From: an uncultured Methanosarcinales archaeon
Lineage (GTDB): Archaea > Nanobdellota > Nanobdellia > Woesearchaeales > UBA12501
Direction of reading: 5' to 3'
Length of the DNA stretch: 64,000 nt
Assembly (NCBI GenBank): GCA_964343705.1
Contig: CAYFJX010000001.1
Coordinates: 6,100-70,099, forward strand
Shown here in pieces: positions 1 through 64,000 of the stretch. Under the pieces are notes generated by a model. It did no database searches. It was not told the origin of the DNA and was given only the letters and a program-made list of their open reading frames with translations. The position numbers were made by a program, and so were the translations under genes. Position 1 is the stretch's first letter. Each line of letters starts with the position of its first letter.

Positions 1-576
1 ATGGGAATGGTAAATGAAGAACAAAAAAAAGCATTGACAATCATGGATAAAGAAAGCTCGCGTCTGGGCGAACTTATCAATGACATTCTTGACCTGTCAA
101 AGTTTGAAAGTGGCAAAGAAAAGTTAAAGCTAAAAAAGCACAATCTACCCACCTTACTCGATCATCGTGCGTATGAAAGCATGATAAAAGAGAAAAAGAT
201 TACATTCACCAACAAGGTTCCACCACAGTTCCCTGTTAAAGTTGATGGTCCTCGATTTAAACAAGTATTTGTAAACTTACTGAGCAATGCCCTGAAGTAC
301 AGCGAGGAAGGTGGTGCAATTACCATTGGAGCAGAGCAAGGACCTAAAACCTGGCAGTTTTGGGTGCAAGATACTGGATTAGGTATTGGTAAAGAAGACC
401 AAAAAAAGATTTTTGAGAAATTTTATCAGGTTGAACACTACTTAACCAGACAAAAAGGTGGTACTGGCTTAGGTTTGCCAATAACAAAAAAAATTGTTGA
501 GATGCACAATGGCACCATCAACGTTGATTCTACCCCTGGAAAAGGAAGTAGGTTTACAGTTGAGTTTCCTGTGTAA
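1..576 (+). CDS. Sensor histidine kinase, C-terminal part (HisKA dimerisation helix plus HATPase_c); 5' end lies outside the window
   Basis: HATPase_c motifs in the ORF translation: NLLSNALKYS (N box), QDTGLGIG (G1), GGTGLGLPITKKIVEMHNG (G2). ORF runs to the window edge. Confidence 0.85.
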   Translation: MGMVNEEQKKALTIMDKESSRLGELINDILDLSKFESGKEKLKLKKHNLPTLLDHRAYESMIKEKKITFTNKVPPQFPVKVDGPRFKQVFVNLLSNALKYSEEGGAITIGAEQGPKTWQFWVQDTGLGIGKEDQKKIFEKFYQVEHYLTRQKGGTGLGLPITKKIVEMHNGTINVDSTPGKGSRFTVEFPV

Positions 577-1378
577 CATCCCGAGATCGCATTGCTTGAC
601 TGGACAGTGCGCTCTGATATGCTTGAGCCTCATCATACTGGTCTCCTGCTTCTACAAGATGTGCAAGCGGGTCAACAGGAACTGCAACAATTTCTGGCCC
701 TGAACGATCAACCTTGAACTCTCCTGTGTCAACAAGTGATGAAGCAGGTGTTAGATCAACAGTATCATCATACTGCCCTAATTCTCTTGCTAGATGTAGA
801 TGAACTGGACGTTCATCAAAAACAGGGAGGTCAACACCAGGTTCTTCATGGCCATATCCCTCACCAAGATCTACGTCACCAACATAGTGGCCAGTTAGAG
901 TAGTGTACACTCCTTCGTCTAGACCCCCATCATGGGTTTCAGGACCATCTAGTGCATCAAGTGCAGCAAGTTGATCAATAGACTCTCGACTTTGAATTCC
1001 AACACCTTCAATGTATGAATCAGAAAAACCACTGACAGACTTAACATTACTCATCCCCTCATAACCTGCAGCTACATCCACAAAGAGTCGCTCTTCTTGG
1101 TCAGCAATAGCTGTATGGGTTAAACGATCATCGTCAGAAACCATTGCACCAAATCTTTTAGCTTTGTTTCTTGTTGTAGCCTCAAAAAGTGTAGTGTAAC
1201 CAGCGCTTTCAACAATTACTGCTGCAGCTTCTGGTGTAGCGTATGCATCTAATTTGGCGAGTGGAAAAAAAACTCTGCCTTCAAGACGTACAGGGCCATC
1301 CCTGTTAAAATAATGTTCTCCGTTTTTACCAGCACCGTTACTGGTGCCATTACCTTTACTCATAGCAATCCCTCCCAT
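554..1378 (-). CDS. Hypothetical, very acidic (D/E-rich) protein
   Basis: 274-aa uninterrupted ORF. Local sequence looks more GC-rich than its surroundings. No recognisable motif. Overlaps the HK stop by 23 nt (convergent). Confidence 0.45.
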   Translation of the reverse strand: MGGIAMSKGNGTSNGAGKNGEHYFNRDGPVRLEGRVFFPLAKLDAYATPEAAAVIVESAGYTTLFEATTRNKAKRFGAMVSDDDRLTHTAIADQEERLFVDVAAGYEGMSNVKSVSGFSDSYIEGVGIQSRESIDQLAALDALDGPETHDGGLDEGVYTTLTGHYVGDVDLGEGYGHEEPGVDLPVFDERPVHLHLARELGQYDDTVDLTPASSLVDTGEFKVDRSGPEIVAVPVDPLAHLVEAGDQYDEAQAYQSALSSQAMRSRDVTQETQL

Positions 1379-1426
1379 CCGCGTTGCGGATTGTAGTAGT
1401 AGATACTACAGAGGTATATAAAGATT

Positions 1427-2467
1427 ATGAATAGTGCCGATAGCTTTATAAAACGAGAATACTTTAAAAAGCCCATGTTTGGCCAAAGTAAAAAAGAGGT
1501 TTTTACATTCTTTGTTATGTTTGTAGTTATTGCAAGTAGCTTTATGCTACTGCACAACCACAAAATAAAAGTTATCAATGCAGAATACACTGGTCAACTC
1601 ACTGCCATGCAAAGTGAAATGCGAGAGAGATATGACAAATTCGATTACCAGATTAAGCGACTTGCTGATGAAGTTGAAGAAAAAACACTTAAGATTCAAC
1701 AACAAGCAGAAAGTGATAATAAGCGAGTTGCTAGTGACCTAAGCAGTAAACTTGACATTCTCAAAAAAGATAATACCAAGAAACTAAATCTTATAACTGG
1801 ACAGCTTAACAGAGTACAAGTGGAAAAGGATGAAGCACTTGAACAAGTAAATAGACAACTCAAACAAGTAAGTGCAGACCAAGGGGACTTTTCTAAGGCT
1901 ATTGAAGACTCTATGAAGTCAACTGTGAGTGTTGAGACTCTTACTGGCAGAGCATCTGGTACGATTGTTTCAGATGATGGTTATATTGTCACGTCAAAGC
2001 ATGTTGTTGCTGATGCAAAAGCAGTAGTTGTTGGATTGTATAAAAAAGGCCAGAAACATGTTGAGCGGAAAACTGCAAGGATTGTAAAGAGTAATGATGT
2101 GTATGATCTTGCTGTACTAAAGATTAGTCTTGACAAGCCACTGCGAGCATTACCATTTGGCGACTCTCGAAAAGTCAAGCTTGGTGAAAAAGTTTTTGCT
2201 CTTGGCAACCCTGGTGCAATTGGCTTCACTGCAACAGAAGGCATTGTCAGCGCAACTAATAGGTATGTTGGCACGGTGCCATACGTGCAAACAGATAGCC
2301 CCATTAATATTGGTAATTCCGGTGGGCCACTTATTAATCGACGTGGAGAACTAGTTGGAATTAATACACTTAAAGTAACTGGCTATGATGGCATTAGTCT
2401 TGCACTGCCGTCGTATATTGTGCAAAGTGTTTCTAATGGCATTATTAGAAATGATCGTGGGCATTAG
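1427..2467 (+). CDS. Trypsin-like (S1/HtrA-like) serine protease with N-terminal TM anchor and coiled-coil linker
   Basis: Catalytic-triad contexts: TSKHVVADA (His), DLAVLKI (Asp), GNSGGPLIN (Ser). TM helix at the N-terminus. Confidence 0.8.
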   Translation: MNSADSFIKREYFKKPMFGQSKKEVFTFFVMFVVIASSFMLLHNHKIKVINAEYTGQLTAMQSEMRERYDKFDYQIKRLADEVEEKTLKIQQQAESDNKRVASDLSSKLDILKKDNTKKLNLITGQLNRVQVEKDEALEQVNRQLKQVSADQGDFSKAIEDSMKSTVSVETLTGRASGTIVSDDGYIVTSKHVVADAKAVVVGLYKKGQKHVERKTARIVKSNDVYDLAVLKISLDKPLRALPFGDSRKVKLGEKVFALGNPGAIGFTATEGIVSATNRYVGTVPYVQTDSPINIGNSGGPLINRRGELVGINTLKVTGYDGISLALPSYIVQSVSNGIIRNDRGH

Positions 2468-2886
2468 TGGTATTTGACGAGGTGTTCTTTGTATTCTTGT
2501 CTAAAGTCTTTGAGTTCTTGTTTTACTACAGCCATATCTTGCTCTAAAACTGTTAGGCGAAAGAGTAAACGCTGGAAAAATCTACCTCCTTTAAAAAAAA
2601 TAAAACCTATATTTCCGCAAAAAGTAAGAATCACCACAATAGCTCCCAAGCTAGGGAGTAGACGAATCCAGAGAGGAGTATTGATGATACCAATAGCTTT
2701 GAGCATAAACCACACAACGAGAAATAAAGATGATAAGATAAAGCTAGTGAGCCAAAATTCTAGTGATGGCCCTTTTTCTACAACAACTTTCATAATTCTC
2801 CAAAAAAGTTTATTTTCATCAAACAGGGGATTAACTTGTTTTTTCATACACCCCTTATTGTTTTCATCCTTAATAAGTCTTCCCAT
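2464..2886 (-). CDS. Hypothetical membrane protein
   Basis: 140-aa ORF with 2-3 hydrophobic helices. Overlaps the protease stop by 4 nt. Confidence 0.4.
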   Translation of the reverse strand: MGRLIKDENNKGCMKKQVNPLFDENKLFWRIMKVVVEKGPSLEFWLTSFILSSLFLVVWFMLKAIGIINTPLWIRLLPSLGAIVVILTFCGNIGFIFFKGGRFFQRLLFRLTVLEQDMAVVKQELKDFRQEYKEHLVKYH

Positions 2887-2992
2887 TTAATTTCCGGAAG
2901 AATTTCGACGACAAAACAAAGATTCCAACAACATCCGAAAACTTTCCGGAATCAAACTAAAAAGACAAAATCTTTCCAAGAACAATGAAACA

Positions 2993-3913
2993 CTAAATCT
3001 TTACTTCCCCACCTACAAGAGTGTGATCCTTGAAGTTAACAAGACGTTGTGCTGCTTTCTTAGTATCAGCCGGTGCATAGCCTCCAATATACAGTGCAAT
3101 GTTTCGTGCTGACGTCGGGAATAATTTAATGATTGCTTCACCTGGACTAAATATTTGGCAAGTATTATTCATTGCCACTATTTTCTCTCGCCACAAGTCT
3201 GCTGCTGCAGGATTGTCACAAGGATTTCCAACAACAATATAATCTTTTTTTCCCAAAGTAATCTCACTTGCAAGCAATCCTTTTCCTGCTTTTTGCGTTT
3301 CACTTGCAAGACTAGTCATAATATCTTGAGATATAGTAACATCTTCAGCTGGAGCCTTGTCACCAACAACAATGGAAAGTCCTTTAGCAATATTGAGATA
3401 GTTTGCCAGGTCAAGTTTGTCTTTTTGTACAAATATACTGGAAGTACAGCAATCTTGGAAGCAACTGTTACAGGTTTCATCTGGTGTACACATACCATCC
3501 CCACAGCATGCTGCTGCTTTGCTTGGGACACATTGGTCTGCTTGACACACACCAGTCATGCATGCACCAAAGCTTTTTTCTTCACACTTGCCACAGTCAT
3601 TAGGGCAGTTACACTCATTTTCAGATGCACTACACACGCTGTCTCCACACACAGTTTGCACTTCTTCTTTATCACATACACCATTTGAGTCAGAGTCTGC
3701 ACAGCAAGCTCCATCAATCAACACAAGAGGTGCTGCACAAATAGGAGCAAGGTCTTCAACAGTTCCTTGTGCTTCTTGAACAGCATCTGGAGAAGTAGTT
3801 TCATCTGACGAGTCTGTTGTTGATGAAGAAGAGACTTCACCACCTTTAAGATCTATACTACAACCTGCCAAAAGCATAGCTATACAGAGACCCACCGCCA
3901 GGAATTGTTTCAT
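2993..3913 (-). CDS. Cys-rich secreted lipoprotein-like surface protein
   Basis: N-terminal signal with lipobox-like LLAGCS, a long Cys-rich central segment, and a C-terminal conserved domain. 4-nt overlap with the upstream small ORF. Confidence 0.5.
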   Translation of the reverse strand: MKQFLAVGLCIAMLLAGCSIDLKGGEVSSSSTTDSSDETTSPDAVQEAQGTVEDLAPICAAPLVLIDGACCADSDSNGVCDKEEVQTVCGDSVCSASENECNCPNDCGKCEEKSFGACMTGVCQADQCVPSKAAACCGDGMCTPDETCNSCFQDCCTSSIFVQKDKLDLANYLNIAKGLSIVVGDKAPAEDVTISQDIMTSLASETQKAGKGLLASEITLGKKDYIVVGNPCDNPAAADLWREKIVAMNNTCQIFSPGEAIIKLFPTSARNIALYIGGYAPADTKKAAQRLVNFKDHTLVGGEVKI

Positions 3914-4155
3914 TTTTTGAATACCCCTATGACCAGTGCCAGGATAATGATCAAGATAAGAACAATAAGAAACCAGATATTAAGAGTGGCCAAACCACCT
4001 CGTGTACTGAGAAATGCCATGAGAATTACTAAGGCACCAAACACACACCAGGGATACAGCCTCTTTTTCATAGAGAGTCTTTCTGGACGCCTATATTTAA
4101 AGTTTGTTGTGACCGCAAGGTTTATAAACCCCCTGGGATTCCACAAAGGTATCAA
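3910..4155 (-). CDS. Small hypothetical membrane protein
   Basis: 81-aa ORF with two TM helices. Translationally coupled (ATGA overlap) to the lipoprotein gene. The opposite-strand ORF looks like noise. Confidence 0.35.
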   Translation of the reverse strand: MIPLWNPRGFINLAVTTNFKYRRPERLSMKKRLYPWCVFGALVILMAFLSTRGGLATLNIWFLIVLILIIILALVIGVFKK

Positions 4156-4237
4156 GGGATAATTCGGTCCTCGGGCTTGATTATACCGGCGAGATAAGAA
4201 GACTTATTCTCGTACAAACTAACATGGAGATGAAATT

Positions 4238-4693
4238 ATGGCACGTATGCATTCACGTAAACGCGGAAAATCAGGCTCTAACCGGCCACTAACCAAGACA
4301 GCTAAGAGCTGGATTAGGTACAAACCTAAAGAAGTAGAAATCCTTATTGTAAAACTAGCTAAGGAAGGTCACAATGCTTCAACCATTGGATTAATACTGC
4401 GAGACAGTTATGGTATTCCAAGTGTTAAGGATCTTACCAAGAAGAGCATTACACAGATTATGAAGGATCGTAAAATTGCAAAAGAACTTCCAGAGGATCT
4501 CCTTAACTTAATTAAGAAGTCTGTTAGGTTACAAAAACATCGTGAGACCAATAGGCAAGATAACACCTCATTGCGAGGCTTGCAATTAACAGATTCTAAG
4601 ATCAGGCGAATTGTAAAGTATTACAAGGAAACTAAAGTATTGCCTGCTGATTGGAAGTATGACGCAAAGAGCCTTAGAATGCATGTAGAATAA
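4238..4693 (+). CDS. rps15: 30S ribosomal protein S15 (uS15, archaeal S13e type)
   Basis: N-terminus MARMHSRKRGKSGS and overall basic profile typical of archaeal S15P/S13e. Confidence 0.9.
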   Translation: MARMHSRKRGKSGSNRPLTKTAKSWIRYKPKEVEILIVKLAKEGHNASTIGLILRDSYGIPSVKDLTKKSITQIMKDRKIAKELPEDLLNLIKKSVRLQKHRETNRQDNTSLRGLQLTDSKIRRIVKYYKETKVLPADWKYDAKSLRMHVE

Positions 4694-5126
4694 GCATGCC
4701 CACTTTTTTCTTTTTTTCATTTATTTCTTTAACCAAAACTTTTTATATGAGACCTTCCAAAGAGATAATCCGCTTGCATGATTGAGAGCGCGCAAGTAGA
4801 AAATGGGTTGGAGGTGTGCTATGAGAGGGTATAATCATACTGTGCTACCAGAGGGGGAAAGAGCAATAAGTGATTTTTCTTTTACCACTATACTGATCGC
4901 ACTAGGAGTTACCTTTGTATTAGTATTATTAGTTATGATTTAATTTTTTATTCTATTTTTTTAGTTTTTATTTAGTTCTTTTTCAGTGTATATTTGAAAC
5001 AATAACAAATACATATACATATTCAGACCATTTCCAGTGCATATCCGTACTAGAAAAAAGTGACATAAAGAAAGAAACAACAAATTTTTTAAAGAAAAGC
5101 TCCCAAAAAGGCTTTGAGGTGAATAT

Positions 5127-5402
5127 ATGCATAAACTTGATCTTGAATTATACGCATGGGTGCTCAGAGGGTCCCAACGCAGAGAAATCATAAAAGTCAT
5201 GCATGACATGAAAATTCCTGCCCAAATCTTTCGTGACGCTCAACAAGCAAACGCTAAAATTTCACGTAACAGTGTGAGTGATGTTCTTAGATCATTTGTT
5301 GATAAGAATCTTGCAAAATGCATTAATCCTGATGAGACCAAAGGACGATTATATGAACTAACACCTCATGGTCGACTAATTAGGCATGAGATGGTTAAAT
5401 AA
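5127..5402 (+). CDS. Small winged-helix transcription regulator
   Basis: 91-aa protein with an HTH-like segment and C-terminal wing (GRLYELTPHG). Confidence 0.45.
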   Translation: MHKLDLELYAWVLRGSQRREIIKVMHDMKIPAQIFRDAQQANAKISRNSVSDVLRSFVDKNLAKCINPDETKGRLYELTPHGRLIRHEMVK

Positions 5403-5403
5403 A

Positions 5404-6036
5404 CTATTTCTGTGCAATAACTTCCAGACTCATCGGAATGTAAGGAATGCGCAAGAAAGGAAAATTAAGCGAGTAGTTCTTTTTGACAATAGTAAAGCCA
5501 GCATCAGTGATCATTTTGAGAAATGCCTTTGAACCAGGCACTGACACATGGCTTTTGTCGATATCAACGAGATGGAACAATCGTCCAAGCAGTGTGTTTC
5601 GAAGAGGCACTGTTGCTATAAAGTAACCACTTGTCTTAAGTTTTGGATAAATCTTTGCAAGTATTGCTGGTATTGAGTTAGTGTGTTCAAGCACATCAAT
5701 TGCAGTGATGCAATCAAAGTTATTATCTGCAAAAGGCAAATCTTTTTTTTCAAGATCAAGATGGTGTAATTGTGCTCGTGGACAGTGTTGTTGTGCTTGT
5801 GCAAGTGCAAAGGTTGATATATCAAGTCCATGCACGTCATCAAAAAAAGGTTGTACACGTTTCAAGAGAAAGCCAAATGCGCATCCAACATCAAGAAACG
5901 ACCCACCAAGTCTTTTTTGTTTGATAAAAGAAACAATGTGTTTCCAAAAGCGATCATTGTCATACGAGTCGTAATTGTTGTAGTTAGAATTCTTTCGGCC
6001 ATAATAGTAATCGCAAGAAAAATAGTCTTGGTCCAT
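5404..6036 (-). CDS. Class I SAM-dependent methyltransferase
   Basis: Motif I FLDVGCAFGFL, acidic end of beta-2 (GLDIS), motif IV ITAIDVLEH. Confidence 0.8.
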   Translation of the reverse strand: MDQDYFSCDYYYGRKNSNYNNYDSYDNDRFWKHIVSFIKQKRLGGSFLDVGCAFGFLLKRVQPFFDDVHGLDISTFALAQAQQHCPRAQLHHLDLEKKDLPFADNNFDCITAIDVLEHTNSIPAILAKIYPKLKTSGYFIATVPLRNTLLGRLFHLVDIDKSHVSVPGSKAFLKMITDAGFTIVKKNYSLNFPFLRIPYIPMSLEVIAQK

Positions 6037-7085
6037 TAGTCTTCACCAACCACAGGCTGATCTTCATTGCCTTGTAAACCACGAAGAATTTCACGGGAAA
6101 GACGTAGTTTACCATGGTATTCTTTTGCTAGTTTGAGACAGTTAACATTGTCAGGAAATGGCATGATAAGAGGAGTCACCCCATTTTCATACAAGCATTC
6201 AACAATGCCTCGTGATGCTTCATTCAGGACAGGATACGGAGTAGAAGAAGCCTGACCCCTATTTACAAAGAGTGATTTAGACCTACCTGCAAGAACATAC
6301 ACAAGCTGGTGATTTGGATACAATGAATTTAAGGGGTCAAACAAATTACTTGTTGGATTGTTACCATTTTTTTTCCGACCCCACATGTTACTGGCAACTT
6401 GATTACCTGCTTTTGATTCACCAACAATCAAATATTTTTCACCCTGCCTACCATCTGTATGAAACCAAGCAAGACCATCAATATCAGTAAGCTCCAAACC
6501 TTCTCTTCCTTGACGATACCTAAAACGATGAGAACCCTCACGTACTTTTTTTAGCAGCCTAAATGTTGTTCGACGATCAAACTGCAACAAGTAATCATTG
6601 TTGAAGTAAACAATATCTGTTTTGCCTGGCCGATATGATGCTTTTTGACGCAAAACTTCTGCCTCTGCATTACGAAAACCATTACGTCTTGCTTGTTTAA
6701 CCACCCCTTGCATAAGAGCGTCAAGCATGAGTGTCAATACCCTCTCACCAATCCTTCCTTGAAAGTGTTTAGTAAAATAATTATCTGCGCCCTTCCAACT
6801 TAGTATGTCTTTAATTTTAGCAAGAGGATAATGGACACTTCCAATCCGAGCAACAGTGTCAACAAGATCTGTTCCCCCAATAAGCTCAATTTCAGTTTCA
6901 TACACATCTGGCACAACCCACCTGTCTTTAAGGCATTTGTGTCCATCCTCAGCCGCAACAATCTGATCAAGCCTTGGACAATAACGAGCTGGCTCAAACT
7001 TAGAAAAAGGATTAAATGCTTCATCACCACTTGTTTGCATGACCAAAATAAATAAAACGAGTTTAAAAAATTTGTTGCACTCCAA
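6036..7085 (-). CDS. Hypothetical secreted protein
   Basis: N-terminal signal peptide (FKLVLFILVMQTSG). 349-aa ORF, 1-nt overlap with the MTase gene. No family recognised. Confidence 0.5.
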   Translation of the reverse strand: MECNKFFKLVLFILVMQTSGDEAFNPFSKFEPARYCPRLDQIVAAEDGHKCLKDRWVVPDVYETEIELIGGTDLVDTVARIGSVHYPLAKIKDILSWKGADNYFTKHFQGRIGERVLTLMLDALMQGVVKQARRNGFRNAEAEVLRQKASYRPGKTDIVYFNNDYLLQFDRRTTFRLLKKVREGSHRFRYRQGREGLELTDIDGLAWFHTDGRQGEKYLIVGESKAGNQVASNMWGRKKNGNNPTSNLFDPLNSLYPNHQLVYVLAGRSKSLFVNRGQASSTPYPVLNEASRGIVECLYENGVTPLIMPFPDNVNCLKLAKEYHGKLRLSREILRGLQGNEDQPVVGED

Positions 7086-7138
7086 TAATTATTTTCCATA
7101 CAGAAAAATATATAAAGCAAAAAGCCCAAAATACACCT

Positions 7139-7462
7139 ATGCCCCGTGGACGTCCTGTGAAAAGCCTGGTGCGGCAGCACATGATTGAAGTACTGGCTTT
7201 TCTTGGAAGCGCAAGTGGCTATGATATTTACAAAGTATATCGTGCAATATACCCCAAGTGCACCTTGCGACTGATGTATTACCACCTTAAACGTGGCATT
7301 GATCTGGGCGTCTTTGTTGTTGACAAAGTTGAAAAAACAACAGGCGATTACTCATGGGGTAAGACTGCAGAAAAAACATTGTACAAGCTTGGACCTAAGG
7401 CAAAGCCAAAAATGGACAAGCGTGTAAAAGAATATTTAGAAAAAGAGGGACACAATGCATAA
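7139..7462 (+). CDS. Winged-helix DNA-binding protein (PadR/MarR-like)
   Basis: 107 aa, HTH-like core YDIYKVYRAIYPKCTLRLMYYHLKRG. Confidence 0.45.
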   Translation: MPRGRPVKSLVRQHMIEVLAFLGSASGYDIYKVYRAIYPKCTLRLMYYHLKRGIDLGVFVVDKVEKTTGDYSWGKTAEKTLYKLGPKAKPKMDKRVKEYLEKEGHNA

Positions 7463-8297
7463 AAGAACTCCAATACTCCTGCTTGCAGGTATGGTTGTAT
7501 TAAGCTTGTTTCTTATGTCAATGGTCAATGAAATAACTGGCCAAGCATATAGTAGATCCCTCGGCAGAAGCACAGGAAAAGCATTTGCCAAAGATTGCAC
7601 CTCCAATGAAGAGTGTCCTGCTGGAACAGCATGTCGAACCTATGGAGTCTATCAGCGATTTAGAAAACGAGCACGAACAGCGTGCATGTCGATTTGTGAA
7701 GATCCTGAAAAAAATAGGATTCCATTTGGCATTCAAGACGCACTAAGAGCAGAACATGACCTTGACAAGGTAAGTGGTTTTAACCCGTTTAAGTCCCGAC
7801 CAACCTACTACCGACCACGAAATAGTTTTGAAACATTTGGCTACACAAGTGATTGTAAGGATGATGCAACACTGGTCGAACCCTTCTGTGTTAATGGAGG
7901 TAGCAACCAAGCAACAGTTGCAACTATTGAAATTGATTGTGCAAGTATTGGCAGTAGTCTAAAATGTATTAAGGATGATAACTTGTTTGGTACTTGTGGC
8001 CAAGAAGGTGGAGAAATAGATGAAGAAGGCGGTGAAATCACACAAGGCCCATCTCTTCCTGCTGCAGATGTTGAAGTGAGTGTGCCAGAAACAATAGAAG
8101 ACACTTCTGAACTTGAAGAAGAAAGCGAAGAGGAAGAAGTAAAAGAACCAAGCCCTGAACCAGAAGAATCATTTGAAGTACCTACATTTGATGAGAGCGA
8201 AGAGGAGGAAGAATCCTTTGAGGTCCCGGAGTTTGATGAAGATGACGAAGATACAGAAGAGGAATTGGAAGATGATGCTGAAGAAGAACTAGAATAA
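7455..8297 (+). CDS. Secreted protein with tandem acidic C-terminal repeats
   Basis: Signal/TM at the N-terminus. C-terminus has E-rich repeats (EESFEVP-FDE x2). 8-nt overlap with the upstream regulator gene. Confidence 0.5.
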   Translation: MHKRTPILLLAGMVVLSLFLMSMVNEITGQAYSRSLGRSTGKAFAKDCTSNEECPAGTACRTYGVYQRFRKRARTACMSICEDPEKNRIPFGIQDALRAEHDLDKVSGFNPFKSRPTYYRPRNSFETFGYTSDCKDDATLVEPFCVNGGSNQATVATIEIDCASIGSSLKCIKDDNLFGTCGQEGGEIDEEGGEITQGPSLPAADVEVSVPETIEDTSELEEESEEEEVKEPSPEPEESFEVPTFDESEEEEESFEVPEFDEDDEDTEEELEDDAEEELE

Positions 8298-8349
8298 CAA
8301 ACATTAAAAACTACAAAGTATACTAAAAACAAAAAGAACAAGTGATAGC

Positions 8350-8634
8350 ATGGTTGAAAACAAAATACGGGCATACATTGATGGTGCACTCGCGCGCCAC
8401 CACAAGGTTGAAGATATTATGGCTAATTTAATCAATGCTGGCCATGATTCACACACTGTTCGTTCGTTAACAAAGGAACGAGTACAACACAGGATTAGAC
8501 ACCTTGAGGGTAAGAAGAGTGCATTAACAAAAAAGTATTCTGGTGTTATGAGCTTGATGTTCTCATTCCTTATTCGTGGAGCAGTAGGAGTTGTTGCTGT
8601 ATGGGCCCTAACAAGTGTTGTTGTAACTGCTTAA
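8350..8634 (+). CDS. Small hypothetical protein with C-terminal TM helix
   Basis: 94-aa ORF ending in a hydrophobic helix (GAVGVVAVWALTSVVV). Confidence 0.35.
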   Translation: MVENKIRAYIDGALARHHKVEDIMANLINAGHDSHTVRSLTKERVQHRIRHLEGKKSALTKKYSGVMSLMFSFLIRGAVGVVAVWALTSVVVTA

Positions 8635-9323
8635 CGTCGCTTGAGTAATTTCTTAAAAAATCCCATAAGTGCAAATGATTCTCGCTTGGTGAGAAAGGAT
8701 TTACTTATAATCTTGTTCCATAACACATTCTGTGTTTCTTTTTTGTCTTCTGTTGTAAACTCAATGGTTTCAATAACTTCTTCTGCAAGTTTTTTGGCGT
8801 GGTCAATGTCAACCTTGGACGCATATTCAATATGTGATGTACTAGTCTCGCCCTGAAGTGCAAGAAAGAGCTCGTACAGAATAATACCACAAGCGTGACT
8901 GATGTTAAGAGTCTTATACTTGGGTGATGATGGAATTGAAACAATGACATCACAGAGTTCTATTTCATGATTATGTAACCCACTGTCTTCCCTTCCCAGG
9001 ACAATACAGATTTTTTGTCCTACAGTGATTTTCTCCCCTAGTTGTCGTGGTGTGAGTGGCTGACGAGGAAAATTAGTGTTTCCACCAAGTTGTGCTGTAG
9101 TACCAATAACATAGTCAAACTCTTGCAATGCTGACAAGTCTGCTTTTCTAGCATTTTTGAGAACGTCTTGGGCATGGCATGCCCTGTCCATTGCAGTCTT
9201 TGCAAGATGATCAACTGGTGAGTCTATTAACAGAAGATCAATAACTCCAAAGTTTTTCATAACACGAGCTATAGCTCCAATGTTTCCTTCGACACGCATA
9301 CCAATACAGGCAAGAGTTATCAT
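8631..9323 (-). CDS. SPOUT (SpoU/TrmH-class) RNA 2'-O-methyltransferase, TrmJ/aTrm56-like
   Basis: SPOUT motifs ICIVLGREDSGL and LNISHACGIILYEL. Rossmann-like N-terminus GNIGAIARVMKNFG. Confidence 0.8.
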   Translation of the reverse strand: MITLACIGMRVEGNIGAIARVMKNFGVIDLLLIDSPVDHLAKTAMDRACHAQDVLKNARKADLSALQEFDYVIGTTAQLGGNTNFPRQPLTPRQLGEKITVGQKICIVLGREDSGLHNHEIELCDVIVSIPSSPKYKTLNISHACGIILYELFLALQGETSTSHIEYASKVDIDHAKKLAEEVIETIEFTTEDKKETQNVLWNKIISKSFLTKRESFALMGFFKKLLKRR

Positions 9324-9399
9324 ATGCTACAGAAATAAGAAGTGGTATTTAAGGGTTTATTGTTGGTTGCAAAAAAGACTGAGATATTAGTTTCAGCCA

Positions 9400-9497
9400 G
9401 GGCTGTTTCTTAATTATCATAACATTGCACAGTTGTAACCGCGCTTTGCGTGGATTAAACAGCCAGTGGCTGCCAAATCTGTGCTATTGAAAATGTT
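9400..9497. ncRNA. Candidate structured RNA element, copy 1 of 2 (family with compensatory hairpins)
   Basis: Blocks CATTGCACAGTT-TAACC-[hairpin]-GGATTAAACAGC-[hairpin]-ATCTGTGC-TTGAAATGTT are shared with 12413..12504. The hairpin stems differ but stay paired. Strand undetermined. Confidence 0.3.
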
Positions 9498-9733
9498 ATA
9501 TAATGAAAAAAACAAATATATACCTATTTAAAGAAATCTTTTCCTTATCTCAGATTTTATTTTATTCCCGATGCTCTCTGCCTCCTCTTTTGTCAATTTA
9601 CTTTGATTAAGCAGCTTATCTATCCACAAAAATCTTTTTATTTTAATCTCATTTTCTAGTGTCCTAAAAGCAATAAATATAAACACCAGCCCTGCTAAAA
9701 AGATTATAATCCGATAATAGTTTAACGTCTCAG

Positions 9734-9925
9734 TTAAAAAGTATTTCCTGTACTTCCAAGATATATCGATGAAACGCCCCCATAAAAAATACCTCCTGCA
9801 AGAAAAGAACGAATTAGTCCATTTAAATTCATCTTGTTCCTACGAAATACAAAAACCACATAAACACTAATCAAGCCCATAATGATGGGTAAAGTTATTT
9901 CGTTAATATACCGAAATAAGAACAT
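9734..9925 (-). CDS. Small hypothetical membrane protein
   Basis: 63-aa ORF with two TM helices, immediately downstream of a glycine-zipper mini-ORF. Confidence 0.3.
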   Translation of the reverse strand: MFLFRYINEITLPIIMGLISVYVVFVFRRNKMNLNGLIRSFLAGGIFYGGVSSIYLGSTGNTF

Positions 9926-9927
9926 GC

Positions 9928-10062
9928 CTATCTTCTCCTAACTGAAGAACCCACAATAGCCCCAATAATCCCACCAATTACTGCACCAGGAACAGAACCC
10001 ACTGCACCACCAAGTATTGCTCCACCAACCAATCCAGCAAGAATTGATTCATCCTTTCTCAT
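9928..10062 (-). CDS. Glycine-zipper small membrane peptide (44 aa)
   Basis: Hand-translated from the sequence: MRKDESILAGLVGGAILGGAVGSVPGAVIGGIIGAIVGSSVRRR. GxxxG repeats, then a basic tail. Too short for the ORF track. Confidence 0.25.
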   Translation of the reverse strand: MRKDESILAGLVGGAILGGAVGSVPGAVIGGIIGAIVGSSVRRR

Positions 10063-10106
10063 AATAAACAAAATATCGTTATTCTTTATAAATTTTCTTT
10101 AAATCC

Positions 10107-11303
10107 TTACCCTGTGCAGCTCTTGAATATGATCATTACCAGCACTAAGCAAAAGACAATTCCAACATAGCCCCATATCTTATGTGCTAATGCCTCGTTC
10201 TTTTTGCCAAATATCTTCAATAAGGCAATTTGGAACATCCGTCCACCATCACAGATAGCAACAGGTAAGAGGTTAAAGAACCCAATACCCAGATTAATAA
10301 GATATAACCAAAACAACAATCCCATGCTCCACATGATTGCTGCAGGAACAAATTCACCATATTGTTCTTTGAAACTTTCTTTAATTTTAGTTTTGTCAGC
10401 TACAAACACACCAAGGTACGGAGCTGAGCTGTTAGTTGGGTGAATTCCCAGTTCAATATCATACGCAGTCCTGTTTGTCACAATGTTAATTGTCTCACCT
10501 GGCTTTTTTTCTGCCATGACTGCTGAGAACTCCTTAACTCGCATAACTGACTGGCCATCCATTTCAGTGATTATTTCACCTTTTGTAAGACCTGATTCTT
10601 GGACTGGATACACTCCATCTTCTACAATGCCATGGACTGATACACCTGTGTGGTCAAGAACTGCAGCGTCAATAGGTGTTGCAATAACCATGAACAAACC
10701 AATAATTAAAAACCCAAGGACAATGTTAGACAATGGCCCTGCTGCAATAACACTCAATTGTTGTTTTGCTGGCCGCTTACGCATTTCTTTTTCATCTGGT
10801 TCAACAAACGCAATAGGAATTACTGGCGCGATAATACCAATAACACCAACACCGCTTGATGTCACCTTGAGTTTGTGTACTCGTGCAAGCACCCCATGAC
10901 TAAACTCATGGATGACAACGACCACAAAGAGTGATATAATAAAGTAAAAGAAGGGAACGTAAATTGTTCCGGGAAGATTTTGTGAAAATGGTTGGAGTAT
11001 ACCTACACCTGGCACTGCTTTTTCAGACACAAACATAAGATAGAGATTTTCTACGAGTTTGTACGAGATAAAAACCATACCTGCGTAACCAAGCCAGATA
11101 AAACTGTAACCTGCATACTTGAGTAATCGCGGAAACTTCTTTGCCAGTCGATCCATTGCTTTAAGTCCGATCTTAGTTCGGTACATAAAGATGTAAAGAA
11201 AGGGGAAAAGTACTTTTTGGAGAATTAGTTTTTTCCTTTCAATATAGACCACAATAGCCAGCAAGACTATAAACCCTAATGCAAAGAATGCTTGTATATC
11301 CAT
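10107..11303 (-). CDS. Site-2 protease (M50 family zinc metalloprotease) with PDZ domain
   Basis: HEFSHG zinc motif in a TM helix, a PDZ-like segment, and C-terminal NLLPVAICDGGRM (LDG motif). Multiple TM helices. Confidence 0.8.
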   Translation of the reverse strand: MDIQAFFALGFIVLLAIVVYIERKKLILQKVLFPFLYIFMYRTKIGLKAMDRLAKKFPRLLKYAGYSFIWLGYAGMVFISYKLVENLYLMFVSEKAVPGVGILQPFSQNLPGTIYVPFFYFIISLFVVVVIHEFSHGVLARVHKLKVTSSGVGVIGIIAPVIPIAFVEPDEKEMRKRPAKQQLSVIAAGPLSNIVLGFLIIGLFMVIATPIDAAVLDHTGVSVHGIVEDGVYPVQESGLTKGEIITEMDGQSVMRVKEFSAVMAEKKPGETINIVTNRTAYDIELGIHPTNSSAPYLGVFVADKTKIKESFKEQYGEFVPAAIMWSMGLLFWLYLINLGIGFFNLLPVAICDGGRMFQIALLKIFGKKNEALAHKIWGYVGIVFCLVLVMIIFKSCTG

Positions 11304-11393
11304 CCTGTACCTCTTTAGTCAAATTATAGGAATACCTCTTTTTATAGTTTGTTATTTTACAGAAGAGAATGTTTGGAAGAAAGTTTAAAAGAT

Positions 11394-11555
11394 CTACTTC
11401 TTCCTAACTGGCCGCAGACTAGTAGAGCCACACTTACGGCATTTCATCTTACCTGCCATAACCTTACGGCTAGAAGTTCTACGTTTTGTCTTACAATTTC
11501 TGCAGACATAAATGTTACGCTGCGTCCGTGCAGCTGCTTCTGGAAATTTTGCCAT
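11394..11555 (-). CDS. rpl40e: 50S ribosomal protein L40e
   Basis: Hand-translated minus-strand ORF: MAKFPEAAARTQRNIYVCRNCKTKRRTSSRKVMAGKMKCRKCGSTSLRPVRKK. L40e signature MAKFPEA plus a C4 zinc ribbon. The plus-strand 69-aa ORF over it is spurious. Confidence 0.8.
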   Translation of the reverse strand: MAKFPEAAARTQRNIYVCRNCKTKRRTSSRKVMAGKMKCRKCGSTSLRPVRKK

Positions 11556-11568
11556 TGATAATCACAAT

Positions 11569-11970
11569 TTAATTGCTTTGTTTAACTTGTTTCATAACTT
11601 TTGCGTCAAGGACAACCCAATATAGGACATTACATCCGTCAACACAGTCATCTTTGAGGTCGTCTGGAATGTCAAGATCAAATGTTTCATAGGTCTCAGA
11701 GTCCATAACATTTGCCTTGCCTCCTTGTATTGACAAGACCTGAGCTGTTTTTTTTCCAATAATCGGTGATTCAATACTATCATGACCTGGCATGACAATA
11801 ACACGTTTTTTGCCATCAAGGATGCCAACACCAGTCAATCGCACTTTTGCGTGACCATGTTTTCCTGGCCGAGATGTTTGCGTGTCTGTAACACGACAAG
11901 CTGCGCCGTCAAGCACCACATAATTGCCTTTTTGTAGGCTCCCTACACTTACTGGTTTTGTATTACTCAT
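11569..11970 (-). CDS. eif5a: Translation initiation factor 5A (aIF-5A)
   Basis: Hypusination loop TSRPGKHGHAKV and an OB-fold C-terminus. Confidence 0.9.
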   Translation of the reverse strand: MSNTKPVSVGSLQKGNYVVLDGAACRVTDTQTSRPGKHGHAKVRLTGVGILDGKKRVIVMPGHDSIESPIIGKKTAQVLSIQGGKANVMDSETYETFDLDIPDDLKDDCVDGCNVLYWVVLDAKVMKQVKQSN

Positions 11971-12102
11971 TGTCTAAACACCTTCCAAATTGAGTAGTTG
12001 TCTACCTCACCGTGTAAACTGATCATATTTAAATATTTCTATAAACGCACCTGAAGTAGGCAAAAAAAGCCGTTTAAGAAGTCCCAATGCTGTTTGCATA
12101 GT

Positions 12103-12300
12103 CTAAGGCATATTGATGTAGGTGTTTGGAGCATACCTCATAGTGTCTGTCCGTGATGTTTTACCTACTGTTTTAGAGGTTATAATAACCTTGCCACCTT
12201 TTTTCTGTGTACCTACAACGCGGTACAATGACTGCCTAATAAAAACTTTATCACCAGCTTGAATATTTTTTGCTTGTACTCTTTTTACCATGTCTATCAC
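12103..12300 (-). CDS. Small basic hypothetical protein (possible KOW/TRAM-like RNA-binding fold)
   Basis: 65-aa ORF with a TATA-like box about 30 nt upstream. No secure family assignment. Confidence 0.35.
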   Translation of the reverse strand: MIDMVKRVQAKNIQAGDKVFIRQSLYRVVGTQKKGGKVIITSKTVGKTSRTDTMRYAPNTYINMP

Positions 12301-12412
12301 ACCTCAGTGGTTTTAAGAATATCAAGGGCTTGTACTATTTAAAGTTTGTTATGAAAAAATAAGGATGGATAGGGGTACACTGAGAATAACTAGGTTAAGT
12401 TTGGGCTGTTCC

Positions 12413-12504
12413 ATAATCAAATCAGACATTGCACAGTTTTAACCGAGCCGGGTCCCGGCTCGGATTAAACAGCTTTGCTGTATGATCTGTGCAGTTGAAA
12501 TGTT
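12413..12504. ncRNA. Candidate structured RNA element, copy 2 of 2
   Basis: Same conserved blocks as 9400..9497. Perfect hairpin CCGAGCCGGG-T-CCCGGCTCGG replaces copy 1's CGC-TTT-GCG. Second hairpin ACAGC-TTT-GCTGT replaces CAGCC-AGT-GGCTG. Confidence 0.3.
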
Positions 12505-12560
12505 CTTTGATTTTGAAGACTTTGCAGAGATTAGCTCACCTACAAAAAGTAAAAAGACAT

Positions 12561-13331
12561 TCAAAACAATTTCCTAAATTTTTTCAGTAATGATCCAGAA
12601 CGTCCAGCAACATGTCGTACTGCGCGCTGTCTCCGAACCCTCCCTAAAGCTCGCTTCAGCTCACCATCAACTGCATGAAAGTTTTCAAACTGTTCCTCAG
12701 CACGCCGAAACTTGGCATCATGGTAACAGTTCCTGCCATTCTTACTGCGATACTTGTGCACCTTGTGTAACATCTCATGATACATCACCACATCAAGCAA
12801 TGCCGGATTTTCATGGATAAGATCTTGAAACACCTTACTAATGCTAATCTGGTCAAGTTTAAAATCATAACACCCTAGCTTAGTGGTCGAGTACCTCCCC
12901 CACTCAAGATTTGGTTTATCAACCATCCCAAGAAAGTAGCGTTCATTAACCCGTGCAAAAGATGCTTCAAGCAGAGGGTCACCTTGCTTTTTTTCAACTG
13001 TTAAATGCAAGTTGCGTAAGAAGTTGTTGTACAAGTCAAGGTAAAGATGATCAATTTCCCCTCGCTGACTTTTTGTTCGCTTCCACATTTTTAAGTACAG
13101 ATCTTGCAGCAAGCCCATTTTGATTTCTGGACTTACTCGCTTCCATTTCTTACACAGATTAGCCTGCAACCTATTGCCTTGCATCACTATGTTGGCATTG
13201 TATGCAGAAAATCGTCCTGAATATGTTAGTTTGGCATTGTAAGAAAAATCTCTTCCTGGAAAAAGATGGTTAAATGCCTGCTCCATAATTTCCCTATCAA
13301 TGTCTGCTTGTGGTCGTCTGAATCTAAACAC
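12561..13331 (-). CDS. SprT-like zinc metallopeptidase domain protein
   Basis: HExxH motif (VVMYHEMLHKVHKY) with a downstream C/H cluster. 256 aa. Confidence 0.6.
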   Translation of the reverse strand: MFRFRRPQADIDREIMEQAFNHLFPGRDFSYNAKLTYSGRFSAYNANIVMQGNRLQANLCKKWKRVSPEIKMGLLQDLYLKMWKRTKSQRGEIDHLYLDLYNNFLRNLHLTVEKKQGDPLLEASFARVNERYFLGMVDKPNLEWGRYSTTKLGCYDFKLDQISISKVFQDLIHENPALLDVVMYHEMLHKVHKYRSKNGRNCYHDAKFRRAEEQFENFHAVDGELKRALGRVRRQRAVRHVAGRSGSLLKKFRKLF

Positions 13332-13358
13332 CTCGTTTGTTTGTAACAGTTATGAATC

Positions 13359-15977
13359 TCAATAATTTGTGTCAAACCTAAGAATCGCTGCAACTCTTCC
13401 AATGTCACGAAGCTGCACACCTTCTCGTGTTTCAGTGGAAATAATCTTAACTTTAGTACCTAATTCGCGTGCCTTTTCTTCAAACTGTTCAAGAAGGTTA
13501 TCTGCCAACTCTTCAGAAAGCAATAAAGTATCAACAACACCAGTTTCTAGATGTTTAAGACAGTCAGCTTGACCATAACTTACCATTCCTGGCTTGGTTG
13601 AAAGTAATGTAAAAAATTTAGTCATTACCTGTTTTTCCTCTGCAATCTCTTCTTTAGCAAGGACATCTTGGCTCTTGTCAACAAGTTCTTGCAATCCAAA
13701 TTCTTCAGTGTAACTAAGATCTTTCACTGCAATTATTTTCTTCTTAACTTGATCAGTAATGAAGTTTCCCTCAACAAATGAGTACTTTGTAGGGCCAGGA
13801 CCACCGACAAGAATGCCTTTTAGGTCTTTCATCATCATAAACTGTTCTTTCATATAGTTCCCGACTTTTTTGTAGTGATCCTTTGCAGCACCTTCACGCA
13901 ATCGGGCAAAACGTTGAGCTGAGTTGTGTACAATAACACCATTTGCTATGAAGTTTTGGTTCCCAACAGAAATATCAACCATTTCAACTTCTTTTTCTTC
14001 AATTTCAATTTTACTTATTTTGACAGGGAGGAAAGGGTGATTATGTATTTTCTCAAGCTTTTCATGTAAGTCTTTGTCTGTTATATTACATAGAATGGAA
14101 TTGTTGAATGCCTCCTTGCTCATCATACGCTCATTTCTAAAAAAACTGTTAACTTTAGGAAACAATTCCAGATTATACCCTGAGTTTTCTATAATTTTCC
14201 GGATTTCTGTACCAGGAATGAGTATTTGCCTCACATTACTTTTTACTGATTTTCCATCAATAATTTGATTTAATCTTGCATTCTTAATTTCACTTGTTAA
14301 CCCGATATTTTTTCTAAAAAGTTCTAAAGATTCCTTTTCAGTGATGTCAATGGTAAAGCGTGGATTATCACTGTAAGGGTTTCTTCTGTTATCATATTCA
14401 TGCAAAGATGAGATTATGCTAAATCTAAGCAATGCCATTTGTACCTGTTGGGCAAGAATCTTGTTACTAATCCCCAATGCAACTTGTTTTCGGGTAGAAA
14501 CATAGCCTTCAGCGTCAAAGATTCCTTTAAGAAATGAAGCTAGTATTTCGTCAGGAGAGTTTAGTATTTTCTTTGGAATCTCAGAGTCATGAGTCTTTTT
14601 TATTTCTGGAAACTCGCTTATAATCATCCTGACTAAAGGTCTGCTTGTGAACCTCAATTGATGGTAATTTTTAGATTCTCTGAACCTATAAGATGAGATC
14701 ATATGTAAATAATTATCAAATATTTCCTTATATTTCAAAGCAACCTGTTTATTTTGTTCAAAAAAAGTAATTCGATCCTTCTCAATACAACCATCACCAA
14801 GCAAATACCCTAAGAACTGTGCTAGTTTATGGTCAACAACTACAGGGAGTTTCATACTGGCATGCAAATCAGGTGTAGTATACTTTCTCAAAAAATCATA
14901 AAAATCTATTTCTAAAGCAGCACACACTTTCTGAAGAGGAATCCGTCTAGCACTCATTTTACCTATTTCATACGAAGAAATAGTTGTTTGAGTAATACCC
15001 AGTTGCTTAGCTAATTGCTTTTGGAAAAGGCCTTTCTCCATCCTTTTCTGCTTAAGTAAAGCCTGCCCCTGTTCATTAATAGAGAAGGCGTTGTAGTATT
15101 GAATAGAATTAATTGTTTGAATAGAGCTCTTGACTGTAATCTTTTCTGGCATTATAAGATACTCTCCTTCTTTCAACTGCTCAGCTGGTTTTTCTTCAAT
15201 GCCATTCTCACCACGAACAAAAAAGACATGATCTTTGGACGCTTGAATTTCAAATCGAGGTGATTTTGTGGTGATCTTGTAAATATGAGACTTCTTTACA
15301 TCCCATCGATCAGTGACAGGTGAATCCGCAAGTGAAAAATTTTCCATAACCATTGTCTTAAGGACACAAGGGTTATGAGAAAATTTGAGCTGAAGGATTC
15401 CACCATCACAAGATTGGATTAGAGTATCCTTGACAAGACACTGACCACCAGCACGAAACTTTCCTGGAACTTCAGAATGAGTTTTTAGCAATGGCACAAT
15501 TGTTTTTCCTTTAAGCAATGCAAGATGTGCATCTCGCCTGTCCATAACAACAAGGCCAAACACTTCTGAAGCCTCACACATTTGAGCAAGGGGTTCAAGA
15601 AGAAACTCCTTGTCACATCGGTAAATACGCGTGTTTAATTCAACAGGAGGTTCAATACTCCACACACGCAAATCAGACTTACCTTCCTTTGAAGCAATGT
15701 TACCTGAGAAAACAGCAAGACCATTAGGTGGTGTTTTCTTGAACAAACGCAAGTGTTGAATCATTCGCTCAAGAGCATCAGTGACATTTTTTCGTGTACT
15801 TGCAGATTTAATGTTGGATGCAGTTCCTTGCTCTTGAGAAAGATGTTGTATAATTTTTATAAGGTCATATCCCTTAGGAATGTATACACTAACAAACTCT
15901 GTATGCCGACCTCGATGCGGCTTTAATTCCTTCATAAACTTTTTGAGTTTAAACTTAGTTGCTTGTTCCATTACCAT
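13359..15977 (-). CDS. prf1: Peptide chain release factor aRF1 interrupted by a 506-aa intein
   Basis: aRF1 N-terminus (RGRHTEFVSVYIPKGY, GTASNIKS, NIKS-like). GGQ motif is followed immediately by Cys, and the frame resumes as SAQRFARLREG after an HN dipeptide. Confidence 0.9.
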   Translation of the reverse strand: MVMEQATKFKLKKFMKELKPHRGRHTEFVSVYIPKGYDLIKIIQHLSQEQGTASNIKSASTRKNVTDALERMIQHLRLFKKTPPNGLAVFSGNIASKEGKSDLRVWSIEPPVELNTRIYRCDKEFLLEPLAQMCEASEVFGLVVMDRRDAHLALLKGKTIVPLLKTHSEVPGKFRAGGQCLVKDTLIQSCDGGILQLKFSHNPCVLKTMVMENFSLADSPVTDRWDVKKSHIYKITTKSPRFEIQASKDHVFFVRGENGIEEKPAEQLKEGEYLIMPEKITVKSSIQTINSIQYYNAFSINEQGQALLKQKRMEKGLFQKQLAKQLGITQTTISSYEIGKMSARRIPLQKVCAALEIDFYDFLRKYTTPDLHASMKLPVVVDHKLAQFLGYLLGDGCIEKDRITFFEQNKQVALKYKEIFDNYLHMISSYRFRESKNYHQLRFTSRPLVRMIISEFPEIKKTHDSEIPKKILNSPDEILASFLKGIFDAEGYVSTRKQVALGISNKILAQQVQMALLRFSIISSLHEYDNRRNPYSDNPRFTIDITEKESLELFRKNIGLTSEIKNARLNQIIDGKSVKSNVRQILIPGTEIRKIIENSGYNLELFPKVNSFFRNERMMSKEAFNNSILCNITDKDLHEKLEKIHNHPFLPVKISKIEIEEKEVEMVDISVGNQNFIANGVIVHNSAQRFARLREGAAKDHYKKVGNYMKEQFMMMKDLKGILVGGPGPTKYSFVEGNFITDQVKKKIIAVKDLSYTEEFGLQELVDKSQDVLAKEEIAEEKQVMTKFFTLLSTKPGMVSYGQADCLKHLETGVVDTLLLSEELADNLLEQFEEKARELGTKVKIISTETREGVQLRDIGRVAAILRFDTNY
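13923..15440 (-). mobile_element. Intein with LAGLIDADG homing endonuclease and an HTH (XRE-like) insert, at the aRF1 GGQ site
   Basis: Starts with Cys right after GGQ and ends VIVHN before the +1 Ser. Two LAGLIDADG blocks (LAQFLGYLLGDGCI, ILASFLKGIFDAEGYV). HTH-like LAKQLGITQTTISSYEIGK. Confidence 0.8.
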
Positions 15978-16069
15978 AAGATATCATACTGGAGGCAGCT
16001 CCAGGGGTTTAAAAAGCTTTAGGTGGTAATAAGAGAAAAATTAAATAGCGATAACCAGGTATAGGTATC

Positions 16070-16737
16070 ATGACAATCACTGATCTTGTAAAAGCACTTT
16101 TTTTCCAGTAACTGCATTTGATGATCTTGTCCTAAAACCAATTGATGCAAAGGTACATAAAAAAGCAGATAGGTTTGCTAGCTGGCTTGAAGAAAAAGGC
16201 GTTGCGCGTGGAACAACACGTACAGTTCTTAGATATGGAGGTCTCATTCCCTTTGTTGGTGCCATTAAATGTGTTGGAAAATACATCCCATCAGAAGCTG
16301 CTGCCTTAGGAGTGGGCATTTTCTATGCCCTACCTGCAGCAATGGATGAATCTCAAGCAATAAAAAAAGGAAAACACTTATCACAAACAGGACATGAGGA
16401 AACGCTCTCTCCAGACCTTGAGTTTCTAACAACATTGATTAGAGTACAACGAAGATACTTGATTATCGGAGGTGCCATATCTCTCGCATATGGCATTGCC
16501 ACACAAGATCTTTTTTATGTAAATACAGGATTAGCAGCAAAGTCCGTTAGCTTGAGTAGTTATGTTAATGACACAGATCCACCAAGTAAAAGTAAACTCT
16601 GGAAAAACTTTAGAGACTGGCGCGCAGAGCAAAAAGAAGCACGACAAAAAAGAAAACAAACAACACAGCCAATCATACTCCCACAACCAACAACAGCTTA
16701 TTCAATGTTGGAACAGACTGCAAATACACCATTCTAA
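16070..16737 (+). CDS. Hypothetical membrane protein with the N-terminal frame disrupted at a T7 homopolymer
   Basis: ATG at 16070 opens a 13-codon frame that ends after a T x7 run (16098-16104). The long ORF is open from 16084 in another frame and has no ATG before codon ~90. One extra T would fuse the two. The ORF track used a GTG at 16312. Confidence 0.35.
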
Positions 16738-16795
16738 AACCATGGTAAGGATTATCAGAAAACTATATAAGGCACCGCCCCACTCAGGTTAGATT

Positions 16796-17803
16796 ATGAC
16801 CACAATGAAAGACCTCATTGCACAAATGAGAAAAAACGCAAAAGCTACACGAAGAAAGGTTATTGTAGCTGAAGGCTGGGATGAACGATGCTTAAGAGCG
16901 TCAGCCAATATTCTCAAAGATGATGTGTGTGATCTTATTCTGCTAGGTGATCCAGAAAAAATCAATGCAGAAGCAGAAAAGTTAGGTGTTGACATTAGTA
17001 AAGCAGAGATTATCAACCCTCCAGAATATGAAAAACGAGCAGAACTGGTGAAAGAGTTGGTAGAACTGCGGAAACATAAAGGACTTACAGAAAAAGAAGC
17101 AGACAAACTCTTAGAAGATGTTAACTATTTTGGGTGTATGCTTTTACACAGGGGTGTTGCTGATGGCATGGCTGGATCTGCAATTTGCCCTACAGCTGAA
17201 CTTATGCGACCAACACTCCAAATTATCAAAACTAAAAAAGGAGCAAGCCTTGTTTCAGAAGTAGTAATCGCAGAGGATGTTAAAAATAAGCGTGTTCTTT
17301 TCTTTACTGACTGCAGTCTTAATCCTGACCCAAGTGCAGAAGATTTAGCTCAAATTGCTGTGAATGGTGGAGACTGTGCTAAAGCATTTGGCTTTGAACC
17401 AAAAATAGCCTTCCTCTCATACTCCACAAAGGGAAGCGGTGGCACTAGTGAAATTATTGAAAGAACAAGAGAAGCTGTTGAACTAGCACGAAAAAAACAG
17501 CCAGACTATGTGTTTGAAGGTGAAATGCAAGGGGATGCTGCTCTTAATCCATTTGGTGCAAAACGAAAATGCCCCGATGCGCAGATTAAAGGCGATGCAA
17601 ATGTTCTTGTGTTCCCTAACTTGACTGCTGCAAATATTTTCTGCCATCTTATGATGCAACTTTGTGACATGGGCATTGGATTAAGTGCTGGAGTTGGATT
17701 AAGAAAACCTGTGGCTGTTCTTGGAAGAAGTAATAGTGCAGAAAGTATAGAAAATCTTATTATTAGCTGTGCAATGAAGGCTAATGCTAGTGATAAAAAG
17801 TAG
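16796..17803 (+). CDS. pta: Phosphate acetyltransferase
   Basis: Close colinear resemblance to archaeal Pta (ELRKHKG, SAICPTAELMRP, LSYSTKGSG, VFPNLTAANI). 335 aa. Confidence 0.88.
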   Translation: MTTMKDLIAQMRKNAKATRRKVIVAEGWDERCLRASANILKDDVCDLILLGDPEKINAEAEKLGVDISKAEIINPPEYEKRAELVKELVELRKHKGLTEKEADKLLEDVNYFGCMLLHRGVADGMAGSAICPTAELMRPTLQIIKTKKGASLVSEVVIAEDVKNKRVLFFTDCSLNPDPSAEDLAQIAVNGGDCAKAFGFEPKIAFLSYSTKGSGGTSEIIERTREAVELARKKQPDYVFEGEMQGDAALNPFGAKRKCPDAQIKGDANVLVFPNLTAANIFCHLMMQLCDMGIGLSAGVGLRKPVAVLGRSNSAESIENLIISCAMKANASDKK

Positions 17804-17839
17804 TAAAAGTAAGAAAAAATAGCAATAAAGAATAGTACA

Positions 17840-19270
17840 ATGAAAGATATTCTTAACCAAATCAAAAAAACTGAGTGGTATAAGCAAGCTGGAAACAGTA
17901 AAGTCTACTATATTTTTCCTCCGTGCCGAGGAGCTGCTGACCATTTGGGAACTGACTTAACAATATGGTCGCTCAAGGACAGAAAGCTAATGGAGTGGGT
18001 TTCACCACGAAAGAACTTTATTGACACTGCAACAAATGCCCTTGACAAGCAAAAAAAAGATCATGCCTTTATTGACAAGCACATGGCTGTGTGTGAGAAA
18101 AAAAGTCTTGCACTGGAAAAATTCTATGAGAAATTTCTAAAGAAAGATCCATCAACATTTGATCTCAAGAAAGTCATTGCAACATTGCAAGAACTTGAAA
18201 AGCTGAGTTATGATTACTGGCTTGATGCTTACCTCTGTGATGCATTTGATCCTGAAGGTGATAAGATGCTCAAGGAGGAAATTGAAAAGCACAAGATAAC
18301 CCTGGATGAAAATGAGATAGCTGTTTTTATGCGTACTAGCTGGCTGAATTATATGCAAGAAGAACGATTAGACATGCTTAACCTTGCCAAGAAGGTCAAA
18401 GGGAAAAAGTGTTCTATAAAAAATGCGCATGTTGAACTTGAAAAACATGCAATGAAGTTTTTTTATGTTGACAACAGCTGGGAGTCAACAACAGTGTTAA
18501 TGGTTAATGATTTTGCAAAGCGACTTGATGCAACACTTCATGGAGACATAGATAAACAGATTGCAGAGTTAGAAACAAACTGGGAAGAAAAACACACGGA
18601 GTTGCAAGAAAAACATAGCATTCCTGACGAGCTTATGAATGTTTTTTATTTCTTTAGCCAGTTATTCAAACTGAGAGATCAACGAAAAAAGCACACTCTT
18701 TTGAGCAATCATGTGTATGATATGCTGTTCCAGTGTATTGGTGAGCTCTTTGACATACGCTTCAAGCACCTTGCCGTTATAGCTGCTGAAGAAATCACTG
18801 AGCAAACAACAACAGAAGACTTAAAGAAAAAAATAAGTGAGCGAGAAGACATTATTCTCGAAGTGTATTCTAAAAAGAAGACAGATTTTTATGAAGGAGA
18901 AGAAGGAATGGAAATTGACACTGCAATTCAAAAAACCTTTGCTCACAAAGGTGACACTATAAAAGGAACACCAGCGTGTAAAGGAGTGGTGCAAGGTGTT
19001 GTACGTGTCATCAGAGGAGAAGTACACTTTAGCAAATTCAATAAAGGGGAAATATTAGTTGCTCCAATGACACGGCCAGAATACTTGCCACTTATGAAAA
19101 AAGCAAAAGCAATAGTAACAGATGAGGGTGGTGTGACCTGTCATGCTGCGATTGTATCCAGAGAACTTGGTGTACCCTGTATAATTGGTACAGGTGTAGC
19201 AACACAGAAACTCCATGATGGTGAGCTTGTTGAGGTGGACGCTGATAAAGGCGTGGTGAAACGCCTATGA
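17840..19270 (+). CDS. PEP-utilizing-enzyme swivel (phosphohistidine) domain protein, paralog 1 of 7, with uncharacterised N-terminal domain
   Basis: C-terminus GEILVAPMTRPEYLPLMKKAKAIVTDEGGVTCHAAIVSRELGVPCIIGT is the PEP-utilizers mobile-domain signature with the catalytic His. N-terminal motifs shared with the paralogs. Confidence 0.75.
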   Translation: MKDILNQIKKTEWYKQAGNSKVYYIFPPCRGAADHLGTDLTIWSLKDRKLMEWVSPRKNFIDTATNALDKQKKDHAFIDKHMAVCEKKSLALEKFYEKFLKKDPSTFDLKKVIATLQELEKLSYDYWLDAYLCDAFDPEGDKMLKEEIEKHKITLDENEIAVFMRTSWLNYMQEERLDMLNLAKKVKGKKCSIKNAHVELEKHAMKFFYVDNSWESTTVLMVNDFAKRLDATLHGDIDKQIAELETNWEEKHTELQEKHSIPDELMNVFYFFSQLFKLRDQRKKHTLLSNHVYDMLFQCIGELFDIRFKHLAVIAAEEITEQTTTEDLKKKISEREDIILEVYSKKKTDFYEGEEGMEIDTAIQKTFAHKGDTIKGTPACKGVVQGVVRVIRGEVHFSKFNKGEILVAPMTRPEYLPLMKKAKAIVTDEGGVTCHAAIVSRELGVPCIIGTGVATQKLHDGELVEVDADKGVVKRL

Positions 19271-20115
19271 GCAGAGAAACACTTGAAACGAATTTATATA
19301 CTGATGTGTGGGATGATTTTTCACGAAGATACGCGTACATGCGAACACCTGTAACCCCTTCTGTAAATGATGTAAAAATTATTGAAGAATATCTCAAGAA
19401 GATCCTAGAAACCAATTCTCAACCAAGTGTGCTTATTCTTGGTGCAACCTTTGCTTACAGGAAGATGATTGCAGAAAACAACATACCTGTCACCTTGGTT
19501 GACTTGAGCAGGCAAATGTATGATGTAAACAGCAAGATTCTTGACAATGAACTTGGATGTCCAGAGCGTACTGAAAAGCTTATCATTGCAAACTGGATGG
19601 AAATGGATCTACATCAGGAGTTTGATCTTATTATTGGAGATTTTGTTGTTAATAACATCAAAGCTGAACTTAAAGAACAGTTCCACGCACAGATAGCAAA
19701 ACACATGACACCCAATGGCTTTTTTGTGACTCGTATTATGAACCAACCAAGGAACTTGGATCCTGTTGAAGATATGTTTGCACGATTTAAGGATAAGGAA
19801 ATTAACAGGGAAACAACCAATGAATTATTGTTTGATGCACTGTGCCATTTTGGTATTGATAGAGAAAAGAACATTCTTGTTAACAAACAGCGGTGGCATA
19901 AAGTTGTTGAAGCTGCTGAGGAGTATCCGTTTATGAAAAAGTTGATTAAACACTGTGAAGAAAACGTGCCCATGGGAGATAAGGAGTGGAGTATTCTCTC
20001 AGATGCTGATCAAGAAGCAGAATTGCGAAATGCTTATAAGGTATGTGCTATTCGCTATGGTAAAGATTACATGTATTCAGATGCATGTCCAACATATGTG
20101 CTGCAACGTGTGTGA
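19267..20115 (+). CDS. Class I methyltransferase-like protein, paralog A of 4
   Basis: VLILGATFAYR (degenerate motif I), VTLVDLS, FDLIIGDFVVNNI (motif IV), MTPNGFFV. ATGA overlap with the upstream swivel-domain gene. Confidence 0.6.
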   Translation: MSRETLETNLYTDVWDDFSRRYAYMRTPVTPSVNDVKIIEEYLKKILETNSQPSVLILGATFAYRKMIAENNIPVTLVDLSRQMYDVNSKILDNELGCPERTEKLIIANWMEMDLHQEFDLIIGDFVVNNIKAELKEQFHAQIAKHMTPNGFFVTRIMNQPRNLDPVEDMFARFKDKEINRETTNELLFDALCHFGIDREKNILVNKQRWHKVVEAAEEYPFMKKLIKHCEENVPMGDKEWSILSDADQEAELRNAYKVCAIRYGKDYMYSDACPTYVLQRV

Positions 20116-20136
20116 TACAAAAAGTGTGATGCAACA

Positions 20137-20943
20137 ATGACAAAAGTAGTTGAACAATGGCGCCAAGGTTTTGTGCATTTCTGGAAGTATTACCTTCCCC
20201 CAGCGAGAGCATCACCCTCTGACCTGGAGTTCATTAAAAAGAAGATTCTTGAAAAAGGCAAGGACGTAAAAGTTCTTATTCTTGGTTCAACCTCAGAATA
20301 TAGGAATATCTGTGGAGAGCTTGGTATTCCAGTGACCTGTTTTGATTTTAGTGAATATAATTATAACTACCTAAAAGATGAAGTCAAGAAAATGCCACAG
20401 GAACGTTATGTCAATGGCAATTGGTTCACACACAAACTTGATGAGCAGTTTGACATTATTCTTGGAGATGTAATTATCAATCTACAAGACAAGAAAAAAC
20501 TGCCAAATCTTTTTAGAAACATAGCAAGCTGGCTAAAACCAAATGGGTTGTTTATGCCAAGAACCTATATCAGAGATAAGGATGAAACATGTACAGCAGA
20601 AGAAGCAATCAAAAGATACCGTAAAAAAACAGGACAAAGGTTGTATACTGGATCAACTAGAGATCTGTACCTAGCTGGATATGATTTTGAAAAAGAAACA
20701 GTAAATTTTAGGAAATTGTGGGCAATGTTGATAGATTTGCATGCACAAAAAATTGTTACAGATGAAGAGTTTGAAGATTACAAAAAGTTATCTTTTGATA
20801 CAGATATGCATTTTTACATGCCTATCCGAGAAGAGTTTGACAAACTATTCGAAGAATTCTTTACTATCAAAGAAATCATTCACGGTCCAGAACCTTATTT
20901 GAAAGAACGTATGTGGCCATTGCATGTGTTGACAACAAAGTGA
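20137..20943 (+). CDS. Class I methyltransferase-like protein, paralog B
   Basis: VLILGSTSEYR, VTCFDFS, FDIILGDVIINL, LKPNGLFM. Colinear with paralog A. Confidence 0.6.
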   Translation: MTKVVEQWRQGFVHFWKYYLPPARASPSDLEFIKKKILEKGKDVKVLILGSTSEYRNICGELGIPVTCFDFSEYNYNYLKDEVKKMPQERYVNGNWFTHKLDEQFDIILGDVIINLQDKKKLPNLFRNIASWLKPNGLFMPRTYIRDKDETCTAEEAIKRYRKKTGQRLYTGSTRDLYLAGYDFEKETVNFRKLWAMLIDLHAQKIVTDEEFEDYKKLSFDTDMHFYMPIREEFDKLFEEFFTIKEIIHGPEPYLKERMWPLHVLTTK

Positions 20944-21029
20944 TTATTTCTAAGCTAATTTGGCATTCTAAGCGCTAGATACCACAACATTTATATATAA
21001 GTTATAATCTATAAGTTATAAGTGGAATC

Positions 21030-21224
21030 ATGAATACAACTGTTGCTGTTAAAGAAGACACATTTGCATTATTGAAAGATGTAAAAGAAAAAACAGAAGC
21101 ACCTAGTTTTGATGAGGTAATAAAAAAGTTGATCATGGAAACAAAAAAACCAAAAAAAAGTCTTAGAGGATTGGCAAAAAATACACCTGAATTTGTGAGG
21201 GAAGAAATTGACCGTTTTGCTTGA
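21030..21224 (+). CDS. vapB: VapB-like antitoxin
   Basis: 64-aa ORF immediately upstream of, and overlapping, a PIN-domain gene. Two direct repeats ATAAGTTATAA lie in its promoter. Confidence 0.5.
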   Translation: MNTTVAVKEDTFALLKDVKEKTEAPSFDEVIKKLIMETKKPKKSLRGLAKNTPEFVREEIDRFA

Positions 21225-21585
21225 TTCCTGGGCATGGATAGAATATTTCCGAGATGGTAAAAAGGCCGATATAATAGAAGAATATGTAGAAAGTAATGTA
21301 ACAATTTTCATCAGTTCAGTCAGCATATCTGAAGTATTTAGATGGTTATTAGGAAACGAGACAAAAGCATTGGCAAAAAAGTTGACACAAGAAATGATCC
21401 ACAGATCTTTAGTTGTTCCCGTGCATAATATCATTGCTTGGAAAGCAGCAGAACTAAAACATGAGCATAAGTGGGGATTAGGAGATGCTCTTATTTATGC
21501 AACTGCCCAAGAAAACAAATCAGTTTTAGTAACAGGTGACAGTGATTTTAAAGAAATTAAAGATGTTACTTATCTGGGAAATTAA
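21208..21585 (+). CDS. vapC: PIN-domain ribonuclease toxin VapC
   Basis: PIN acidic residues in LLDSWAWIEYF, GDALIYATA and TGDSDF. 125 aa. Confidence 0.8.
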   Translation: MTVLLDSWAWIEYFRDGKKADIIEEYVESNVTIFISSVSISEVFRWLLGNETKALAKKLTQEMIHRSLVVPVHNIIAWKAAELKHEHKWGLGDALIYATAQENKSVLVTGDSDFKEIKDVTYLGN

Positions 21586-22385
21586 TCATTTTTCAAAATA
21601 TAAATAGGATGGTTTGCATGCTTCTCATCATCCTTGCCACGCATCACTTCCTTGATAACAAAGTGTTTACTCAGTAGTTCTTCAAATGGTTCTTTGTGCA
21701 TGATATGCAAATGCAAATCTCCTTTCCCAATTGCTCCAAATGCATTAAAGAAGTTATCAAGTTGTTCTTGGTTGATTTTGTTTTGTTCCCTAAGTTTTTT
21801 CATATAGTTTAATGCATCACTCACGCGCGATGCGCCATTTTCCAAAGGGCCAAATGCACAAGGAAATTTTACCATCAAATATGCCATATGTTGACCAGGT
21901 GCTTTTCTTAGAACTTCTTCTTCTGTTTCTTCAACACGAATCATTGCTTTGAGTACAAACACACCACCTTGCTTTAGTGATTTCTTTACCTGCAACAAAA
22001 AGGGTTCAAAGTCACTGACAGGCACAATGTTTATTGATTGTTCTGCAAATGCAACATCGAATTGTTCAGTAAAAGGTAGGTCTAACCAATTGCATTGAAC
22101 AAGATTTTCATCGCAGGACTCCCTAGTCATGAGTTGTTTCATACCCTCAAGCATGTCCGGGTTTATATCTGCACAAGTAACGCGTAATTTGTTTTTTGCT
22201 CCAAGGTCTCTAAACTCTGGTGTTGATCCAAGAATAAGAAGGTCTTTGCCGCTCTGTTCAGCCATAAGCTTGTCAAACACCACTATCTCCTTTTCACTTG
22301 GCCGTGCTGGAAACACAGCTCTCCGCCAGGCTTCTACAAACTGAGAATATCGTGCTGCATTTGGTGGTTGCTGTTCTGGTTGCAT
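21582..22385 (-). CDS. Class I methyltransferase-like protein, paralog C
   Basis: LLILGSTPEFR, VTCADIN, FDVAFAEQSINIV, LKQGGVFV. Same family as paralogs A, B and D. Confidence 0.6.
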   Translation of the reverse strand: MQPEQQPPNAARYSQFVEAWRRAVFPARPSEKEIVVFDKLMAEQSGKDLLILGSTPEFRDLGAKNKLRVTCADINPDMLEGMKQLMTRESCDENLVQCNWLDLPFTEQFDVAFAEQSINIVPVSDFEPFLLQVKKSLKQGGVFVLKAMIRVEETEEEVLRKAPGQHMAYLMVKFPCAFGPLENGASRVSDALNYMKKLREQNKINQEQLDNFFNAFGAIGKGDLHLHIMHKEPFEELLSKHFVIKEVMRGKDDEKHANHPIYILKND

Positions 22386-22387
22386 GG

Positions 22388-23695
22388 TTATTCAGAATTG
22401 TACATCGCTTCAAAGGTTTCTTGCAAAAATTTAGCAACAACAGTATGATCTGGGATACGACCAACTGCTAAACGTATTGTTCCAGGTGGGTAATCAGAAG
22501 GAATACCAAGTGTGCTTTCACCAATCATAAGATAGCGTTCATCACCTAAACTGACTTGGTATGAGATTGGTGAGCGTACATCACTTTCTACACGAGCAAT
22601 AAACTCTTTTTCCCTTGCAAGTTTTTCTTTTGCTGTTTTTCCGGCAAGTTCAAAGGTCACCACACCGCCTGCCAAACCATCGCGTGAAAGATCACCAAGA
22701 TCTGGGTAGTGCACCGTATCAACATGAGGTGAATCTTGTAGGAATCTTGTTACAAGCCCATAGGCGTTATTAGTATGATCTCTCATACGTTGTGGAAGAT
22801 CTGCAAGGCGGTGATATAATGTTTCAGCAACTGTTTGATCTATCACTGATCCAGTTACTGTTTGCCATGCTCGCAGGTGTCTAATGAAATCTTTTGGTCC
22901 AATAACTGCACCACCAAGAACATCGCCATGACCACTTATGTACTTGGTCATAGAATGTATAACAATGTCAGCTCCCATACGGAATGGTTGTTGTAAGTAA
23001 GGTGTAAGAAATGTATTATCTACAATCACTGGAATACCATGTTCCTGTGCCATACGTGCAACTTTGCGTGTGTCTGTTACTTCAATAAGTGGGTTAGTAA
23101 CTCCTTCATAAAACAGAGCAATGGTTTGCCTGCCCCTTTCTTGTAATGCTTTGTATACTTCTGCAAGGTTAGTTGTATCTACAGCAAGTGCTTTATTGAT
23201 ACAAGTTTCCTGTGGAATAACTTCATCAAAAACAGCTTCTGTATTAACAAAAACTGTTTTCCCACGCATAAAAAAAAGATCAATATGTTCCCTGTTTGAA
23301 TGCTCTATATTTCGAGCTAGTGCCTTTGCAACGCCGTAAATGGCAGCCATGCCAGAGGGGAATACGGTTGCATCAATAAAATCAAAGGGATCTCCTTCAT
23401 CAGCAAAGTAGCCTGCTTCTGCTTCCACCAAGCGGTCACATAATACTCGTTCTTGTGGTGTGCCTGCGCGTGCGTAGAAATAGCCATCCCGAGAACCTTC
23501 TAGAACTTGGCCAAGATACCCCTCCCCATCCATATTAAAACTTGTTCTTGAAGGCAGTCCAAGATCAGGACCTCGAGCAAGACTTACTTTCAAAGGACCG
23601 ATATCATCAGAGCTTTGTTTAGTGGCAAGTAATTCTTTTGCTCTCTGCCAATCTGCTCCAAAAAAATCATGTACCAACATTCTACGGGCAACCAT
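22388..23695 (-). CDS. PLP-dependent Cys/Met-metabolism family enzyme (cystathionine gamma-synthase / O-acetylhomoserine sulfhydrylase-like)
   Basis: PLP-lysine context SMTKYISGHGDVLGG with DNTFLTP upstream. 435 aa. 2-nt gap to MTase paralog C. Confidence 0.8.
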   Translation of the reverse strand: MVARRMLVHDFFGADWQRAKELLATKQSSDDIGPLKVSLARGPDLGLPSRTSFNMDGEGYLGQVLEGSRDGYFYARAGTPQERVLCDRLVEAEAGYFADEGDPFDFIDATVFPSGMAAIYGVAKALARNIEHSNREHIDLFFMRGKTVFVNTEAVFDEVIPQETCINKALAVDTTNLAEVYKALQERGRQTIALFYEGVTNPLIEVTDTRKVARMAQEHGIPVIVDNTFLTPYLQQPFRMGADIVIHSMTKYISGHGDVLGGAVIGPKDFIRHLRAWQTVTGSVIDQTVAETLYHRLADLPQRMRDHTNNAYGLVTRFLQDSPHVDTVHYPDLGDLSRDGLAGGVVTFELAGKTAKEKLAREKEFIARVESDVRSPISYQVSLGDERYLMIGESTLGIPSDYPPGTIRLAVGRIPDHTVVAKFLQETFEAMYNSE

Positions 23696-23783
23696 ACAAA
23701 AAAGGAAACTTCCACTCCTTTATATACCTTCCCCCCTAAAACAGCCTAAAGCTATAAATAGAACCCCCTCACCCGATATACTA

Positions 23784-25217
23784 ATGAGACTTATAAAGCT
23801 ACAAACAAAGGGCAATTGCTATCCTGATGTTAATATTCAAGCAATTGCGGTGATGTTGTTGTGTGATTATCACAAGGCATTTGGTGTATCCTTTGGTTTG
23901 GATGTTGTTACTACTTTTGAAAATGAGACAATGGTCTGGTATGGTTATGATGAAGAGTATGAACGGCTAAAAAAAGAAACAAGCGCTCTTCTTATGGAAA
24001 AACCAGAGTTGGCAAAAAAATGTCAAAAGAATTTTTTTGAAGGAGCAAAAGTATTCCTGGAATTTATTAAGAAAATCAACCAAACAAACTTTAGCAAGCT
24101 CAGCAACAAAGAACTCCAAGATTTATATGAAGACTATTTTAACAGAAATCGTGCATTAGGTATTTGGGGAGAGCCATTGCCACATTACACGCGAGAAGAC
24201 GTACCAAAATTTCTGCTCAAGTGCCTAAATGAAATAAGCAAAACCCCAAGCGATGATCTAAACCTACTTACTGCACCAAACTATGTTTCTTTCACAAAAC
24301 AAGAGGAGATGGACTTACTTAAGATTGCCATACAGATCAAAGCAGATCCAGAAAATACAGAACTCAAAGAACAACTCATTAAAGAACACACCAAGAAATG
24401 GTTTTGGATACCTTATGATTATGGTGTAACAACATGGGATGAAAAGCATTTCATGGATGAGCTTGAAGAGGTACAAGATCCAGAAAAAAAACTCAAAGAA
24501 ATAGAAATCACATATAAGGAACTACCAAAAAAACAACAAGCTCGACTTAAAGAACTAGCCATTGATCCACATACAGAAGAGATTTTCCAAGCACTACAAA
24601 TTTGCACTATTCTCATGGATTACAAAAAAGAAGTATTTACTAAAGCACATTATTCAACACGTCGCTTGCATAAAGAAATAGCACAGCGACTTGGACTCAC
24701 ATATGAACAAACCAAAGTACTGCTCATAAAAGAAGTAAGCCAAGCACTCTTAGAAAACAAACCCCCTACACCTGAAGAACTTGATGGACGACTCAAATTT
24801 AGTGTATTAAAACTCAGCAAGGATGGAGAGTACAGCTTTGTAAGTGGTGAAAAAGCAAAGGAATGGGTCAAAAGAATACAAGCAGATGAAGAGAAGTCAG
24901 ATGAACTCACTGGCTTTCCTGCATGCAAAGGACAATACACTGGTACTGTTCGGTGTATTCTTGATGCAAGAAATATTCATGAACTAAAAAAAGGAGAAGT
25001 ATTAGTCACATACATGACAAGCCCTGACTACACTATTGGCATGAAAAAAGCAGGAGCTATTGTAACAGATGAAGGTGGCATTAGCAGTCACGCGGCGATT
25101 GTGTCCCGTGAGTTAGGAGTGCCATGTGTAATTGGAACAAAGCACGCAACGCGTGTACTAAAAACAGGTGATAGAGTTGCAGTTGATGCAGAAAAAGGAG
25201 TCATTACAAAACTATAA
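23784..25217 (+). CDS. PEP-utilizing swivel-domain protein, paralog 2
   Basis: C-terminus GEVLVTYMTSPDYTIGMKKAGAIVTDEGGISSHAAIVSRELGVPCVIGT, plus FWIPYDY. The ORF-track start at 23622 overlaps the PLP gene, so the start was moved to Met55 (MRLIKLQ). Confidence 0.7.
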   Translation: MRLIKLQTKGNCYPDVNIQAIAVMLLCDYHKAFGVSFGLDVVTTFENETMVWYGYDEEYERLKKETSALLMEKPELAKKCQKNFFEGAKVFLEFIKKINQTNFSKLSNKELQDLYEDYFNRNRALGIWGEPLPHYTREDVPKFLLKCLNEISKTPSDDLNLLTAPNYVSFTKQEEMDLLKIAIQIKADPENTELKEQLIKEHTKKWFWIPYDYGVTTWDEKHFMDELEEVQDPEKKLKEIEITYKELPKKQQARLKELAIDPHTEEIFQALQICTILMDYKKEVFTKAHYSTRRLHKEIAQRLGLTYEQTKVLLIKEVSQALLENKPPTPEELDGRLKFSVLKLSKDGEYSFVSGEKAKEWVKRIQADEEKSDELTGFPACKGQYTGTVRCILDARNIHELKKGEVLVTYMTSPDYTIGMKKAGAIVTDEGGISSHAAIVSRELGVPCVIGTKHATRVLKTGDRVAVDAEKGVITKL

Positions 25218-25233
25218 CAAAAAACCTGAAAAG

Positions 25234-26106
25234 ATGACTAACCCCACAGAACCTTGGACAGAAGAACAGTCTGTAGCAGCGCGAGCTTCACGCGGTGAAG
25301 GGACCTCAGCCCCAAACAAAACAGAATGTGCTGTGTATGCTGATGAACTAGAAAAAGCACTGCGTGGCAAAAATAAAACGCGAGTTCTTGTTCTTGGTGC
25401 AACACCTGAACTACGAGACATTGCAATTCAACTTGGTGCCGAGACTATTGCAGTTGATTTTACCCAAGAAATACTTTTCAAACTGACCAATGTAATGAAA
25501 CATAAAGACTCAGCACTAAACAAGCTGATTCTTGCAGACTGGTTAGAACTAGGCAATGTATTGGTAAAAGATTCATTTGACGCTGTACTTGCAGATGCAT
25601 CATTTAACAATGTTACACCTGAAAATCACCCCCTGCTTCTTGAAATATTACATAAACTTTTGAGGCCAGGTGGTGTGTTTATCACACGCCATGTTACTTT
25701 TGCACCACGAGCAATGCTTCGTGCAATTACTGAAATTACTGATGAATACAGAGCAGGAAAGAACACAACCCTTGGTTTTTTTACTGAGATTGGTTTACAA
25801 AGCCCAGTTATGCCAGAAGCATACAATATCAAAACAAAACAGTTTAAGTGGAGTATTGTTTGTGAAAAACTCCCCTTGCTTATGGAAGGTTTGCCTGAAG
25901 AGAAAAAAGCAGTAGTTGAAAAACTTGCAACACAAGCACAAACCTTGACACAAACTATTTTCCCACAGGAAGAATGGCATAGCATGCTTGGCCAGTTTCT
26001 AAAAGTAAAAAAAGTGATTGCACTCCCCCATTGGCCATACACACAAAATGTACCAATATATGTTGCTGAAAAAGAATCAGTTACTTCTTTGCAAACTCCC
26101 ACATAA
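25234..26106 (+). CDS. Class I methyltransferase-like protein, paralog D
   Basis: VLVLGATPELR, IAVDFTQ, FDAVLADASFNNV, LRPGGVFI. Start trimmed to MTNPTEPW to avoid overlap with the upstream gene. Confidence 0.55.
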   Translation: MTNPTEPWTEEQSVAARASRGEGTSAPNKTECAVYADELEKALRGKNKTRVLVLGATPELRDIAIQLGAETIAVDFTQEILFKLTNVMKHKDSALNKLILADWLELGNVLVKDSFDAVLADASFNNVTPENHPLLLEILHKLLRPGGVFITRHVTFAPRAMLRAITEITDEYRAGKNTTLGFFTEIGLQSPVMPEAYNIKTKQFKWSIVCEKLPLLMEGLPEEKKAVVEKLATQAQTLTQTIFPQEEWHSMLGQFLKVKKVIALPHWPYTQNVPIYVAEKESVTSLQTPT

Positions 26107-26809
26107 ACTTAAAGTGTTTTCTGTAGCCATCTGCGACTTCTTTGTTCTGTATAACAATTGCCATGATGTCTGTTGTTGCAAGAAGAATAACAACTAAGTC
26201 CCCGCAAACATCAACCATCACAGGACTTTTGAATTTGTTAGGGAGGTATTTAATGGTCCATTTCTGTGTTGAAATCTTTTTTCCCCTTGCTGACTCGTAA
26301 TACAGCCCATACACATGCATACCTTTTTTCAGCCGAGCTTTATCAAACTTAATATGACGATGCTTAAGATATTTCCTGTTAAGCCCTTGCCCACCAAGAG
26401 CATAAATATCCTTTTCTTGTTCCAACATCATCCCATAGGCACTCATTACCCCTTCTGCTCCTTTGAATACAAACACATCTTGCTTTTCCTTACGCATGTT
26501 GTAATCAAGTACAAGTTCTGGCATCACAGTCTTAACATGTTCCTGGCGCTCATGTAACATTTCAAGAATTTTGTGAGGGGATGAGGGTTCATAGAACTTC
26601 TTAGCTCCTTCAACCACTGAACTTACAAGGCCTTTCTGCACTAATCGTTCAATAATGTCATACGCATTTACCCGATGCACTCCTGCTTTTCTTGAAATTT
26701 CATTAACACTGGCTGAACCAATACGAAGCATGGCAAGGTAGACTTTTGCTTCATTTGCTGTGAGTCCTGCTGCAAGCAGTGCATCATATTTAGTGGTTGA
26801 AATAGCCAT
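26081..26809 (-). CDS. TrmB-family transcriptional regulator
   Basis: N-terminal wHTH (LTANEAKVYLAMLRIGSASVNEISRKAGVHRVNAYDIIERLVQKGLV) plus a TrmB-like C-terminal domain. Confidence 0.75.
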   Translation of the reverse strand: MAISTTKYDALLAAGLTANEAKVYLAMLRIGSASVNEISRKAGVHRVNAYDIIERLVQKGLVSSVVEGAKKFYEPSSPHKILEMLHERQEHVKTVMPELVLDYNMRKEKQDVFVFKGAEGVMSAYGMMLEQEKDIYALGGQGLNRKYLKHRHIKFDKARLKKGMHVYGLYYESARGKKISTQKWTIKYLPNKFKSPVMVDVCGDLVVILLATTDIMAIVIQNKEVADGYRKHFKFMWEFAKK

Positions 26810-26917
26810 ACTCCTACTTAAAACACCACCTTATATAAGCTTTTCGGTCTGTAGTAATAAATATTGCTACACCCTTATATATACCTAGCTAAACACCCTT
26901 AGAGTAGGTGAAAAACA

Positions 26918-27055
26918 ATGGCAAACAGTGCAATACTCTACCAGGCAGAACAAGACCTACAAAAACAGCAAAATAACCGCGGCCACCACACAGACCTTCA
27001 AGTAGTAGGAATTCTTGTGGTGATTTTCTTGATATTATTGTTTTTTGTAGCGTAA
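26918..27055 (+). CDS. Small tail-anchored membrane peptide (45 aa)
   Basis: Hand-translated MANSAILYQAEQDLQKQQNNRGHHTDLQVVGILVVIFLILLFFVA. GGTGA lies 6 nt upstream. Divergent from trmB. Confidence 0.25.
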   Translation: MANSAILYQAEQDLQKQQNNRGHHTDLQVVGILVVIFLILLFFVA

Positions 27056-27098
27056 GAAGCAACAATCTTTAAAAAAAAGCGTAGAATGAGAAACACCA

Positions 27099-28604
27099 AT
27101 GACACTTACAATCATCCATGGACACACACAGAAGAATCTCAAGAAGTGGACAGGCAAAAAATGGTACCACCAACGTTTTGATGGGTCCCCCTACCTATTG
27201 CACTTTATTGCTGAGGCTGAGATTGCAAAAGAACCACGCAAATTAGATGGCCACAACTATGTACATTACTGCTTTTTTGATAATGGCAAGGCAGACTGGT
27301 ACATTGAAATGGTGGACATCAAAAGAATTTACACCAGTGTAATCACCGCAGGAAAGAGCAATCCAAAAATTAGCACGCAGTTTCTTGCTGATTGGAAAAA
27401 TGATGAACATGAATTCTATGAAAAATGCATAGAGATAGGTAACACCAATCTCTCAGAGCTTCGTGATACTGAGCTTCTTGCATTGCATGATGATTTCCTA
27501 CATATAACCCTACGACGTAACAGCAGCAGCTCAGTTATTGATGGTTTTGCACTTGGAACAGACACACTTATTGCAGAAAAAATAAAGGTAGTGTATGAAA
27601 CTTCCAAGCTCAAAGAGACAATGAGATCAACAGAAGTATTTTCCATACTCACAGCCCCAGTTCATCTTTCATTTATCAATCATGCAGAAGTTGCCCTCCT
27701 GAAACTAGCAGTAGCAGTCAAGAAAGACCCCAACAGAAAAGAAGACCTACTTGCAGAACATCAAAAGAACTTTTTTTGGATTCGAAATAATTATGTTGAT
27801 GCAAATGTACTAGATACTGTATACTTTAACGAAGAATTAGACAAGATTTTTTCAATTAACATTGATGTTGAAGAAGAAATAAAGAAAATAGAGGAAACAC
27901 CTCAAGTAAACAAAAATAGAAAAGCAGAGCTTATGAAAAAACTTACATTAGATGATGAACTCAAACTGTTAATTAAAGTGTCAGAAGATTTTACCTATTG
28001 GCAAGATGAAAGAAAAAAGGCAACATTCTGGACTGCACACTATGCAACACTAATCCTTGAAGAAATTGGCAAGAGGGTAGGAATAAGTGCAGATCTTCTC
28101 AAATACGCAAGCCCACGGGAAATCGCTGCAGTGTTCAAAAAAGAAATCACCCAGGAAGAGCTCACAGAACGACAAAAGAATAGCGTGTTTTATTGGGATA
28201 CTGAGGGACATGAATGTCTCAGTGGAGAAGAGGCAGAAAAAGTAAAACAAACAATTTTAGGCACCACTGATTTATCAGATGTTGATGACTTCAGAGGCCT
28301 CACTGCAAGCATGGGTAAGGCAACAGGCACAGTAAAAGTCCTTAAATCTGCAAAAGAAGTTGACAAAGTGGAAGAAGGTGACATCCTTGTGGCAGTAATG
28401 ACAAGACCTGATTATGTTCCCGCCATGAAAAAAGCAGCCGCCATAGTAACAGATGAAGGTGGTGTAACGTGTCACGCAGCAATAGTCAGTAGGGAACTTG
28501 GCATCCCATGTATAATCGGCACCAAAATTGCCACAAAGGTTTTAAAAGATGGAATGCAAGCAGAGGTCAACGCTAATCATGGCTGGGTGAAAATAGTAAA
28601 ATAA
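27099..28604 (+). CDS. PEP-utilizing swivel-domain protein, paralog 3
   Basis: KKWYHQRF, NFFWIRNNY, WQDERKK, and C-terminus GDILVAVMTRPDYVPAMKKAAAIVTDEGGVTCHAAIVSRELGIPCIIGT. Confidence 0.75.
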   Translation: MTLTIIHGHTQKNLKKWTGKKWYHQRFDGSPYLLHFIAEAEIAKEPRKLDGHNYVHYCFFDNGKADWYIEMVDIKRIYTSVITAGKSNPKISTQFLADWKNDEHEFYEKCIEIGNTNLSELRDTELLALHDDFLHITLRRNSSSSVIDGFALGTDTLIAEKIKVVYETSKLKETMRSTEVFSILTAPVHLSFINHAEVALLKLAVAVKKDPNRKEDLLAEHQKNFFWIRNNYVDANVLDTVYFNEELDKIFSINIDVEEEIKKIEETPQVNKNRKAELMKKLTLDDELKLLIKVSEDFTYWQDERKKATFWTAHYATLILEEIGKRVGISADLLKYASPREIAAVFKKEITQEELTERQKNSVFYWDTEGHECLSGEEAEKVKQTILGTTDLSDVDDFRGLTASMGKATGTVKVLKSAKEVDKVEEGDILVAVMTRPDYVPAMKKAAAIVTDEGGVTCHAAIVSRELGIPCIIGTKIATKVLKDGMQAEVNANHGWVKIVK

Positions 28605-28628
28605 ACAGAATAAAGGAATAATACCACA

Positions 28629-30098
28629 ATGACAAAAACAACAGGCAATCAAGCAATAACAAAAGAAACCATCTTCAAACAGATTAAGAAGAAGTGGTAT
28701 GCGCAAGGATTTAACTGCACACCCTTACTTCTAGGTGGACCTGGCCTCAGCGGATTTGATGTCAAGCCAACATTAGGAGATAATTATAAGAGCTTTCTGT
28801 GGGAATTCAAAAACGAGTACGGTAAAATGTACTATGCTGTTGATGACCTAGAACGACTTGGCAAACTACTTGTTGCCAAAATCAAAAAAGAAAAAAACTA
28901 CATTGACATGCTTAGGAAAAAAGATCAAAAACGGCAAGAAAAAACAATACAAGATGTTATTGCAATCCCAGAAAAGGAATACAAAAACCTGTCTGACAAA
29001 GAATTATACAATCTTCTTCGTAAAGCAGCAAAAGCAAACAGAGACGTTGGAAAAATATCCCACATAATAGAAGGATTTTCTCTCACAGCAGACACTGAAA
29101 TAAAAGAACGACTCGAGAAGTATGTAAAAGATAGAAAAAAACTCAACAAATACCTCTCACTTCTATCCACACCAACAGAGCGCTCATTTATCAACGAACG
29201 AGAAGAGGACCTACATGAGATTGCACAGATTACAGACAAGGACAAACGAAAAAAAGCAATAGAAAAACATCTTAAGAAATTTTACTGGGTGCAAAACACG
29301 TATGCTGGACGTGTACGACTTACACCAGAAGAAATAGAAAAAGAATTAAGCACACTTCAGTATGAAGCAATTGACTTTGCAAAAATAGAACAAGAAAAAA
29401 ATGAAGCACTCAAACTCCTGCAACTTGATGAAGAACTAACCATGCTACTTCAGGCATCTGTTGACATCACAAGCTGGCAAGATGAAAGAAAAAAGAACAT
29501 TTTCATTAACATTGATGTAATAGAAGGAGTTATTGAAGAGATAGGTAAGCGATTAGAAATTGACCATAAACTTCTGAGGTACATTACTTACCATGAAGCA
29601 GTTGAAGGGGATATATTCTTGCAAGAAAATCTCAAGGAAACACTCACAACACGACGAGCAGGAATGATCCATTTTGCTGATGACACAAACACAGATGGAA
29701 TTCTTATTGGAGACGAGTACAAAGAATTCCATGAACGTATAGGTGAGGAAGAAAAAAAGCAACTTGAAACAAAAGAATTCAAAGGCATGGCTGCTTGTAC
29801 TGGCATAGCAATTGGAAAAGTTCGCGTTTGCACTAGTCTACAAGCAATACAAGATTTTAAAGAAGGAGAAGTGCTTGTTGCATCCATGACTCGTCCAGAA
29901 TATCTTCCAGCAATGAAAAAAGCATGTGCCATAGTTACTGACGAAGGAGGGATTACCTGCCACGCAGCTATTGTGTCCCGGGAACTTGGTATTCCCTGCA
30001 TCATCGGCACCAAGATTGCAACTAAGACCCTTCAAGATGGTGATACAGTTGAAGTTAAGGCAAACCATGGATTAGTTATAATCAGGGAAAAGGGATGA
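28629..30098 (+). CDS. PEP-utilizing swivel-domain protein, paralog 4
   Basis: KKWYAQGF, KFYWVQNTY, WQDERKK, and C-terminus GEVLVASMTRPEYLPAMKKACAIVTDEGGITCHAAIVSRELGIPCIIGT. Confidence 0.75.
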   Translation: MTKTTGNQAITKETIFKQIKKKWYAQGFNCTPLLLGGPGLSGFDVKPTLGDNYKSFLWEFKNEYGKMYYAVDDLERLGKLLVAKIKKEKNYIDMLRKKDQKRQEKTIQDVIAIPEKEYKNLSDKELYNLLRKAAKANRDVGKISHIIEGFSLTADTEIKERLEKYVKDRKKLNKYLSLLSTPTERSFINEREEDLHEIAQITDKDKRKKAIEKHLKKFYWVQNTYAGRVRLTPEEIEKELSTLQYEAIDFAKIEQEKNEALKLLQLDEELTMLLQASVDITSWQDERKKNIFINIDVIEGVIEEIGKRLEIDHKLLRYITYHEAVEGDIFLQENLKETLTTRRAGMIHFADDTNTDGILIGDEYKEFHERIGEEEKKQLETKEFKGMAACTGIAIGKVRVCTSLQAIQDFKEGEVLVASMTRPEYLPAMKKACAIVTDEGGITCHAAIVSRELGIPCIIGTKIATKTLQDGDTVEVKANHGLVIIREKG

Positions 30099-30111
30099 TA
30101 AGGGAAACTAC

Positions 30112-31614
30112 ATGAAAGCAATTAAGAACGCTGTTATTCCAAAAGAAAAAGTATTTGAGCAAGTCAAGAACAAGTGGTATACACAAGGCTTTAATGGAGC
30201 CCCTATTCTTTCTGCACCAGCTGGCACATTAAGTAGTTTTGACATTGGTGAAACCTTAGGAGATGAGTTTCAACACCAACTTCTTGAGTTCAAAGAAGAT
30301 GTTGCAAAATTACACTACCCTGTTGATGACCTAGAACGCCTATCAAAAATCATACTTACAAAACTTGAAAAAGATAAGAACTTCTTTGAAAAAGTGGAAA
30401 AAAAATACCAAGCAACATTTGACAAAGCATTTCAAGACTTACTTGGAGAAGCACAAACACCTTTTGCTTTTGCAGAGGGGTTGACAGATATTTCCAACAC
30501 AGAACTTGTTGCACTCATTAACAAAGCTTTGGATGTTGTTCGCCTGTCAGTTGGACAAGGCCATATCATAGAAGCTTTTGCATTAACAACTGACAAGCAG
30601 CTTTTGGAATCACTCAGAAAATATATCCCCAATCAAAAAAAACTCAATAGTGCATATGCAAAACTTTCATCCCCCACAAAAAGATCATTTATAGGCAAAA
30701 GTGAAGCAGACCTTGGAAAAATAGCGTGTATTAAGGATGATAAGAAACGAGATGCTGCTATACAAAAACATATAGAAAAATTCTTCTGGATCAAGAACAG
30801 TTTTGCAGGTAAAGTCACCATTTCCCCTGAAGATATTGAAGAGGAATTACCCCTGTACTACAACTACAAAGAAACAGACCTTGGTGCTTTGGAGAAAGAA
30901 CAAAAAGAAATGATCAGTGAGTACAAAATAACTGGAAAAACCCTAACCTTGTTACAAGCCACAAAGTATGTTGCATTATTTCAAGACAATCGAAAAGTGA
31001 ACATGCTCAGGAGCTTTCACTATGGAGATATCCTAATAGAAGAACTTAGCAAGCGGTTAGGAATTGACATTAAACTGGTGAGATATTTGTCTGCATACGA
31101 ATTTAATGAATCAGTATTTACTGATACCACACTAAAAAAGACACTTGAAGAACGACGCAGAGGAACAATAATGTACCATACTCCTAGCGGTGAGGGGATA
31201 CTAACAGGAGATGATTACAAGAAATTCTGCGCGGAATTGCAAAAGGCAAGAGGTGTAGAAATTGATCTAAAACAATTAAATGGCTTATCTGCGTCAGTGG
31301 GAACTGCTTTGGGCAAAGTAAGTATTTGCAGTAGCCTAGACGACATCAACAATTTCGAAAAAGGCGATATTCTTGTTGCATCAATGACCAAGGTTGAGTT
31401 CTTACCTGCAATGAGAAAAGCAGCAGCCATTATTACTGATGAAGGTGGCATCACATGCCATGCAGCAATAGTCAGCAGAGAATTTGGCATCCCTTGCGTT
31501 ATTGGCACCAAACATGCAACAAGAGTTTTGCACAATGGTGATCTTGTCGAAGTACGAGCAAACCATGGAGTGGTAATCATTAAGGAAAGAACCATAGAAC
31601 GGAGTCAACAGTAG
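30112..31614 (+). CDS. PEP-utilizing swivel-domain protein, paralog 5
   Basis: NKWYTQGF, KFFWIKNSF, FQDNRK, and C-terminus GDILVASMTKVEFLPAMRKAAAIITDEGGITCHAAIVSREFGIPCVIGT. Confidence 0.75.
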   Translation: MKAIKNAVIPKEKVFEQVKNKWYTQGFNGAPILSAPAGTLSSFDIGETLGDEFQHQLLEFKEDVAKLHYPVDDLERLSKIILTKLEKDKNFFEKVEKKYQATFDKAFQDLLGEAQTPFAFAEGLTDISNTELVALINKALDVVRLSVGQGHIIEAFALTTDKQLLESLRKYIPNQKKLNSAYAKLSSPTKRSFIGKSEADLGKIACIKDDKKRDAAIQKHIEKFFWIKNSFAGKVTISPEDIEEELPLYYNYKETDLGALEKEQKEMISEYKITGKTLTLLQATKYVALFQDNRKVNMLRSFHYGDILIEELSKRLGIDIKLVRYLSAYEFNESVFTDTTLKKTLEERRRGTIMYHTPSGEGILTGDDYKKFCAELQKARGVEIDLKQLNGLSASVGTALGKVSICSSLDDINNFEKGDILVASMTKVEFLPAMRKAAAIITDEGGITCHAAIVSREFGIPCVIGTKHATRVLHNGDLVEVRANHGVVIIKERTIERSQQ

Positions 31615-31615
31615 A

Positions 31616-32926
31616 ATGCCACTGAAGAAAAAAGTTGGAGGAGTTCTCATTTTCATTGTAACAATTATGGTATTGTTTGTGGTGACTGAAGTTGGCTTGC
31701 GAGCATTCTACCCTCAATTAACACCAACAACAAATGAACCATCCAAAAGTTTTAACCAGTGTGCAGCACAGATTGAATTCAGTGAGCAGGGTGAAAAAAA
31801 GAAGTCAATCATACAAGTACCTGATTTCCTTATATCAGATCCAATTATAATCTATTCAAACAAGGGTAAGAAAAGGGATATACCTATTGAAGCATTACCC
31901 TTTCCTGAACTTAGCGCGATTGGGCTTAAACCAGTACCTTATTGTAAGATCAGTAAAACAAGTGAAAACCCCCCAAACATGGCAAACTACAGATTAAACA
32001 ATCTTGGTATGCGCATGAACAAGGACAGTACGCCAAAGCCACGTGTCGGCACAAAAAGAATCCTTCTCATTGGAGACTCTTTTGTTTTTGGCACAGGAAT
32101 TGACCAGAATGAGACACTTAATTATTTTTTAGACAATCTTCTCCCTGAAAATACCGAAGTGCTTAATGGGGGTATCCCCACACTTTCAAGTCTACAAACA
32201 AACTTGCTTTTTAGCAGCACGTACAAAACACTGGAAGCAGACACAGTAATTTTCTTACAGTACATGAATGATGTAACAGATAACCTTCGTCCATCTTCTA
32301 AGTACCGACGACCAACATACATACCAGAAAATGATACAATAGAAAAAATAATGGCTGAAAAAAAACCTACGAAAAAAGAAAGCCCCCCTCCCAATCCGTT
32401 AATTCACAAATCTCACTTCCTAACGCTGTTTAGTAAGACAATGGAAAAAATTACAACCCCAAAAAAGCCATTGGGTACAAACCCCAGACTCCTTCCTTTG
32501 CTCCAACTGCTAAGAAAACAACCAATACCTGTTATAGAAAAAGCATACATATTCAACTGCGACCAAGTACTTGCTCCACTCAAAGAAGCTGTAGGTGAAA
32601 CTGGTGCACGTTTCATGCTAGTCCATATCCCTTCACGATTAGAAATGGACAGGAAAGCATTTGTAGATACAATTAAGAATCATGCAGACCTCTCTGTGGA
32701 TGAATTTGACCAAGAATTAGTTGGGAGAAAAATAGCAGAATGCGCAAAAGAACACAACATCCCATTCATTAACCTCCAACCATACTTCAAAAAATACACC
32801 ACCCAATCAGGGGCTGAATGGTACAACTCTCATGGCAGTCATTGGTCGCCTAAAGCAACACAATTAACAGCTCGAGTGTTAAACACTGTCCTTAGCAAGG
32901 AATTTAAAAACAGAATAAAAGAATAA
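31616..32926 (+). CDS. SGNH/GDSL-like hydrolase or acyltransferase-fold membrane protein, paralog 1 of 3
   Basis: N-terminal TM, RILLIGDSFVFGTGIDQNETLNYFL (block I Ser), C-terminal EWYNSHGSHWSPKAT. ATG lies 2 nt after the paralog-5 stop. Confidence 0.6.
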   Translation: MPLKKKVGGVLIFIVTIMVLFVVTEVGLRAFYPQLTPTTNEPSKSFNQCAAQIEFSEQGEKKKSIIQVPDFLISDPIIIYSNKGKKRDIPIEALPFPELSAIGLKPVPYCKISKTSENPPNMANYRLNNLGMRMNKDSTPKPRVGTKRILLIGDSFVFGTGIDQNETLNYFLDNLLPENTEVLNGGIPTLSSLQTNLLFSSTYKTLEADTVIFLQYMNDVTDNLRPSSKYRRPTYIPENDTIEKIMAEKKPTKKESPPPNPLIHKSHFLTLFSKTMEKITTPKKPLGTNPRLLPLLQLLRKQPIPVIEKAYIFNCDQVLAPLKEAVGETGARFMLVHIPSRLEMDRKAFVDTIKNHADLSVDEFDQELVGRKIAECAKEHNIPFINLQPYFKKYTTQSGAEWYNSHGSHWSPKATQLTARVLNTVLSKEFKNRIKE

Positions 32927-32965
32927 TAAAAGAATTTTTAAATACCTATAGGAGAACTGACGCAG

Positions 32966-34111
32966 ATGGGTCAAAAAAAACGCATAAAAGACGCTCTTAA
33001 ACAACTCCAAGGAGGAGATGCAAGAACAACTACTGTAGAACTTGAATACCCAAAGAAGATCCGTACAAAAAGTAAGCCACGCGTCTGGTACAATAAGTTT
33101 GTTTTTGCATTGCAAAAAAAACTTGTACCAAGCCACTTCAAAAATTGGCTTCTGGGCACAACAGGAATGAATGTTGGACACGACTGCTGTATCCCTCACG
33201 ATATTTCTTTTGATCCTTACTTTCCAGAACTGATTACACTTGGACCAGGTACGTTAGTAGGTGGTGGTTCAACCCTCAAAGCACACACAGTAAAAGATAA
33301 CAAACTCACACTTGGTAAGATAACCTTTGCTGAACGAGCAATGTGCGGAGGAATGTCTCTAATTCTTCCTGGCGCAGGAATTCAGAAGAATTCAATTCTT
33401 AACATGCATGCGACACTGGACAAAGTTATGCCAGAAGCAGAACTATGGGCAGGTGAACCTGCAAAGTGCACCATGAAGTTTACACCTGAGCTTGTAGATA
33501 AATTCTTTAAGAAAGCAACAACAGACCCTGCTGAGCAAAAGAAATACTACAAAGAAGCAAAAGCAAAGATTCAAGCATTTATCAAAGATCCCAAGCAATC
33601 CTACTTAAAGATTTACTACAATGGAAACCGCGCAGGCGCAGGTAATGACTGGTTTAGGGCACGAAGTACCTTCCGCATTTTTTATAATGGAATTATCACA
33701 GAATTTACCCGACTCCTCCCACACTGCTGGTTCAAAACAGTACTACTTAAAATGATGGGTGCCAAGATTGGCAAAAATTGCTACATTGGAAAAGGAGTTG
33801 TGTTTGATCATATTTATGGCGACATGGTGACATTAGAAGATAATGTGCGTGTTGATGACTATGCTTATTTTGATGGCCATGAATACACTCTTACTCAAAC
33901 AGTATTTGGGCGTGTACTATGTAAAAAAGGTTCCTGGATAAAAAAACACACGTTGATTCGATGTGGTTGTATTATTGGTGAAGGCGCTATTATTGAGAAA
34001 AAAAGCCTTGCTGGTAAAGAAATCCCTGCTGGAGAGGTCTGGGGTGGTGTACCAGCAAAACTCATTAGAAAAGTATCTGACAAAGACCGCGAAGCAAAAA
34101 AACAGTTCTAA
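32966..34111 (+). CDS. Tandem left-handed beta-helix (hexapeptide-repeat) acyltransferase-like protein
   Basis: Two runs of [LIV]-G-x-x-x-x hexapeptide repeats, residues ~60-160 and ~250-370. Confidence 0.65.
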   Translation: MGQKKRIKDALKQLQGGDARTTTVELEYPKKIRTKSKPRVWYNKFVFALQKKLVPSHFKNWLLGTTGMNVGHDCCIPHDISFDPYFPELITLGPGTLVGGGSTLKAHTVKDNKLTLGKITFAERAMCGGMSLILPGAGIQKNSILNMHATLDKVMPEAELWAGEPAKCTMKFTPELVDKFFKKATTDPAEQKKYYKEAKAKIQAFIKDPKQSYLKIYYNGNRAGAGNDWFRARSTFRIFYNGIITEFTRLLPHCWFKTVLLKMMGAKIGKNCYIGKGVVFDHIYGDMVTLEDNVRVDDYAYFDGHEYTLTQTVFGRVLCKKGSWIKKHTLIRCGCIIGEGAIIEKKSLAGKEIPAGEVWGGVPAKLIRKVSDKDREAKKQF

Positions 34112-34162
34112 ACACCTTAAAACTAATAAAAAATAAAAAGGCCAAGGTTCTGAAATACGTAT

Positions 34163-35467
34163 ATGATACTAGAGGTGATACTAGGATTCTGTATACTTTC
34201 AACTACATTATTACTCTTCCAGCAAAAACGGAAGTATAAAAGGCTCAAGAAAGAAATAGAAGATAGTGAATCAGGGGAGATCTGGGACCCAAAAAAATGG
34301 ATGCCAGATAAAGAATCACATTCTAAGCTTGAAGAGGAAATTGAAAATGCACCTCTTGAACCAACCATGCTTAGTTCAAAAAAGCCTTCACAGTACGCTA
34401 TTGATAATAGCCCACAAAGTGAGTATAGTAAAGACCCCACTAAGGAAGGAATGCGTGGTGTTCGAGAAAATCTTTCTGATGCAAGACAACGAATGCCAAC
34501 ACCAAAATCCCTTAAAGAAAAAATAGGAACTATGCTCAAAAATGTGAAAAACATTGCATACAATGGTTTTGACAATACTGTTGGTTTGCCTATTGCACTG
34601 TACCAAAATCATAAAACAAAAAAGCATTTTAAGAAAAACCCAAATAGTAAAGATCCTCTGACATACCTTATGCATGGGTTAGGTCAAAACAGGGGAAGTC
34701 AGTGGCGGCGAGCTCGTGATTTACGTAAAAGAGGTATGCATGCTTATCATTTGAAAGGAAATCATGATCTTGGAAATAAAGGATCCACAGATGAAGCTTT
34801 TGATCAAATAGAAGAGTTTCATGAAGATACTGGACTAGAACGAAAATCAAAAGGACACTACAGAGCATTTAGTGGGCACAGTAGCGGGGGTAATACTGGT
34901 ATTTCCATGGCAAGTGATAAGCGCATAAAAAAGTATGGAATTAACCATGTGCAGGCTGTTGCGCCAACACCTGCTGGCTTTGAAAAATTACGAACTGCAG
35001 AAGTAAAAGCAGCTGGGATTATTATCAATGTTGATCATGAAGATACTCGAAAAAGCAAGCCTGCTCGAAAAGAAGCAATCAGACTTCATCGAGAAAAACC
35101 TAATGTGCCAGTGTATGTTGTTTCGGGTGAGCATGATGCACTTGTTCCACCTGATGATGCAGTATACAAACATGCAAAAGGGTATAAAGTACTGAAAGGA
35201 GAACACACCACTCATTTTGGTACAAGTGGTGTCAATGAAAAAGCAAATAAGGAGCTTAATGAGTTGCTAACTGATAAGTCAGGGTACCGACCAACTGAGT
35301 GGTACAAGCCAAAAACAGGCTCTGTGAAGGAACACAAACGTGACTTTTTAGGACGTGATGAACATGGGCGAAAAGAGCTGCAGAAATGGGAACAAAACAA
35401 AAAAAAGTACCAGGGAGAAAAGCCTGTTGTTGAATATGAAGTTAAGAAACAGAAAAAAGCCGCATAA
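34163..35467 (+). CDS. Lys-rich alpha/beta-hydrolase-fold protein with N-terminal TM
   Basis: HGLGQN oxyanion-type motif, nucleophile elbow FSGHSSGGN (GxSxG), later acidic and His residues (DHED, GEHDALVP, HTTHF). Confidence 0.5.
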   Translation: MILEVILGFCILSTTLLLFQQKRKYKRLKKEIEDSESGEIWDPKKWMPDKESHSKLEEEIENAPLEPTMLSSKKPSQYAIDNSPQSEYSKDPTKEGMRGVRENLSDARQRMPTPKSLKEKIGTMLKNVKNIAYNGFDNTVGLPIALYQNHKTKKHFKKNPNSKDPLTYLMHGLGQNRGSQWRRARDLRKRGMHAYHLKGNHDLGNKGSTDEAFDQIEEFHEDTGLERKSKGHYRAFSGHSSGGNTGISMASDKRIKKYGINHVQAVAPTPAGFEKLRTAEVKAAGIIINVDHEDTRKSKPARKEAIRLHREKPNVPVYVVSGEHDALVPPDDAVYKHAKGYKVLKGEHTTHFGTSGVNEKANKELNELLTDKSGYRPTEWYKPKTGSVKEHKRDFLGRDEHGRKELQKWEQNKKKYQGEKPVVEYEVKKQKKAA

Positions 35468-35525
35468 TTCTAAGAGATATGAAAAACCGAAAGCTTTTTA
35501 TACATGAAGTAATAATAATTACCAA

Positions 35526-36116
35526 ATGGTAAAAAAAATTACCAAAACAGAAATTATTGCACAATATCTCAATGATTATGGTAAAAGATATTATCTCAGA
35601 GAATTAGCCAATATTCTCAACAAACCCCACCAGACTATAAAGCCATATTTACAAGATCTTGTAAAGGAAAAAATACTTCTCAAATTTGAAAGGAAAAACT
35701 TTGTTGAATACGGACTCAACATGAAAAACTCCCAAATTTACGACCACTTAGTTATCACTGAAAAAGAAAAACTCATGAAAAGATTGCAAGAAGACACATA
35801 TTTAAGAGTATTTTTTGAAAAACTCACCCCTTTTTTCCAGCAAAACACATTTATACTTTTTGGCTCAGCAGTAAATAAAATACAAAAAGGGTCAGACATA
35901 GATATTGTAAACATATGGAAAAAAGATGCGAAAAAAGGAATACAAGAATTTGAACAAGTATATAATAAGAAAATCCATGAAATCTCTGTCCCAAGCATAA
36001 AAAAAATCTCCCCTAGATTAATCAAAGAAATATACAAAAAACACCTTATTTTAAACAACACAGAAGAAGTAATAAGATATTTTGGTGAACTTTATGAAAA
36101 AAATCAATTGGTGTAA
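35526..36116 (+). CDS. Minimal nucleotidyltransferase (MNT, Pol-beta-like) with N-terminal wHTH
   Basis: NTase signature FGSAVNKIQKGSDIDIV (G-S...D-x-D). Paired with an overlapping downstream HEPN-like ORF. Confidence 0.65.
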   Translation: MVKKITKTEIIAQYLNDYGKRYYLRELANILNKPHQTIKPYLQDLVKEKILLKFERKNFVEYGLNMKNSQIYDHLVITEKEKLMKRLQEDTYLRVFFEKLTPFFQQNTFILFGSAVNKIQKGSDIDIVNIWKKDAKKGIQEFEQVYNKKIHEISVPSIKKISPRLIKEIYKKHLILNNTEEVIRYFGELYEKNQLV

Positions 36117-36576
36117 AAAGCAAGTAAACGGAATAAAATTAGTAGAGCCAAATGATAATATTAGCCAAGAATATTTTGAAAATGCTGAAGAAAGTTTACA
36201 GGTTCTAAGAAGTATTTATGAAACAAGATCAAATATGTGGCTTGCAACAACAAAATACTATATTGAATATTTCGCTATTTATTCAGTTTTAATGAAAATA
36301 GGAATAAAATGTGAAATACATGATTGCACAATTTTATTAGTAAACTTTCTTGAAAAGGAAAAGATCTTTAAGGAAGGTGTAAGCAAGATTTTAGAAGAAG
36401 ATAAAGGACTAAGAATAGATAACCAATACTATTTAAAGAATAAAGAAGTGCCTATAAATTTTGAAGAATTAGCAGATTTCCTGATTTCAATAAAGAATAT
36501 GCTAGATATGTTAGACAAAGAAAGAATAGAAGAGATTAGGAAAAAGATACAAGATGAAGAAGTAACAAAAACATAA
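36082..36576 (+). CDS. HEPN-like protein (partner of MNT)
   Basis: All-helical 164-aa ORF overlapping the MNT gene 3' end. The canonical Rx4-6H motif is not obvious. Confidence 0.4.
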   Translation: MVNFMKKINWCKKQVNGIKLVEPNDNISQEYFENAEESLQVLRSIYETRSNMWLATTKYYIEYFAIYSVLMKIGIKCEIHDCTILLVNFLEKEKIFKEGVSKILEEDKGLRIDNQYYLKNKEVPINFEELADFLISIKNMLDMLDKERIEEIRKKIQDEEVTKT

Positions 36577-36631
36577 TATACAACCATCAAAAGAGTATGA
36601 TTTATATAAGATATATTTCTACACTCATCTA

Positions 36632-37948
36632 ATGAATCAAAAGAACCAAAAAGAACTTATCAAGAAAGTAAACACCATGAAATGGGAGCATTGGTTGTAT
36701 AGAAACTTCCCTCCTTTTAGTGGCCATATTATTGCTTCTGGAGCATTACCTTCTGAATATGAACGCATGGGGTACCCGGCAAAGGGTGTTGAGGGTTTTA
36801 TTTATGACAGTAACAATTGGTGGCGTTGCATGCCTGTATACGATGCAAGTGCAGATTGGGTAGATGAGTACTTACAAAAGCACACTGTTTTCGAAACAAC
36901 CAAAGCAATCCAGAAACATTATGATAAATACAAAAACAGAATTAAAGAGATTGCTGCTGACACAAGTAGCGACCCAATTGAACAATTTAGGGAAGTATGT
37001 GATATTCTTAGGCCAATCTGTGTGTGGATTTGGATTTGCCACCAGTTTGAAGTATGGATAAAGAAGGAAGTAAAAAAACAAATCCCTCCCTTTCTTAAAA
37101 AAGGAGAAGATCTTGATTTGTATGTGGGGGATATAAGTCTTCCAACAAAAAAGAACCACCATGAGCTCATGGCAGACGCCCTGATTGCAGGACAAGACCC
37201 AAAAGAAGTACATAAAGAATATGGATGGATCAAAGCACGAGGTAGAAGTGGATTTGCAAAAGGGTACACACTTGAAGAAGTAAAGCAAATGCAAAAAGAC
37301 TTACAAAAGAAAAAGAGCCACAAACTTAAACCAAAAAAAGTACCAGCTGAACTTGAAGAACTTCAAAAGCAATTGCAAGAATTAGTGTGGTTTCGCTTAT
37401 TCCGGACAGATATTGCGTACGAATTTGTATATAATTCACACCCACTCTTTGAAAGAGTTGCAAAAGCACGGGGTATTGAAAAAGTAGAAGACTACCTGTA
37501 CACCGACATTCTTGATACAACTAAGGAACCAAAAAAGTATGACCCCAATAATTATGCAGTACTAAAAGAAGGCACCACCCTTCTTATTGTCGACCACGCA
37601 GTCTTGGAACATGATGAAGTCAAAGACACTGAACTTAAAGGAGTGACTGCAATGAGAGGCAAAGCAACAGGCACAGCAAAAATAGTTATGAATGTTAATG
37701 ACATGCACAAAGTCAAGAAAGGAGATATTCTTGTAACTCCCATGACTATTGCACCTTATGTTCCTGCAATGGAGCGATCAGCAGCGTTTGTAACTGACGA
37801 AGGAGGTATTACCTGCCACGCAGCTATTCTCTCGCGAGAAATGAGCAAGCCATGCATTATTGGAACTAAAAAAGCAACCAGTGCATTTAAAGATGGTGAT
37901 GTTCTCGAAGTAGACGCTGATGCAAGCATTGTTAAGAAAATACGATAA
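36632..37948 (+). CDS. PEP-utilizing swivel-domain protein, paralog 6 (most divergent)
   Basis: C-terminus GDILVTPMTIAPYVPAMERSAAFVTDEGGITCHAAILSREMSKPCIIGT. N-terminus has MKWEHWLYRNF. Confidence 0.7.
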   Translation: MNQKNQKELIKKVNTMKWEHWLYRNFPPFSGHIIASGALPSEYERMGYPAKGVEGFIYDSNNWWRCMPVYDASADWVDEYLQKHTVFETTKAIQKHYDKYKNRIKEIAADTSSDPIEQFREVCDILRPICVWIWICHQFEVWIKKEVKKQIPPFLKKGEDLDLYVGDISLPTKKNHHELMADALIAGQDPKEVHKEYGWIKARGRSGFAKGYTLEEVKQMQKDLQKKKSHKLKPKKVPAELEELQKQLQELVWFRLFRTDIAYEFVYNSHPLFERVAKARGIEKVEDYLYTDILDTTKEPKKYDPNNYAVLKEGTTLLIVDHAVLEHDEVKDTELKGVTAMRGKATGTAKIVMNVNDMHKVKKGDILVTPMTIAPYVPAMERSAAFVTDEGGITCHAAILSREMSKPCIIGTKKATSAFKDGDVLEVDADASIVKKIR

Positions 37949-37968
37949 TAACAAAAAATAATAGTTAT

Positions 37969-39588
37969 TTATCCAACAACCTTTTTGTTCTTCATCCACT
38001 GATGCACAATTTTTGCGCTTTCTTTTGTTGCCTTTGGAGACCAATGGTTTCCTGCTTGATTGTACCATTCAAGTGTTTGGGGAGTGAAATGATTATGCAA
38101 GTCAATGAAATCAATTCCATGCTTTTCTGAACAGGACTGCAACTTTGTTCGCATAAGCTCAAGATCAAAGTCATCTGGATCTGCACCAATATACGATTTC
38201 ATAGTTCGCTGAAAAGAAGGTGCATGAAGTTCTGCTTTAGACGGCACATACAGAACCAAGAATGGCACGTCAGTTGACTGTTGAAAGATGCGCAGCACTG
38301 CGTCGCAATTAAATGTGTATGCTTCTTGTGCTTGAGGAAGCAACTCTTTGCGTACCATTTGATAAATATCCATTTCTATTGGTTTTTCTTCCATTACTCT
38401 GCGTCGATTAAGCAGAACATCTTTGTTTTTGTCAATGAGCGCCAGGAAGTGTGATGAATACACAAACGGCCCTTGCCGTTTACCAATGCTATTCTTCTTT
38501 TCTTTAAATGGAACAAACATGTCAGCACGAACGTTTTTTGTTTCAAAGTCATACAGGGGTTTTTCATAATGTTTTATTTCAAGGTTACCTCGCACGTCAT
38601 TGAAAGAATGTACCAACACCACGGCATCTGGTTGGTATTCTTTGTATACTCGTTGGTAGAGTAGCAAACTTTGAAGTGTTGATATACCACTGATTCCCCC
38701 GTTAAGAACTTCAACTTTTTCACTGAAGGATTCACCCAATGACTCACCTAAGTAATGACTAAGTGTTTGATCTTGATCTAGACCTGCTCCAAAAGCAAAG
38801 GAGTCACCCACAACTAAAACGCGTTTAACACCTGTTGGTTTTTCCAGAGTGATATTATTGTCCATACGAAATGCGTGATTGTTCATGTGGAATGTTGCCA
38901 GGCCAGGAGGGTTTTCACTCATCTTGACAATTCTACAATTAGGAAGTGTTCCAATACCTGCTGCAAGCAAACGAGGATCATCACCAAGAAGACTAATTTC
39001 TTTTCCATCTCCTAGGCTAATAGCAATTGGATTAATCAAGGTAACATCTCGCGCCATGAGTTCAACTTCTCCTGTTTCACCAAGATGTAATCGCTTGTCT
39101 TTAACTGTAAAATATTGCGTACAGTCTCTTTTGTTCTGATTCAAAATAGATAAGCCAAGGGTTGTATTCTGCTGTGCTTGAGGATAGGTTGTTGCAAGTG
39201 AGAATTCAACAACCACTGATGAAACAACTAGAATACTAATGAAGAGTAAGATGCTCAGCTTCTTGTTCCAAGCCCTACCAAAGAGATGTTTCCATCTTCT
39301 CGGCTTTCGAAGAGGAGGGATAAATATAAGCGCAAAAAGAAGAGGTGCAAATAACCCCCACAATGCCAATTCAAGTATCTCAGGGGCAAACGAAAAACTG
39401 AGAGTGTTAAAAACCAGAGAGAAAAAATGAGTCAACATTAATTTCCCCACTGAAACCCATTCTAGCCCCAGTGTTCCCAGATCTTCAATGTAAAAAGGGT
39501 GAATTTGATGGGGAACTGGAATAAACATCAAGAGTAGAAAAAGTGCAATAAGCACGTGCTTCTTCTTTAAGGTTGCTTTGAGATCCAT
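37969..39588 (-). CDS. SGNH/GDSL-like membrane protein, paralog 2
   Basis: Four N-terminal TM helices with IPVPHQIHPFYIED, RVLVVGDSFAFGAGLDQDQTLSHYL, and C-terminal EWYNQAGNHWSPKAT. Confidence 0.6.
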   Translation of the reverse strand: MDLKATLKKKHVLIALFLLLMFIPVPHQIHPFYIEDLGTLGLEWVSVGKLMLTHFFSLVFNTLSFSFAPEILELALWGLFAPLLFALIFIPPLRKPRRWKHLFGRAWNKKLSILLFISILVVSSVVVEFSLATTYPQAQQNTTLGLSILNQNKRDCTQYFTVKDKRLHLGETGEVELMARDVTLINPIAISLGDGKEISLLGDDPRLLAAGIGTLPNCRIVKMSENPPGLATFHMNNHAFRMDNNITLEKPTGVKRVLVVGDSFAFGAGLDQDQTLSHYLGESLGESFSEKVEVLNGGISGISTLQSLLLYQRVYKEYQPDAVVLVHSFNDVRGNLEIKHYEKPLYDFETKNVRADMFVPFKEKKNSIGKRQGPFVYSSHFLALIDKNKDVLLNRRRVMEEKPIEMDIYQMVRKELLPQAQEAYTFNCDAVLRIFQQSTDVPFLVLYVPSKAELHAPSFQRTMKSYIGADPDDFDLELMRTKLQSCSEKHGIDFIDLHNHFTPQTLEWYNQAGNHWSPKATKESAKIVHQWMKNKKVVG

Positions 39589-39607
39589 AAGAACTGCAAA
39601 ATAGGTT

Positions 39608-39620
39608 GGTTATAAAAATG
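39608..39620 (-). promoter_or_regulatory. TATA box for the SGNH paralog-2 gene
   Basis: TTATAAAAA about 22 nt upstream of the ATG at 39588 on the minus strand. Leaderless-type spacing. Confidence 0.35.
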
Positions 39621-39624
39621 TTGT

Positions 39625-39634
39625 CGAATCAGAG
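39625..39634. repeat. 10-bp direct repeat CGAATCAGAG (left copy, putative target-site duplication)
   Basis: Identical 10-mer at 39837..39846, immediately outside the inverted termini. Confidence 0.4.
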
Positions 39635-39836
39635 GGTGTGTCCCAAGAGTCTTTCTGAGAGGTGGCACTGCCGCAAGGTTTTATCAGGAAATCTCAAGGG
39701 ACGAAGCTCCTTGACGCATCTGAGCTTTGCTCAGATTGCGGCCGAATAATGAGGCGATTTCCGTATGAATGGATTTGAGTAGTTAACACCGCAGTGCCAC
39801 CCCTCCTGCACAAAAAGCAAGATTTGGGACACACCC
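39635..39836. mobile_element. MITE-like nonautonomous element (~202 bp), or alternatively a long-stem structured RNA, in a divergent promoter region
   Basis: Terminal inverted repeats GGTGTGTCCCAA and TTGGGACACACC(C). Sub-terminal inverted repeats GAGGTGGCACTGCCG / CGCAGTGCCACCCCTC. Internal hairpins ATCTGAGC-TTT-GCTCAGAT and GGAAATC...GATTTCC. No ORF. Confidence 0.4.
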
Positions 39837-39846
39837 CGAATCAGAG
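39837..39846. repeat. 10-bp direct repeat CGAATCAGAG (right copy)
   Basis: Matches 39625..39634. Confidence 0.4.
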
Positions 39847-39851
39847 GAAGC

Positions 39852-39859
39852 TTTAAATA
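39852..39859 (+). promoter_or_regulatory. TATA box for swivel-domain paralog 7
   Basis: TTTAAATA 23 nt upstream of the ATG at 39882. Confidence 0.35.
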
Positions 39860-39881
39860 GGTGATGACTAACCCGAGGAAC

Positions 39882-41318
39882 ATGGAAATCAGCAAGTTTA
39901 CAAACAAGAAATGGGTCATACAGGGTGCTGTCATCACACCTCACCTGAACGCGTTTGCAGTCGATGCACTCACCAAGGGCCTCCAAGATATTACAGGACA
40001 TGGTTTGAGTGTTATTCTCACGTTTATGACACAAGAAGGAGAGTACAGCCATTGGGTACTTGATGAAGAATCATTGAATACAGAGGGAAAATGGTATGAT
40101 GATCACCCTGAAGAACTCAAGAAACTCTTCATGGCATGGGAAAAAGCGCGTGATGTCTATTATGAATACATTGAAGGCATCATGGAAAAAGGTGTTACTG
40201 ACCCCATTACAGAATACAAGCAATTTAGAGAACATTATCAAAATGCGTACGCTCATGCTCTTGTGACAGAACACTTTATTGTGTGGGGTGACAAGATACT
40301 TGCAACAATTCTTGAAAAGATACCTAAAGAAAAAAGAAAACAGGTTGAAATACTGACTGCACCAATCAAACACACTTTCTTAAATGATGAGGAGCTTGGC
40401 CTTCTTAAGATAGGATTACAATTTAAGCAAACAGGAAAAATCTCTGAAGAAGACTTGAAGAAACACACTAAGAAATTTTTCTGGATCAGAAACAATTACA
40501 AGAACACTAAGCCAATGAGTTTACAAGAATTTGAAAAACGTTTGCATGCATCCATTGCAGAACTAACTGAAAAACAAGTTACAGCAAAGATTGCAGAGTT
40601 AGAAACATATGAGCAAGATCTAATTAAGAAAAAAGAACAAGCTCGAGAAAAGCTTGGCTTGGCAAAGGAAGATGAGGAAAAGCTTGAACTTCTTTCTTTA
40701 GTTGCATGGTGGCATGACCAACGTAAAAAAGGAAATCTTCTTGGCGATCATGTTGCAGGATTGTTTTTTGAAAAAGCGGCAAAAGACCATACCGCTCCCT
40801 TAATTGATATTAAATTTATGCTGCCAGATGAATTCTTAAAGTTTCTCGAAACAGGAGAGTACAATAAAGATGAAATACAAGAACGAAAAAAAGCATGTGT
40901 GTACATAACAGCAAATACAGGTGAGAAAAGCATGCATACTGGGAAGACCTATGAAGAACTTAGTGAAACAGTACTTGAACAAGAATATGAAGAAAAAATA
41001 AAGGATGTTCGTGGAATGACTGCTTCGTATGGCCATGCAAAAGGTCCAGTAAAAGTAGTTCTAAACCCCAAGGATACTGATATAGAAAAAGGAGACGTTC
41101 TTGTAACAAGTATGACAAGGCCTGAATATGTCCCTCTTATGAAAAAAGCAGCAGCAATAGTAACAGATGAAGGAGGAGTTACAAGTCATGCAGCTGTAAT
41201 TTCACGAGAATTGGGAATACCTTGTATTGTTGGTACACGTATTGGAACAAAGGTACTTAAGGACGGCATGGTTGTTGAAGTCCGTTGTAACCATGGCCTT
41301 GTTAAGATTTGTGATTAA
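39882..41318 (+). CDS. PEP-utilizing swivel-domain protein, paralog 7
   Basis: NKKWVIQGA, KFFWIRNNY, WHDQRKK, and C-terminus GDVLVTSMTRPEYVPLMKKAAAIVTDEGGVTSHAAVISRELGIPCIVGT. Start set at the ATG positioned for the TATA box. The ORF track starts at a GTG at 39861. Confidence 0.7.
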   Translation: MEISKFTNKKWVIQGAVITPHLNAFAVDALTKGLQDITGHGLSVILTFMTQEGEYSHWVLDEESLNTEGKWYDDHPEELKKLFMAWEKARDVYYEYIEGIMEKGVTDPITEYKQFREHYQNAYAHALVTEHFIVWGDKILATILEKIPKEKRKQVEILTAPIKHTFLNDEELGLLKIGLQFKQTGKISEEDLKKHTKKFFWIRNNYKNTKPMSLQEFEKRLHASIAELTEKQVTAKIAELETYEQDLIKKKEQAREKLGLAKEDEEKLELLSLVAWWHDQRKKGNLLGDHVAGLFFEKAAKDHTAPLIDIKFMLPDEFLKFLETGEYNKDEIQERKKACVYITANTGEKSMHTGKTYEELSETVLEQEYEEKIKDVRGMTASYGHAKGPVKVVLNPKDTDIEKGDVLVTSMTRPEYVPLMKKAAAIVTDEGGVTSHAAVISRELGIPCIVGTRIGTKVLKDGMVVEVRCNHGLVKICD

Positions 41319-41332
41319 GCCTACAACGTATC

Positions 41333-43030
41333 TTATGAAGCATTGAGCACTCCGTTCTCCATCATCCATTCTTTGACACTATGTGCAGTAACATTGGTTG
41401 CTCGTGGAGACCAGTGACCTCCTGGTCGATTATACCACTCCCGCGGGCGCACATTTCTATGAGAATTAAACACTTCAGCCAAGTCAAGTAAGGGAATACC
41501 ATGTTTTTTTGCACAGACATGGATATACGCATTGCCTTGTAACCTGTCAAATTCACCTGGATCTGCATCAAGATAGCTTCTGATTGTTCTTTTAAAGTAA
41601 GGCTCGTCAAGTTCAATGTGAGGTGGAATGTAAATCAACAAAAAGGTTGCATTGTTTGCCAGAACAAGATCATAAAAAGGTTTGAGAACATAATTACAAT
41701 TAACGTTAAGAGCGTGGATCATAGATTGAGGAGGTTTTGTATTGAAGACATGAAACATAGATAAGTGACGAGGATTATCCCCCATAATTCGTTTTAGATT
41801 AAGTAGCTCATTTTTGACACCCTCAGCAAAGGAGACAAAATGAGAATAGGGAACAAGCGGTCCTGTGCTGGAACTAATGCCAAGGCGATCAATAGCTTTC
41901 CCAATAGGAGCATGCCGAATTAAGGTTTCATCTTGCAGAGAAAAAATAGGCATCTCATAATCAGATCGCTGTTCAAGATTACCATTGATATCATTAGGGT
42001 AGTGAAAAAAAAGCACTATATCAGGATCCCAATATTGTAAGGTGTCATTGTACATCAAATAACTTTGTAGAGAAGAAAAGCCTTGTACACCTGCGTTCAA
42101 AACTTGCGTTGTATCGCTTGTTAGTGCATTAAGATAATGACTCACTGTTTCATCTTGATCCATGCCCGCACCAAACGCAAAAGAATCTCCCATAACCATA
42201 ACTCGCTGTGAAATATTTTCTTTAGAACGGGTCACATTTTTTTGCATACGAAAACCATGATTATTAGTAACATAATCAACAAGATGAGTGCCGTCTTCAC
42301 CAACTTTTCTTGCTTTACAGTTGGGAACATTCTTAATCCCTGCTGAAACATTAAATCTGATTTCCACATTCTTCCCTGAAGCCGAATCAATTATTTTGGA
42401 AGGAGATGTAAGAACATAATGATGAAAATGGAACCCTCGCAATACTTTTCTCCCATCTGATTCAACTGGAGCAACAAAAGGACAATAAATCTGACTTGAT
42501 AATTCTTTTGCAACATCAGGAGAAATTTTCTTAGTAGGAAAAGACATTGCAAATACCAGCTCAATAACCAAGAGTATGATTATGCAAGTAGCAATACCTA
42601 ACAACAAATTCTTTGCCACAGTTCTATTGAACCCAGGTTGAAAGGAAAAAACAGGTTTAGACAAAAACCTTGGACCAAACCTAGGCAAGCCAGCTGCTGC
42701 TAAACACGTAAAAAAAAAGACTAAAGAACAATACAAAAAAACAGGGAGAACCAGCCCCCATATAAAAACATGGAACGTATAAGGATTAAAGGTTAATGTA
42801 AGAGCGTACAAAACAGAGGTTATTGCATGTGAGAAGAAAATGTTCCCTAGGAAAGCAGACTCAATTCCAAATGTGCCAACTTGTTCTATGTAAAATGCAT
42901 GTATCTCATGAGGAAAAGGAATCAGACAAACCAGGACAAAGATAAGAAGGTAAATTATACGAACTCTTGTCAATTCCCGAGAAAACCTCCTGAGAAAAGC
43001 CCTACTACCAGTTTTTCCTCTATCCCCCAT
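41333..43030 (-). CDS. SGNH/GDSL-like membrane protein, paralog 3
   Basis: IPFPHEIHAFYIEQ TM domain, RVMVMGDSFAFGAGMDQDETVSHYL, and C-terminal EWYNRPGGHWSPRAT. Confidence 0.6.
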   Translation of the reverse strand: MGDRGKTGSRAFLRRFSRELTRVRIIYLLIFVLVCLIPFPHEIHAFYIEQVGTFGIESAFLGNIFFSHAITSVLYALTLTFNPYTFHVFIWGLVLPVFLYCSLVFFFTCLAAAGLPRFGPRFLSKPVFSFQPGFNRTVAKNLLLGIATCIIILLVIELVFAMSFPTKKISPDVAKELSSQIYCPFVAPVESDGRKVLRGFHFHHYVLTSPSKIIDSASGKNVEIRFNVSAGIKNVPNCKARKVGEDGTHLVDYVTNNHGFRMQKNVTRSKENISQRVMVMGDSFAFGAGMDQDETVSHYLNALTSDTTQVLNAGVQGFSSLQSYLMYNDTLQYWDPDIVLFFHYPNDINGNLEQRSDYEMPIFSLQDETLIRHAPIGKAIDRLGISSSTGPLVPYSHFVSFAEGVKNELLNLKRIMGDNPRHLSMFHVFNTKPPQSMIHALNVNCNYVLKPFYDLVLANNATFLLIYIPPHIELDEPYFKRTIRSYLDADPGEFDRLQGNAYIHVCAKKHGIPLLDLAEVFNSHRNVRPREWYNRPGGHWSPRATNVTAHSVKEWMMENGVLNAS

Positions 43031-43164
43031 ACAGAGAGCAATATAACAAGGTATTAAAAAGATTTATATGATAAGAAGGTAGACTTGAAAAGACCTAAGT
43101 AAAGGCCCCTATAACCGCAAAGTTTAAAAAGGGCCGTCTTCTCCTCCAAACATACCTTTAAAAG

Positions 43165-43270
43165 GGGGCTATGGTGTAGCTTGGCTAGCATTGGAGGTTT
43201 GGGGCCTCCGGACCCCGGTTCAAAGCAGTGAACGGCGAAGCTCTTCACTATGAAAGTCCGGGTAGCCCCA
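43165..43270 (+). tRNA. tRNA-Pro (anticodon UGG) with a 32-nt intron in the T-loop (position 59/60)
   Basis: Acceptor GGGGCUA/UAGCCCC with U8. D-loop has A14, G18G19, A21. Anticodon stem GGAGG/CCUCC with loop UUUGGGG. T-stem CCCGG/CCGGG. Removing 43225..43256 gives T-loop UUCAAAU. Discriminator A, T-run after. Confidence 0.75.
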
Positions 43271-43338
43271 CTTTTATATGAAACATGGAGCGATACACCC
43301 TATATCGAGAAAAACAAAATGGCATTACCAAAAGAAAT

Positions 43339-43690
43339 AGGAACAATTAAACGGTTTGGAACACGATACGGTCGAACCGGCAAACACAAAGTTGGCATGA
43401 TTGAACATACTCAAAGGCAAAAACACAAGTGCCCTTACTGTTCTTACTCACGTGTTAAACGTCTTGCAGCAGGAATATGGTTCTGTACTAAGTGCGCTGC
43501 TGAATTCACCGGCAAAGCATACACACTTGCAAAGAAAAAAGCAAGTGCACAAGAGCTTTTTGCTGAGGTTGAAGAAGAACAAGCTATTGAAGAAACAGAA
43601 AACACAGAAGAGGAAGAAGAAGCAACAACATATAAAGAACCTGTTACAAAAGTAGAAGAAGAGCAGGGATCAGCTGAGGAGGCTGCGTAG
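43339..43690 (+). CDS. rpl37ae: 50S ribosomal protein L37ae with an acidic C-terminal extension
   Basis: KRFGTRYGRTGKHKV...HTQ...KCPYC...VKRLAAGIWFCTKC matches the L37ae zinc-ribbon pattern. Start taken at MALPKEIG. The ORF track starts upstream. Confidence 0.85.
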
Positions 43691-43695
43691 GGAAA

Positions 43696-43830
43696 ATGGA
43701 ATACAAATGTTTTACATGCAATCACAAAGTAGGTGATGAATACCTGCGTAAAAAAATTAGATGCCCTTATTGTGGGAGTAAGATCTTGTTTAAGCCACGC
43801 AGTGTTACAACAAAAGTTAAGGCAAGGTAA
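43696..43830 (+). CDS. rpoP: DNA-directed RNA polymerase subunit P (Rpo12/RpoP)
   Basis: Hand-translated 44-aa ORF MEYKCFTCNHKVGDEYLRKKIRCPYCGSKILFKPRSVTTKVKAR. CxxC...CxxC zinc ribbon, in the conserved position after L37ae. Confidence 0.8.
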   Translation: MEYKCFTCNHKVGDEYLRKKIRCPYCGSKILFKPRSVTTKVKAR

Positions 43831-43832
43831 AA

Positions 43833-44081
43833 ATGCGTTTTACCGCCACAATTACTGTGCAGGACGAATCTGCAGAAGAATTGTATAAAGTTTCCTTGCC
43901 AGAAATACAACAGAGTGATAGAGAGAGAACGCACACAGAAATCTCACACACCAAAGATCAAGTGGTATTCAATATTCAAGCAAAAGATCCAATTGCGCTT
44001 AAAGCAATAACAAACACAATAATCAAAATAATTACTGTTTTTGACAAGATGAAAACAATCCGAGATGATACAAATGACTGA
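43833..44081 (+). CDS. pcc1: KEOPS complex subunit Pcc1-like
   Basis: 82 aa. AEELYKVSLPEI...DRERT...VVFNIQAKDPIALKAITNTI fits the Pcc1 profile, with synteny with rpoP and pfdB. Confidence 0.6.
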   Translation: MRFTATITVQDESAEELYKVSLPEIQQSDRERTHTEISHTKDQVVFNIQAKDPIALKAITNTIIKIITVFDKMKTIRDDTND

Positions 44082-44409
44082 CATGAGTAAACAAGCAGAA
44101 CAAAAAATTGAACAACTTCAAATGATGGAGCAAAATCTCCGTACATTTGCAACACAACGACAACAATTTTCAAGCCAACTTCTAGAAGTTGATTCTGCAT
44201 TGAAAGAAATTGAAACATCAGAAGAAGCTTACAAAATAGTAGGTGGAATCATGGTTGCTACAAAAAAAGAAGATCTAAAAAAAGACTTGCAAAAAAAGAA
44301 AGAAATGCTTGAACTTCGCATTACAACTATAGAAAAGCAAGAAGAGAAGATTAAAGAGAAAGCAAGTAGCACACAAAAAGAAGTGCTTAAGGAAATGGAG
44401 AAAAAATGA
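44065..44409 (+). CDS. pfdB: Prefoldin beta subunit
   Basis: Coiled-coil, hairpin, coiled-coil layout. QLQMMEQNL...ALKEIE...EAYKIVGGIMVATKKEDLKKDL is typical of PfdB. Confidence 0.75.
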   Translation: MIQMTDMSKQAEQKIEQLQMMEQNLRTFATQRQQFSSQLLEVDSALKEIETSEEAYKIVGGIMVATKKEDLKKDLQKKKEMLELRITTIEKQEEKIKEKASSTQKEVLKEMEKK

Positions 44410-44666
44410 ATTCTGAAGTTGACACACTTAACGGCATTATTGAAGCAATGAGTGATTTGCAAGAGGATAACACCCTCCCAAAAAATATAAAGAGCAAACT
44501 TCAAACTATAGGAGAGATGCTAAAACAAGAAACAGAAGATCAACGAATGGTAATCAATAAAGCTCTTGACCAACTGAGTGAACTATCAGAGGATGTCAAC
44601 ATCCAACCTTACACCCGAACACAGTTATGGAATATAGTATCCATGCTTGAATCATTATCAGGATAA
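44406..44666 (+). CDS. Small helical hypothetical protein (possibly UPF0147-like)
   Basis: 86-aa all-helical ORF, 4-nt overlap with pfdB. Confidence 0.4.
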   Translation: MNSEVDTLNGIIEAMSDLQEDNTLPKNIKSKLQTIGEMLKQETEDQRMVINKALDQLSELSEDVNIQPYTRTQLWNIVSMLESLSG

Positions 44667-44675
44667 AGAATTCTT

Positions 44676-45239
44676 ATGGCACCGACCATTCTCACTAATG
44701 TCTTAGGTTCAGCAGAAGCGCTGTTCAAAGGAGTGTACCTCAATGTAATAGTTGCTGTCATAATTTTACTGTTGGGATTTATTTGTGGTAGAATCCTTAG
44801 TCGGCTTACCTACAAAATTCTTAGAGAGGTAGAGCTTAGAAAGATTCTAAAAAAAGCAGGAGTACAATTTAAGATTGAAAAACACACCAGTTCATTTGTT
44901 GCTTACTTAGTGTATTTCATAAGTGTTATTATGGCATTAAATCAGTTAAAAATTGCCACCACTATTTTACATATGATTCTTGGTGCAATCCTCATTATAA
45001 TCATTGTATCCTTAGTTATGGGGATCAAGGACTTCATACCTAACATGTTTGCTGGCCTTGCAATATATAAAGACAAAATAATTGAGATTGGAGAACATAT
45101 AGAAACGCAAGGTGTTCAGGGCAAAGTAGTACAGATTACCTTGGTAAAGACAAAACTTGAAACCAAAGAAGGTGATATTGTTTTTGTTCCTAACTCAGTT
45201 ATCATCAAAAAAGGCGTTATAAAGAAAAAACATAAATAG
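44676..45239 (+). CDS. Small-conductance mechanosensitive channel (MscS family, short form)
   Basis: Three TM helices, then the MscS beta-domain motif IIEIGEHIETQGVQGKVVQITLVKTKLETKEGDIVFVPNS. Confidence 0.7.
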   Translation: MAPTILTNVLGSAEALFKGVYLNVIVAVIILLLGFICGRILSRLTYKILREVELRKILKKAGVQFKIEKHTSSFVAYLVYFISVIMALNQLKIATTILHMILGAILIIIIVSLVMGIKDFIPNMFAGLAIYKDKIIEIGEHIETQGVQGKVVQITLVKTKLETKEGDIVFVPNSVIIKKGVIKKKHK

Positions 45240-45295
45240 CACATGTACCCACCCAACCTCGCTTATGAGGTTGAGAACAATTCTCAATAAACACC

Positions 45296-46729
45296 ATGAC
45301 TAGTATAACAGCTGAAGACCTATCTAAAGGAATAACACAAGACGTGCTTGAACTAGTGTATCCTTCAACATTGATTAGAGGTCTTTTTGAGAAACTCGTA
45401 CAAGAGTATGTAAAAGCAAGAATTCCTAAGGGAGACTTACAAGAGGTTGATTTTGATCTTATCGATAGAATCCATCGAAGTGATGAAAGAGGGCGTCTCA
45501 CAAGACTTATGCGTGAAGCAAATAATCGTAGGCACCATCTTCTTGAAGAAGCTGTTGATGCTATGCTGGAGCACGCAAGTGCACTTCAAGGATTAGACGA
45601 GCGAGCAACTGAACGTGTTGATTATAGAGAGTTTGTGTTTCGTTGTAACAAAAAAGGGCATGAGTATAGGAGACGAGTGCTCCATGAAGGAGAAAACTGG
45701 GAAGAAAAAAGAAAAAGAGTGAATCCTGCACAGATTAAGGTACGACGTGAAAATATTTTGTACACCACTGGAGACGAACTTATTGATGAAGACAATAAGC
45801 TTTTGTGTGGAATCTGTGAAGAGAAAACAGAAGGAGTTCGGTTATCACGAGTACATCTTCTTCGAGAAAGAGGTTACCTTAAACAGGCAAAAGAAAGAGT
45901 AACTGCTGTTCTTGACCAAACCTATGATCGTATGAAAAAGAAGCTTCGCATTCCAAAATCATCATTTGAAGATCGGGTGATTGAAAGTATTGCTGCACGA
46001 TATCCAGATGTTCGACGACTGCGAAGAATAAATTGGGAGAGAATGTATGAAATCCTAGAGAATGTACGAAGAAAAAACATTGATGAAGAGGTAGTTTTCA
46101 GACATGTTTCAGATTTGTCAAGATTTCATGTTGTTGCAGCGATCCAAGAACATATTCCTGCACCAATATGCGCTGCAAGAAGTAGAGAAAAATATAATAT
46201 TAGATTCAGTAAAAAATCATTAAGGTATGTTGTGCGCGTTAGAATCTATGATCAAACCGGAAGAGATGGAAGAGTAGATCCAATCCTAAAACCAATTGAC
46301 TTGTTTGGAATTAGAGGTGTATTTGCAACGATTGCATTATGTAGAGCGATTAATGCCTGTTTAGAAGATGATGATTCATTTATGACTCTGCCCAAGAAAT
46401 TTAAAAAAGATGATCTTCTTGGTGGCCCGAGTTCAGGATACAGATCTTTACATAATGCATTTATCTATCAAGGAGCTCATGGTACACTTCCTTTTGAAGC
46501 ACAGTTTAGAACACATGAAATGGATGCAGACTCAGAATATGCTGATAAAAGACAAGACCATAAGAATATGGAACAAAAAGGCCGACAAATAATTAGAAAT
46601 GCTGCAGATCCCTACATGGAGCCTTTGTTTAATGCATTGCTTGCCCCTGCTGAGCACAAGTACATGATGAAGTTAATAGCGCAGAGCTGTACACCCACTA
46701 ATCCTTTGCCAGAATCCGCCTTGTTTTAG
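45296..46729 (+). CDS. RelA/SpoT-homolog (RSH) nucleotidyltransferase (synthetase-type) domain protein with Arg-rich N-terminal extension
   Basis: Synthetase motifs DLFGIRGVFATIALCRA, SGYRSLHNAFIY and PFEAQFRTHEMDADSEYA, colinear with DxxxxRxI, GYxSLH, VE-Q-RT-MH-AE. Confidence 0.7.
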   Translation: MTSITAEDLSKGITQDVLELVYPSTLIRGLFEKLVQEYVKARIPKGDLQEVDFDLIDRIHRSDERGRLTRLMREANNRRHHLLEEAVDAMLEHASALQGLDERATERVDYREFVFRCNKKGHEYRRRVLHEGENWEEKRKRVNPAQIKVRRENILYTTGDELIDEDNKLLCGICEEKTEGVRLSRVHLLRERGYLKQAKERVTAVLDQTYDRMKKKLRIPKSSFEDRVIESIAARYPDVRRLRRINWERMYEILENVRRKNIDEEVVFRHVSDLSRFHVVAAIQEHIPAPICAARSREKYNIRFSKKSLRYVVRVRIYDQTGRDGRVDPILKPIDLFGIRGVFATIALCRAINACLEDDDSFMTLPKKFKKDDLLGGPSSGYRSLHNAFIYQGAHGTLPFEAQFRTHEMDADSEYADKRQDHKNMEQKGRQIIRNAADPYMEPLFNALLAPAEHKYMMKLIAQSCTPTNPLPESALF

Positions 46730-47195
46730 GAACGTAATTCTCAAGCCCTGATTTAACAGCTCGACCGCATCCCATATAATCAGTGGTTGATTCTTCAGTG
46801 TGTCCCACAATGATAAAACCAGTGCCCTCTACAAGACGAGGAAGATCTTGGCCCTTGAGCCATAATCGTGCTTCAGTAGCATCTAAAAGAACCAAGTTCT
46901 TTGTTGCTGACGGCCCAACAAGACGAGAACCCTCCATACTTAAACGTAAACCATACTTAGTAAATTCTGCAATGTATAAACCGGCACGATCAACAATAAC
47001 CTTATTGAAAACAAGGGGATCTAAAGAATCAGTAATACTTCGATTTAATAAGTAAATTTTATCTTTCCTACTTCTCAAATAAATATACTTTTTTTCTTTG
47101 TCAAACACTGCACCCCACTGTTCAAACATTTGCTTGTGCAGGTCTTTGATTTGTTTCGTGTTTAAAACATCATACTTTCGAAAGAGTCGTGCCAT
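46698..47195 (-). CDS. Nip7-like / PUA-domain RNA-binding protein
   Basis: ~165 aa with a C-terminal PUA-like segment (LPRLVEGTGFIIVGHTEE...GCGRAV). Start trimmed to MARLFRKYD. The ORF-track start at 47249 adds 18 hydrophobic residues. Confidence 0.4.
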   Translation of the reverse strand: MARLFRKYDVLNTKQIKDLHKQMFEQWGAVFDKEKKYIYLRSRKDKIYLLNRSITDSLDPLVFNKVIVDRAGLYIAEFTKYGLRLSMEGSRLVGPSATKNLVLLDATEARLWLKGQDLPRLVEGTGFIIVGHTEESTTDYMGCGRAVKSGLENYVPKTRRILAKD

Positions 47196-47245
47196 AAGAA
47201 AAAGAATAAAATAATAGTATTTAATGCTTTTGAATCCTTTGCTAT

Positions 47246-50110
47246 TCACAAAAGCCGATTCATTGACTTAAGCCGGGCATCATCTGCTGCACGTAAGAGT
47301 TTTTCTTCATCTCGATCAGCACAGATTGAAAGCTTGCCCCTATGCATATCAAGTTGGGAAACTAGTTTCTTTACTTCACTTGCGTCAGCACTAGCTGATG
47401 AAGCTCGCAGGTGTTCCACTAAGCCAAGCAATGTTATTTTACTGTGTAACCTCAACAACCTGGAGTGCTCCTGGGGTGTAATCCGCTGTGTGTTGTTTGA
47501 AACAGCTGTTGCCAGGTTACTGTACACTTCAGCTGCTTTGTTAAGATTCATACTATTAACATACTGGTCAGCTTGGTGGATTAATGTTTCTGACCCAGCT
47601 GTGGTTGAAGGTGATGCAGAAACTTTTTCTTGAGGTGATTGCCTCAATAGTCTTGGCTTGGGTATCATTCGTTTACCAAATCGCTTGAGTTCAGTAACCC
47701 CTGGTAAGCGTGAAGTAATCTTTCCTTGAGCTGTCCCTCCACTACCATTTCTTGGAGAGTAATGGTGAACTAAGACACCAAGTACAACAACACCAAGCAA
47801 TCCAAGTAAAAAGTTGTACATGTTGTCACCGTCAGTAACATATCCAATGACACTTCCTGTTATGCTGTTGCCTGATGATCTGCTTACAGATTTGGGAATA
47901 ACAACTGTGTCAATTGCTCGTACAGCTGCAGCATCCATTGCAAGTTCAACAGCATATGTGTAACTTCCTTCTTTTGACGTCCCTCCTTGTAGTTGAGAAA
48001 CAACAATTCCTTTACCAATAATGGATGTTGTCTTTGGATATGCAACAAGGGTTTCAGGTGTATCAGGTATAAGATCATATGACCCCATCATATCAAAGTT
48101 TTGTTCGTTGTTAAAACTAATCTTCTTGGATATGACAGTAAAGGAACGTACTTTATCTTTGTACGTTACATCAAAGCCCACTGCTGAAAAGCTTGTTTGA
48201 GCTGTTGAAGTATGTTCTTGAGCAGCTTCCTTAAGCTCTTTCTTTTTATCTTCTGCTGTACCAAGTGCTGTAAAGACAGTATTGAGTAAACCATCAACTT
48301 TGTCTTCTTCTAAGATTTTTTCGCCTGCAAAATCCCATGTTTTCACAATTGACTCAGGAAGGCTTGTTGAAGTGTTTTCGGTTTCTGATTCCAACTCTTT
48401 AAGTTTGCTAACATCTTTCTCTGCACATGCTCTTTTGTCTACATTGTTAATTCCTTTTTCAAGGTTGTGAAGTACTGTCTCTGTTGTCTTTATTTCTTTT
48501 TTAACACCTGTAACAACTAGTTCATCATACCTTGCGAGTGACTGCAGTAACTTTGCTGTTTTCTTTTGAGTTGTTTCTATTTTACTCCCGATTTTTTTAG
48601 CAAACGCTGTGCAGTTTATTTCCTGTTCAGGTTCAGATGTTTCTTTAGCTTCAGGAGTTGCTTCTATTGTTGTACTTGTGGAATCGCCTTCAGTAACCAC
48701 TAGTTCTTCAGATAATTCACTTTCTTTGCCAAACACATCTACTGCACTAACTCTCACAAACAGGTTGTTTTGGTCACGTGTAAACCCGTAATGTTGTTTA
48801 GTAGTTGTTTGGTAGTTGTCACTTGCAAGCACACCAGGTTTTGAACTACTGTAGATATTATAATATTTAATATCTGAACTGTTTTTTTGACTCCAAGTAA
48901 GAGTTAGCTCATTGTCTTCTTTGTTTACTTCACTATTTAGATTGGTGGGTGTTGGAGGGGGTAATGAATCAACATAAAAGGTTCCGCCACTTACAATGCG
49001 AGTTCCTGTTGTGCCTTCAACATCTGTTCCTGTAAAGGAAAGTTTACCAATTTTGTGCGTATCAGTAGAGCTGATAAAGATGTAGCCATCCCAGGTTTTA
49101 CCAGACCCTTGGACAGGAACAATAATACTGTCTGTGCTGTTGCCACCTGGTTCGCTTAGTGTGTAGGTTACAAGTGGGGGGTCAACCAAGTCTTCTGAAA
49201 CAGTAAGTGTTAATTTTGTTGTTCCAGCTGGCAGAGGTAATTCTTCATCATATACAATAGTCACAGAGGGTGCTAAGTCCACACGAAGTGTAACAGCGTG
49301 GTTCTCAAGTGTATTGTTAGATAAGTCTTTACATGAAACATAGACAGTGTTGGCACCATTACTAAGAGCTTTGATCTTAGTGGTGTGTGTAGTTGCAAAA
49401 GTAGTATCAAAAATAAGTTGGCTGTCAAATCCACTGCTTGTTTTTGCTTGGCGACACTCTGCTGTTTCTGTTGTAACCACTTGTAGTGTTGCATAATTTT
49501 CAGTCACAAGATTAGTAGGACTGTATGAATTAATAGATGGGCTTTGAGTATCAAGGGAAAAGCTTACAACAGCTGACTCTGTCAAAAGTGTTCCACCTGC
49601 TGTTTTACATTGTACATAATAGGTGTAGCTTCCATCTGGTAGGTTTAATTGTTTGGTGTGTGTTGTACTTCCTGTTGTTGCAAACGCAGATGTCATTGCA
49701 TCATAGGCAACATTGCTTGAACTGTATTTACAGGTTGCTGCAAAGCTAGTGGTCACTTTTAGTTCTACAGTTCCACTGTTTTGCTTGCCACTTGGTGACT
49801 TAGTAAGAACATACAAGTCATCAGCCCCTGTATTAAGTATACAGCTTGTTAAACAAGTTGTTTGATTATTACTTACAGTGCAGTTTCCTGCAACACACGT
49901 ATTGCAAGATAAAGTTTGCCCTGTAGTCAAGTTGTTTTGAGTATATGATGTGACTGCAGCTTCGCAGTTAGTTAATGCTGTTGTTTGATCTGCAGCAGCA
50001 GCGCCAGTGAGTATGATAGTGGATGAAGCTGCAAGTACTGAGAGTGCAAGAAGAATAGTTGCCAGGATTACAAGAGCTAGTTTTCTGAGGTGTTTATTCA
50101 TTCTTCCCAC
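47246..50110 (-). CDS. Large type-I membrane surface protein with repeated beta-sandwich (Ig/FN3-like) domains and a cytoplasmic tail
   Basis: Signal peptide, T/S-rich repeats with recurring Y-x-Y-x-V-x-C-K motifs, one TM (LLGLLGVVVLGVLV), then a ~190-aa tail. Confidence 0.55.
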   Translation of the reverse strand: MGRMNKHLRKLALVILATILLALSVLAASSTIILTGAAAADQTTALTNCEAAVTSYTQNNLTTGQTLSCNTCVAGNCTVSNNQTTCLTSCILNTGADDLYVLTKSPSGKQNSGTVELKVTTSFAATCKYSSSNVAYDAMTSAFATTGSTTHTKQLNLPDGSYTYYVQCKTAGGTLLTESAVVSFSLDTQSPSINSYSPTNLVTENYATLQVVTTETAECRQAKTSSGFDSQLIFDTTFATTHTTKIKALSNGANTVYVSCKDLSNNTLENHAVTLRVDLAPSVTIVYDEELPLPAGTTKLTLTVSEDLVDPPLVTYTLSEPGGNSTDSIIVPVQGSGKTWDGYIFISSTDTHKIGKLSFTGTDVEGTTGTRIVSGGTFYVDSLPPPTPTNLNSEVNKEDNELTLTWSQKNSSDIKYYNIYSSSKPGVLASDNYQTTTKQHYGFTRDQNNLFVRVSAVDVFGKESELSEELVVTEGDSTSTTIEATPEAKETSEPEQEINCTAFAKKIGSKIETTQKKTAKLLQSLARYDELVVTGVKKEIKTTETVLHNLEKGINNVDKRACAEKDVSKLKELESETENTSTSLPESIVKTWDFAGEKILEEDKVDGLLNTVFTALGTAEDKKKELKEAAQEHTSTAQTSFSAVGFDVTYKDKVRSFTVISKKISFNNEQNFDMMGSYDLIPDTPETLVAYPKTTSIIGKGIVVSQLQGGTSKEGSYTYAVELAMDAAAVRAIDTVVIPKSVSRSSGNSITGSVIGYVTDGDNMYNFLLGLLGVVVLGVLVHHYSPRNGSGGTAQGKITSRLPGVTELKRFGKRMIPKPRLLRQSPQEKVSASPSTTAGSETLIHQADQYVNSMNLNKAAEVYSNLATAVSNNTQRITPQEHSRLLRLHSKITLLGLVEHLRASSASADASEVKKLVSQLDMHRGKLSICADRDEEKLLRAADDARLKSMNRLL

Positions 50111-50354
50111 CTCGTTTCTTGTCTAGAGCGTTTTTCTTGTCAAAAACGGTTTTAACTAGGTCTTCGTCTTGTTTAATGGCATCTGCTATTGCTTGTTGTA
50201 AGTAATCATTGAGAGTTGTATTCTTAAGAATTGCTATGAGCTTTGCTTTTGTGTGCGTTTCAACGCTGATAGAGATATTTACTTTTTTCATGAAAACCTG
50301 GAGTGCGTGCCTTTTGGGGTTGGGTTGGTTGGATGAGTTGTTTGAGTTGCCCAA
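50094..50354 (-). CDS. Small hypothetical protein
   Basis: 86-aa ORF upstream of, and overlapping, the large surface-protein gene. Confidence 0.3.
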   Translation of the reverse strand: MGNSNNSSNQPNPKRHALQVFMKKVNISISVETHTKAKLIAILKNTTLNDYLQQAIADAIKQDEDLVKTVFDKKNALDKKRGGKNE

Positions 50355-50737
50355 AGGAGTATTTTTACCATAAACCCCATAAAGATATTAACTTATTTAA
50401 ATACTTTTCTATATTTTTCTAATTTAAATAGGAAAATAGTTAGATTTAAAGATCATAAAAGTACTAAAAATATTAAAATATTAAAATATTTTTGTTATAA
50501 AGATAATAAAAGAAGTGAAATATAAAAATAGTTTGGCAGTGCGAAACACCCACTACAAACCACCAACACAACAAAAAGACAAAGGAAATTTACAAAATCA
50601 AGTTCTAACAAAAATAAAGTTTACTTATTCAACACTAAATATTTAAAGGTCACATACCAATATAAAACAAAAAAGGGTAATTGCAAGCTTGGACTCTTGC
50701 AAGGACTATTATATTCAATTAAAATTGAGGTGATGGA

Positions 50738-51532
50738 ATGAAAAAAAAGCATTTACAGATATCTGTACTACTTGTATTTTCTATAATGTTTCTAGCTATG
50801 GTAGCTATCCACGTAGGAGCAGTCAGTGTTGCGGCCAACCAAAGGAACGCAACATCTGCAAGCAGGGTAGCAGGTACCCAAGCAGGTCAAGGATCTGCAA
50901 CTGACGTTGCAGTTGGGGGAAACGTAACCCAACTTGACTTAACTATGACAGTTGTTACAAACAATTGGGCAGGTTACTATGGGGACCTTACTGTGTCAGG
51001 ACTCAGTATTGGAACTAATAGTGCAACACTATACCAATGGCCTTCACCAGCATCCCTTAAAGGGTATGGAATAGGTGCAACAACACAAGCAGCAATGTCA
51101 TTTACAGGAATTGTCGCTTGCTGTACAGGAACCAACCTTTCTCTTATTGACAGTGCAGAAACCTTTGGTAACACTAATGAGAACGATACATTGGTTCAAA
51201 CATTCGGAGCTGTAAACTCAAGTGGAACCTTCACTGGAACAACAGGAGCAACAACCTCTGAATCCAACATCAGTGCAAACACAAGTTATGCATTTGGTGT
51301 TTCAGGTGTTAACTTGACCTTCCTAAACTCAGGTGAGTCAAATGAAGTATTCCCAGTAGGTGTTATGCATGATGGTGGCGGTGCTACAATCAATGATCTA
51401 CTGTTTGTAACTGCAGTTAACCTATCTACAACAACTGGGTTTGATTCCACGGCAGGAATTGAATACAGCTTGATTGTACCAGTGAATGGAAGCTCAGAGA
51501 CGTATTACTTCTTTGTCTTTGTAAATCCATAA
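50738..51532 (+). CDS. Secreted T/S/G-rich surface protein with many N-x-S/T sequons
   Basis: Signal/TM at the N-terminus, low-complexity T/G/S composition, behind a ~380-nt AT-rich leader. Confidence 0.5.
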   Translation: MKKKHLQISVLLVFSIMFLAMVAIHVGAVSVAANQRNATSASRVAGTQAGQGSATDVAVGGNVTQLDLTMTVVTNNWAGYYGDLTVSGLSIGTNSATLYQWPSPASLKGYGIGATTQAAMSFTGIVACCTGTNLSLIDSAETFGNTNENDTLVQTFGAVNSSGTFTGTTGATTSESNISANTSYAFGVSGVNLTFLNSGESNEVFPVGVMHDGGGATINDLLFVTAVNLSTTTGFDSTAGIEYSLIVPVNGSSETYYFFVFVNP

Positions 51533-51634
51533 ATCTTTTTTTCTTTTTTTCATCACCTTTTTTCTTAGTTTTTTAAGAGTACAAATAGAAGCTAAAAAGT
51601 AACATTTATAATCCTGACCAACCCCTTTTTTAGC

Positions 51635-52612
51635 ATGAAGCATAAGGTTCTTAGAATAGGTTTTCGCTTTTTTCTTTTTGCTCTACTTGTCAGCAGTGTT
51701 CCCATAATACTCCAGGTAATTGCAGCTCTTCTGGGATTTGATGAGCAGTTTTGGATTGCCCAAACCCATCCTTCCCTCTTTATAGCCACAATGGTGCTGT
51801 TGTTCTTTCTTATGAAGCGAAACGACCTCGAGCAGGTCAAGACCTCAAGCAGGGTATCACAAGCATGGTTCTTGGTGGGGTCATTACTTTCTTTTGCTGC
51901 TTATTTTGTTGTTAAGTATGCGTTTCCTTGGAAAGGAATTAGTACGCATTTCACCGTAAAATTGCTCTTTATATGTGCCTTTGTATTCTACTCAGTGGGT
52001 GTTTTTTTATTGTTTCTTGCCATGTTTTCTTGGGTATTTCTAAAACAGTACAAAACAAGCATACTAGGAATACTATTCACCACGATCTTTTATTACGGAT
52101 TTAATTACATTATTCTCAAAAAGATGGCAGTGTTTACTTTTATTGTAGCTAAAATCATTGCAACACCCCTGAGTTGGACAGGATCCCTTTCATTGGGCAC
52201 AACAAGTACTAATGACCCTTTGATTGTGTACAATGGTTTTCATGCTGGTATTGGCACTCCTTGCTCTGGTGTCCAGTCATTAAACATCTTTATGCTCTTG
52301 TCATTACTCTTGCTCTGCTTTGACTGGAACAAACTCAGAAAGGGAAGAAAAGCAATGTTGGGCATTTCCTTGCTTGGTGGATTAGTTGGAGTATACTTAG
52401 TAAACATAGTGCGCGTTTATGTGCTTATGCTCATTGGAGGGCATTTTTCACCTCACTTAGTGGAAGCATTTTTCCATGATAATGCTGGATGGGTTATTTT
52501 CAGCCTGTTTACAGTTGGGTACTGGGCTGTGTTGTATCCAAGACTCTTTAAAAAGAGCGCACCTCGCAAAATCGTCGGGAAAAGCAACACAAAGACACAA
52601 AAAAACATATAA
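51635..52612 (+). CDS. Archaeosortase/exosortase-family polytopic membrane protein (putative)
   Basis: About 8 TM helices. Cys in GIGTPCSGVQSLN (exosortase CSG-type context) and Arg in VNIVRVYVLM. A PEF-CTERM-type substrate gene lies at 60388..63009. Confidence 0.5.
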   Translation: MKHKVLRIGFRFFLFALLVSSVPIILQVIAALLGFDEQFWIAQTHPSLFIATMVLLFFLMKRNDLEQVKTSSRVSQAWFLVGSLLSFAAYFVVKYAFPWKGISTHFTVKLLFICAFVFYSVGVFLLFLAMFSWVFLKQYKTSILGILFTTIFYYGFNYIILKKMAVFTFIVAKIIATPLSWTGSLSLGTTSTNDPLIVYNGFHAGIGTPCSGVQSLNIFMLLSLLLLCFDWNKLRKGRKAMLGISLLGGLVGVYLVNIVRVYVLMLIGGHFSPHLVEAFFHDNAGWVIFSLFTVGYWAVLYPRLFKKSAPRKIVGKSNTKTQKNI

Positions 52613-52692
52613 AGAGTCAAAAATACACTAATACAAGTGTGACTCCAGTATTGAGCAATAAAATCAAGCAATAAAAAAGGTGTGTAAAAAAG

Positions 52693-54930
52693 GTGAAATC
52701 TGAAAAGTTCTTTGTAACTGCACTCATTTGGGTAAACACAGCCATATTCATATTCTTTGTACTGTCTAGCCAAGTTGAAGCACCTACTTTTGAAACACAA
52801 GCATGTACTGAAGATGCGTCTTGCGATTCAGAATGTGGTGGTTCTCCTTCGTATAGGAACTTTGGCACTTGTTTCAGTGATTCTAGTTGTTTTACTGAAT
52901 GTAGTGGTTCAAGCAGTAGTTCGTCTGGTGGGGCAGGGAACTCCACGCAATGTGGCTCAGTAAGTAACAGCATCACATTGATCCAAGATGTAAGTGCTGA
53001 GAATACATGTTACACTTTTGGAGCTAACAACATTGTACTGGATTGTGATGGTTACAACATTACCTATGCAACTAGTGCAATGGGAGGAGGATCAAATGGA
53101 ATCTCTGTACCAGGATATGGTAATTTTACCATAAAAAACTGCGAGATTGCTGAAGGAAAAAATACTTCAAGCCTTAACATAGGTATCTCCCTAGCTGCCA
53201 CGAACAATGGAACAGTACCAGTACAAAACTTCAGTATTAAGAACACAAATGTGACCACAAACACCAATGGTTCACATGGATTGTCTATGACCGGACCAGT
53301 TGATAATTTTAACATTAGTGACCTTAGTGTGTTTACTAAAGGTGCAAATGCAAGTGGTGTATTTATGGAAGGATTACACAATGAATCAGGAACAGACATA
53401 CGAAACAGCACATTTAACACCACAGGAACCAACTCAATTGCAGTCTACATGAACGGTTCAAATTATAGTTTTATTTTTAACTCAACACTGCTCACTACCG
53501 GCGAGGACGCTGATACATTAACCCTTCTTGAAAGCCTGGAAAACACTTTTCTTAATTTAAACATCTCATCAACATATGGTAAGACCATTAACGATACTAC
53601 ACCAGTTGGATATGTTAATCATCTAATATTCAACAACTCATTCGGAGAACTTAAGTGGATCAACAAAGGGGTTGGGGCATTTAACAAAGACTTAAGCCTA
53701 AGTGCACCCATTGCTTTGGGCAAGGATGTTGTGATTGGAGCAAACACAATTGCCTTGAATACCAGTTCATACAACCTCGCCACAGACGACATAAACAAGA
53801 GCGCCAATATTACCCTGAAGAGTCTTAACTTCACAGCTCTTAACGATATTTTCGAACTTCAAAATTTTGAGACAGACAGTGGACAAATACGAAAAAATGG
53901 AACTCAATGTCTTCCCAGTGGAAATGGAAAATGTGTAAAGATAGCATACACATCTAATATACTTTATTTTAACATTACCAGTTTTAGTAGTTACAGTGGT
54001 AATGGTACTGAAGCAGGTGGTGGCACTGCAGATCTTACAATTAATTCATTAAACATTACATTTAATGATTCTGGTTCAACATATATTGGCAATCATCCGA
54101 TAACACTGCGTGGAAATGTAAGTAATCAAGGAAGTGCTGATGCAACAAATGTTAAAGTACAGTTCTTACAACGAACTGGAGCAGCAACATTTGCTGAGAT
54201 AAATAATGCAACCATTAATGTCACTGCTGGTTCAATCACTGAAGCAAATGTAACCTTTACTCCAACTCTTGGTCCAAATAATGTAACAGTAAAAATAGAT
54301 CCAGACAATAGCATTAGTGAATCTGATGAGAATAACAACAATAATTCAAGGATCCTGGATGTATCTGCGTATCAAACATACCATGGAAGTGCGCAAGCAC
54401 GACGTAAACTTGGGCAAAACACCACCACCCTGAGGGAATGGGTTTTAGTTAATGCTTCTGTCATCATGGCTGCTGATATAGATAGTAATCCAACGTTTGC
54501 AGAACTCCAAGAAATTGGGCTGAATACAACTAATGGCTCGTCAAACACAGATTTTACACAATTAGACGCTACCTTTGGAATGACCGGTTTCGACGATTCA
54601 ATAACCACCCTGTATAGCACAAACGGTTCGTCTCCAAATTCAACAGAAAATTTTGTTATTGTCGGCCAAACTCATGCGGCAACACCCATTATAAGTAGCT
54701 CCCCAGGAAGCACCTTTATCACAGGTATACTCTGGGATACAAGTGATGACACTGGTGATGATGGAGAATTTGACCTTTCAGACAGAGAAGATCTAGTCTT
54801 TGTAACACGATGGAATGGTTCACAAAGTACTGAATATGGAGTGAAAGATTATGTGCTCAAAGTGCCTGCAAATTTACAAGGATACATAGGGGAAACTGAT
54901 CAGTTAGCAATTTATGCTGCATTACCATAA
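52693..54930 (+). CDS. Secreted parallel-beta-helix surface protein, heavily N-glycosylation-sequon rich
   Basis: Signal anchor. Repeated N-x-[ST] and G-x-N/S repeats typical of right-handed beta-helix (NITYATSAMGGGSNGISV, NFSIKNTNVTTNTNGSHGLSM). Confidence 0.55.
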   Translation: MKSEKFFVTALIWVNTAIFIFFVLSSQVEAPTFETQACTEDASCDSECGGSPSYRNFGTCFSDSSCFTECSGSSSSSSGGAGNSTQCGSVSNSITLIQDVSAENTCYTFGANNIVLDCDGYNITYATSAMGGGSNGISVPGYGNFTIKNCEIAEGKNTSSLNIGISLAATNNGTVPVQNFSIKNTNVTTNTNGSHGLSMTGPVDNFNISDLSVFTKGANASGVFMEGLHNESGTDIRNSTFNTTGTNSIAVYMNGSNYSFIFNSTLLTTGEDADTLTLLESLENTFLNLNISSTYGKTINDTTPVGYVNHLIFNNSFGELKWINKGVGAFNKDLSLSAPIALGKDVVIGANTIALNTSSYNLATDDINKSANITLKSLNFTALNDIFELQNFETDSGQIRKNGTQCLPSGNGKCVKIAYTSNILYFNITSFSSYSGNGTEAGGGTADLTINSLNITFNDSGSTYIGNHPITLRGNVSNQGSADATNVKVQFLQRTGAATFAEINNATINVTAGSITEANVTFTPTLGPNNVTVKIDPDNSISESDENNNNNSRILDVSAYQTYHGSAQARRKLGQNTTTLREWVLVNASVIMAADIDSNPTFAELQEIGLNTTNGSSNTDFTQLDATFGMTGFDDSITTLYSTNGSSPNSTENFVIVGQTHAATPIISSSPGSTFITGILWDTSDDTGDDGEFDLSDREDLVFVTRWNGSQSTEYGVKDYVLKVPANLQGYIGETDQLAIYAALP

Positions 54931-54965
54931 GAAAGTTTATAAAAAAAAGAAGGTAAAAAAGCACC

Positions 54966-57095
54966 ATGGAACAAGAAGGGGTTGATAGTCACCCACATCA
55001 CACAAGGCACCATCGGCCTGCAATACTCATAGTTAGCGTGGTCCTGGTTCTGCTTATTTCATTATTTGCCTATTCAAAATCAGACATAACTGGTTATTAC
55101 ATTGCTTCTGATATTGCCCAAGGAGGAAATGTCACTCAGCTTGATATAGGAAGAGGACCTCTGTGGGGAGCGGTGTTTGGTAATGTAAGTGGAAACAGTA
55201 GTAGTGGGGCAAAAACTAATATTAGTATTGCGGCAACAGGAGACACAACTGCGTATCCAACAAACATCGCATTTTTACGGTGTTATGAAAATGAAATTTA
55301 TGCAAGTAATGGAACACAACACCTCCAATATGCAAGCAGTCCTATTCAACCAAATACAACTTATCTTGATGGACTAGAAGCTGCACAGAAGACAAAGGTT
55401 GATGAATTTCTTGGTGTTGCACAGCGTGATGAATTCTCAGCAAACAGTACCTTGAATGAAACAACCAGTTTCACCATTGGAGGCAGTAGTATTAGTGCAC
55501 ATAGCGTACCTCTAAACCCCACTAATGAAAGTTATGATGTTGGTGTGCTGCAGGATGCATTTGGTAATATGGTATTTGTCACAAAGGTGAATAATGCAAC
55601 AGGATTTGATAATAATTCTGTTGACTACCAATTTATGCTCCCTTCGTCCCCCACTGGAGGAACCACCTACCACTTTTTTAGAGATGAAAGAGATTGCACC
55701 AATATCAGTATTCAATTTTTATTTTACCCATTCTTTGTAATACAAAACCAAACCCAATACGTAGGATTGGAAATCAATATAACTGAAACAATAAACAACT
55801 TAACACTTACAATAAATGACTCTGACTCAACCTCTTTCAGGTTAAATGAAGCAAACGAAACAGATAGAAACACCAGTGGTGGCCAAATTTTTGTTGCATA
55901 TAGTTTTAATACAACAAAGACCGGGAATCATAGTGTATTTGCCAACCTATCAACAGCAACAACAACAGCTGTTGTGAAAAGTGGATTCGAGGTTCTATTG
56001 CCTAAAACAAATAATTGGACGTCTAGAGGAACAAGAAGCATGCAGCTCATTGATCGTCGGAGGTATGATCAGGGACAAGGTAGTCAGATACTTGAAAATA
56101 GCAGCAACATAACAGGAGAGCACGCGGTTAATGCATACTATCACCTTAACATCTCCTTAGATAATACAAGTGGATTAGGAAATACATCTCAGATATTTTT
56201 TAAGGACATGTTTATTCCAGAAGGTGTAACTGAGCTTTTTAACATTACTGAAACAAATATAACTGTAGTGCCTAATGTAAGTAATACCACAAAAGTATAC
56301 ACGTTCACCATGGAATCAGAGTTATCATTTTCATCATTTGAGTTTACCTATAACTATACCCCTATTGAATCAAATTTCACCAATGAAAGTAACATAGTAT
56401 TGTATAAATGTTCAAACTTAACAAACTGTACCTTTGTTAAACTTAACATAACTATTGACACTGATAGCAATATCATTAACACTACCGCCTCGTCACTCTC
56501 TGTTTTCCAAGTAGGAGAAGACACAAGTAGTAGTTCATCCAGTAGCTCGTCAAGTAGCAGTTCCAGTACTTCAACTGGTGGGCCTGCAGCTGCCAGCAAG
56601 GGTGGTGGTGCAACTGCAACAAGTGCTCGTGCGCGATGTGGAAACCACAAATGTGAAATAGTAAAAGGTGAGAGTTGTCGTACATGCACTATTGACTGCG
56701 GAGTGTGTAAAGCATTACCAAATACCATCCCAAATGCAAGCATACTCTCTAAGAAAGCCATTAGAGCAACACAAGGTGAAACACAGGACCTGCTTAACCA
56801 AGTCAAGGTGCTTCTGACCAATAATAGAGATTGTAGTCACTTGTTAGGCCTTGTACAAGAAGCAAGACAATTGTACAACCAAGGAAAGTACGCAGAAGCA
56901 TACCTACGAGCAGATTCTGTCAGGTATTCCTGTGGAAACATACTTGCAGGTCTTGAAGAAGAACCTCTGCTTGAAATTCCAAGTGGACAATTAAGTAAGT
57001 TTTATGATCAGACTCTTATCTTCTTAATTATACTGTGTTTGATAGTAATTGCACTATTGGCAACTGATGGAATAAAACACAAGAGAAAAAAATAA
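54966..57095 (+). CDS. Surface protein with Ser-rich linker, Cys-knot segment and C-terminal TM plus basic tail
   Basis: Poly-Ser (SSSSSSSSSSSSTSTGG), Cys cluster (CGNHKCEIVKGESCRTCTIDCGVCK), C-terminal LIFLIILCLIVIALL then KHKRKK. Confidence 0.5.
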   Translation: MEQEGVDSHPHHTRHHRPAILIVSVVLVLLISLFAYSKSDITGYYIASDIAQGGNVTQLDIGRGPLWGAVFGNVSGNSSSGAKTNISIAATGDTTAYPTNIAFLRCYENEIYASNGTQHLQYASSPIQPNTTYLDGLEAAQKTKVDEFLGVAQRDEFSANSTLNETTSFTIGGSSISAHSVPLNPTNESYDVGVLQDAFGNMVFVTKVNNATGFDNNSVDYQFMLPSSPTGGTTYHFFRDERDCTNISIQFLFYPFFVIQNQTQYVGLEINITETINNLTLTINDSDSTSFRLNEANETDRNTSGGQIFVAYSFNTTKTGNHSVFANLSTATTTAVVKSGFEVLLPKTNNWTSRGTRSMQLIDRRRYDQGQGSQILENSSNITGEHAVNAYYHLNISLDNTSGLGNTSQIFFKDMFIPEGVTELFNITETNITVVPNVSNTTKVYTFTMESELSFSSFEFTYNYTPIESNFTNESNIVLYKCSNLTNCTFVKLNITIDTDSNIINTTASSLSVFQVGEDTSSSSSSSSSSSSSSTSTGGPAAASKGGGATATSARARCGNHKCEIVKGESCRTCTIDCGVCKALPNTIPNASILSKKAIRATQGETQDLLNQVKVLLTNNRDCSHLLGLVQEARQLYNQGKYAEAYLRADSVRYSCGNILAGLEEEPLLEIPSGQLSKFYDQTLIFLIILCLIVIALLATDGIKHKRKK

Positions 57096-57136
57096 GACAT
57101 AAAATCTAAATTCAGAAATCTAAATTTGATCTAAGA

Positions 57137-57736
57137 CTACTTTAAATTCTGAGGGTGCATAACAATCTTCATTTCAATTCCTTTCTGAGTAATAAACTCT
57201 CTGACAGCTTTTTGTTTGAGCCCTTCTATTTTTTTAGCTTGTTCAGCTGTTAGGTTGCCACTCACGTTTGCGCCGCTTGTCTGTTTAAGCTGTGTTTTTT
57301 TGGCAATAAAGTCCAGCCCAAGCAAACGCAATCCTACAAAGCGTTCAATTGGTTCAAGATCAATAGACGACCCGTCACTCTGCATAAATGCAGAGGGGTT
57401 TTCCTCTTGCATGAGGTGTATACTTTGCTGTACTTCAACACTATTGACTCTAAGCCCTGCTTTTTTTGCTTGGTCAGCTAAAATAAAGTGAGGGACTACA
57501 ATGTCATTAAGGAAAATTTCTGGTTGAAGCTTTGTTGTAGGACCAAACACTTCATATAATGTGTTAAACTCGTGCCGTGTTAGTTTTTCATCTTCTATCT
57601 CCATAACAAGAAGATGTGCTTTCTCATCTTGAACATTATCTGAGAGAATAAAAAAAACAAGGACAAGAACAAGAAGGGATAGAATTGCACAAATAATAAA
57701 GCCCGGTTTAATCTTGTGATTTCGTATCTTAACCAT
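57137..57736 (-). CDS. Membrane-anchored hypothetical protein
   Basis: 199-aa ORF, N-terminal TM. Follows the surface-protein gene 57746..59581 on the same strand. Confidence 0.4.
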   Translation of the reverse strand: MVKIRNHKIKPGFIICAILSLLVLVLVFFILSDNVQDEKAHLLVMEIEDEKLTRHEFNTLYEVFGPTTKLQPEIFLNDIVVPHFILADQAKKAGLRVNSVEVQQSIHLMQEENPSAFMQSDGSSIDLEPIERFVGLRLLGLDFIAKKTQLKQTSGANVSGNLTAEQAKKIEGLKQKAVREFITQKGIEMKIVMHPQNLK

Positions 57737-57745
57737 GAAAATCCC

Positions 57746-59581
57746 CTAGTGGCGGCGTCTCCGTTTTTTCTTTTTGACCAAAAGGAACAACACAATTGCA
57801 AGTAGCGCCACTAAGACAACGAGCTTAACATTGAAATCCTTAACAACAAGGTCTAACTTCTTTGTAAAGCTTTTTAGTAATGCTTCTGGCCGCTCACCAT
57901 ACTTAATCTTAATTGTGAAGTCTGGATTATCTGCAATATCTATTTCATCAAGTTCAATTTTGACAAAGGTCTTTTTTGAACTACCTGGCGTAAGTTGTAT
58001 TTTCCTACCGCTAAAAGCTTGTTGTTCATTGTTCTTTGTAAAATCTATAAGTTCAGGCAATGCATAGGCTTTTACTGACCCTGTGTTAATAAGTTCAACT
58101 TCAAATCGTTGTGTTCGCTTGTTGTAAAAAACTTCCCCAAGAGTAATATCTGCTTTATCTTCATAGGTAACAAATTCTAGCACCCCATCATCTTCTCCGC
58201 TAAAATCCATGCTAGATGGATGATCACCATACACATATTTGCTTGTGACTCGCAAAACATCATCAACATTGTTTGTTAAGTCAATATCATACACCCTTGC
58301 AAGCTCTTCATTCTTGCCAATGAAAAAACTGTCTTCGTCAGCAAGAATATGAAGGGGTTTTGTATCAGATCCCACAAACAATTCATGACTCAGTGACCGA
58401 ACATAGGTCACAAGATCTTTTTCATTCTTAAAGAATACCTCTACCTGTTGTGTAAGGGTGTTGTAGTCAACTTTTGTTATTTTAACCTCTGGCTCATAAG
58501 CAGGTGTTGGATAAAAATCAAGTGCAAGAACATCTGGGCCCACAGCTTTTGCATACTTCACAATAAGTTTTGTGTTGGTCAGCTCAGATAACTCCTCTCC
58601 TTGAGCAAGAAGATTCATACCAATGAGGACAATATGTGTGGTCCCATGATCTTTCATGAATTTTACTGCCTGCGACGGAGCATCGCCTGGCCCAATGAAA
58701 ATTGTTGGAAATTCAGGATTAAAAAGGCTGTTTTCAAGAGTAGTTCCTTGTGCAATCATTACTTGACCTGCATCTTTTCCTGATGCTTCTAAAAAACGTT
58801 CTGCAAGCGCAATGTTGTTGTCATACCTGTTCCCTTTATTCATAATTTCAGGATTAAACCGCCCTAGTTCTTGCCGGACATTATTTTCAGTAGAGCCAAC
58901 AATAAGAATATCTGTAATTTCCAGTTCTTCAATAAGACCAACAACTTCATCAATGTTATCATTGTCAGCAAAAATGACCCAGCTTTTAGTTGCGATTGCA
59001 TAGGGTACAGCACTAAGGGCATTATAAGCAAATGAATCATCCAGGATTAATATTTTTTCTATCTTGCCTTTTTTTGCAAGTCTTCGAGCGAATTCCTTAT
59101 TTAGGTGATCAGAATCCCCAATAATTTCTTCTTCAAACTTAATGTCTGATTCTTCCATCATGTTTGAGAAGCCTTTAATGTAGGGTTGTTTTTTTGATGT
59201 AAACACAAGTAGATTCCCTGTGTCTACAAATAAACCTGACTCAAGCAACCAGGTGCCGTGCAATTCTTCTGCAATGTACTGTAGCCTGTGTACTCCTCCA
59301 AGACCAGAATATAACAAGCCAGAATATACATCCACCCAATCTCTTGAGTTTACAAGAACTTGATCTTCACGTTCTTGGTCTTCGTCAGCAAAGGATACAG
59401 GAAGCATACCAACAGCAAGAACACTTACCAGGAAAAACAATAAGAACGCACGTACAAATGTTTTTGTTGTTGTCATTGAATCCCCATTTCCCCCTGTGTA
59501 ATCGTGTATACTAATCATGTATACTAATGCGCAGTGTGTGATGATTAATACACTGTAATGTGTACGCCTTGCATACAACAA
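57746..59581 (-). CDS. Secreted surface protein with C-terminal TM anchor and poly-basic tail
   Basis: Signal peptide. C-terminus LVVLVALLAIVLFLLV then KKKKRRRRH (sortase-type tripartite end). Confidence 0.5.
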   Translation of the reverse strand: MLYARRTHYSVLIITHCALVYMISIHDYTGGNGDSMTTTKTFVRAFLLFFLVSVLAVGMLPVSFADEDQEREDQVLVNSRDWVDVYSGLLYSGLGGVHRLQYIAEELHGTWLLESGLFVDTGNLLVFTSKKQPYIKGFSNMMEESDIKFEEEIIGDSDHLNKEFARRLAKKGKIEKILILDDSFAYNALSAVPYAIATKSWVIFADNDNIDEVVGLIEELEITDILIVGSTENNVRQELGRFNPEIMNKGNRYDNNIALAERFLEASGKDAGQVMIAQGTTLENSLFNPEFPTIFIGPGDAPSQAVKFMKDHGTTHIVLIGMNLLAQGEELSELTNTKLIVKYAKAVGPDVLALDFYPTPAYEPEVKITKVDYNTLTQQVEVFFKNEKDLVTYVRSLSHELFVGSDTKPLHILADEDSFFIGKNEELARVYDIDLTNNVDDVLRVTSKYVYGDHPSSMDFSGEDDGVLEFVTYEDKADITLGEVFYNKRTQRFEVELINTGSVKAYALPELIDFTKNNEQQAFSGRKIQLTPGSSKKTFVKIELDEIDIADNPDFTIKIKYGERPEALLKSFTKKLDLVVKDFNVKLVVLVALLAIVLFLLVKKKKRRRRH

Positions 59582-59640
59582 AAATGTTTATATAGTTAGT
59601 GTTAAATTGTTAAATTGTAAATTACCTCTTGATTTAATAG

Positions 59641-60231
59641 TTAAATTTTTTTCTCACTCGAATATTTGAGTAATGATTTAGAGTTATTTGATGATAATTG
59701 TCGTTGCAACTCAGCATGTCGCTGTGGAACAATTGGTTTACCCCCCAATGCAAGTTTAAGCACGTCTCGAGCAGTGTTCTTAAGAAGATTAAAATGGGAA
59801 AAAGAATAGGAAGCAATCATATCAAGGTATTCATGATTTCTTGCCCGATTCAAGTGAGTATATCTGTCTCGCTCTGCAGCATCACGAAAAGCTTGAAGAC
59901 GTACAAAAGATGCCTCCCCGTTTGAAGGAACAAAAGATAAAATAGATTCCGGATGCATTTTAAGAGCTTTTAGCGAGTCAGTTTCACCAAAATCCTGCCA
60001 AAAAGCCTGCTTCAGCCTAATAACTTCCAAGGAAAAACTTTGTAACCCTAACTTTTCAAAGTTAAGTGAGCATGAATAACCTTCAATAACACCTGTATCC
60101 TCTAGTTTCTTTCTTATTTTTCCAACTGCTTGTGTTGAAATTTTAAGTTGAGATGCCATTGCAATATCAGTAACACGACCATTATCAAGCAATAAACCAA
60201 GAACTTTCCTCTCATTTTTTGTGAAATCCAT
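59641..60231 (-). CDS. Lrp/AsnC-like winged-helix transcription regulator with extended C-terminal domain
   Basis: N-terminal HTH: NERKVLGLLLDNGRVTDIAMASQLKISTQAVGKIRKKLEDTGVI. Confidence 0.5.
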   Translation of the reverse strand: MDFTKNERKVLGLLLDNGRVTDIAMASQLKISTQAVGKIRKKLEDTGVIEGYSCSLNFEKLGLQSFSLEVIRLKQAFWQDFGETDSLKALKMHPESILSFVPSNGEASFVRLQAFRDAAERDRYTHLNRARNHEYLDMIASYSFSHFNLLKNTARDVLKLALGGKPIVPQRHAELQRQLSSNNSKSLLKYSSEKKI

Positions 60232-60387
60232 CTAACCACCCAAAAATTTTTCAAAATTTGTTTATTATATAACATTCCAGAGTAGAACTAGTTTAAATGT
60301 TTAACGGTAAGTATATAAGTTCTGTTGCCCCTAATAAAAACTGTCTAGTTAGAACTTTATAAATTAAGAGGCTAAAAAGAAGGGGCC

Positions 60388-63009
60388 ATGGGAAAAATAA
60401 ATATGCATGGACAAGACATGCAATCAAAGAAAAAAAGAGCAATAGCGTTTGTTAAGAATAACCCTTACTTAGCACTAGCATTATTTCTTATTTTTGTAGG
60501 AGGAGCCTATGCACTTAATGATCAAACTGGTTTTATTGGTAAGGCTATTTCCTTTGTAGGTCCTGGAGCAGGCGACACAGGAGGTACTGATGCAGGTACA
60601 GGCGATAGTGGCGCTGACGCAGGTGGAGACACTGGAGGTCAAGCAGGAGATTCTGGGAGTTCTGCACAAGGAAGTGAAGGAGCAAGTGGTGATGCAGGCG
60701 GAGACTCAGGAAGTAGTCAGGCAGGAGATTCTGGCTCAGGAGATGGAGGAGGTGACTCACGGTCCCAACGAAGTGGAGGAGGATCACCAGACCCAGAAGA
60801 ACAAGTAGTGTGTATCAAAGGAGATGTGACCACAAGAAAACAAAAGATGAATGTTGAAACTAATTGTGATGGCACCTTTGACTTGGTTCTTTCATCAAAA
60901 CCCCTTAATTACTTAAGTAATGGAGTGTTCTTGCCGATTAGCAATCTACTACAAGAAGCAAACACTAATGGGTTTGAGTACAAGGTTGATGAAAATGTGT
61001 TTGATGTATTGTTTGAAAAAAATCCCACTGACGACAGACTGCTTCAGTTTAAGATAGGAACAAGGCAAATTAATTACAGCTTTTTTGACACAAATAGTGT
61101 CACTGCAACCCTCAGTGGGAATAGTATTATTTACACCAACATGCTTGATGGAGGTACTGTTGACTACAAGATTAGCGCTGATAGTATTAAAGAAACCATA
61201 ACTTATAACGCCTATGTCACAAACGAATGGTACATAAAGATTGTCACAACAAACACATACGCAACAAAAGATAATAATGGCAATGTTAACTTTTATGACA
61301 GTGACACTGATGCCTTACTTTGGCAATTCCTTACACCTTTTATGGAAGATGCTGACGGGGTTAAGCAAGACCTCAACGCCACTATTGTAAATACTGCTGA
61401 GGGATTCAACTTAACACTAACAGGAGACGCTAATTGGATGCAGAACACTGCAGCATATCCTTTAGAGGTCGACCCCACCACAGCACTTCCTGACGCAAGC
61501 ACTGGAGAAGGCGTTGTAACTATCCAAGGTGTTGTTAACCCACCTAGTTCAGTCGACAACAAATTTGTAACTGACAATCAAACCTTTTCTTCCACACAAG
61601 TATTTGCAATTGATACTGCTCTTGAGTTTTCAAAGGCAAATGTTTCTATTCCAAAGACCAGTGGTGCCATAACCCACATTATCAAGTGTAAAGATGCAAA
61701 TTTTGATTATGCAAGTGGCTCGTGTAGCGAGTGGGAAAAAACAAGCATCCCTTTTGTTGATTCAGGAGATAATATTAATTTCAGTGTGACTTCATTTAGC
61801 GCGTATTCAGGAGCTAACCTTGGGTCAGAGCCAACAACAAGCAATGAATTTGGTGAAGGAACTGATCTTGCAAGTGTGTTTGATTACAACAATGTAAGTA
61901 ATCTAAACTTAGCCACAGCATCAGGTGGTATTGTGTGGGATACTGCAAACATAAGCGGCCTTGACTTAAATACACACATAAACATAGGTGATAATTTTAT
62001 TAGTTTAAACAGTGGATCACTCCAAAATCTTAACAAAAGTGCAACAATTACCATTAAGAATGTTGATTGTACAAGTTTCAATAATATTGTGTACGCAAAT
62101 GGATTTCACAGCAATAAAGATGAGATTACAACAGGAGGAATTATATGTGATGCAACAACAAGTCCTGCATGTACAAGCATAAGCTGTAGTGGCAGCACAC
62201 TCACGTTTACTGCATCTCACTTCACTGGTTTTTCATCAACACAGGGTACAGACTTAAGCATTTATGATGTTGCAGACACTGAATTTGGAGGGGCTGGTTT
62301 CATTAATGCTAACACCTCAACATATTATACTGCTTCATACAATGCTTCTGGAGGCGCACCAATCACAGGAGCAACATGTAATTGGGAAGTGACCACAGAA
62401 CCAAAGTCAGGCAATATGACCTTCAATAGTACTGATAGCACGTATTACAAAGTTGATGCTGGAATTTCAGAACCTGGTTTACACAGTTGGAATGTAAGTT
62501 GTGAGAAAAGTGGTGACTTTGCCCAGAACACTGTGGCAGACACACTCTTTGTACTTTCAGCAGACCGAAGTGGTGGTGCTGATGCAACACTCACACTTCT
62601 AGACCAAGTTGACACAGGAGAAGCAGAGTCAAGTAGAATCCAACCTAACACAGCGTTTAAAGTGTATGCTCAATACTACAACCAAAGCAACTCTGCTCTT
62701 ATTCCAAACAGCACTGCTGCTGGAACAGGAGGAGGTTGTGAAGTGGAATTCTCAAGTAATGGCACTGTATATGGTATGACTGCAAATGGGTCTGAGTATT
62801 ATTACATTCGAGAATCAGGTATTGCGTTTGAAGGAACACATGTGTGGAATGTCACGTGTAACCATGGGTATTTTGACAGGTTACAAAAGCAAAATGATTT
62901 CATTATCTCAGCTGTTCCCTTACCAGAGTTTGGGAGCATAATAAGTATGTTCTTGGCAATAAGCATATCATTGTTTGGCTTGTTCTTTGTACGTAGAAGA
63001 CATATGTGA
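60388..63009 (+). CDS. Large surface protein with G/D/S-rich N-terminal repeats and PEF-CTERM sorting signal
   Basis: N-terminal TM/signal, repeat region (GDSGADAGGDTGG...), and C-terminal PLPEFGSIISMFLAISISLFGLFFV-RRRHM (PEF motif, TM, basic). Confidence 0.6.
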   Translation: MGKINMHGQDMQSKKKRAIAFVKNNPYLALALFLIFVGGAYALNDQTGFIGKAISFVGPGAGDTGGTDAGTGDSGADAGGDTGGQAGDSGSSAQGSEGASGDAGGDSGSSQAGDSGSGDGGGDSRSQRSGGGSPDPEEQVVCIKGDVTTRKQKMNVETNCDGTFDLVLSSKPLNYLSNGVFLPISNLLQEANTNGFEYKVDENVFDVLFEKNPTDDRLLQFKIGTRQINYSFFDTNSVTATLSGNSIIYTNMLDGGTVDYKISADSIKETITYNAYVTNEWYIKIVTTNTYATKDNNGNVNFYDSDTDALLWQFLTPFMEDADGVKQDLNATIVNTAEGFNLTLTGDANWMQNTAAYPLEVDPTTALPDASTGEGVVTIQGVVNPPSSVDNKFVTDNQTFSSTQVFAIDTALEFSKANVSIPKTSGAITHIIKCKDANFDYASGSCSEWEKTSIPFVDSGDNINFSVTSFSAYSGANLGSEPTTSNEFGEGTDLASVFDYNNVSNLNLATASGGIVWDTANISGLDLNTHINIGDNFISLNSGSLQNLNKSATITIKNVDCTSFNNIVYANGFHSNKDEITTGGIICDATTSPACTSISCSGSTLTFTASHFTGFSSTQGTDLSIYDVADTEFGGAGFINANTSTYYTASYNASGGAPITGATCNWEVTTEPKSGNMTFNSTDSTYYKVDAGISEPGLHSWNVSCEKSGDFAQNTVADTLFVLSADRSGGADATLTLLDQVDTGEAESSRIQPNTAFKVYAQYYNQSNSALIPNSTAAGTGGGCEVEFSSNGTVYGMTANGSEYYYIRESGIAFEGTHVWNVTCNHGYFDRLQKQNDFIISAVPLPEFGSIISMFLAISISLFGLFFVRRRHM
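60580..60790 (+). repeat. Imperfect tandem nucleotide repeats encoding the G/D/S-rich low-complexity segment
   Basis: Recurring gcaggagattctgg / ggtgatgcaggcgga units. Confidence 0.3.
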
Positions 63010-63031
63010 AATTAGATATGAACTAGGCAAA

Positions 63032-63880
63032 CTACAAGCCTGTAAACAAGTCAACAGTTATGAAGATCTCAGTAAAGGCAGCAATAAGTATCAAAACACA
63101 AGCAATAAGAAATAGGTACAATGAGTCATGAACAACGTTCTTAAACTCTTGCGTGCCAACATGTTCTACAAGAATAGCTTTTGACATGACACCCCCTGCG
63201 ATTGCTGCAATAATAAAACCCATCATCTCTGGGATAAGGTGTAAGGAAAATACAGCAATAAGCTGAACAGCTTTGGCAAAGTTTGAGGAAAGATAACGTA
63301 TCATAAGGACGGCAAAGCTCGCAAACACACTTGCATTAAGTACAATTAAAAACAGGGCTCCTGCGCCAAAAACAACTGAAAGGAAAAACGCTATCAGGGC
63401 AACAGATAAGTTGTGTTGAAGAACACTCAGTGCGTTATCAACAGTTGGAGCTGTAGATTTTGAAAAGAACCTATCTAGGACGTCAGTGTTTATGTGCTCT
63501 TGTTTACTAAGAAAATCTAGTTGGTATTCGAAAATAACTGGAACTTGATCCTGTGCCAGCACCCCAAGTGTAACAAAACCAACAAATGCGCCTAAAAAAA
63601 CAAGGGTATAAATGATAACAATGCTTCGATGATTTTTGAAAAAAGTAAGAATGTTTGTTGGCCTCTCTGCTCGTTCTCGTTTTTCTTCAAGAGACAGCAC
63701 ACCAACAAAGGTTGGCACTACAAACAAGGTAGTTAAAAAAAGCATGGCAATAGAAACACCTTGCTCAAAAAAGAATAGTGTGCCAAGAATGTAACCCATT
63801 ATAGAATAAATAAATCCTAGAAAAAATGAAACATACGGGCGTTCCATAAGCCATTCAGTGTTTATTTCTTCTAGTACCAT
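63032..63880 (-). CDS. Polytopic membrane protein (SpoIIM/DUF95-like?)
   Basis: 282 aa with about 6 TM helices. Family assignment tentative. Confidence 0.4.
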   Translation of the reverse strand: MVLEEINTEWLMERPYVSFFLGFIYSIMGYILGTLFFFEQGVSIAMLFLTTLFVVPTFVGVLSLEEKRERAERPTNILTFFKNHRSIVIIYTLVFLGAFVGFVTLGVLAQDQVPVIFEYQLDFLSKQEHINTDVLDRFFSKSTAPTVDNALSVLQHNLSVALIAFFLSVVFGAGALFLIVLNASVFASFAVLMIRYLSSNFAKAVQLIAVFSLHLIPEMMGFIIAAIAGGVMSKAILVEHVGTQEFKNVVHDSLYLFLIACVLILIAAFTEIFITVDLFTGL

Positions 63881-64000
63881 TGTATCACTTTGTTATCTGT
63901 GTTTTTTAGTCTGTTATTTCAATCGTTTTCGTAAGTAATCATCTAAATCACTTGCTTGCTGTTTAAATTTTTCGGTTGCTACCTTCGGAGGTTTTGACTC

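Follow-up and report, generated by a model that had tools for sequence, protein, structure and literature searches.

HpeHI, CreHI, and PpsAB (phenylphosphate synthase) are two-component dikinases. Each is composed of a subunit with a RIF-BD-like domain and a swivel domain, and a separate ATP-grasp subunit of ~40 kDa that provides the phosphate from ATP (PMC12167813). Members of the HpeH/CreH/PpsA clade have ~45% mutual identity over an acceptor subunit of ~600-640 aa, phenolic substrates, and an aromatic-catabolism gene context. Their hosts are aromatic-degrading Proteobacteria and Actinobacteria, and acceptor and ATP-grasp subunits occur 1:1.

RPH (rifampin phosphotransferase), a rifamycin-inactivating enzyme, is a single chain of 865 aa. 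Its ATP-grasp domain is in cis and is followed by a rifampin-binding (acceptor) domain of ~428 aa and the swivel. The RPH mutants R666A and E667A lose the second phosphotransfer, and the ATP-side reaction is left intact (PMC4844700).

PEP synthase and PPDK are made up of three domains, in which the swivel is located between the ATP-grasp domain and a PEP/pyruvate TIM barrel. In GWD and PWD, the order is a substrate-binding region, the His domain, and a C-terminal ATP-grasp domain. As GWD illustrates, swivel dikinases can act on carbohydrates.

The gene described here, referred to as the target, lies in a 64-kb stretch of archaeal DNA that was analyzed as a whole (the window). A sequence-only reading of this DNA held that, in known families, the swivel always operates between two catalytic domains of the same chain. 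The premise is incorrect, since the characterized HpeHI, CreHI, and PpsAB are divided over two components (PMC12167813). Judged by predicted fold, sequence comparison, and the gene neighborhoods of relatives, the target is probably (about 0.75) the acceptor subunit in a split small-molecule dikinase that is ATP-dependent and of the RPH type. It is an uncharacterized branch of a known enzyme type and not a new mode of moving phosphate, and no new phosphodonor logic is needed.

The target protein

The only Pfam domain found in the target is PF00391 (PEP-utilizers), at aa 400-471 with an E-value of 9e-28. Residues 1-365 are without any Pfam match, and neither PF01326 (ATP-grasp) nor PF02896 (PEP barrel) matches the protein in the same search. 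Together with a motif scan, these results bear out the earlier description of an unrecognized N-domain plus a swivel, with no GGK motif and no PEP barrel.

The swivel is C-terminal and contains the catalytic His, as in RPH-like small-molecule dikinases. The motif is TDEGGVTCH435AAIVSRE, in which T427-D-E-G-G-V-T-C-H435 fits the T/S-x-x-G-G-x-x-x-H context, and the His is invariant in 16 aligned family members. The closest swivel is that of archaeal PEP synthase (E 4.5e-26, versus 1.7e-13 for RPH), and the PEP-synthase signature GGxT(C/S)HAAIVSR is present in full, regulatory Thr included (GGxTCHAAIVSR in the target). Matches to the NCBIfam models of PEP synthase, PPDK, RPH, PigC/RedH, and PRK08296 are all far under the cut-off and are located in the C-terminal 100-160 residues.

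Across the N-domain, the target shares 48-59% identity with its orthologues in other MAGs. The orthologue P0008 (48% identity) is encoded in the locus designated L006. The nearest homologues are found in Woesearchaeota MAGs. The release factor encoded in the window is an aRF1 with an intein. Both observations place the source of the window among the DPANN archaea.

The N-terminal domain

The AF2 model, made with 16 family members, has a pLDDT of 91 for the whole protein and 94 for the N-domain alone. The modeled N-domain is composed mainly of long helices, with a small sheet formed from its N- and C-terminal strands. No cryptic ATP-grasp fold was found in this domain, and the model has no ATP-grasp match. 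In a Foldseek search against the PDB, the six best matches are all RPH-Lm, with E-values of 2e-11 to 8e-10 over 463-548 aligned columns. Proteins that share only the swivel rank below these, with E-values of at least 2e-6.

The full-length family profile aligns to residues 647-866 of RPH-Lm with an E-value of 3e-25, reaching ~100 residues into the rifampin-binding domain. This alignment places R279-D280-Q-R-K283 of the target onto R666-E667-Y-P-K670 of RPH-Lm. Identity between the N-domain and RPH is weak (10-16%), and a profile of the N-domain alone has no significant match among PDB sequences; the homology is visible by the full-length profile and by structure. Since predicted fold and profile alignment agree, the N-domain is, on these two lines of comparison, a diverged homologue of the RPH rifampin-binding (acceptor) domain with the phosphotransfer motif R-[DE]-x-x-K.

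As in RPH-like dikinases, the predicted RIF-BD fold of the target is directly N-terminal to the swivel, and the acceptor-site Arg-Glu(-x-x-Lys) is present as R279-D280-x-x-K283. The D/K motif of the acceptor site is conserved among the 16 aligned members. Among the window paralogs, the Asp and Lys are kept in six of seven, as is an Arg at +2; the Arg at -1 is variable and is shifted to +2 in most. The sequence-only reading had seen neither a phosphodonor nor an acceptor domain in cis. It was right about the ATP-grasp domain, which is absent. It missed the acceptor domain: because the N-domain matches the RPH acceptor domain, including its catalytic motif, an acceptor catalytic domain appears to be present in cis.

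Seven paralogs in the window

The target is one of seven paralogs with the N-domain plus swivel architecture, all on the plus strand at 17.8-41.3 kb, so that six more are found within 24 kb (tblastn and Pfam; Table 1). The PF00391 matches of the seven copies, with E-values of 1e-22 to 9e-28, are far above chance. The GGK tripeptide is absent from all seven, and Pfam detects no DNA-binding domain in them. An earlier size estimate of 440-530 aa holds in that the paralogs are real and have 438-501 aa; its upper end came from a 531-aa version of copy 2, which is an over-extended ORF.

Table 1. Features of the array region, with positions counted from the first nucleotide of the window.
Feature	Position	Strand	Length	Basis or remark
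Pta-like phosphate acetyltransferase	16796..17803	+	335 aa	PF01515, E 5e-91
Target gene	17840..19270	+	476 aa	ORF call
Target N-domain, predicted acceptor-binding	17840-18934	+	aa 1-365	Fold and profile alignment
R279/D280/K283 codons	18674-18688	+		Profile alignment to RPH-Lm
Target swivel phosphohistidine domain		+	aa ~368-476	PF00391
His435 codon	19142-19144	+		Swivel motif
Methyltransferase-like protein	19267..20115	+		ATG overlaps target stop codon (ATGA)
Methyltransferase-like paralog	20137-20943			One of four in total
Methyltransferase-like paralog	21582-22385	-		One of four in total
Paralog 2	23784-25217	+	477 aa	ATG at 23784; ORF from GTG at 23622 over-extended
Methyltransferase-like paralog	25168-26106			One of four in total
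TrmB-family regulator	26081..26809	-		Inside the array
Paralog 3	27099-28604	+	501 aa
Paralog 4	28629-30098	+	489 aa
Paralog 5	30112-31614	+	500 aa
Hexapeptide-repeat O-acetyltransferase	32966..34111	+		C-terminal part resembles GAT/MAT/Vat/CatB/YvoF; N-terminal ~250 aa unassigned; recurs with Pta
Uncharacterized protein	34163..35467	+	434 aa	Accompanies the acetyltransferase in related loci
Paralog 6	36632-37948	+	438 aa	Most diverged; D-x-R-K motif not recognizable
Paralog 7	39861-41318	+	485 aa	GTG start

The swivels of the window paralogs have a mean identity of 53% (range 45-65%), and the N-domains one of 21% (range 13-41%). The N-domain value, set against the 48-59% identity of target orthologues across MAGs, indicates that the paralogs are old and individually conserved. 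Conserved swivels joined to strongly diverged N-domains suggest different acceptors, with the swivels docking on a common ATP-grasp. In the simplest reading, the locus would be a set of acceptor-specific modules that share one donor subunit.

Relatives and the proposed ATP-grasp donor

A scan with one genome per species gave 77 best-matching loci, whose ORFs were searched by profile. These loci come from two groups, DPANN archaea (Woese-, Micr-, Nano-, and Pacearchaeota) and CPR/Patescibacteria. At least three copies are found in 40 of the 77 loci and at least five in 28, and the maximum is 12 acceptor paralogs in a locus, with at most one ATP-grasp. With the N-domain profile, 4732 cluster representatives are recovered at E <= 1e-3; at E <= 1e-30, the number is 686. 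Family members are mostly 440-530 aa in length, and some are multi-module fusions.

Standalone PPDK_N ORFs occur in 23 of the 77 loci, with lengths of 254-380 aa; the smallest is truncated by the end of its contig. All 23 share the strand of the array, 14 are at most 100 nt from a paralog, and 15 are 3' of the paralogs. In five further loci, the ATP-grasp is fused to paralogs. Thus, a standalone or fused ATP-grasp is present in 28/77 loci, and in 15/32 of those of at least 18 kb. These partner domains belong to PF01326; the standalone proteins have a mean column identity of 49% and the motif AGGKGASLGEM, and at least 7991 of them are in the database.

In the locus L006, a standalone PPDK_N ATP-grasp (316 aa) is followed by ten paralogs in tandem, whose stop and start codons overlap, an acetyltransferase, an uncharacterized protein, Pta, and a HAD hydrolase. 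The target orthologue is among the ten paralogs. Two fused single ORFs, one in L044 (830 aa) and one in L062 (803 aa), run from ATP-grasp through N-domain to swivel, as RPH does. In L014, one ORF of 4201 aa is composed of eight N-domain plus swivel units and a single C-terminal ATP-grasp. A PEP barrel is not linked to the arrays, except for ordinary PEP-synthase-like ORFs in L086 and L087.

A PPDK_N-type ATP-grasp is absent from the 64-kb window, where tblastn with the ATP-grasp of a relative gave a best E-value of 5.8. A full-length ATP-grasp profile, run with filters off against all six-frame segments of the window, gave a best E-value of 1.2. A small or split ATP-grasp ORF hidden in the window, comparable to L011/L012, is rejected by both searches. 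The domain is not found in the syntenic relative L003/L004 either. Standalone ATP-grasp genes that are unlinked from arrays and lie amid housekeeping genes occur in other genomes (two CPR bacterial cases), so the lack of one in the window does not argue that the genome has none. As the window contains no ATP-grasp, the donor subunit for the target is inferred and would be encoded elsewhere in this genome. The sequence-only reading had offered two options, a new kind of N-domain or phosphate arriving in trans. The standalone and fused ATP-grasp genes of the relatives make the second the best-supported reading; the first does not apply, as the N-domain is an RPH homologue by the comparisons above.

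Pta and other neighboring genes

Pta ends 36 nt before the target start, and both its position and its identity are as first reported. Pta lies within the array, on its strand, in 10 of the 77 species loci and also in L004 and L006/L007; it recurs in such operons among Woesearchaeota and Nanoarchaeota relatives. The linkage is real at the operon level and is not specific to the target paralog. Pta-adjacent paralogs belong to at least 10 different similarity clusters rather than one orthologous group, and the cluster-mates of the target in L004 and L006 are not beside Pta. A Pta-coupled class of paralogs is rejected by this clustering. Pta and an ATP-grasp coexist in L006, L030, L047, and L056; the order in L030 is paralog, Pta, paralog, ATP-grasp, with 4-nt overlaps, and in L047 it is eight paralogs, Pta, ATP-grasp.

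Pta is often found beside a hexapeptide-repeat O-acetyltransferase, with an acetyltransferase co-located in six loci, which suggests that Pta supplies acetyl-CoA. In L018, L030, L047, and L075, Pta is present and an acetyltransferase is absent from the fetched stretch, so that Pta might have a direct tie to acyl-phosphate chemistry. Woesearchaeota genomics papers treat Pta simply as a member of the Pta-AckA pathway (PMC8421398). The hexapeptide protein was also considered as a possible sugar-1-phosphate nucleotidyltransferase, a function that would suggest anomeric sugar kinases. This is rejected, as the left-handed beta-helix domain of O-acetyltransferases alone is detected. The 434-aa protein that accompanies it has no informative match in the searches.

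TrmB homologues are present in 14 of the 77 loci. HAD-type phosphatases are present in 12 of the 77, and 11 of the 13 such ORFs are directly beside a paralog. The four methyltransferase-like genes, a PLP enzyme, and three large SGNH proteins of the window are unmatched in the fetched loci of other genomes. By their sequence assignments, the TrmB regulators, sugar-type acetyltransferases, SGNH/AlgX-like proteins, and HAD phosphatases are compatible with modification of carbohydrates or scavenged metabolites. The RPH-, Vat-, and CatB-like chemistries predicted for the locus are likewise compatible with xenobiotic inactivation. A survey of the CPR resistome includes rph-, vat-, and cat-like matches (PMC8651080).

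Proposed mechanism and alternatives

In the proposed mechanism, a separate PPDK_N-type ATP-grasp subunit of ~310 aa (AGGKGASLGEM) would bind ATP and pyrophosphorylate or phosphorylate His435 of the swivel. The charged swivel would return to its own N-domain. There, a small molecule bound by the N-domain would receive the phosphate on a hydroxyl or another nucleophilic group, with R279, D280, and K283 assisting. The net reaction would be ATP + X -> AMP + Pi + X-P, in line with dikinase chemistry, in which the acceptor takes the beta-phosphate of ATP. The paralogs of a locus would presumably share one ATP-grasp subunit.

Three alternatives give Pta a part in this chemistry. The sequence-only reading pointed to the adjacent Pta as a maker of acetyl-phosphate. 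In the first alternative, this acetyl-phosphate would itself charge the swivel His, with neither ATP nor an ATP-grasp involved, by chemistry like that of succinyl-CoA synthetase and ADP-forming acetyl-CoA synthetase. Transfer from an acyl-phosphate to His is established in another enzyme superfamily, and the 36-nt gap, the same-strand Pta operons, the loci where Pta occurs without an acetyltransferase in the fetched stretch, and the window without an ATP-grasp all agree with the proposal. It is nevertheless quite unlikely, because Pta is not paralog-specific and coexists with the ATP-grasp in the same operons. Moreover, 67 of the 77 arrays are without Pta, the group-transfer potential of a swivel phosphohistidine is above that of acetyl-phosphate, and supplying an acetyl-CoA-dependent O-acetyltransferase, a common neighbor, is a simpler role for Pta. 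A broader version, in which the organism has no ATP-grasp partner and acetyl-phosphate from Pta drives all seven swivels, or one module interconverts acetate and acetyl-phosphate, is unlikely. The lack of an ATP-grasp in the window and in the syntenic L003/L004 is consistent with it, as is the linkage of Pta to arrays in 13 independent loci. If true, it would be an ATP-grasp-independent phosphohistidine system driven by acyl-phosphate, in which a swivel of the PEP-synthase type is combined with chemistry known from succinyl-CoA synthetase and ADP-forming acetyl-CoA synthetase. In the third alternative, some paralogs would phosphorylate carboxylates such as acetate, and Pta would turn the resulting acyl-phosphates into acyl-CoA that the acetyltransferase could use. 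Such a dikinase/Pta route would activate acids where acetate kinase or AMP-forming acetyl-CoA synthetase otherwise does so. RPH, HpeH, CreH, and PpsA, the characterized relatives, all phosphorylate hydroxyl groups, and none of the paralog classes goes regularly with Pta, which makes this route decidedly unlikely even with Pta embedded in operons as small as that of L030 and acetyltransferases in six loci. The reaction ATP + acetate -> AMP + Pi + acetyl-P is by estimate thermodynamically favorable.

Two further alternatives leave Pta aside. In one, the swivel would receive its phosphate in trans from a cellular enzyme that is PEP-dependent or a full-length protein of the PEP-synthase type, instead of from a dedicated standalone ATP-grasp. 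The likeness of the swivel to that of archaeal PEP synthase, the complete signature with the regulatory Thr, and the window without an ATP-grasp speak for such an enzyme, which is very unlikely given that the standalone ATP-grasp is a recurrent, same-strand, often overlapping neighbor of the paralogs and is fused to them in five loci, and that array-linked PEP barrels are limited to the PEP-synthase-like ORFs of L086 and L087. It is extremely unlikely that the paralogs are non-catalytic, as regulators or phosphorelay sensors derived from dikinases, because the 16 aligned members retain the catalytic His together with the D/K motif of the acceptor site. The tight operons with ATP-grasp, HAD phosphatase, and transferase genes and the lack of a DNA-binding domain in the paralogs also argue for catalysis. 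On the side of regulation, TrmB regulators are present in many of these loci, and a possible parallel is PspR of Haloferax, reported as a PPS-like regulator (PMC10948481). The acceptor subunit of a split dikinase is thus the preferred reading of the target.

The paralogs form a large uncharacterized clade; in the 77 best-matching loci, its hosts are mostly DPANN archaea and CPR bacteria, which are ultra-small. That minimal genomes retain 7-12 such genes implies an important function. Candidate roles are the salvage or activation of scavenged compounds, or the inactivation of host-derived or environmental toxins. Knowing which acceptors are used would close an evident gap in the physiology of DPANN and CPR organisms, and would provide a naturally occurring case of a single donor subunit that serves many acceptor-specific kinases.

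Comparison with known systems

The enzyme principle, a swivel-His dikinase split into ATP-grasp and acceptor subunits, is already known. The array organization appears to be undescribed: in the literature on DPANN/CPR that was searched, no description was found of the arrays, of the layout of one ATP-grasp to many acceptors, of the polyproteins, or of the Pta linkage.

PEP synthase and PPDK resemble the target in the swivel and its His motif, and the partner ATP-grasp of the relatives is also of the PF01326 type. The target has no PEP/pyruvate TIM barrel, its domains are ordered differently, and its acceptor domain is unrelated to theirs. Of the three domains, the swivel alone matches, at 132 bits versus a cut-off of 598. 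The order in GWD and PWD resembles that of the 15/23 loci in which the ATP-grasp is last and of L014, a likeness by domain order alone. No CBM45 or other glucan-binding modules were detected.

RPH (PDB 5FBS, 5FBT, 5FBU, and 5HV1) is the best structural match to the target over both domains and has the same order of acceptor domain then swivel. Its full domain order is reproduced by the fused relatives. Unlike RPH, the target has no ATP-grasp in cis, and it scores 64.9 bits versus a cut-off of 999 and 40.9 versus 1700 with the models of rifamycin-inactivating phosphotransferases (NF041857 and NF000283).

Like HpeHI, CreHI, and PpsAB, the target is composed of an acceptor domain followed by a swivel, and in relatives an ATP-grasp gene is adjacent. 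It is smaller, at ~53 kDa (476 aa, with an N-domain of ~365 aa) versus ~71 kDa for HpeH. Its matches to the PRK08296 models (600-633 aa), which we take to represent the PpsA type, cover nothing beyond the swivel and reach 74-111 bits versus cut-offs of 578-730. The swivel resembles that of PEP synthase. The organisms that carry the arrays are DPANN archaea and CPR bacteria instead of aromatic degraders, and up to 12 acceptors per locus, with at most one ATP-grasp, take the place of the 1:1 arrangement. Aromatic-catabolism genes are absent near the target, where the neighbors are Pta, methyltransferase-like, SGNH, and acetyltransferase genes. By model scores, subunit size, and gene context, the target is outside the HpeH/CreH/PpsA clade. 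It is predicted to work in the manner of HpeH, CreH, and PpsA, and of RPH in its C-terminal two-thirds, and is a member of neither clade.

The putative dikinase island

The array of N-domain + swivel genes lies in a dikinase island whose two flanks are conserved between the window and a syntenic relative (loci L003/L004). The island measures ~25 kb in the window versus ~9 kb in GCA_030651375.1. With its conserved flanks and unequal length, it thus occupies a fixed place in the chromosome but is itself variable. An intein carrying HTH and LAGLIDADG domains interrupts aRF1, the archaeal release factor in one flank; the L003/L004 orthologue is 364 aa and has no intein.

Features in and around the dikinase island (window coordinates)
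Feature	Position	Strand	Detail
Island flank, one side	12561-17803		SprT-like, aRF1, Pta
aRF1	13359-15977	-	872 aa
Thr433 and His435 of target swivel	19136-19144
Methyltransferase-like paralog	19267-20115
Methyltransferase-like paralog	20137-20943
Toxin-antitoxin-like pair	21030-21585		VapB-like/PIN; inserted in array
Methyltransferase-like paralog	21582-22385	-
PLP enzyme	22388-23695	-	Cys/Met metabolism; among methyltransferase-like paralogs
Methyltransferase-like paralog	25168-26106
SGNH/GDSL (AlgX-like) protein	31616-32926		436-565 aa (range of all three)
Toxin-antitoxin-like pair	35526-36576		Nucleotidyltransferase/HEPN; inserted in array
SGNH/GDSL (AlgX-like) protein	37969-39588	-
SGNH/GDSL (AlgX-like) protein	41333-43030	-
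Island flank, other side	43250-45239		L37ae, Pcc1, prefoldin, UPF0147, MscS
Exosortase/archaeosortase-family membrane protein (325 aa), then two large proteins	51635-57095

The methyltransferase-like/PLP block is restricted to this genome's version of the island among the related loci compared, and one of its methyltransferase-like genes has its translation coupled to that of the target through an ATGA overlap. Pfam support for the four methyltransferase-like proteins is weak and mostly sub-threshold; all carry ILG(A/S)T(P/S)E at the expected position of the glycine-rich SAM loop. The three large SGNH/GDSL proteins are interspersed among the dikinase paralogs and have no counterpart among the loci fetched from other genomes. 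Their N-terminal extensions (120-250 aa) are without any match. RHH/PIN and NTase pairs occur at comparable positions in L003/L004 and in L013, another related array. Outside the island, the exosortase/archaeosortase gene is followed by those for a 745-aa protein with a CARDB domain and a 709-aa protein without a match, and together these genes probably form a cell-surface sorting system.

Multi-module and split forms

A single 4201-aa ORF in a Woesearchaeota MAG (CALDOJ010000037.1; L014:473-13078, +) has eight N-domain + swivel modules in tandem, then one ATP-grasp at the C-terminus. The N-domain search of the representatives also returned multi-module proteins of 983-2309 aa with 2-5 N-domain stretches each. 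In L011:1218-2160 and L012:2681-3630, two consecutive ORFs (146-165 aa and 135 aa) together make up a seemingly split PPDK_N ATP-grasp, which in L012 is immediately downstream of a 509-aa swivel protein. Such a break may reflect a genuine additional split, or else a frameshift or assembly artefact.

Possible phosphatase partners and the signature threonine

HAD-family phosphatases of ~200-260 aa are paired directly with single swivel-protein genes in 12 of the 77 loci, and 11 of 13 HAD ORFs adjoin such a gene. This direct pairing suggests kinase/phosphatase couples. Examples are found at L091:2367-10930 and in L006, L013, L031, L047, and L075. The window itself has no HAD-family phosphatase of the paired type. 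In the window ORFs covered by the Pfam scan, no regulatory protein of the type that modifies the signature Thr of PEP synthase (PEPS) and pyruvate phosphate dikinase (PPDK) was identified. The target swivel retains the complete PEP-synthase signature, GGxT(C/S)HAAIVSR, including the Thr (T433 here) at which PEPS/PPDK undergo regulatory phosphorylation.

Follow-up and report, generated by a model that had tools for sequence, protein, structure and literature searches.

The 64 kb window, by which we mean the whole stretch of DNA analysed here, is part of a DPANN archaeal genome and contains three genes encoding related membrane proteins, S1 (31616..32926, plus strand, 436 aa), S2 (37969..39588, minus strand, 539 aa) and S3 (41333..43030, minus strand, 565 aa). 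Our favoured reading, to which we would give slightly less than an even chance, is that they are membrane-anchored SGNH Ser-His enzymes of the outer cell surface, likely O-acyl esterases acting on surface glycoconjugates. All three open reading frames are present exactly as the first-pass annotation had placed them, and Pfam matches accompany each, together with alignment (S1, S3) or an AlphaFold model (S2). Their proposed paralogy was borne out by pairwise BLASTP, with 31–34% identity over ~415–560 residues (E 1e-66 to 1e-93), and the S1-S2-S3 alignment contains 86 invariant columns. S3 is identical to family representative P0126.

Public gene calls start S1 at Met18, giving 419 aa; we favour the one at 31616, since it alone yields a K-rich N terminus and a full transmembrane (TM) helix, as in homologue P0130. 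S2 and S3 appear to have their own promoters, judging from the TATA-like boxes TTTATA, 22 nt 5′ of the S2 ATG (39611..39616, minus strand; probably with a leaderless-type transcript), and TTTTAATA, 21 nt 5′ of the S3 ATG (43052..43059, minus strand).

Catalytic core and family relationships

Block I reads GDSFVFGTGIDQNET in S1, GDSFAFGAGLDQDQT in S2 and GDSFAFGAGMDQDET in S3, and its GDSF holds the predicted nucleophile: Ser155 in S1 (32072..32083, plus strand), Ser263 in S2 (38797..38808, minus strand) and Ser283 in S3 (42179..42190, minus strand), placed by alignment and, in S1 and S2, also by family conservation. Some 250 residues further on in all three, block V (EWYNSHGSHWSPKAT, EWYNQAGNHWSPKAT and EWYNRPGGHWSPRAT in S1, S2 and S3, respectively) carries the histidine, with GSHWSP and His409 in S1 (32834..32851, plus strand), GNHWSP and His515 in S2 (38035..38052, minus strand) and GGHWSP and His539 in S3 (41405..41422, minus strand); alignment places all three, supplemented in S1 and S2 by conservation and a profile match. 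The three-protein alignment confirmed every motif previously named for these proteins, i.e., block I, the C-terminal block and the N-terminal motif, and both catalytic residues are kept in all three copies. Family conservation, counted over the 150 best representatives (S2 numbering), was complete for Gly261, Asp262, Asp331 and His515 (150/150 each) and nearly so for Ser263 (149/150) and Asn330 (146/150). The N-x-G-x-x-G block is present in the trio. At the block II position equivalent to TesA Gly44, S2 and S3 have Gly and S1 has Thr189, a substitution that counts against our favoured reading. Four cysteines of the predicted ecto-domain are conserved in the clade, and three of these columns were also tallied family-wide.

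The classical D-x-x-H of block V is absent; the family spacing is D-x-H, and S1–S3 have Gly at the Asp position (Gly407, Gly513 and Gly537). In the wider family, 62% of representatives show D-x-H-W. The G-x-H-W of the trio is not unique, since the residue two before the His varies among the 150 best representatives (Asp in 93, Gly in 20, Asn in 18, Glu in 7). The longer motif YNxxGxHWSP occurs in S1–S3 and in 13 of their 14 closest representatives (P0128-P0141).

The proteins show the three-layer alpha/beta/alpha fold of the SGNH hydrolase superfamily (Pfam clan CL0264). S2 matched Lipase_GDSL_2 (PF13472) with 43.5 bits (6.4e-11), over the Pfam gathering cut-off of 32.9 bits, and S1 (21.2 bits) and S3 (28.0 bits) stayed under it. 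Matches to canonical GDSL esterases fall in the N-terminal half, those to AlgJ, AlgX and PatB1 in the C-terminal half. For the latter, a profile of the last ~125 residues found the polysaccharide O-acetyltransferases AlgX (E 3e-10), AlgJ (1e-9) and PatB1 of B. cereus (DHHW family; 1e-5) and aligned the His-Trp with the GDHHW of AlgX, in line with the earlier suggestion that the C-terminal block resembles the D-x-H-W of AlgX/AlgJ. The homologous unit, the C-terminal ~110 residues of S1–S3 and the N-terminal halves of AlgX, AlgJ and PatB1, consists of a beta-alpha-beta element plus Y-x-x-x-[D/G]-x-H-W-x-x-G...A. Common to both groups are a block V spaced as in D-x-H rather than D-x-x-H, a Trp after the His and a predicted extracytoplasmic location; AlgJ, like S1–S3, is also membrane-anchored. 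Membership of the AlgX family itself was rejected, as the trio has the canonical S-G-N-H block order and not the circularly permuted H-S-G-N order that defines the AlgX type (PMC9487903). Block I is GDSF instead of GTSYS (AlgX) or KDS (DHHW) and block III has Asn instead of Tyr, and the ALGX profile (PF16822; cut-off 26.5 bits) scored only 23.1, 20.4 and 14.6 bits, matching just positions ~27–133 of 268. DltD (PF04914) gave no match to the SGNH proteins in Pfam or PDB profile searches. S1, S2 and S3 are anciently diverged paralogs in a small archaeal clade of the DPANN/Woesearchaeota type, a rare variant inside a very large family of SGNH-fold serine enzymes that have a membrane anchor and are distant relatives of AlgX/AlgJ, which acetylate alginate.

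Several features set S1–S3 apart from canonical GDSL/SGNH esterases such as TesA and the CE2/CE3 acetyl-xylan esterases: a membrane anchor carrying a conserved Glu, a beta-rich segment of ~100 residues before block I with an invariant N-x-x-G-x-R, an insertion of ~80–100 residues between blocks III and V, the D/G-x-H instead of D-x-x-H spacing, and a domain of ~400 instead of ~180–220 residues. The only NCBIfam matches, NF047474 and NF047475 (E 1e-7 to 3e-6), covered the region before block I plus blocks I–II; these are the LA_2486/LA_2490 family SGNH/GDSL-type esterases of Leptospira, hypothetical equivalogs, and the scores of 16–32 bits lie far from their cut-offs of 300–325. The closest solved structure is CgnD (PDB 8A2N), with 13–14% identity and a weak sequence match (E 1e-6 with the family profile); it is a soluble SGNH-type hydrolase encoded in the RiPP cluster for crocagin biosynthesis, which slowly cleaves the leader peptide (PMC10070186).

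Membrane anchor and N-terminal module

S1 has a single predicted signal-anchor helix (aa 10–33; 31643..31714, plus strand) following the N-terminal MPLKKKVGG, with a hydropathy of 2.75 and a positive-inside charge pattern. It carries a family-conserved Glu, near-invariant with 134 of 138 aligned family representatives, and the juxtamembrane motif E-x-x-L-R-x-x-x-P. The last TM helix of S2 (aa 111–134; 39187..39258, minus strand), placed after a K/R-rich loop by hydropathy, charge and alignment, is homologous to this anchor, and single-TM paralogs align there; the last TM helix of S3 (aa 142–165; 42536..42607, minus strand) was assigned from hydropathy and alignment.

Ahead of the anchor, S2 and S3 carry an additional membrane module (aa 1–110, 39259..39588, and aa 1–141, 42608..43030, respectively, both minus strand; that of S3 delimited by alignment, hydropathy and charge), for which neither Pfam nor NCBIfam returned a match. 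In S2 it consists of TM1, an acidic loop with the N-terminal motif, and then two helices, one of moderate hydrophobicity and one that is, like TM1, strongly hydrophobic. The motif reads IPVPHQIHPFYIE in S2 and IPFPHEIHAFYIE in S3, the annotated features being PVPHQIHPFYIE in the acidic loop of S2 (39484..39519, minus strand) and PFPHEIHAFYIE in S3 (42884..42919, minus strand). Six residues of the S2 module (P24, H27, H30, E43, G48 and H54) are invariant across seven homologues.

The earlier assignment of a four-TM domain stands only in part: four helices are predicted if the anchor is counted, as drawn in the AlphaFold model of S2 (pLDDT 83.4), but only three are strongly hydrophobic. Lys and Arg are abundant at the N terminus and in the loop before the last TM helix, and the motif loop is acidic, a charge distribution that favours three membrane spans and one interfacial helix. 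Hydropathy and charge counts together predict an extracytoplasmic SGNH domain, a point in favour of the first-pass interpretation; if all four helices of the model crossed the membrane, the catalytic domain would instead lie on the cytoplasmic side.

In S2 and S3, the order of a membrane module and then a predicted extracytoplasmic SGNH domain, together with conserved His residues close to the outer terminus of the first helix, recalls the fused AT3-SGNH acyltransferases OafA and OatA as well as the MBOAT-SGNH systems PatA/PatB and AlgI/AlgJ/AlgX. Any similarity is architectural only, as the module of S2/S3 has 3–4 helices (~110–140 aa) and AT3/MBOAT systems have ~10 or more. A fused AT3-SGNH type (PF01757, ~10 TM helices) was rejected on the same helix count and the lack of a Pfam or NCBIfam match for the module.

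Esterases, transferases or lipases

According to our favoured reading, a helix oriented N-in/C-out, with the near-invariant Glu at its outer end, would fix each protein in the cytoplasmic membrane, and the catalytic domain would therefore lie on the outer surface of the membrane. Catalysis would follow the standard acyl-enzyme SGNH mechanism, in which the block I Ser (S155/S263/S283) is the nucleophile toward an ester carbonyl and the block V His (H409/H515/H539) its base, with an oxyanion hole built from backbone amides of blocks I and II and from the block III Asn (N218/N330/N346). As Gly replaces the Asp two residues before the His, a Ser-His dyad is predicted, as in many CE2 esterases, for which the literature describes such dyads along with a Trp in the loop of block V (PMC9487903). 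The enzymes would most likely remove or move O-acyl groups (probably acetyl) of a glycoconjugate located at the cell surface or close to the membrane. The module of S2 and S3 would present a conserved H-x-x-H...E...H cluster toward this outer side as well and probably supply a substrate, metal or partner site. We chose the esterase direction because the 64 kb window showed no membrane protein of the MBOAT or AT3 kind that could donate acyl groups: neither MBOAT or AT3 nor carbamoyltransferase or DUF5989 was detected among the window ORFs scanned (Pfam or tblastn).

The strongest competitor, given roughly one chance in four, is that S1–S3 are O-acyltransferases like AlgX, AlgJ and PatB1, whose ecto-domain passes an acyl group from a membrane donor to a surface glycan. 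AlgX, AlgJ and PatB1 work as transferases together with an MBOAT (PMC9487903), and the homology of the block V module to them, along with the envelope-glycan biosynthesis contexts of distant family members (GT2, epimerase and AT3 genes), leans toward a transferase over an esterase. The membrane anchor and its juxtamembrane Glu would also fit an acyl hand-over at the membrane, and the His/Glu cluster of the module is predicted on the side of the catalytic domain. The donor could be an MBOAT or AT3 encoded elsewhere, as the window covers 64 kb of the genome, or the His-rich module of S2/S3 could itself serve as conduit. However, the Pfam listings for called genes near the five close homologues examined contain no MBOAT/AT3 matches either, blocks I–III are of the esterase type and keep an Asn that is often replaced in transferases, and the best structural matches are hydrolases. 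All known acyl-translocating domains are far larger than a module of three or four helices.

It is rather improbable that the proteins are instead membrane-surface lipases, lysophospholipases or acyl-hydrolases of the TesA kind, with ester lipids or lipid-linked intermediates as substrates, as when a DPANN symbiont scavenges or remodels lipids of its host. The matches to TesA/lysophospholipase L1 in sequence and fold, the tethering of the catalytic domain at the membrane via the conserved E-x-x-L-R interfacial motif, and the general dependence of DPANN archaea on lipids obtained from their hosts would all suit such a role. Archaeal lipids, however, are ethers and offer no ester bond, and both the block V module and the gene contexts of the family point to glycans. 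Among the related loci examined, ~14% include a gene for a carbamoyltransferase, mostly with DUF5989 alongside, which is a glycan or small-molecule decoration context.

The loss of the Asp could alternatively mean reduced or lost activity. That S1–S3 are impaired pseudo-enzymes with a binding or scaffold role is nonetheless very improbable: Gly stands in place of Asp throughout the clade and CgnD, too, is very slow and has its Ser in a poor position (PMC10070186), but CE2 esterases are active as Asp-less SGNH dyads, and the Ser, His, Asn and block I Gly-Asp are invariant in the clade and in paralogs of only 31–34% identity, which argues for selection on the active site.

Swivel-domain neighbours and a possible minimal system

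Each SGNH gene adjoins a swivel-domain (PF00391) paralog, as the first-pass annotation had noted. W5 (30112..31614, plus strand), a soluble protein, lies directly 5′ of S1, which begins 1 nt past its stop on the same strand; W6 (36632..37948, plus strand) is tail-to-tail with S2 at 20 nt, and W7 (39861..41318, plus strand) is tail-to-tail with S3 at 14 nt and divergent from S2. A left-handed beta-helix (hexapeptide) O-acetyltransferase-like gene follows 40 nt 3′ of S1 (32966..34111, plus strand); its product, 55% identical to its counterpart at locus L092, belongs to the conserved swivel island and not to the SGNH family.

Given the 1-nt gap, S1 is probably co-transcribed with three swivel genes, and W6 and W7 did not arise by a recent duplication of one another, so that the convergent pairs are not simply one duplicated unit. 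With seven swivel paralogs in 26 kb, however, adjacency by chance is easy, and here it looks accidental. No swivel gene was found within 8–9 kb of five close SGNH homologues and no SGNH gene in the swivel arrays of other DPANN/CPR genomes; at L092, a HAD hydrolase occupies the syntenic position of S1. Of 80 genome loci, two had swivel matches, one strong and the other weak; 80 metagenome loci had none. The proposed functional coupling thus finds no comparative support in homologue loci or swivel arrays, and we consider it highly unlikely that the SGNH proteins and the neighbouring swivel (phosphohistidine) proteins work together in a membrane-coupled transfer of acyl or phospho groups to a substrate outside the cell, all the more as the swivel proteins lack a hydrophobic segment (maximum Kyte-Doolittle, KD, 1.3), the SGNH domain is predicted outside the cell, and S2 and S3 are convergent with their neighbours under their own inferred promoters.

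A more speculative idea, with only a small chance of being right, is that in S2, S3 and about six related proteins of the Woesearchaeota type the membrane module and the Asp-less SGNH domain constitute a self-contained minimal acyl-relay or metallo-assisted enzyme, which would use the invariant P-x-x-H-x-x-H...E...G...H residues of the module on the outer face. If true, these proteins would represent a 3–4-helix functional analogue of AT3-SGNH or MBOAT-SGNH systems, with which DPANN archaea would add acyl groups to, or remove them from, surface glycoconjugates of their own or of their host.

Sequence, fold and family of three SGNH-like paralogs

The three SGNH-like membrane protein ORFs S1 (31616..32926, forward strand, 436 aa), S2 (37969..39588, reverse strand, 539 aa) and S3 (41333..43030, reverse strand, 565 aa) were confirmed in coordinates, strand and length as given in the first-pass annotation, and they are unmistakable paralogs. 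Pairwise BLASTP identities range from 31 to 34% (E 1e-66 to 1e-93) across 415–560 residues, and 86 columns are invariant in the alignment of all three. The motifs described from the sequence are correct as well, with GDSF-x-FG-x-G-x-DQ-x-x-T and EWYN-x-x-G-x-HWSP-[KR]-AT in each protein and IP-x-PH-x-IH-x-FYIE in S2 and S3. The catalytic Ser and His, together with the Asn and the block I Gly-Asp, are invariant across paralogs sharing only a third of their residues, which argues that the active site is under selection.

S1–S3 match Lipase_GDSL_2 in Pfam and, more weakly, ALGX; the latter match is restricted to the C-terminal part (profile positions ~27–133 of 268) and lies below the gathering score. 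The proposed SGNH fold was found in a confident AlphaFold model of S2 (pLDDT 83.4, pTM 0.84), computed with 150 family sequences as input. Structural comparison of this model gave 14.4 for OatA-C and 13.7 for PatB, with Foldseek in agreement, and neither AlgX nor AlgJ was among its top 60 structural matches. CgnD is a soluble SGNH-type hydrolase that cleaves off a RiPP leader peptide at a slow rate (PMC10070186); it matches S2 in structure, but at only 13–14% sequence identity. Membership in the DltD, AT3 or MBOAT families was considered and rejected on the basis of Pfam, NCBIfam and PDB profile searches.

Among 1.84 billion cluster representatives, searched exhaustively with HMMER, 25,582 family relatives were found at E≤1e-3. 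Only five of them are close, i.e., S3 and S1 themselves and the representatives P0128, P0129 and P0130, and the next match follows at 1e-53. The close clade is thus rare: run with the six close sequences, both scans for related loci gave only distant relatives, apart from L094, where the contig is once more that of P0129. A typical family member has about 380–400 aa and one N-terminal transmembrane (TM) helix, with a Glu at its outer end in 134 of 138 aligned family sequences. In the best 150 of the 25,582 representatives, the residues that are invariant or nearly so comprise (in S2 numbering) a motif N-x-x-G-x-R preceding block I, G261, D262 and S263 of block I, N296 and G298 of block II, N330 and D331 of block III and H515 of block V; G301 of block II is kept in 129/150. 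The N-terminal half of the family matches ordinary GDSL esterases, e.g., TesA.

The last ~125 residues (the C-terminal module), used as a profile, match AlgX (E 3e-10), AlgJ (1e-9) and PatB1 of B. cereus (1e-5). The family consensus Y-f-k-x-D-x-H-W-x-x-G aligns with YFKGDHHWTPHG of AlgX, and the dual Pfam signature of GDSL plus ALGX was present in 40 of the 50 family members tested. The block order of the S1–S3 family is the canonical S-G-N-H. AlgX, AlgJ and the DHHW enzymes have a circularly permuted order, H-S-G-N; their block I reads GTSYS or KDS, their block III has Tyr and their block V is of the D-x-H form (PMC9487903). The non-permuted order and the different blocks I and III rule out that S1–S3 belong to the AlgX family itself. 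Thus, the likeness to the AlgX/AlgJ D-x-H-W motif pointed out earlier holds for the C-terminal module, which is homologous by profile, but not for the proteins as a whole; canonical order combined with the shared block V module makes the family a non-permuted relative of AlgX/AlgJ/DHHW.

The G-x-HW form of block V had been singled out as unusual. Two positions before the block V His, 93 of the best 150 representatives have Asp, 20 have Gly, 18 Asn and 7 Glu. YN-x-x-G-x-HWSP-x-AT occurs in S1, S2 and S3 and in 13 of the 14 closest representatives (P0128–P0141); therefore, the Gly is a character of the close clade and not unique to this genome. A Ser-His dyad would be the simplest reading of such an active site, and a precedent exists in the CE2 esterases, in which a block V Trp accompanies the loss of the Asp (PMC9487903). 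Four Cys of the ecto-domain are also invariant in the close clade; across the family, Cys occupies three of the four columns in just 17–19 of 150 representatives.

Predicted membrane topology and the additional N-terminal module

In S1 and P0130, a K-rich N-terminus leads into a single, strongly hydrophobic helix, which predicts an N-in signal anchor and a catalytic domain outside the cell. The last N-terminal helix of S2 and S3 and the K/R-rich loop before it align with this anchor. Upstream of it, S2 and S3 possess a K/R-rich N-terminus with TM1, an acidic loop bearing the conserved motif, and two helices, the first moderately and the second strongly hydrophobic. The AlphaFold model of S2 has four N-terminal helices, in line with the first-pass description of a 4-TM domain, but the charge pattern of seven homologues, with K/R-rich N-terminus and loop B and an acidic motif loop, is compatible only with an odd number of membrane crossings. 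We therefore favour three spans, with the remaining helix at the membrane interface, an arrangement that would place both the H-x-x-H loop and the SGNH domain outside.

This module is limited to the closest relatives (P0128, P0129, P0131–P0133 and, with a weak match, P0134 and P0138). P24, H27, H30, E43, G48 and H54 are invariant in it, and it had no match in Pfam or NCBIfam. A kinship with the small membrane proteins of the carbamoyltransferase cassette described below was rejected (hhalign probability below 1%). Altogether, S1–S3 fall within a known superfamily but show two new elements, an Asp lost specifically in this clade and a fused membrane module rich in His.

Recurrent neighbours and proposed direction of the reaction

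P0128 and P0129, the closest relatives with the membrane module, are part of a cassette consisting of the SGNH-TM gene, DUF5989, two small membrane ORFs and a NodU-type carbamoyltransferase, and ending with one to three further single-TM SGNH paralogs. Beside distant family members, a carbamoyltransferase was found at 6 of 80 genome loci, each time together with DUF5989, and at 14 of the 80 metagenome loci, which are mostly short; DUF5989 was present at 11 of these 14. These loci belong to Omnitrophota, CPR, Nanoarchaeia, Methanosarcinales and Actinomycetota. Other neighbours included GT2 glycosyltransferases (16/80 loci), epimerases (12/80), large polytopic membrane proteins and AT3 acyltransferases. 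Such recurrent neighbours place the family in a context of glycan or small-molecule decoration. The carbamoyltransferase/DUF5989 cassette was absent from the window in tblastn searches, and GT2, epimerase, AT3 and the other recurrent partners are not encoded there either, as judged from Pfam scans of the window ORFs.

The cassette, comprising a NodU-type carbamoyltransferase, mostly a DUF5989 small membrane protein and at least one SGNH/AlgX-like ecto-protein, was observed at L005:8001-16534, L003:374-5747, L026, L046, L050, L051, L056 and L070 and at 14 metagenome loci (L094, L121, L122, L141, L142, L146, L153, L155, L158–L160, L165, L167 and L171), a spread that includes DPANN. Further small membrane ORFs accompany it in the archaeal loci L003, L005, L051 and L070. 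We take this organization to resemble the sxtI/sxtJ/sxtK arrangement. The small ORFs of the latter are uncharacterised (PMC2885083).

We suggest that S1–S3 may be extracytoplasmic, membrane-tethered SGNH acyl-enzymes with a Ser-His dyad, whose targets would most likely be O-acyl groups on a glycoconjugate at the surface or close to the membrane. Tentatively, we assign them the esterase direction because blocks I–III are esterase-like, the neighbours in structure are hydrolases and no donor protein is visible in the 64-kb window. A less likely alternative is activity as transferases, which draws support from the block V module of AlgX type and from the biosynthetic settings in which relatives occur.

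The swivel island and the wider window

S1, S2 and S3 each touch a gene with a C-terminal PEP-utilizers mobile domain (PF00391, a phosphohistidine or swivel domain), as noted before. Seven swivel paralogs, all soluble and on the forward strand, lie within 26 kb of the window (17840..19270, 23784..25217, 27099..28604, 28629..30098, W5 at 30112..31614, W6 at 36632..37948 and W7 at 39861..41318). S1 comes after three swivel genes with a 1-nt gap and is probably co-transcribed with them. S2 and S3 face their swivel neighbours tail to tail, and each has its own TATA-like box 21–22 nt upstream of its ATG. The two convergent pairs do not represent one recent duplication, as W6 and W7 match at only ~110 bits.

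No swivel gene was found within 8–9 kb of the close homologues P0128, P0129, P0130, P0131 and P0133, and no SGNH gene in the swivel arrays L092:1-17458 (Woesearchaeota-type, at least 9 copies) or L093:1-17410 (CPR, at least 11 copies). Synteny links the window island to L092 (phosphotransacetylase 59%, swivel paralog W3 58%, hexapeptide transferase 55% and next gene 34% identity), which has a HAD hydrolase at the position of S1. Among 160 further loci of distant family members, the swivel profile matched two, one strongly and one weakly. With the comparative evidence negative in both directions, the most plausible reason for the adjacency is that SGNH genes were inserted into an island rich in swivel genes, and the functional coupling to swivel proteins put forward in the first-pass annotation is highly improbable.

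The swivel proteins have ~440–520 aa, of which the N-terminal ~380 lack a Pfam match. Their family profile aligns with rifampin phosphotransferase (5HV2 residues 568–878), covering the C-terminal portion of its rifampin-binding domain and its swivel domain, but the swivel proteins lack an ATP-grasp domain. No PPDK_N ATP-grasp partner for these proteins turned up in the window, but in L092 PPDK_N is present as a stand-alone protein (15074-16030). The arrangement is suggestive of split kinases, with a single ATP-grasp protein charging a set of substrate-specific swivel paralogs; we found no literature on such arrays.

A 381-aa hexapeptide-repeat acyltransferase (32966..34111, forward; best NCBIfam match heptaprenylglyceryl-phosphate O-acetyltransferase, E 9e-29, partial) is followed by a membrane-anchored alpha/beta-hydrolase-like protein (34163..35467, forward). 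Both are kept after the L092 swivel array and thus go with the swivel island, not with S1. Between the latter gene and W6, a nucleotidyltransferase (Polbeta) and HEPN pair (35526..36116 and 36082..36576, forward), a typical toxin-antitoxin-like module, is inserted. The interval between S2 and W7 (39620..39845) contains a ~205-bp element with 13–14-bp terminal inverted repeats (GGGGTGTGTCCCAA) and a flanking direct repeat, CCTCTGATTCG. The element has a folding energy of -96.5 kcal/mol (z = -7.1), both strands alike, gives no Rfam match even at E≤1, is single-copy in the window and looks like a MITE or a structured RNA of a new type.

ARAGORN and Rfam detected no RNA genes in or around the locus. 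Both missed a tRNA-Pro(UGG) gene visible by eye at ~43163..43271 (forward), which has a ~32-nt intron in the T-loop (...CCCGGTTCAAA[GCAGTGAACGGCGAAGCTCTTCACTATGAAAG]TCCGGGTAGCCCCA). Because of this overlapping gene, the L37ae ORF called from 43250 probably starts at an internal Met near 43319. Along with L37ae, the window genes for ribosomal protein S15, prefoldin and eRF1 show that the host is an archaeon; the last of these (aRF1, 13359..15977, reverse; eRF1 domains 1–3) is split by an intein with LAGLIDADG and HTH domains. As the nearest homologues of window genes are annotated as Woesearchaeota or Nanoarchaeota, the host appears to be a DPANN archaeon; contigs identical to the window belong to ENA metagenome project PRJEB17505. 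A 477-aa archaeal protein (45296..46729, forward) marginally matches RelA/SpoT alarmone synthetases (28.2 bits, cut-off 27). An exosortase/archaeosortase-like membrane protein (51635..52612, forward) adjoins a CARDB-domain protein (52693..54930, forward). Nearby large ORFs of 600–950 aa without Pfam match (47246..50110 and 57746..59581, reverse; 54966..57095 and 60388..63009, forward) probably encode cell-surface proteins, possibly substrates or neighbours of surface-modifying enzymes.

These results remove a tempting, unsupported link between SGNH and swivel proteins, the latter forming large tandem arrays of their own. They identify, within the SGNH superfamily, a very large branch without a name, which unites canonical block order with an AlgX/AlgJ/DHHW-type block V module. 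The branch thus seems related to the permuted polysaccharide O-acetyltransferases without sharing their permutation and so bears on the origin of the latter. The archaeal clade adds two unusual features, the lost catalytic Asp and a new His-rich membrane module. Practical consequences are modest until a substrate is found, and ecto-enzymes like S1–S3 are candidate players in DPANN surface modification or host interaction, a field of which little is known.

Follow-up and report, generated by a model that had tools for sequence, protein, structure and literature searches.

A probable MITE inserted between two divergent promoters of an archaeal genome, and its terminus-sharing relatives

The stretch of DNA analysed here (64 kb in all, hereafter the window) contains, between two divergently transcribed genes, a segment of about 200 bp that carries no gene and folds back on itself, and which raises the questions of what it is, how it came to lie between two promoters and which enzyme could have placed it there. 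Its termini are complementary at 13 out of 13 positions, and when folded it forms a long foldback, whichever strand is considered. Inside the termini are a sub-terminal inverted repeat (Table 1) and a small internal hairpin (39718-39725 / 39729-39736). An exact 11-nt direct repeat, CGAATCAGAGG, is found on both sides of the segment (39625-39635 and 39837-39847), and the final two bases of this repeat are at the same time the GG with which the terminus begins. The ends of the element were set by comparison with 11 related elements (GGG...CCC). Since this GG is counted with the terminus, the target-site duplication at this locus is best read as 9 bp, CGAATCAGA, and not as 11 bp; it is possibly 8 bp, if one of the matching bases agrees by chance. 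The only ORFs overlapping the element are 46-47 aa long and were judged spurious; for the 46-aa one that lies wholly within it, an exact look-up in a public collection returned no called gene. No tRNA was found in a tRNA scan. We consider it very probable that the segment is a MITE, that is, a 203-bp DNA transposon unable to move unaided. Much of this had been proposed in an earlier, sequence-only reading of the stretch, whose MITE-like insertion with inverted termini, sub-terminal inverted repeats, an internal hairpin and no ORF, lying between two divergent TATA boxes, is borne out by the features listed in Table 1. The termini it described are confirmed, while the extent it gave (39635..39836, 202 bp) had to be corrected by one base, and the duplication that it read as 10 bp becomes shorter once the ends are set by the relatives.

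Table 1. Positions in the window of the element, of its insertion site and of related features of the gene neighbourhood.
Feature	Position	Strand	Remarks
MITE (very probable)	39634..39836	.	203 bp, 51% G+C, no coding capacity; genome 38% G+C
Left terminal inverted repeat	39634..39646	+	GGGTGTGTCCCAA, next base G
Right terminal inverted repeat	39824..39836	-	TTGGGACACACCC; inward reading GGGTGTGTCCCAA, next base A, giving GGGTGTGTCCCAAA
Sub-terminal inverted repeat, left arm	39657..39671	.	15 nt, 93% complementary to 39791-39805
Sub-terminal inverted repeat, right arm	39791..39805	.	Partner 39657-39671
Target-site duplication, left copy	39625..39633	.	CGAATCAGA; -37..-45 of the minus-strand gene
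Target-site duplication, right copy	39837..39845	.	CGAATCAGA; -45..-37 of the plus-strand gene
TATA-like box	39610..39618	-	TTTTTATAA; -30..-22 from the ATG of the SGNH hydrolase gene; intact
TATA-like box	39852..39859	+	TTTAAATA; -30..-23 from the ATG of the plus-strand gene; intact
SGNH/GDSL-type hydrolase paralog, 539 aa	37969..39588	-	PF13472, E 6e-11
478-aa protein with C-terminal PEP-utilizers mobile ('swivel') domain	39882..41318	+	PF00391, E 8e-25
Swivel paralogs	17840-19270, 23622-25217, 27099-28604, 28629-30098, 30112-31614, 36632-37948, 39882-41318
SGNH/GDSL/AlgX-like hydrolases	31616-32926, 37969-39588(-), 41333-43030(-)		Interleaved with the swivel paralogs
Starts with a TATA-like octamer	9323(-), 26809(-), 27099, 32966, 36632, 39588(-), 39882, 43030(-), 51635, 60388

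Taken alone, the inverted repeat is unremarkable, since 3 perfect inverted repeats of 12 bp or longer, with arms 100-400 nt apart, were observed where about 2.2 are expected per window. Only one of the three, the 39634-39836 pair, has an abutting direct repeat. When chance inverted repeats of this kind were collected from 150 random Markov-1 windows, none out of 334 had a flanking repeat of at least 8 bp. The duplication flanking the element is non-random, and as both the termini and the duplication are perfect, the insertion is probably recent. The two other perfect inverted repeats of the window (16154-16521 and 36188-36351) have no flanking direct repeats and correspond to the chance level.

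The position of the insertion can be described precisely. Without the element and one copy of the duplication, the intergenic region measures 81 bp (the reconstructed empty site reads AAGAACTGCAAAATAGGTTGGTTATAAAAATGTTGTCGAATCAGAGGAAGCTTTAAATAGGTGATGACTAACCCGAGGAAC), and the 9-bp target occupies positions 37-45 of it, i.e. its centre, at -45..-37 from both start codons. Because the target is centred in this way, with each TATA box lying nearer to its gene, the insertion falls exactly between the two BRE/TATA modules of a compact bidirectional promoter, which it has split while leaving both cores intact. The TATA boxes were 20 bp apart before the insertion, and the core promoters are now 212 bp further apart. 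This placement could reflect either a target preference or the survival of an insertion at the sole harmless site. The sequence-only reading had suggested that the expression of both genes may be altered by the element. A TATA-like A/T octamer at -30..-22 from the ATG was found for at least ten genes of the window (Table 1), and such a distance from the start codon would imply that transcripts are largely leaderless. The insertion offers a natural test of mutual influence between two divergent leaderless promoters situated 20 bp apart.

The host is an archaeon, as its gene content shows: the window encodes aRF1 with an intein, ribosomal protein L37ae and a TrmB regulator, and TATA-like boxes precede many of its starts. 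The element attests to active transposition in a DPANN-like archaeon with a small genome; taken alone it is a routine annotation item, of an ordinary element type. As for the neighbourhood, the stretch from 17840 to 41318 encodes at least seven paralogs of about 440-530 aa, in which the C-terminal swivel domain is the sole recognisable one; their N-terminal 350-400 aa match no Pfam family. The aRF1 gene (eRF1 domains 1-3; 13359-15977, minus strand) is interrupted by an intein with LAGLIDADG and HTH_3 domains. Further along, the product of 45296-46729 (plus strand), of 477 aa, has a weak RelA/SpoT-type nucleotidyltransferase region, and that of 51635-52612 (plus strand) is an exosortase/archaeosortase-like membrane protein, adjoining large proteins (52693-63009) in which either CARDB only or no Pfam family was recognised.

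Within the window, no second copy of the element is present, and no second copy of its interior was found in viral contigs or plasmids; a blastn search of plasmids with the window element and one of its high-GC relatives returned only noise. The flanking proteins occur with identical sequence in the ENA assemblies of ERR2281801 and ERR2281803 (PRJEB17505), in the NCBI contig (255,518 nt) and in a Logan contig. These four contigs are 100% identical to the window, each of them either containing the element or breaking at it, and no empty site is found among them. The Logan contig (k=31, sample ERR2281803) begins at window position 39807, i.e. 39837-30. Since the unitig of the flank should begin precisely there if the element end has more than one flank, this suggests that the element's final 30-31 nt are joined to further flanks in ERR2281803, and that more copies may therefore exist in this sample. 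As regards other alleles of the locus, at 90% identity the flanking swivel protein clusters with no other protein, and the SGNH protein only with an unrelated 57-aa JGI peptide (P0002). This peptide is the cluster representative, which is a clustering artefact, and the homologue search for the SGNH protein came back empty because of it. A literature search with the terminus sequence gave unrelated primers only.

Relatives were sought with the pattern GTGTGTCCCAA-N(160-195)-TTGGGACACAC, which demands both termini at the required spacing. The scan returned a single locus in 596 Gb of prokaryotic genomes, located in a Woesearchaeota MAG (L004), and 11 loci in the JGI metagenomes (L005-L015), with an estimated 1-2 matches per scan expected by chance. 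Positions 3-13 of the terminus are fixed by the search pattern, so that their invariance among the matches results from selection. Bases outside the pattern are nevertheless kept as well (of the 28 ends, 27 have G at position 1, 24 have G at position 2 and 18 have A at position 14), which indicates that the matches are not due to chance. The interiors of the elements fall into several unrelated groups: a low-GC family (L005, L009 and L012, which are 97% identical at three different sites, with L006 and L015 related to them), a high-GC bacterial family (L007, L010, L011, L013, L014 and L019) and the singletons, which are the window element, L004 and L008. All five members of the low-GC family have clean 8-bp duplications abutting GGG...CCC, and duplications of 8-9 bp are found for L011, L013 and L014; none is recognisable in L004, L007, L008, L010 or L019. 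The hosts of the low-GC family look archaeal, since genes for an RFC-like protein and for the RNase PH pair of an exosome are present in them. The closest relative of the end of the window element is that of the Woesearchaeota MAG: the left end of the window element, GGGTGTGTCCCAAGAGTC, resembles one end of L004, GTGTGTGTCCCAAGACTC, past the shared core, the likeness extending over 18 nt. The L004 element (7528-7738 of JBJKQO010000062.1) is a 211-bp foldback with termini GTGTGTGTCCCAAG (15-bp inverted repeat), and is intergenic, adjoining a Sua5/YrdC gene. So the window element belongs, by its terminus, to a superfamily of MITEs present in low-GC archaea and high-GC bacteria.

Signs of movement come from the high-GC relatives, where one junction was found in three states. 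It is unoccupied, with uninterrupted host sequence, in L018 (8095-8275), while in L014 (13374-13465) and L017 (1-128) the 3' end of a DUF3368 gene has lost 56 nt, in place of which stands a 78-nt half element. In L019 (6843-7086) the same junction carries a full element of 244 nt, with a different left flank. Because the unoccupied, half-element and full-element states occur at one junction, the terminus superfamily is, or was, mobile. L010 (974-1192) and L014 have the left flank and the element in common and differ on the right side. The differences at these junctions represent either deletions and rearrangements associated with the MITE or assembly joins through the repeat. The superfamily is associated with adjacent deletions and rearrangements, and such changes are produced both by replicative transposons and by recombination between copies. 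The terminus at position 13374 of L014 had also been considered as a third terminus, ending a longer element with an ORF (...LEEIINFA), and this was rejected: the structure is a half MITE, and the ORF is the host DUF3368 gene, as seen in the neighbouring contigs retrieved by homologue searches, including one with a chimeric query.

For the insertion itself, a DDE transposase encoded elsewhere would bind both 13-14-bp termini, GGGTGTGTCCCAA(A), and join them to a target cut with a stagger of 8-9 nt, the repair of which would leave the duplication CGAATCAGA on either side of the element. With an IS6-like transposase, the insertion would proceed through a replicative 'copy-in' cointegrate, in which the two copies of the element would then recombine. 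We infer both the identity of the transposase and the mode of transposition. Given that the element is a MITE, an IS6-like mobiliser has in our view a slightly better than even chance, and is the most likely candidate because the terminus has the IS6/IS26 signature: the tip is GG, positions 6-8 are TGT and positions 11-14 of the right end are CAAA (the left end reads ...CAAG). The published end of the IS6/IS26 elements has a 14-bp consensus, GGTTCTGTTGCAAA, in which G1, G2 and G7 are nearly invariant, and the GG tips and the cTGTt and caaa motifs are conserved across bacteria and archaea (PMC6807381; PMC7986276). The family makes 8-bp duplications and is abundant in archaea, and two MITEs, 227 and 336 bp long, are known from it; G10 is highly conserved in bacterial IS6 and is lost in archaeal IS6-like elements (PMC6807381; PMC7986276). 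The right end of the window element, GGGTGTGTCCCAAA, agrees with the consensus at 10 of the 14 positions, including G1, G2, T6, G7, T8, C11 and A12-14, a match that was chosen after several families had been considered. The skeleton GGNNNTGTNNCAAA fits the right terminus and both ends of real IS26, and nothing else in that IS26 locus.

The window, the fetched loci, viral contigs and plasmids yielded no transposase associated with these termini. A tblastn search with Tnp26, as a single bacterial query, gave nothing in the window and about 100 fetched loci, which cover only a tiny part of the host genomes, and in the plasmid search for archaeal IS6 elements the matches were swamped by IS26. In the scans of viral contigs, the exact matches were single 14-17-mers inside phage structural genes only. 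Apparent viral 'elements' of 1.2-1.3 kb (L035 and L058/L091) were rejected, as they sit within coding regions.

That no IS6 transposase is found near any member speaks for the explanation that has kept most weight beside an IS6-like mobiliser, namely that the MITE is mobilised by another family, be it IS1, an IS1595/Merlin-like one or an uncatalogued DDE family. We regard this as plausible, though with somewhat less than an even chance. IS1 ends are given as GGnnnTG in an ISfinder-style table, with direct repeats of 8-9 bp (PMC10425158), which GGGTGTG fits, and GG tips with 8-9-bp duplications are also described for IS1595/Merlin (PMC8101967). The 9-bp duplication of the window fits IS1 better than IS6. 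However, the IS1 criteria are common to IS6 and do not discriminate between the two, whereas the IS6 signature is matched across the whole 14 bp, beyond GGnnnTG, and the duplications of the relatives are mostly of 8 bp and not 9. The E. coli IS1 end, GGTGATGCTGCCAA, would match the terminus at only 7 of 14 positions, and past GGnnnTG the likeness to the IS1 end is presumably smaller than that to the IS6 consensus. A gene of the DDE_Tnp_IS1595 type was not seen. The sequence-only reading had instead suggested IS4-like transposition from the length of the duplication; with 8-bp duplications in the relatives sharing the terminus, 9 bp in the window and a terminus that fits the IS6/IS26 or IS1 signature, nothing is in favour of this attribution.

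The alternative that had been put forward for the locus, a small RNA gene of about 200 nt in which the terminal stem and the inner hairpins would be a selected RNA structure, is very improbable. The fold is indeed very stable (-91.5 kcal/mol, z -8.15), and the G+C content of the element (51%) exceeds that of the genome (38%). The opposite strand, however, folds equally well (-92.2 kcal/mol, z -7.88), with four G-U pairs on each strand, a strand-symmetric fold of this sort being typical of a DNA palindrome. The exact duplication on both sides is the mark of an insertion event, and the interiors of elements with the same termini are unrelated. Even within the best-sampled related family, the high-GC one, a single compensatory pair was counted out of 74 and the covariation term is positive, i.e. 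there is essentially no covariation. Transcription signals do not favour an RNA gene either: the genes on either side are both read in the outward direction, and the element has no TATA box directed into it at the usual distance. An Rfam match to a known ncRNA, which the sequence-only reading had held to count against a MITE, was looked for and is absent: there is none in the whole window at gathering thresholds, none on the element at E<=10 (39400-40100 scanned) and none in 12 related loci at gathering thresholds. The sub-threshold Rfam matches (snoRNA-like and group II-like) are at chance level and lie outside the element only. One of them is a weak cmscan match to group II intron D1-D4 at 39402-39542 (plus strand), in the part of the SGNH gene that codes for the N-terminus, a match which we regard as due to chance (17.7 bits vs a gathering threshold of 34.5, E 0.21). 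Finally, a non-mobile origin, be it as a palindrome due to chance or as a duplication or hairpin formed locally by replication slippage, would agree with the number of inverted repeats expected per window and with the single copy of the element there, but is hardly credible and effectively already refuted, as abutting direct repeats of 8 bp or more are absent from all the simulated inverted repeats and the same 13-14-nt terminus bounds elements at many sites in other organisms, with duplications of their own.

The reading of the locus as a MITE insertion can be extended, tentatively, to the group as a whole. The elements may form an uncatalogued two-domain superfamily, with a near-invariant terminus, GGGTGTGTCCCAA(A), distributed over DPANN-type archaea (Woesearchaeota and low-GC relatives) and high-GC hot-spring-type bacteria, the autonomous partner of which would be an undescribed clade of IS6-like or other transposases; we consider this conceivable and rather unlikely. 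If true, such a transposase clade either crosses between the domains or has preserved the same binding site in both. The presence of one 13-14-bp terminus on unrelated archaeal and bacterial interiors suggests a widespread, conserved module of transposase-DNA recognition with the IS6/IS26 signature, and the terminus motif can be used for finding the transposase responsible. The IS6/IS26 family matters beyond this locus for its role in the spread of antibiotic resistance in bacteria.

Among known systems, the MITEs of Sulfolobus and of haloarchaea are short, intergenic, non-coding foldback elements that share their termini with resident insertion sequences. The window element is of a like kind, and differs from them in its termini and its host, here a low-GC uncultivated archaeon, as well as in having a terminus that is also found in high-GC bacteria. 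IS1 uses replicative transposition, and deletions beside it are a known feature; the likeness to it lies in the GGnnnTG ends, the 8-9-bp duplications and the deletions or rearrangements beside the high-GC relatives. With IS1595/Merlin transposons and MITEs, the tips and the length range of the target duplications are shared (PMC8101967). From the IS6 consensus, the window terminus deviates at positions 3, 5, 9 and 10 (position 10 being C and not G), and its duplication reads 9 bp, compared to 8 bp for IS6 and for most of the relatives. It nevertheless resembles the MITEs of the IS6/IS26 family (MITEBth2 and MITEHarch3 in ISfinder) in being small and devoid of an ORF, in its short perfect termini with GG, TGT and CAAA within a conserved block of about 14 bp, in the 8-bp duplications made by its relatives, and in a distribution that includes both bacteria and archaea.
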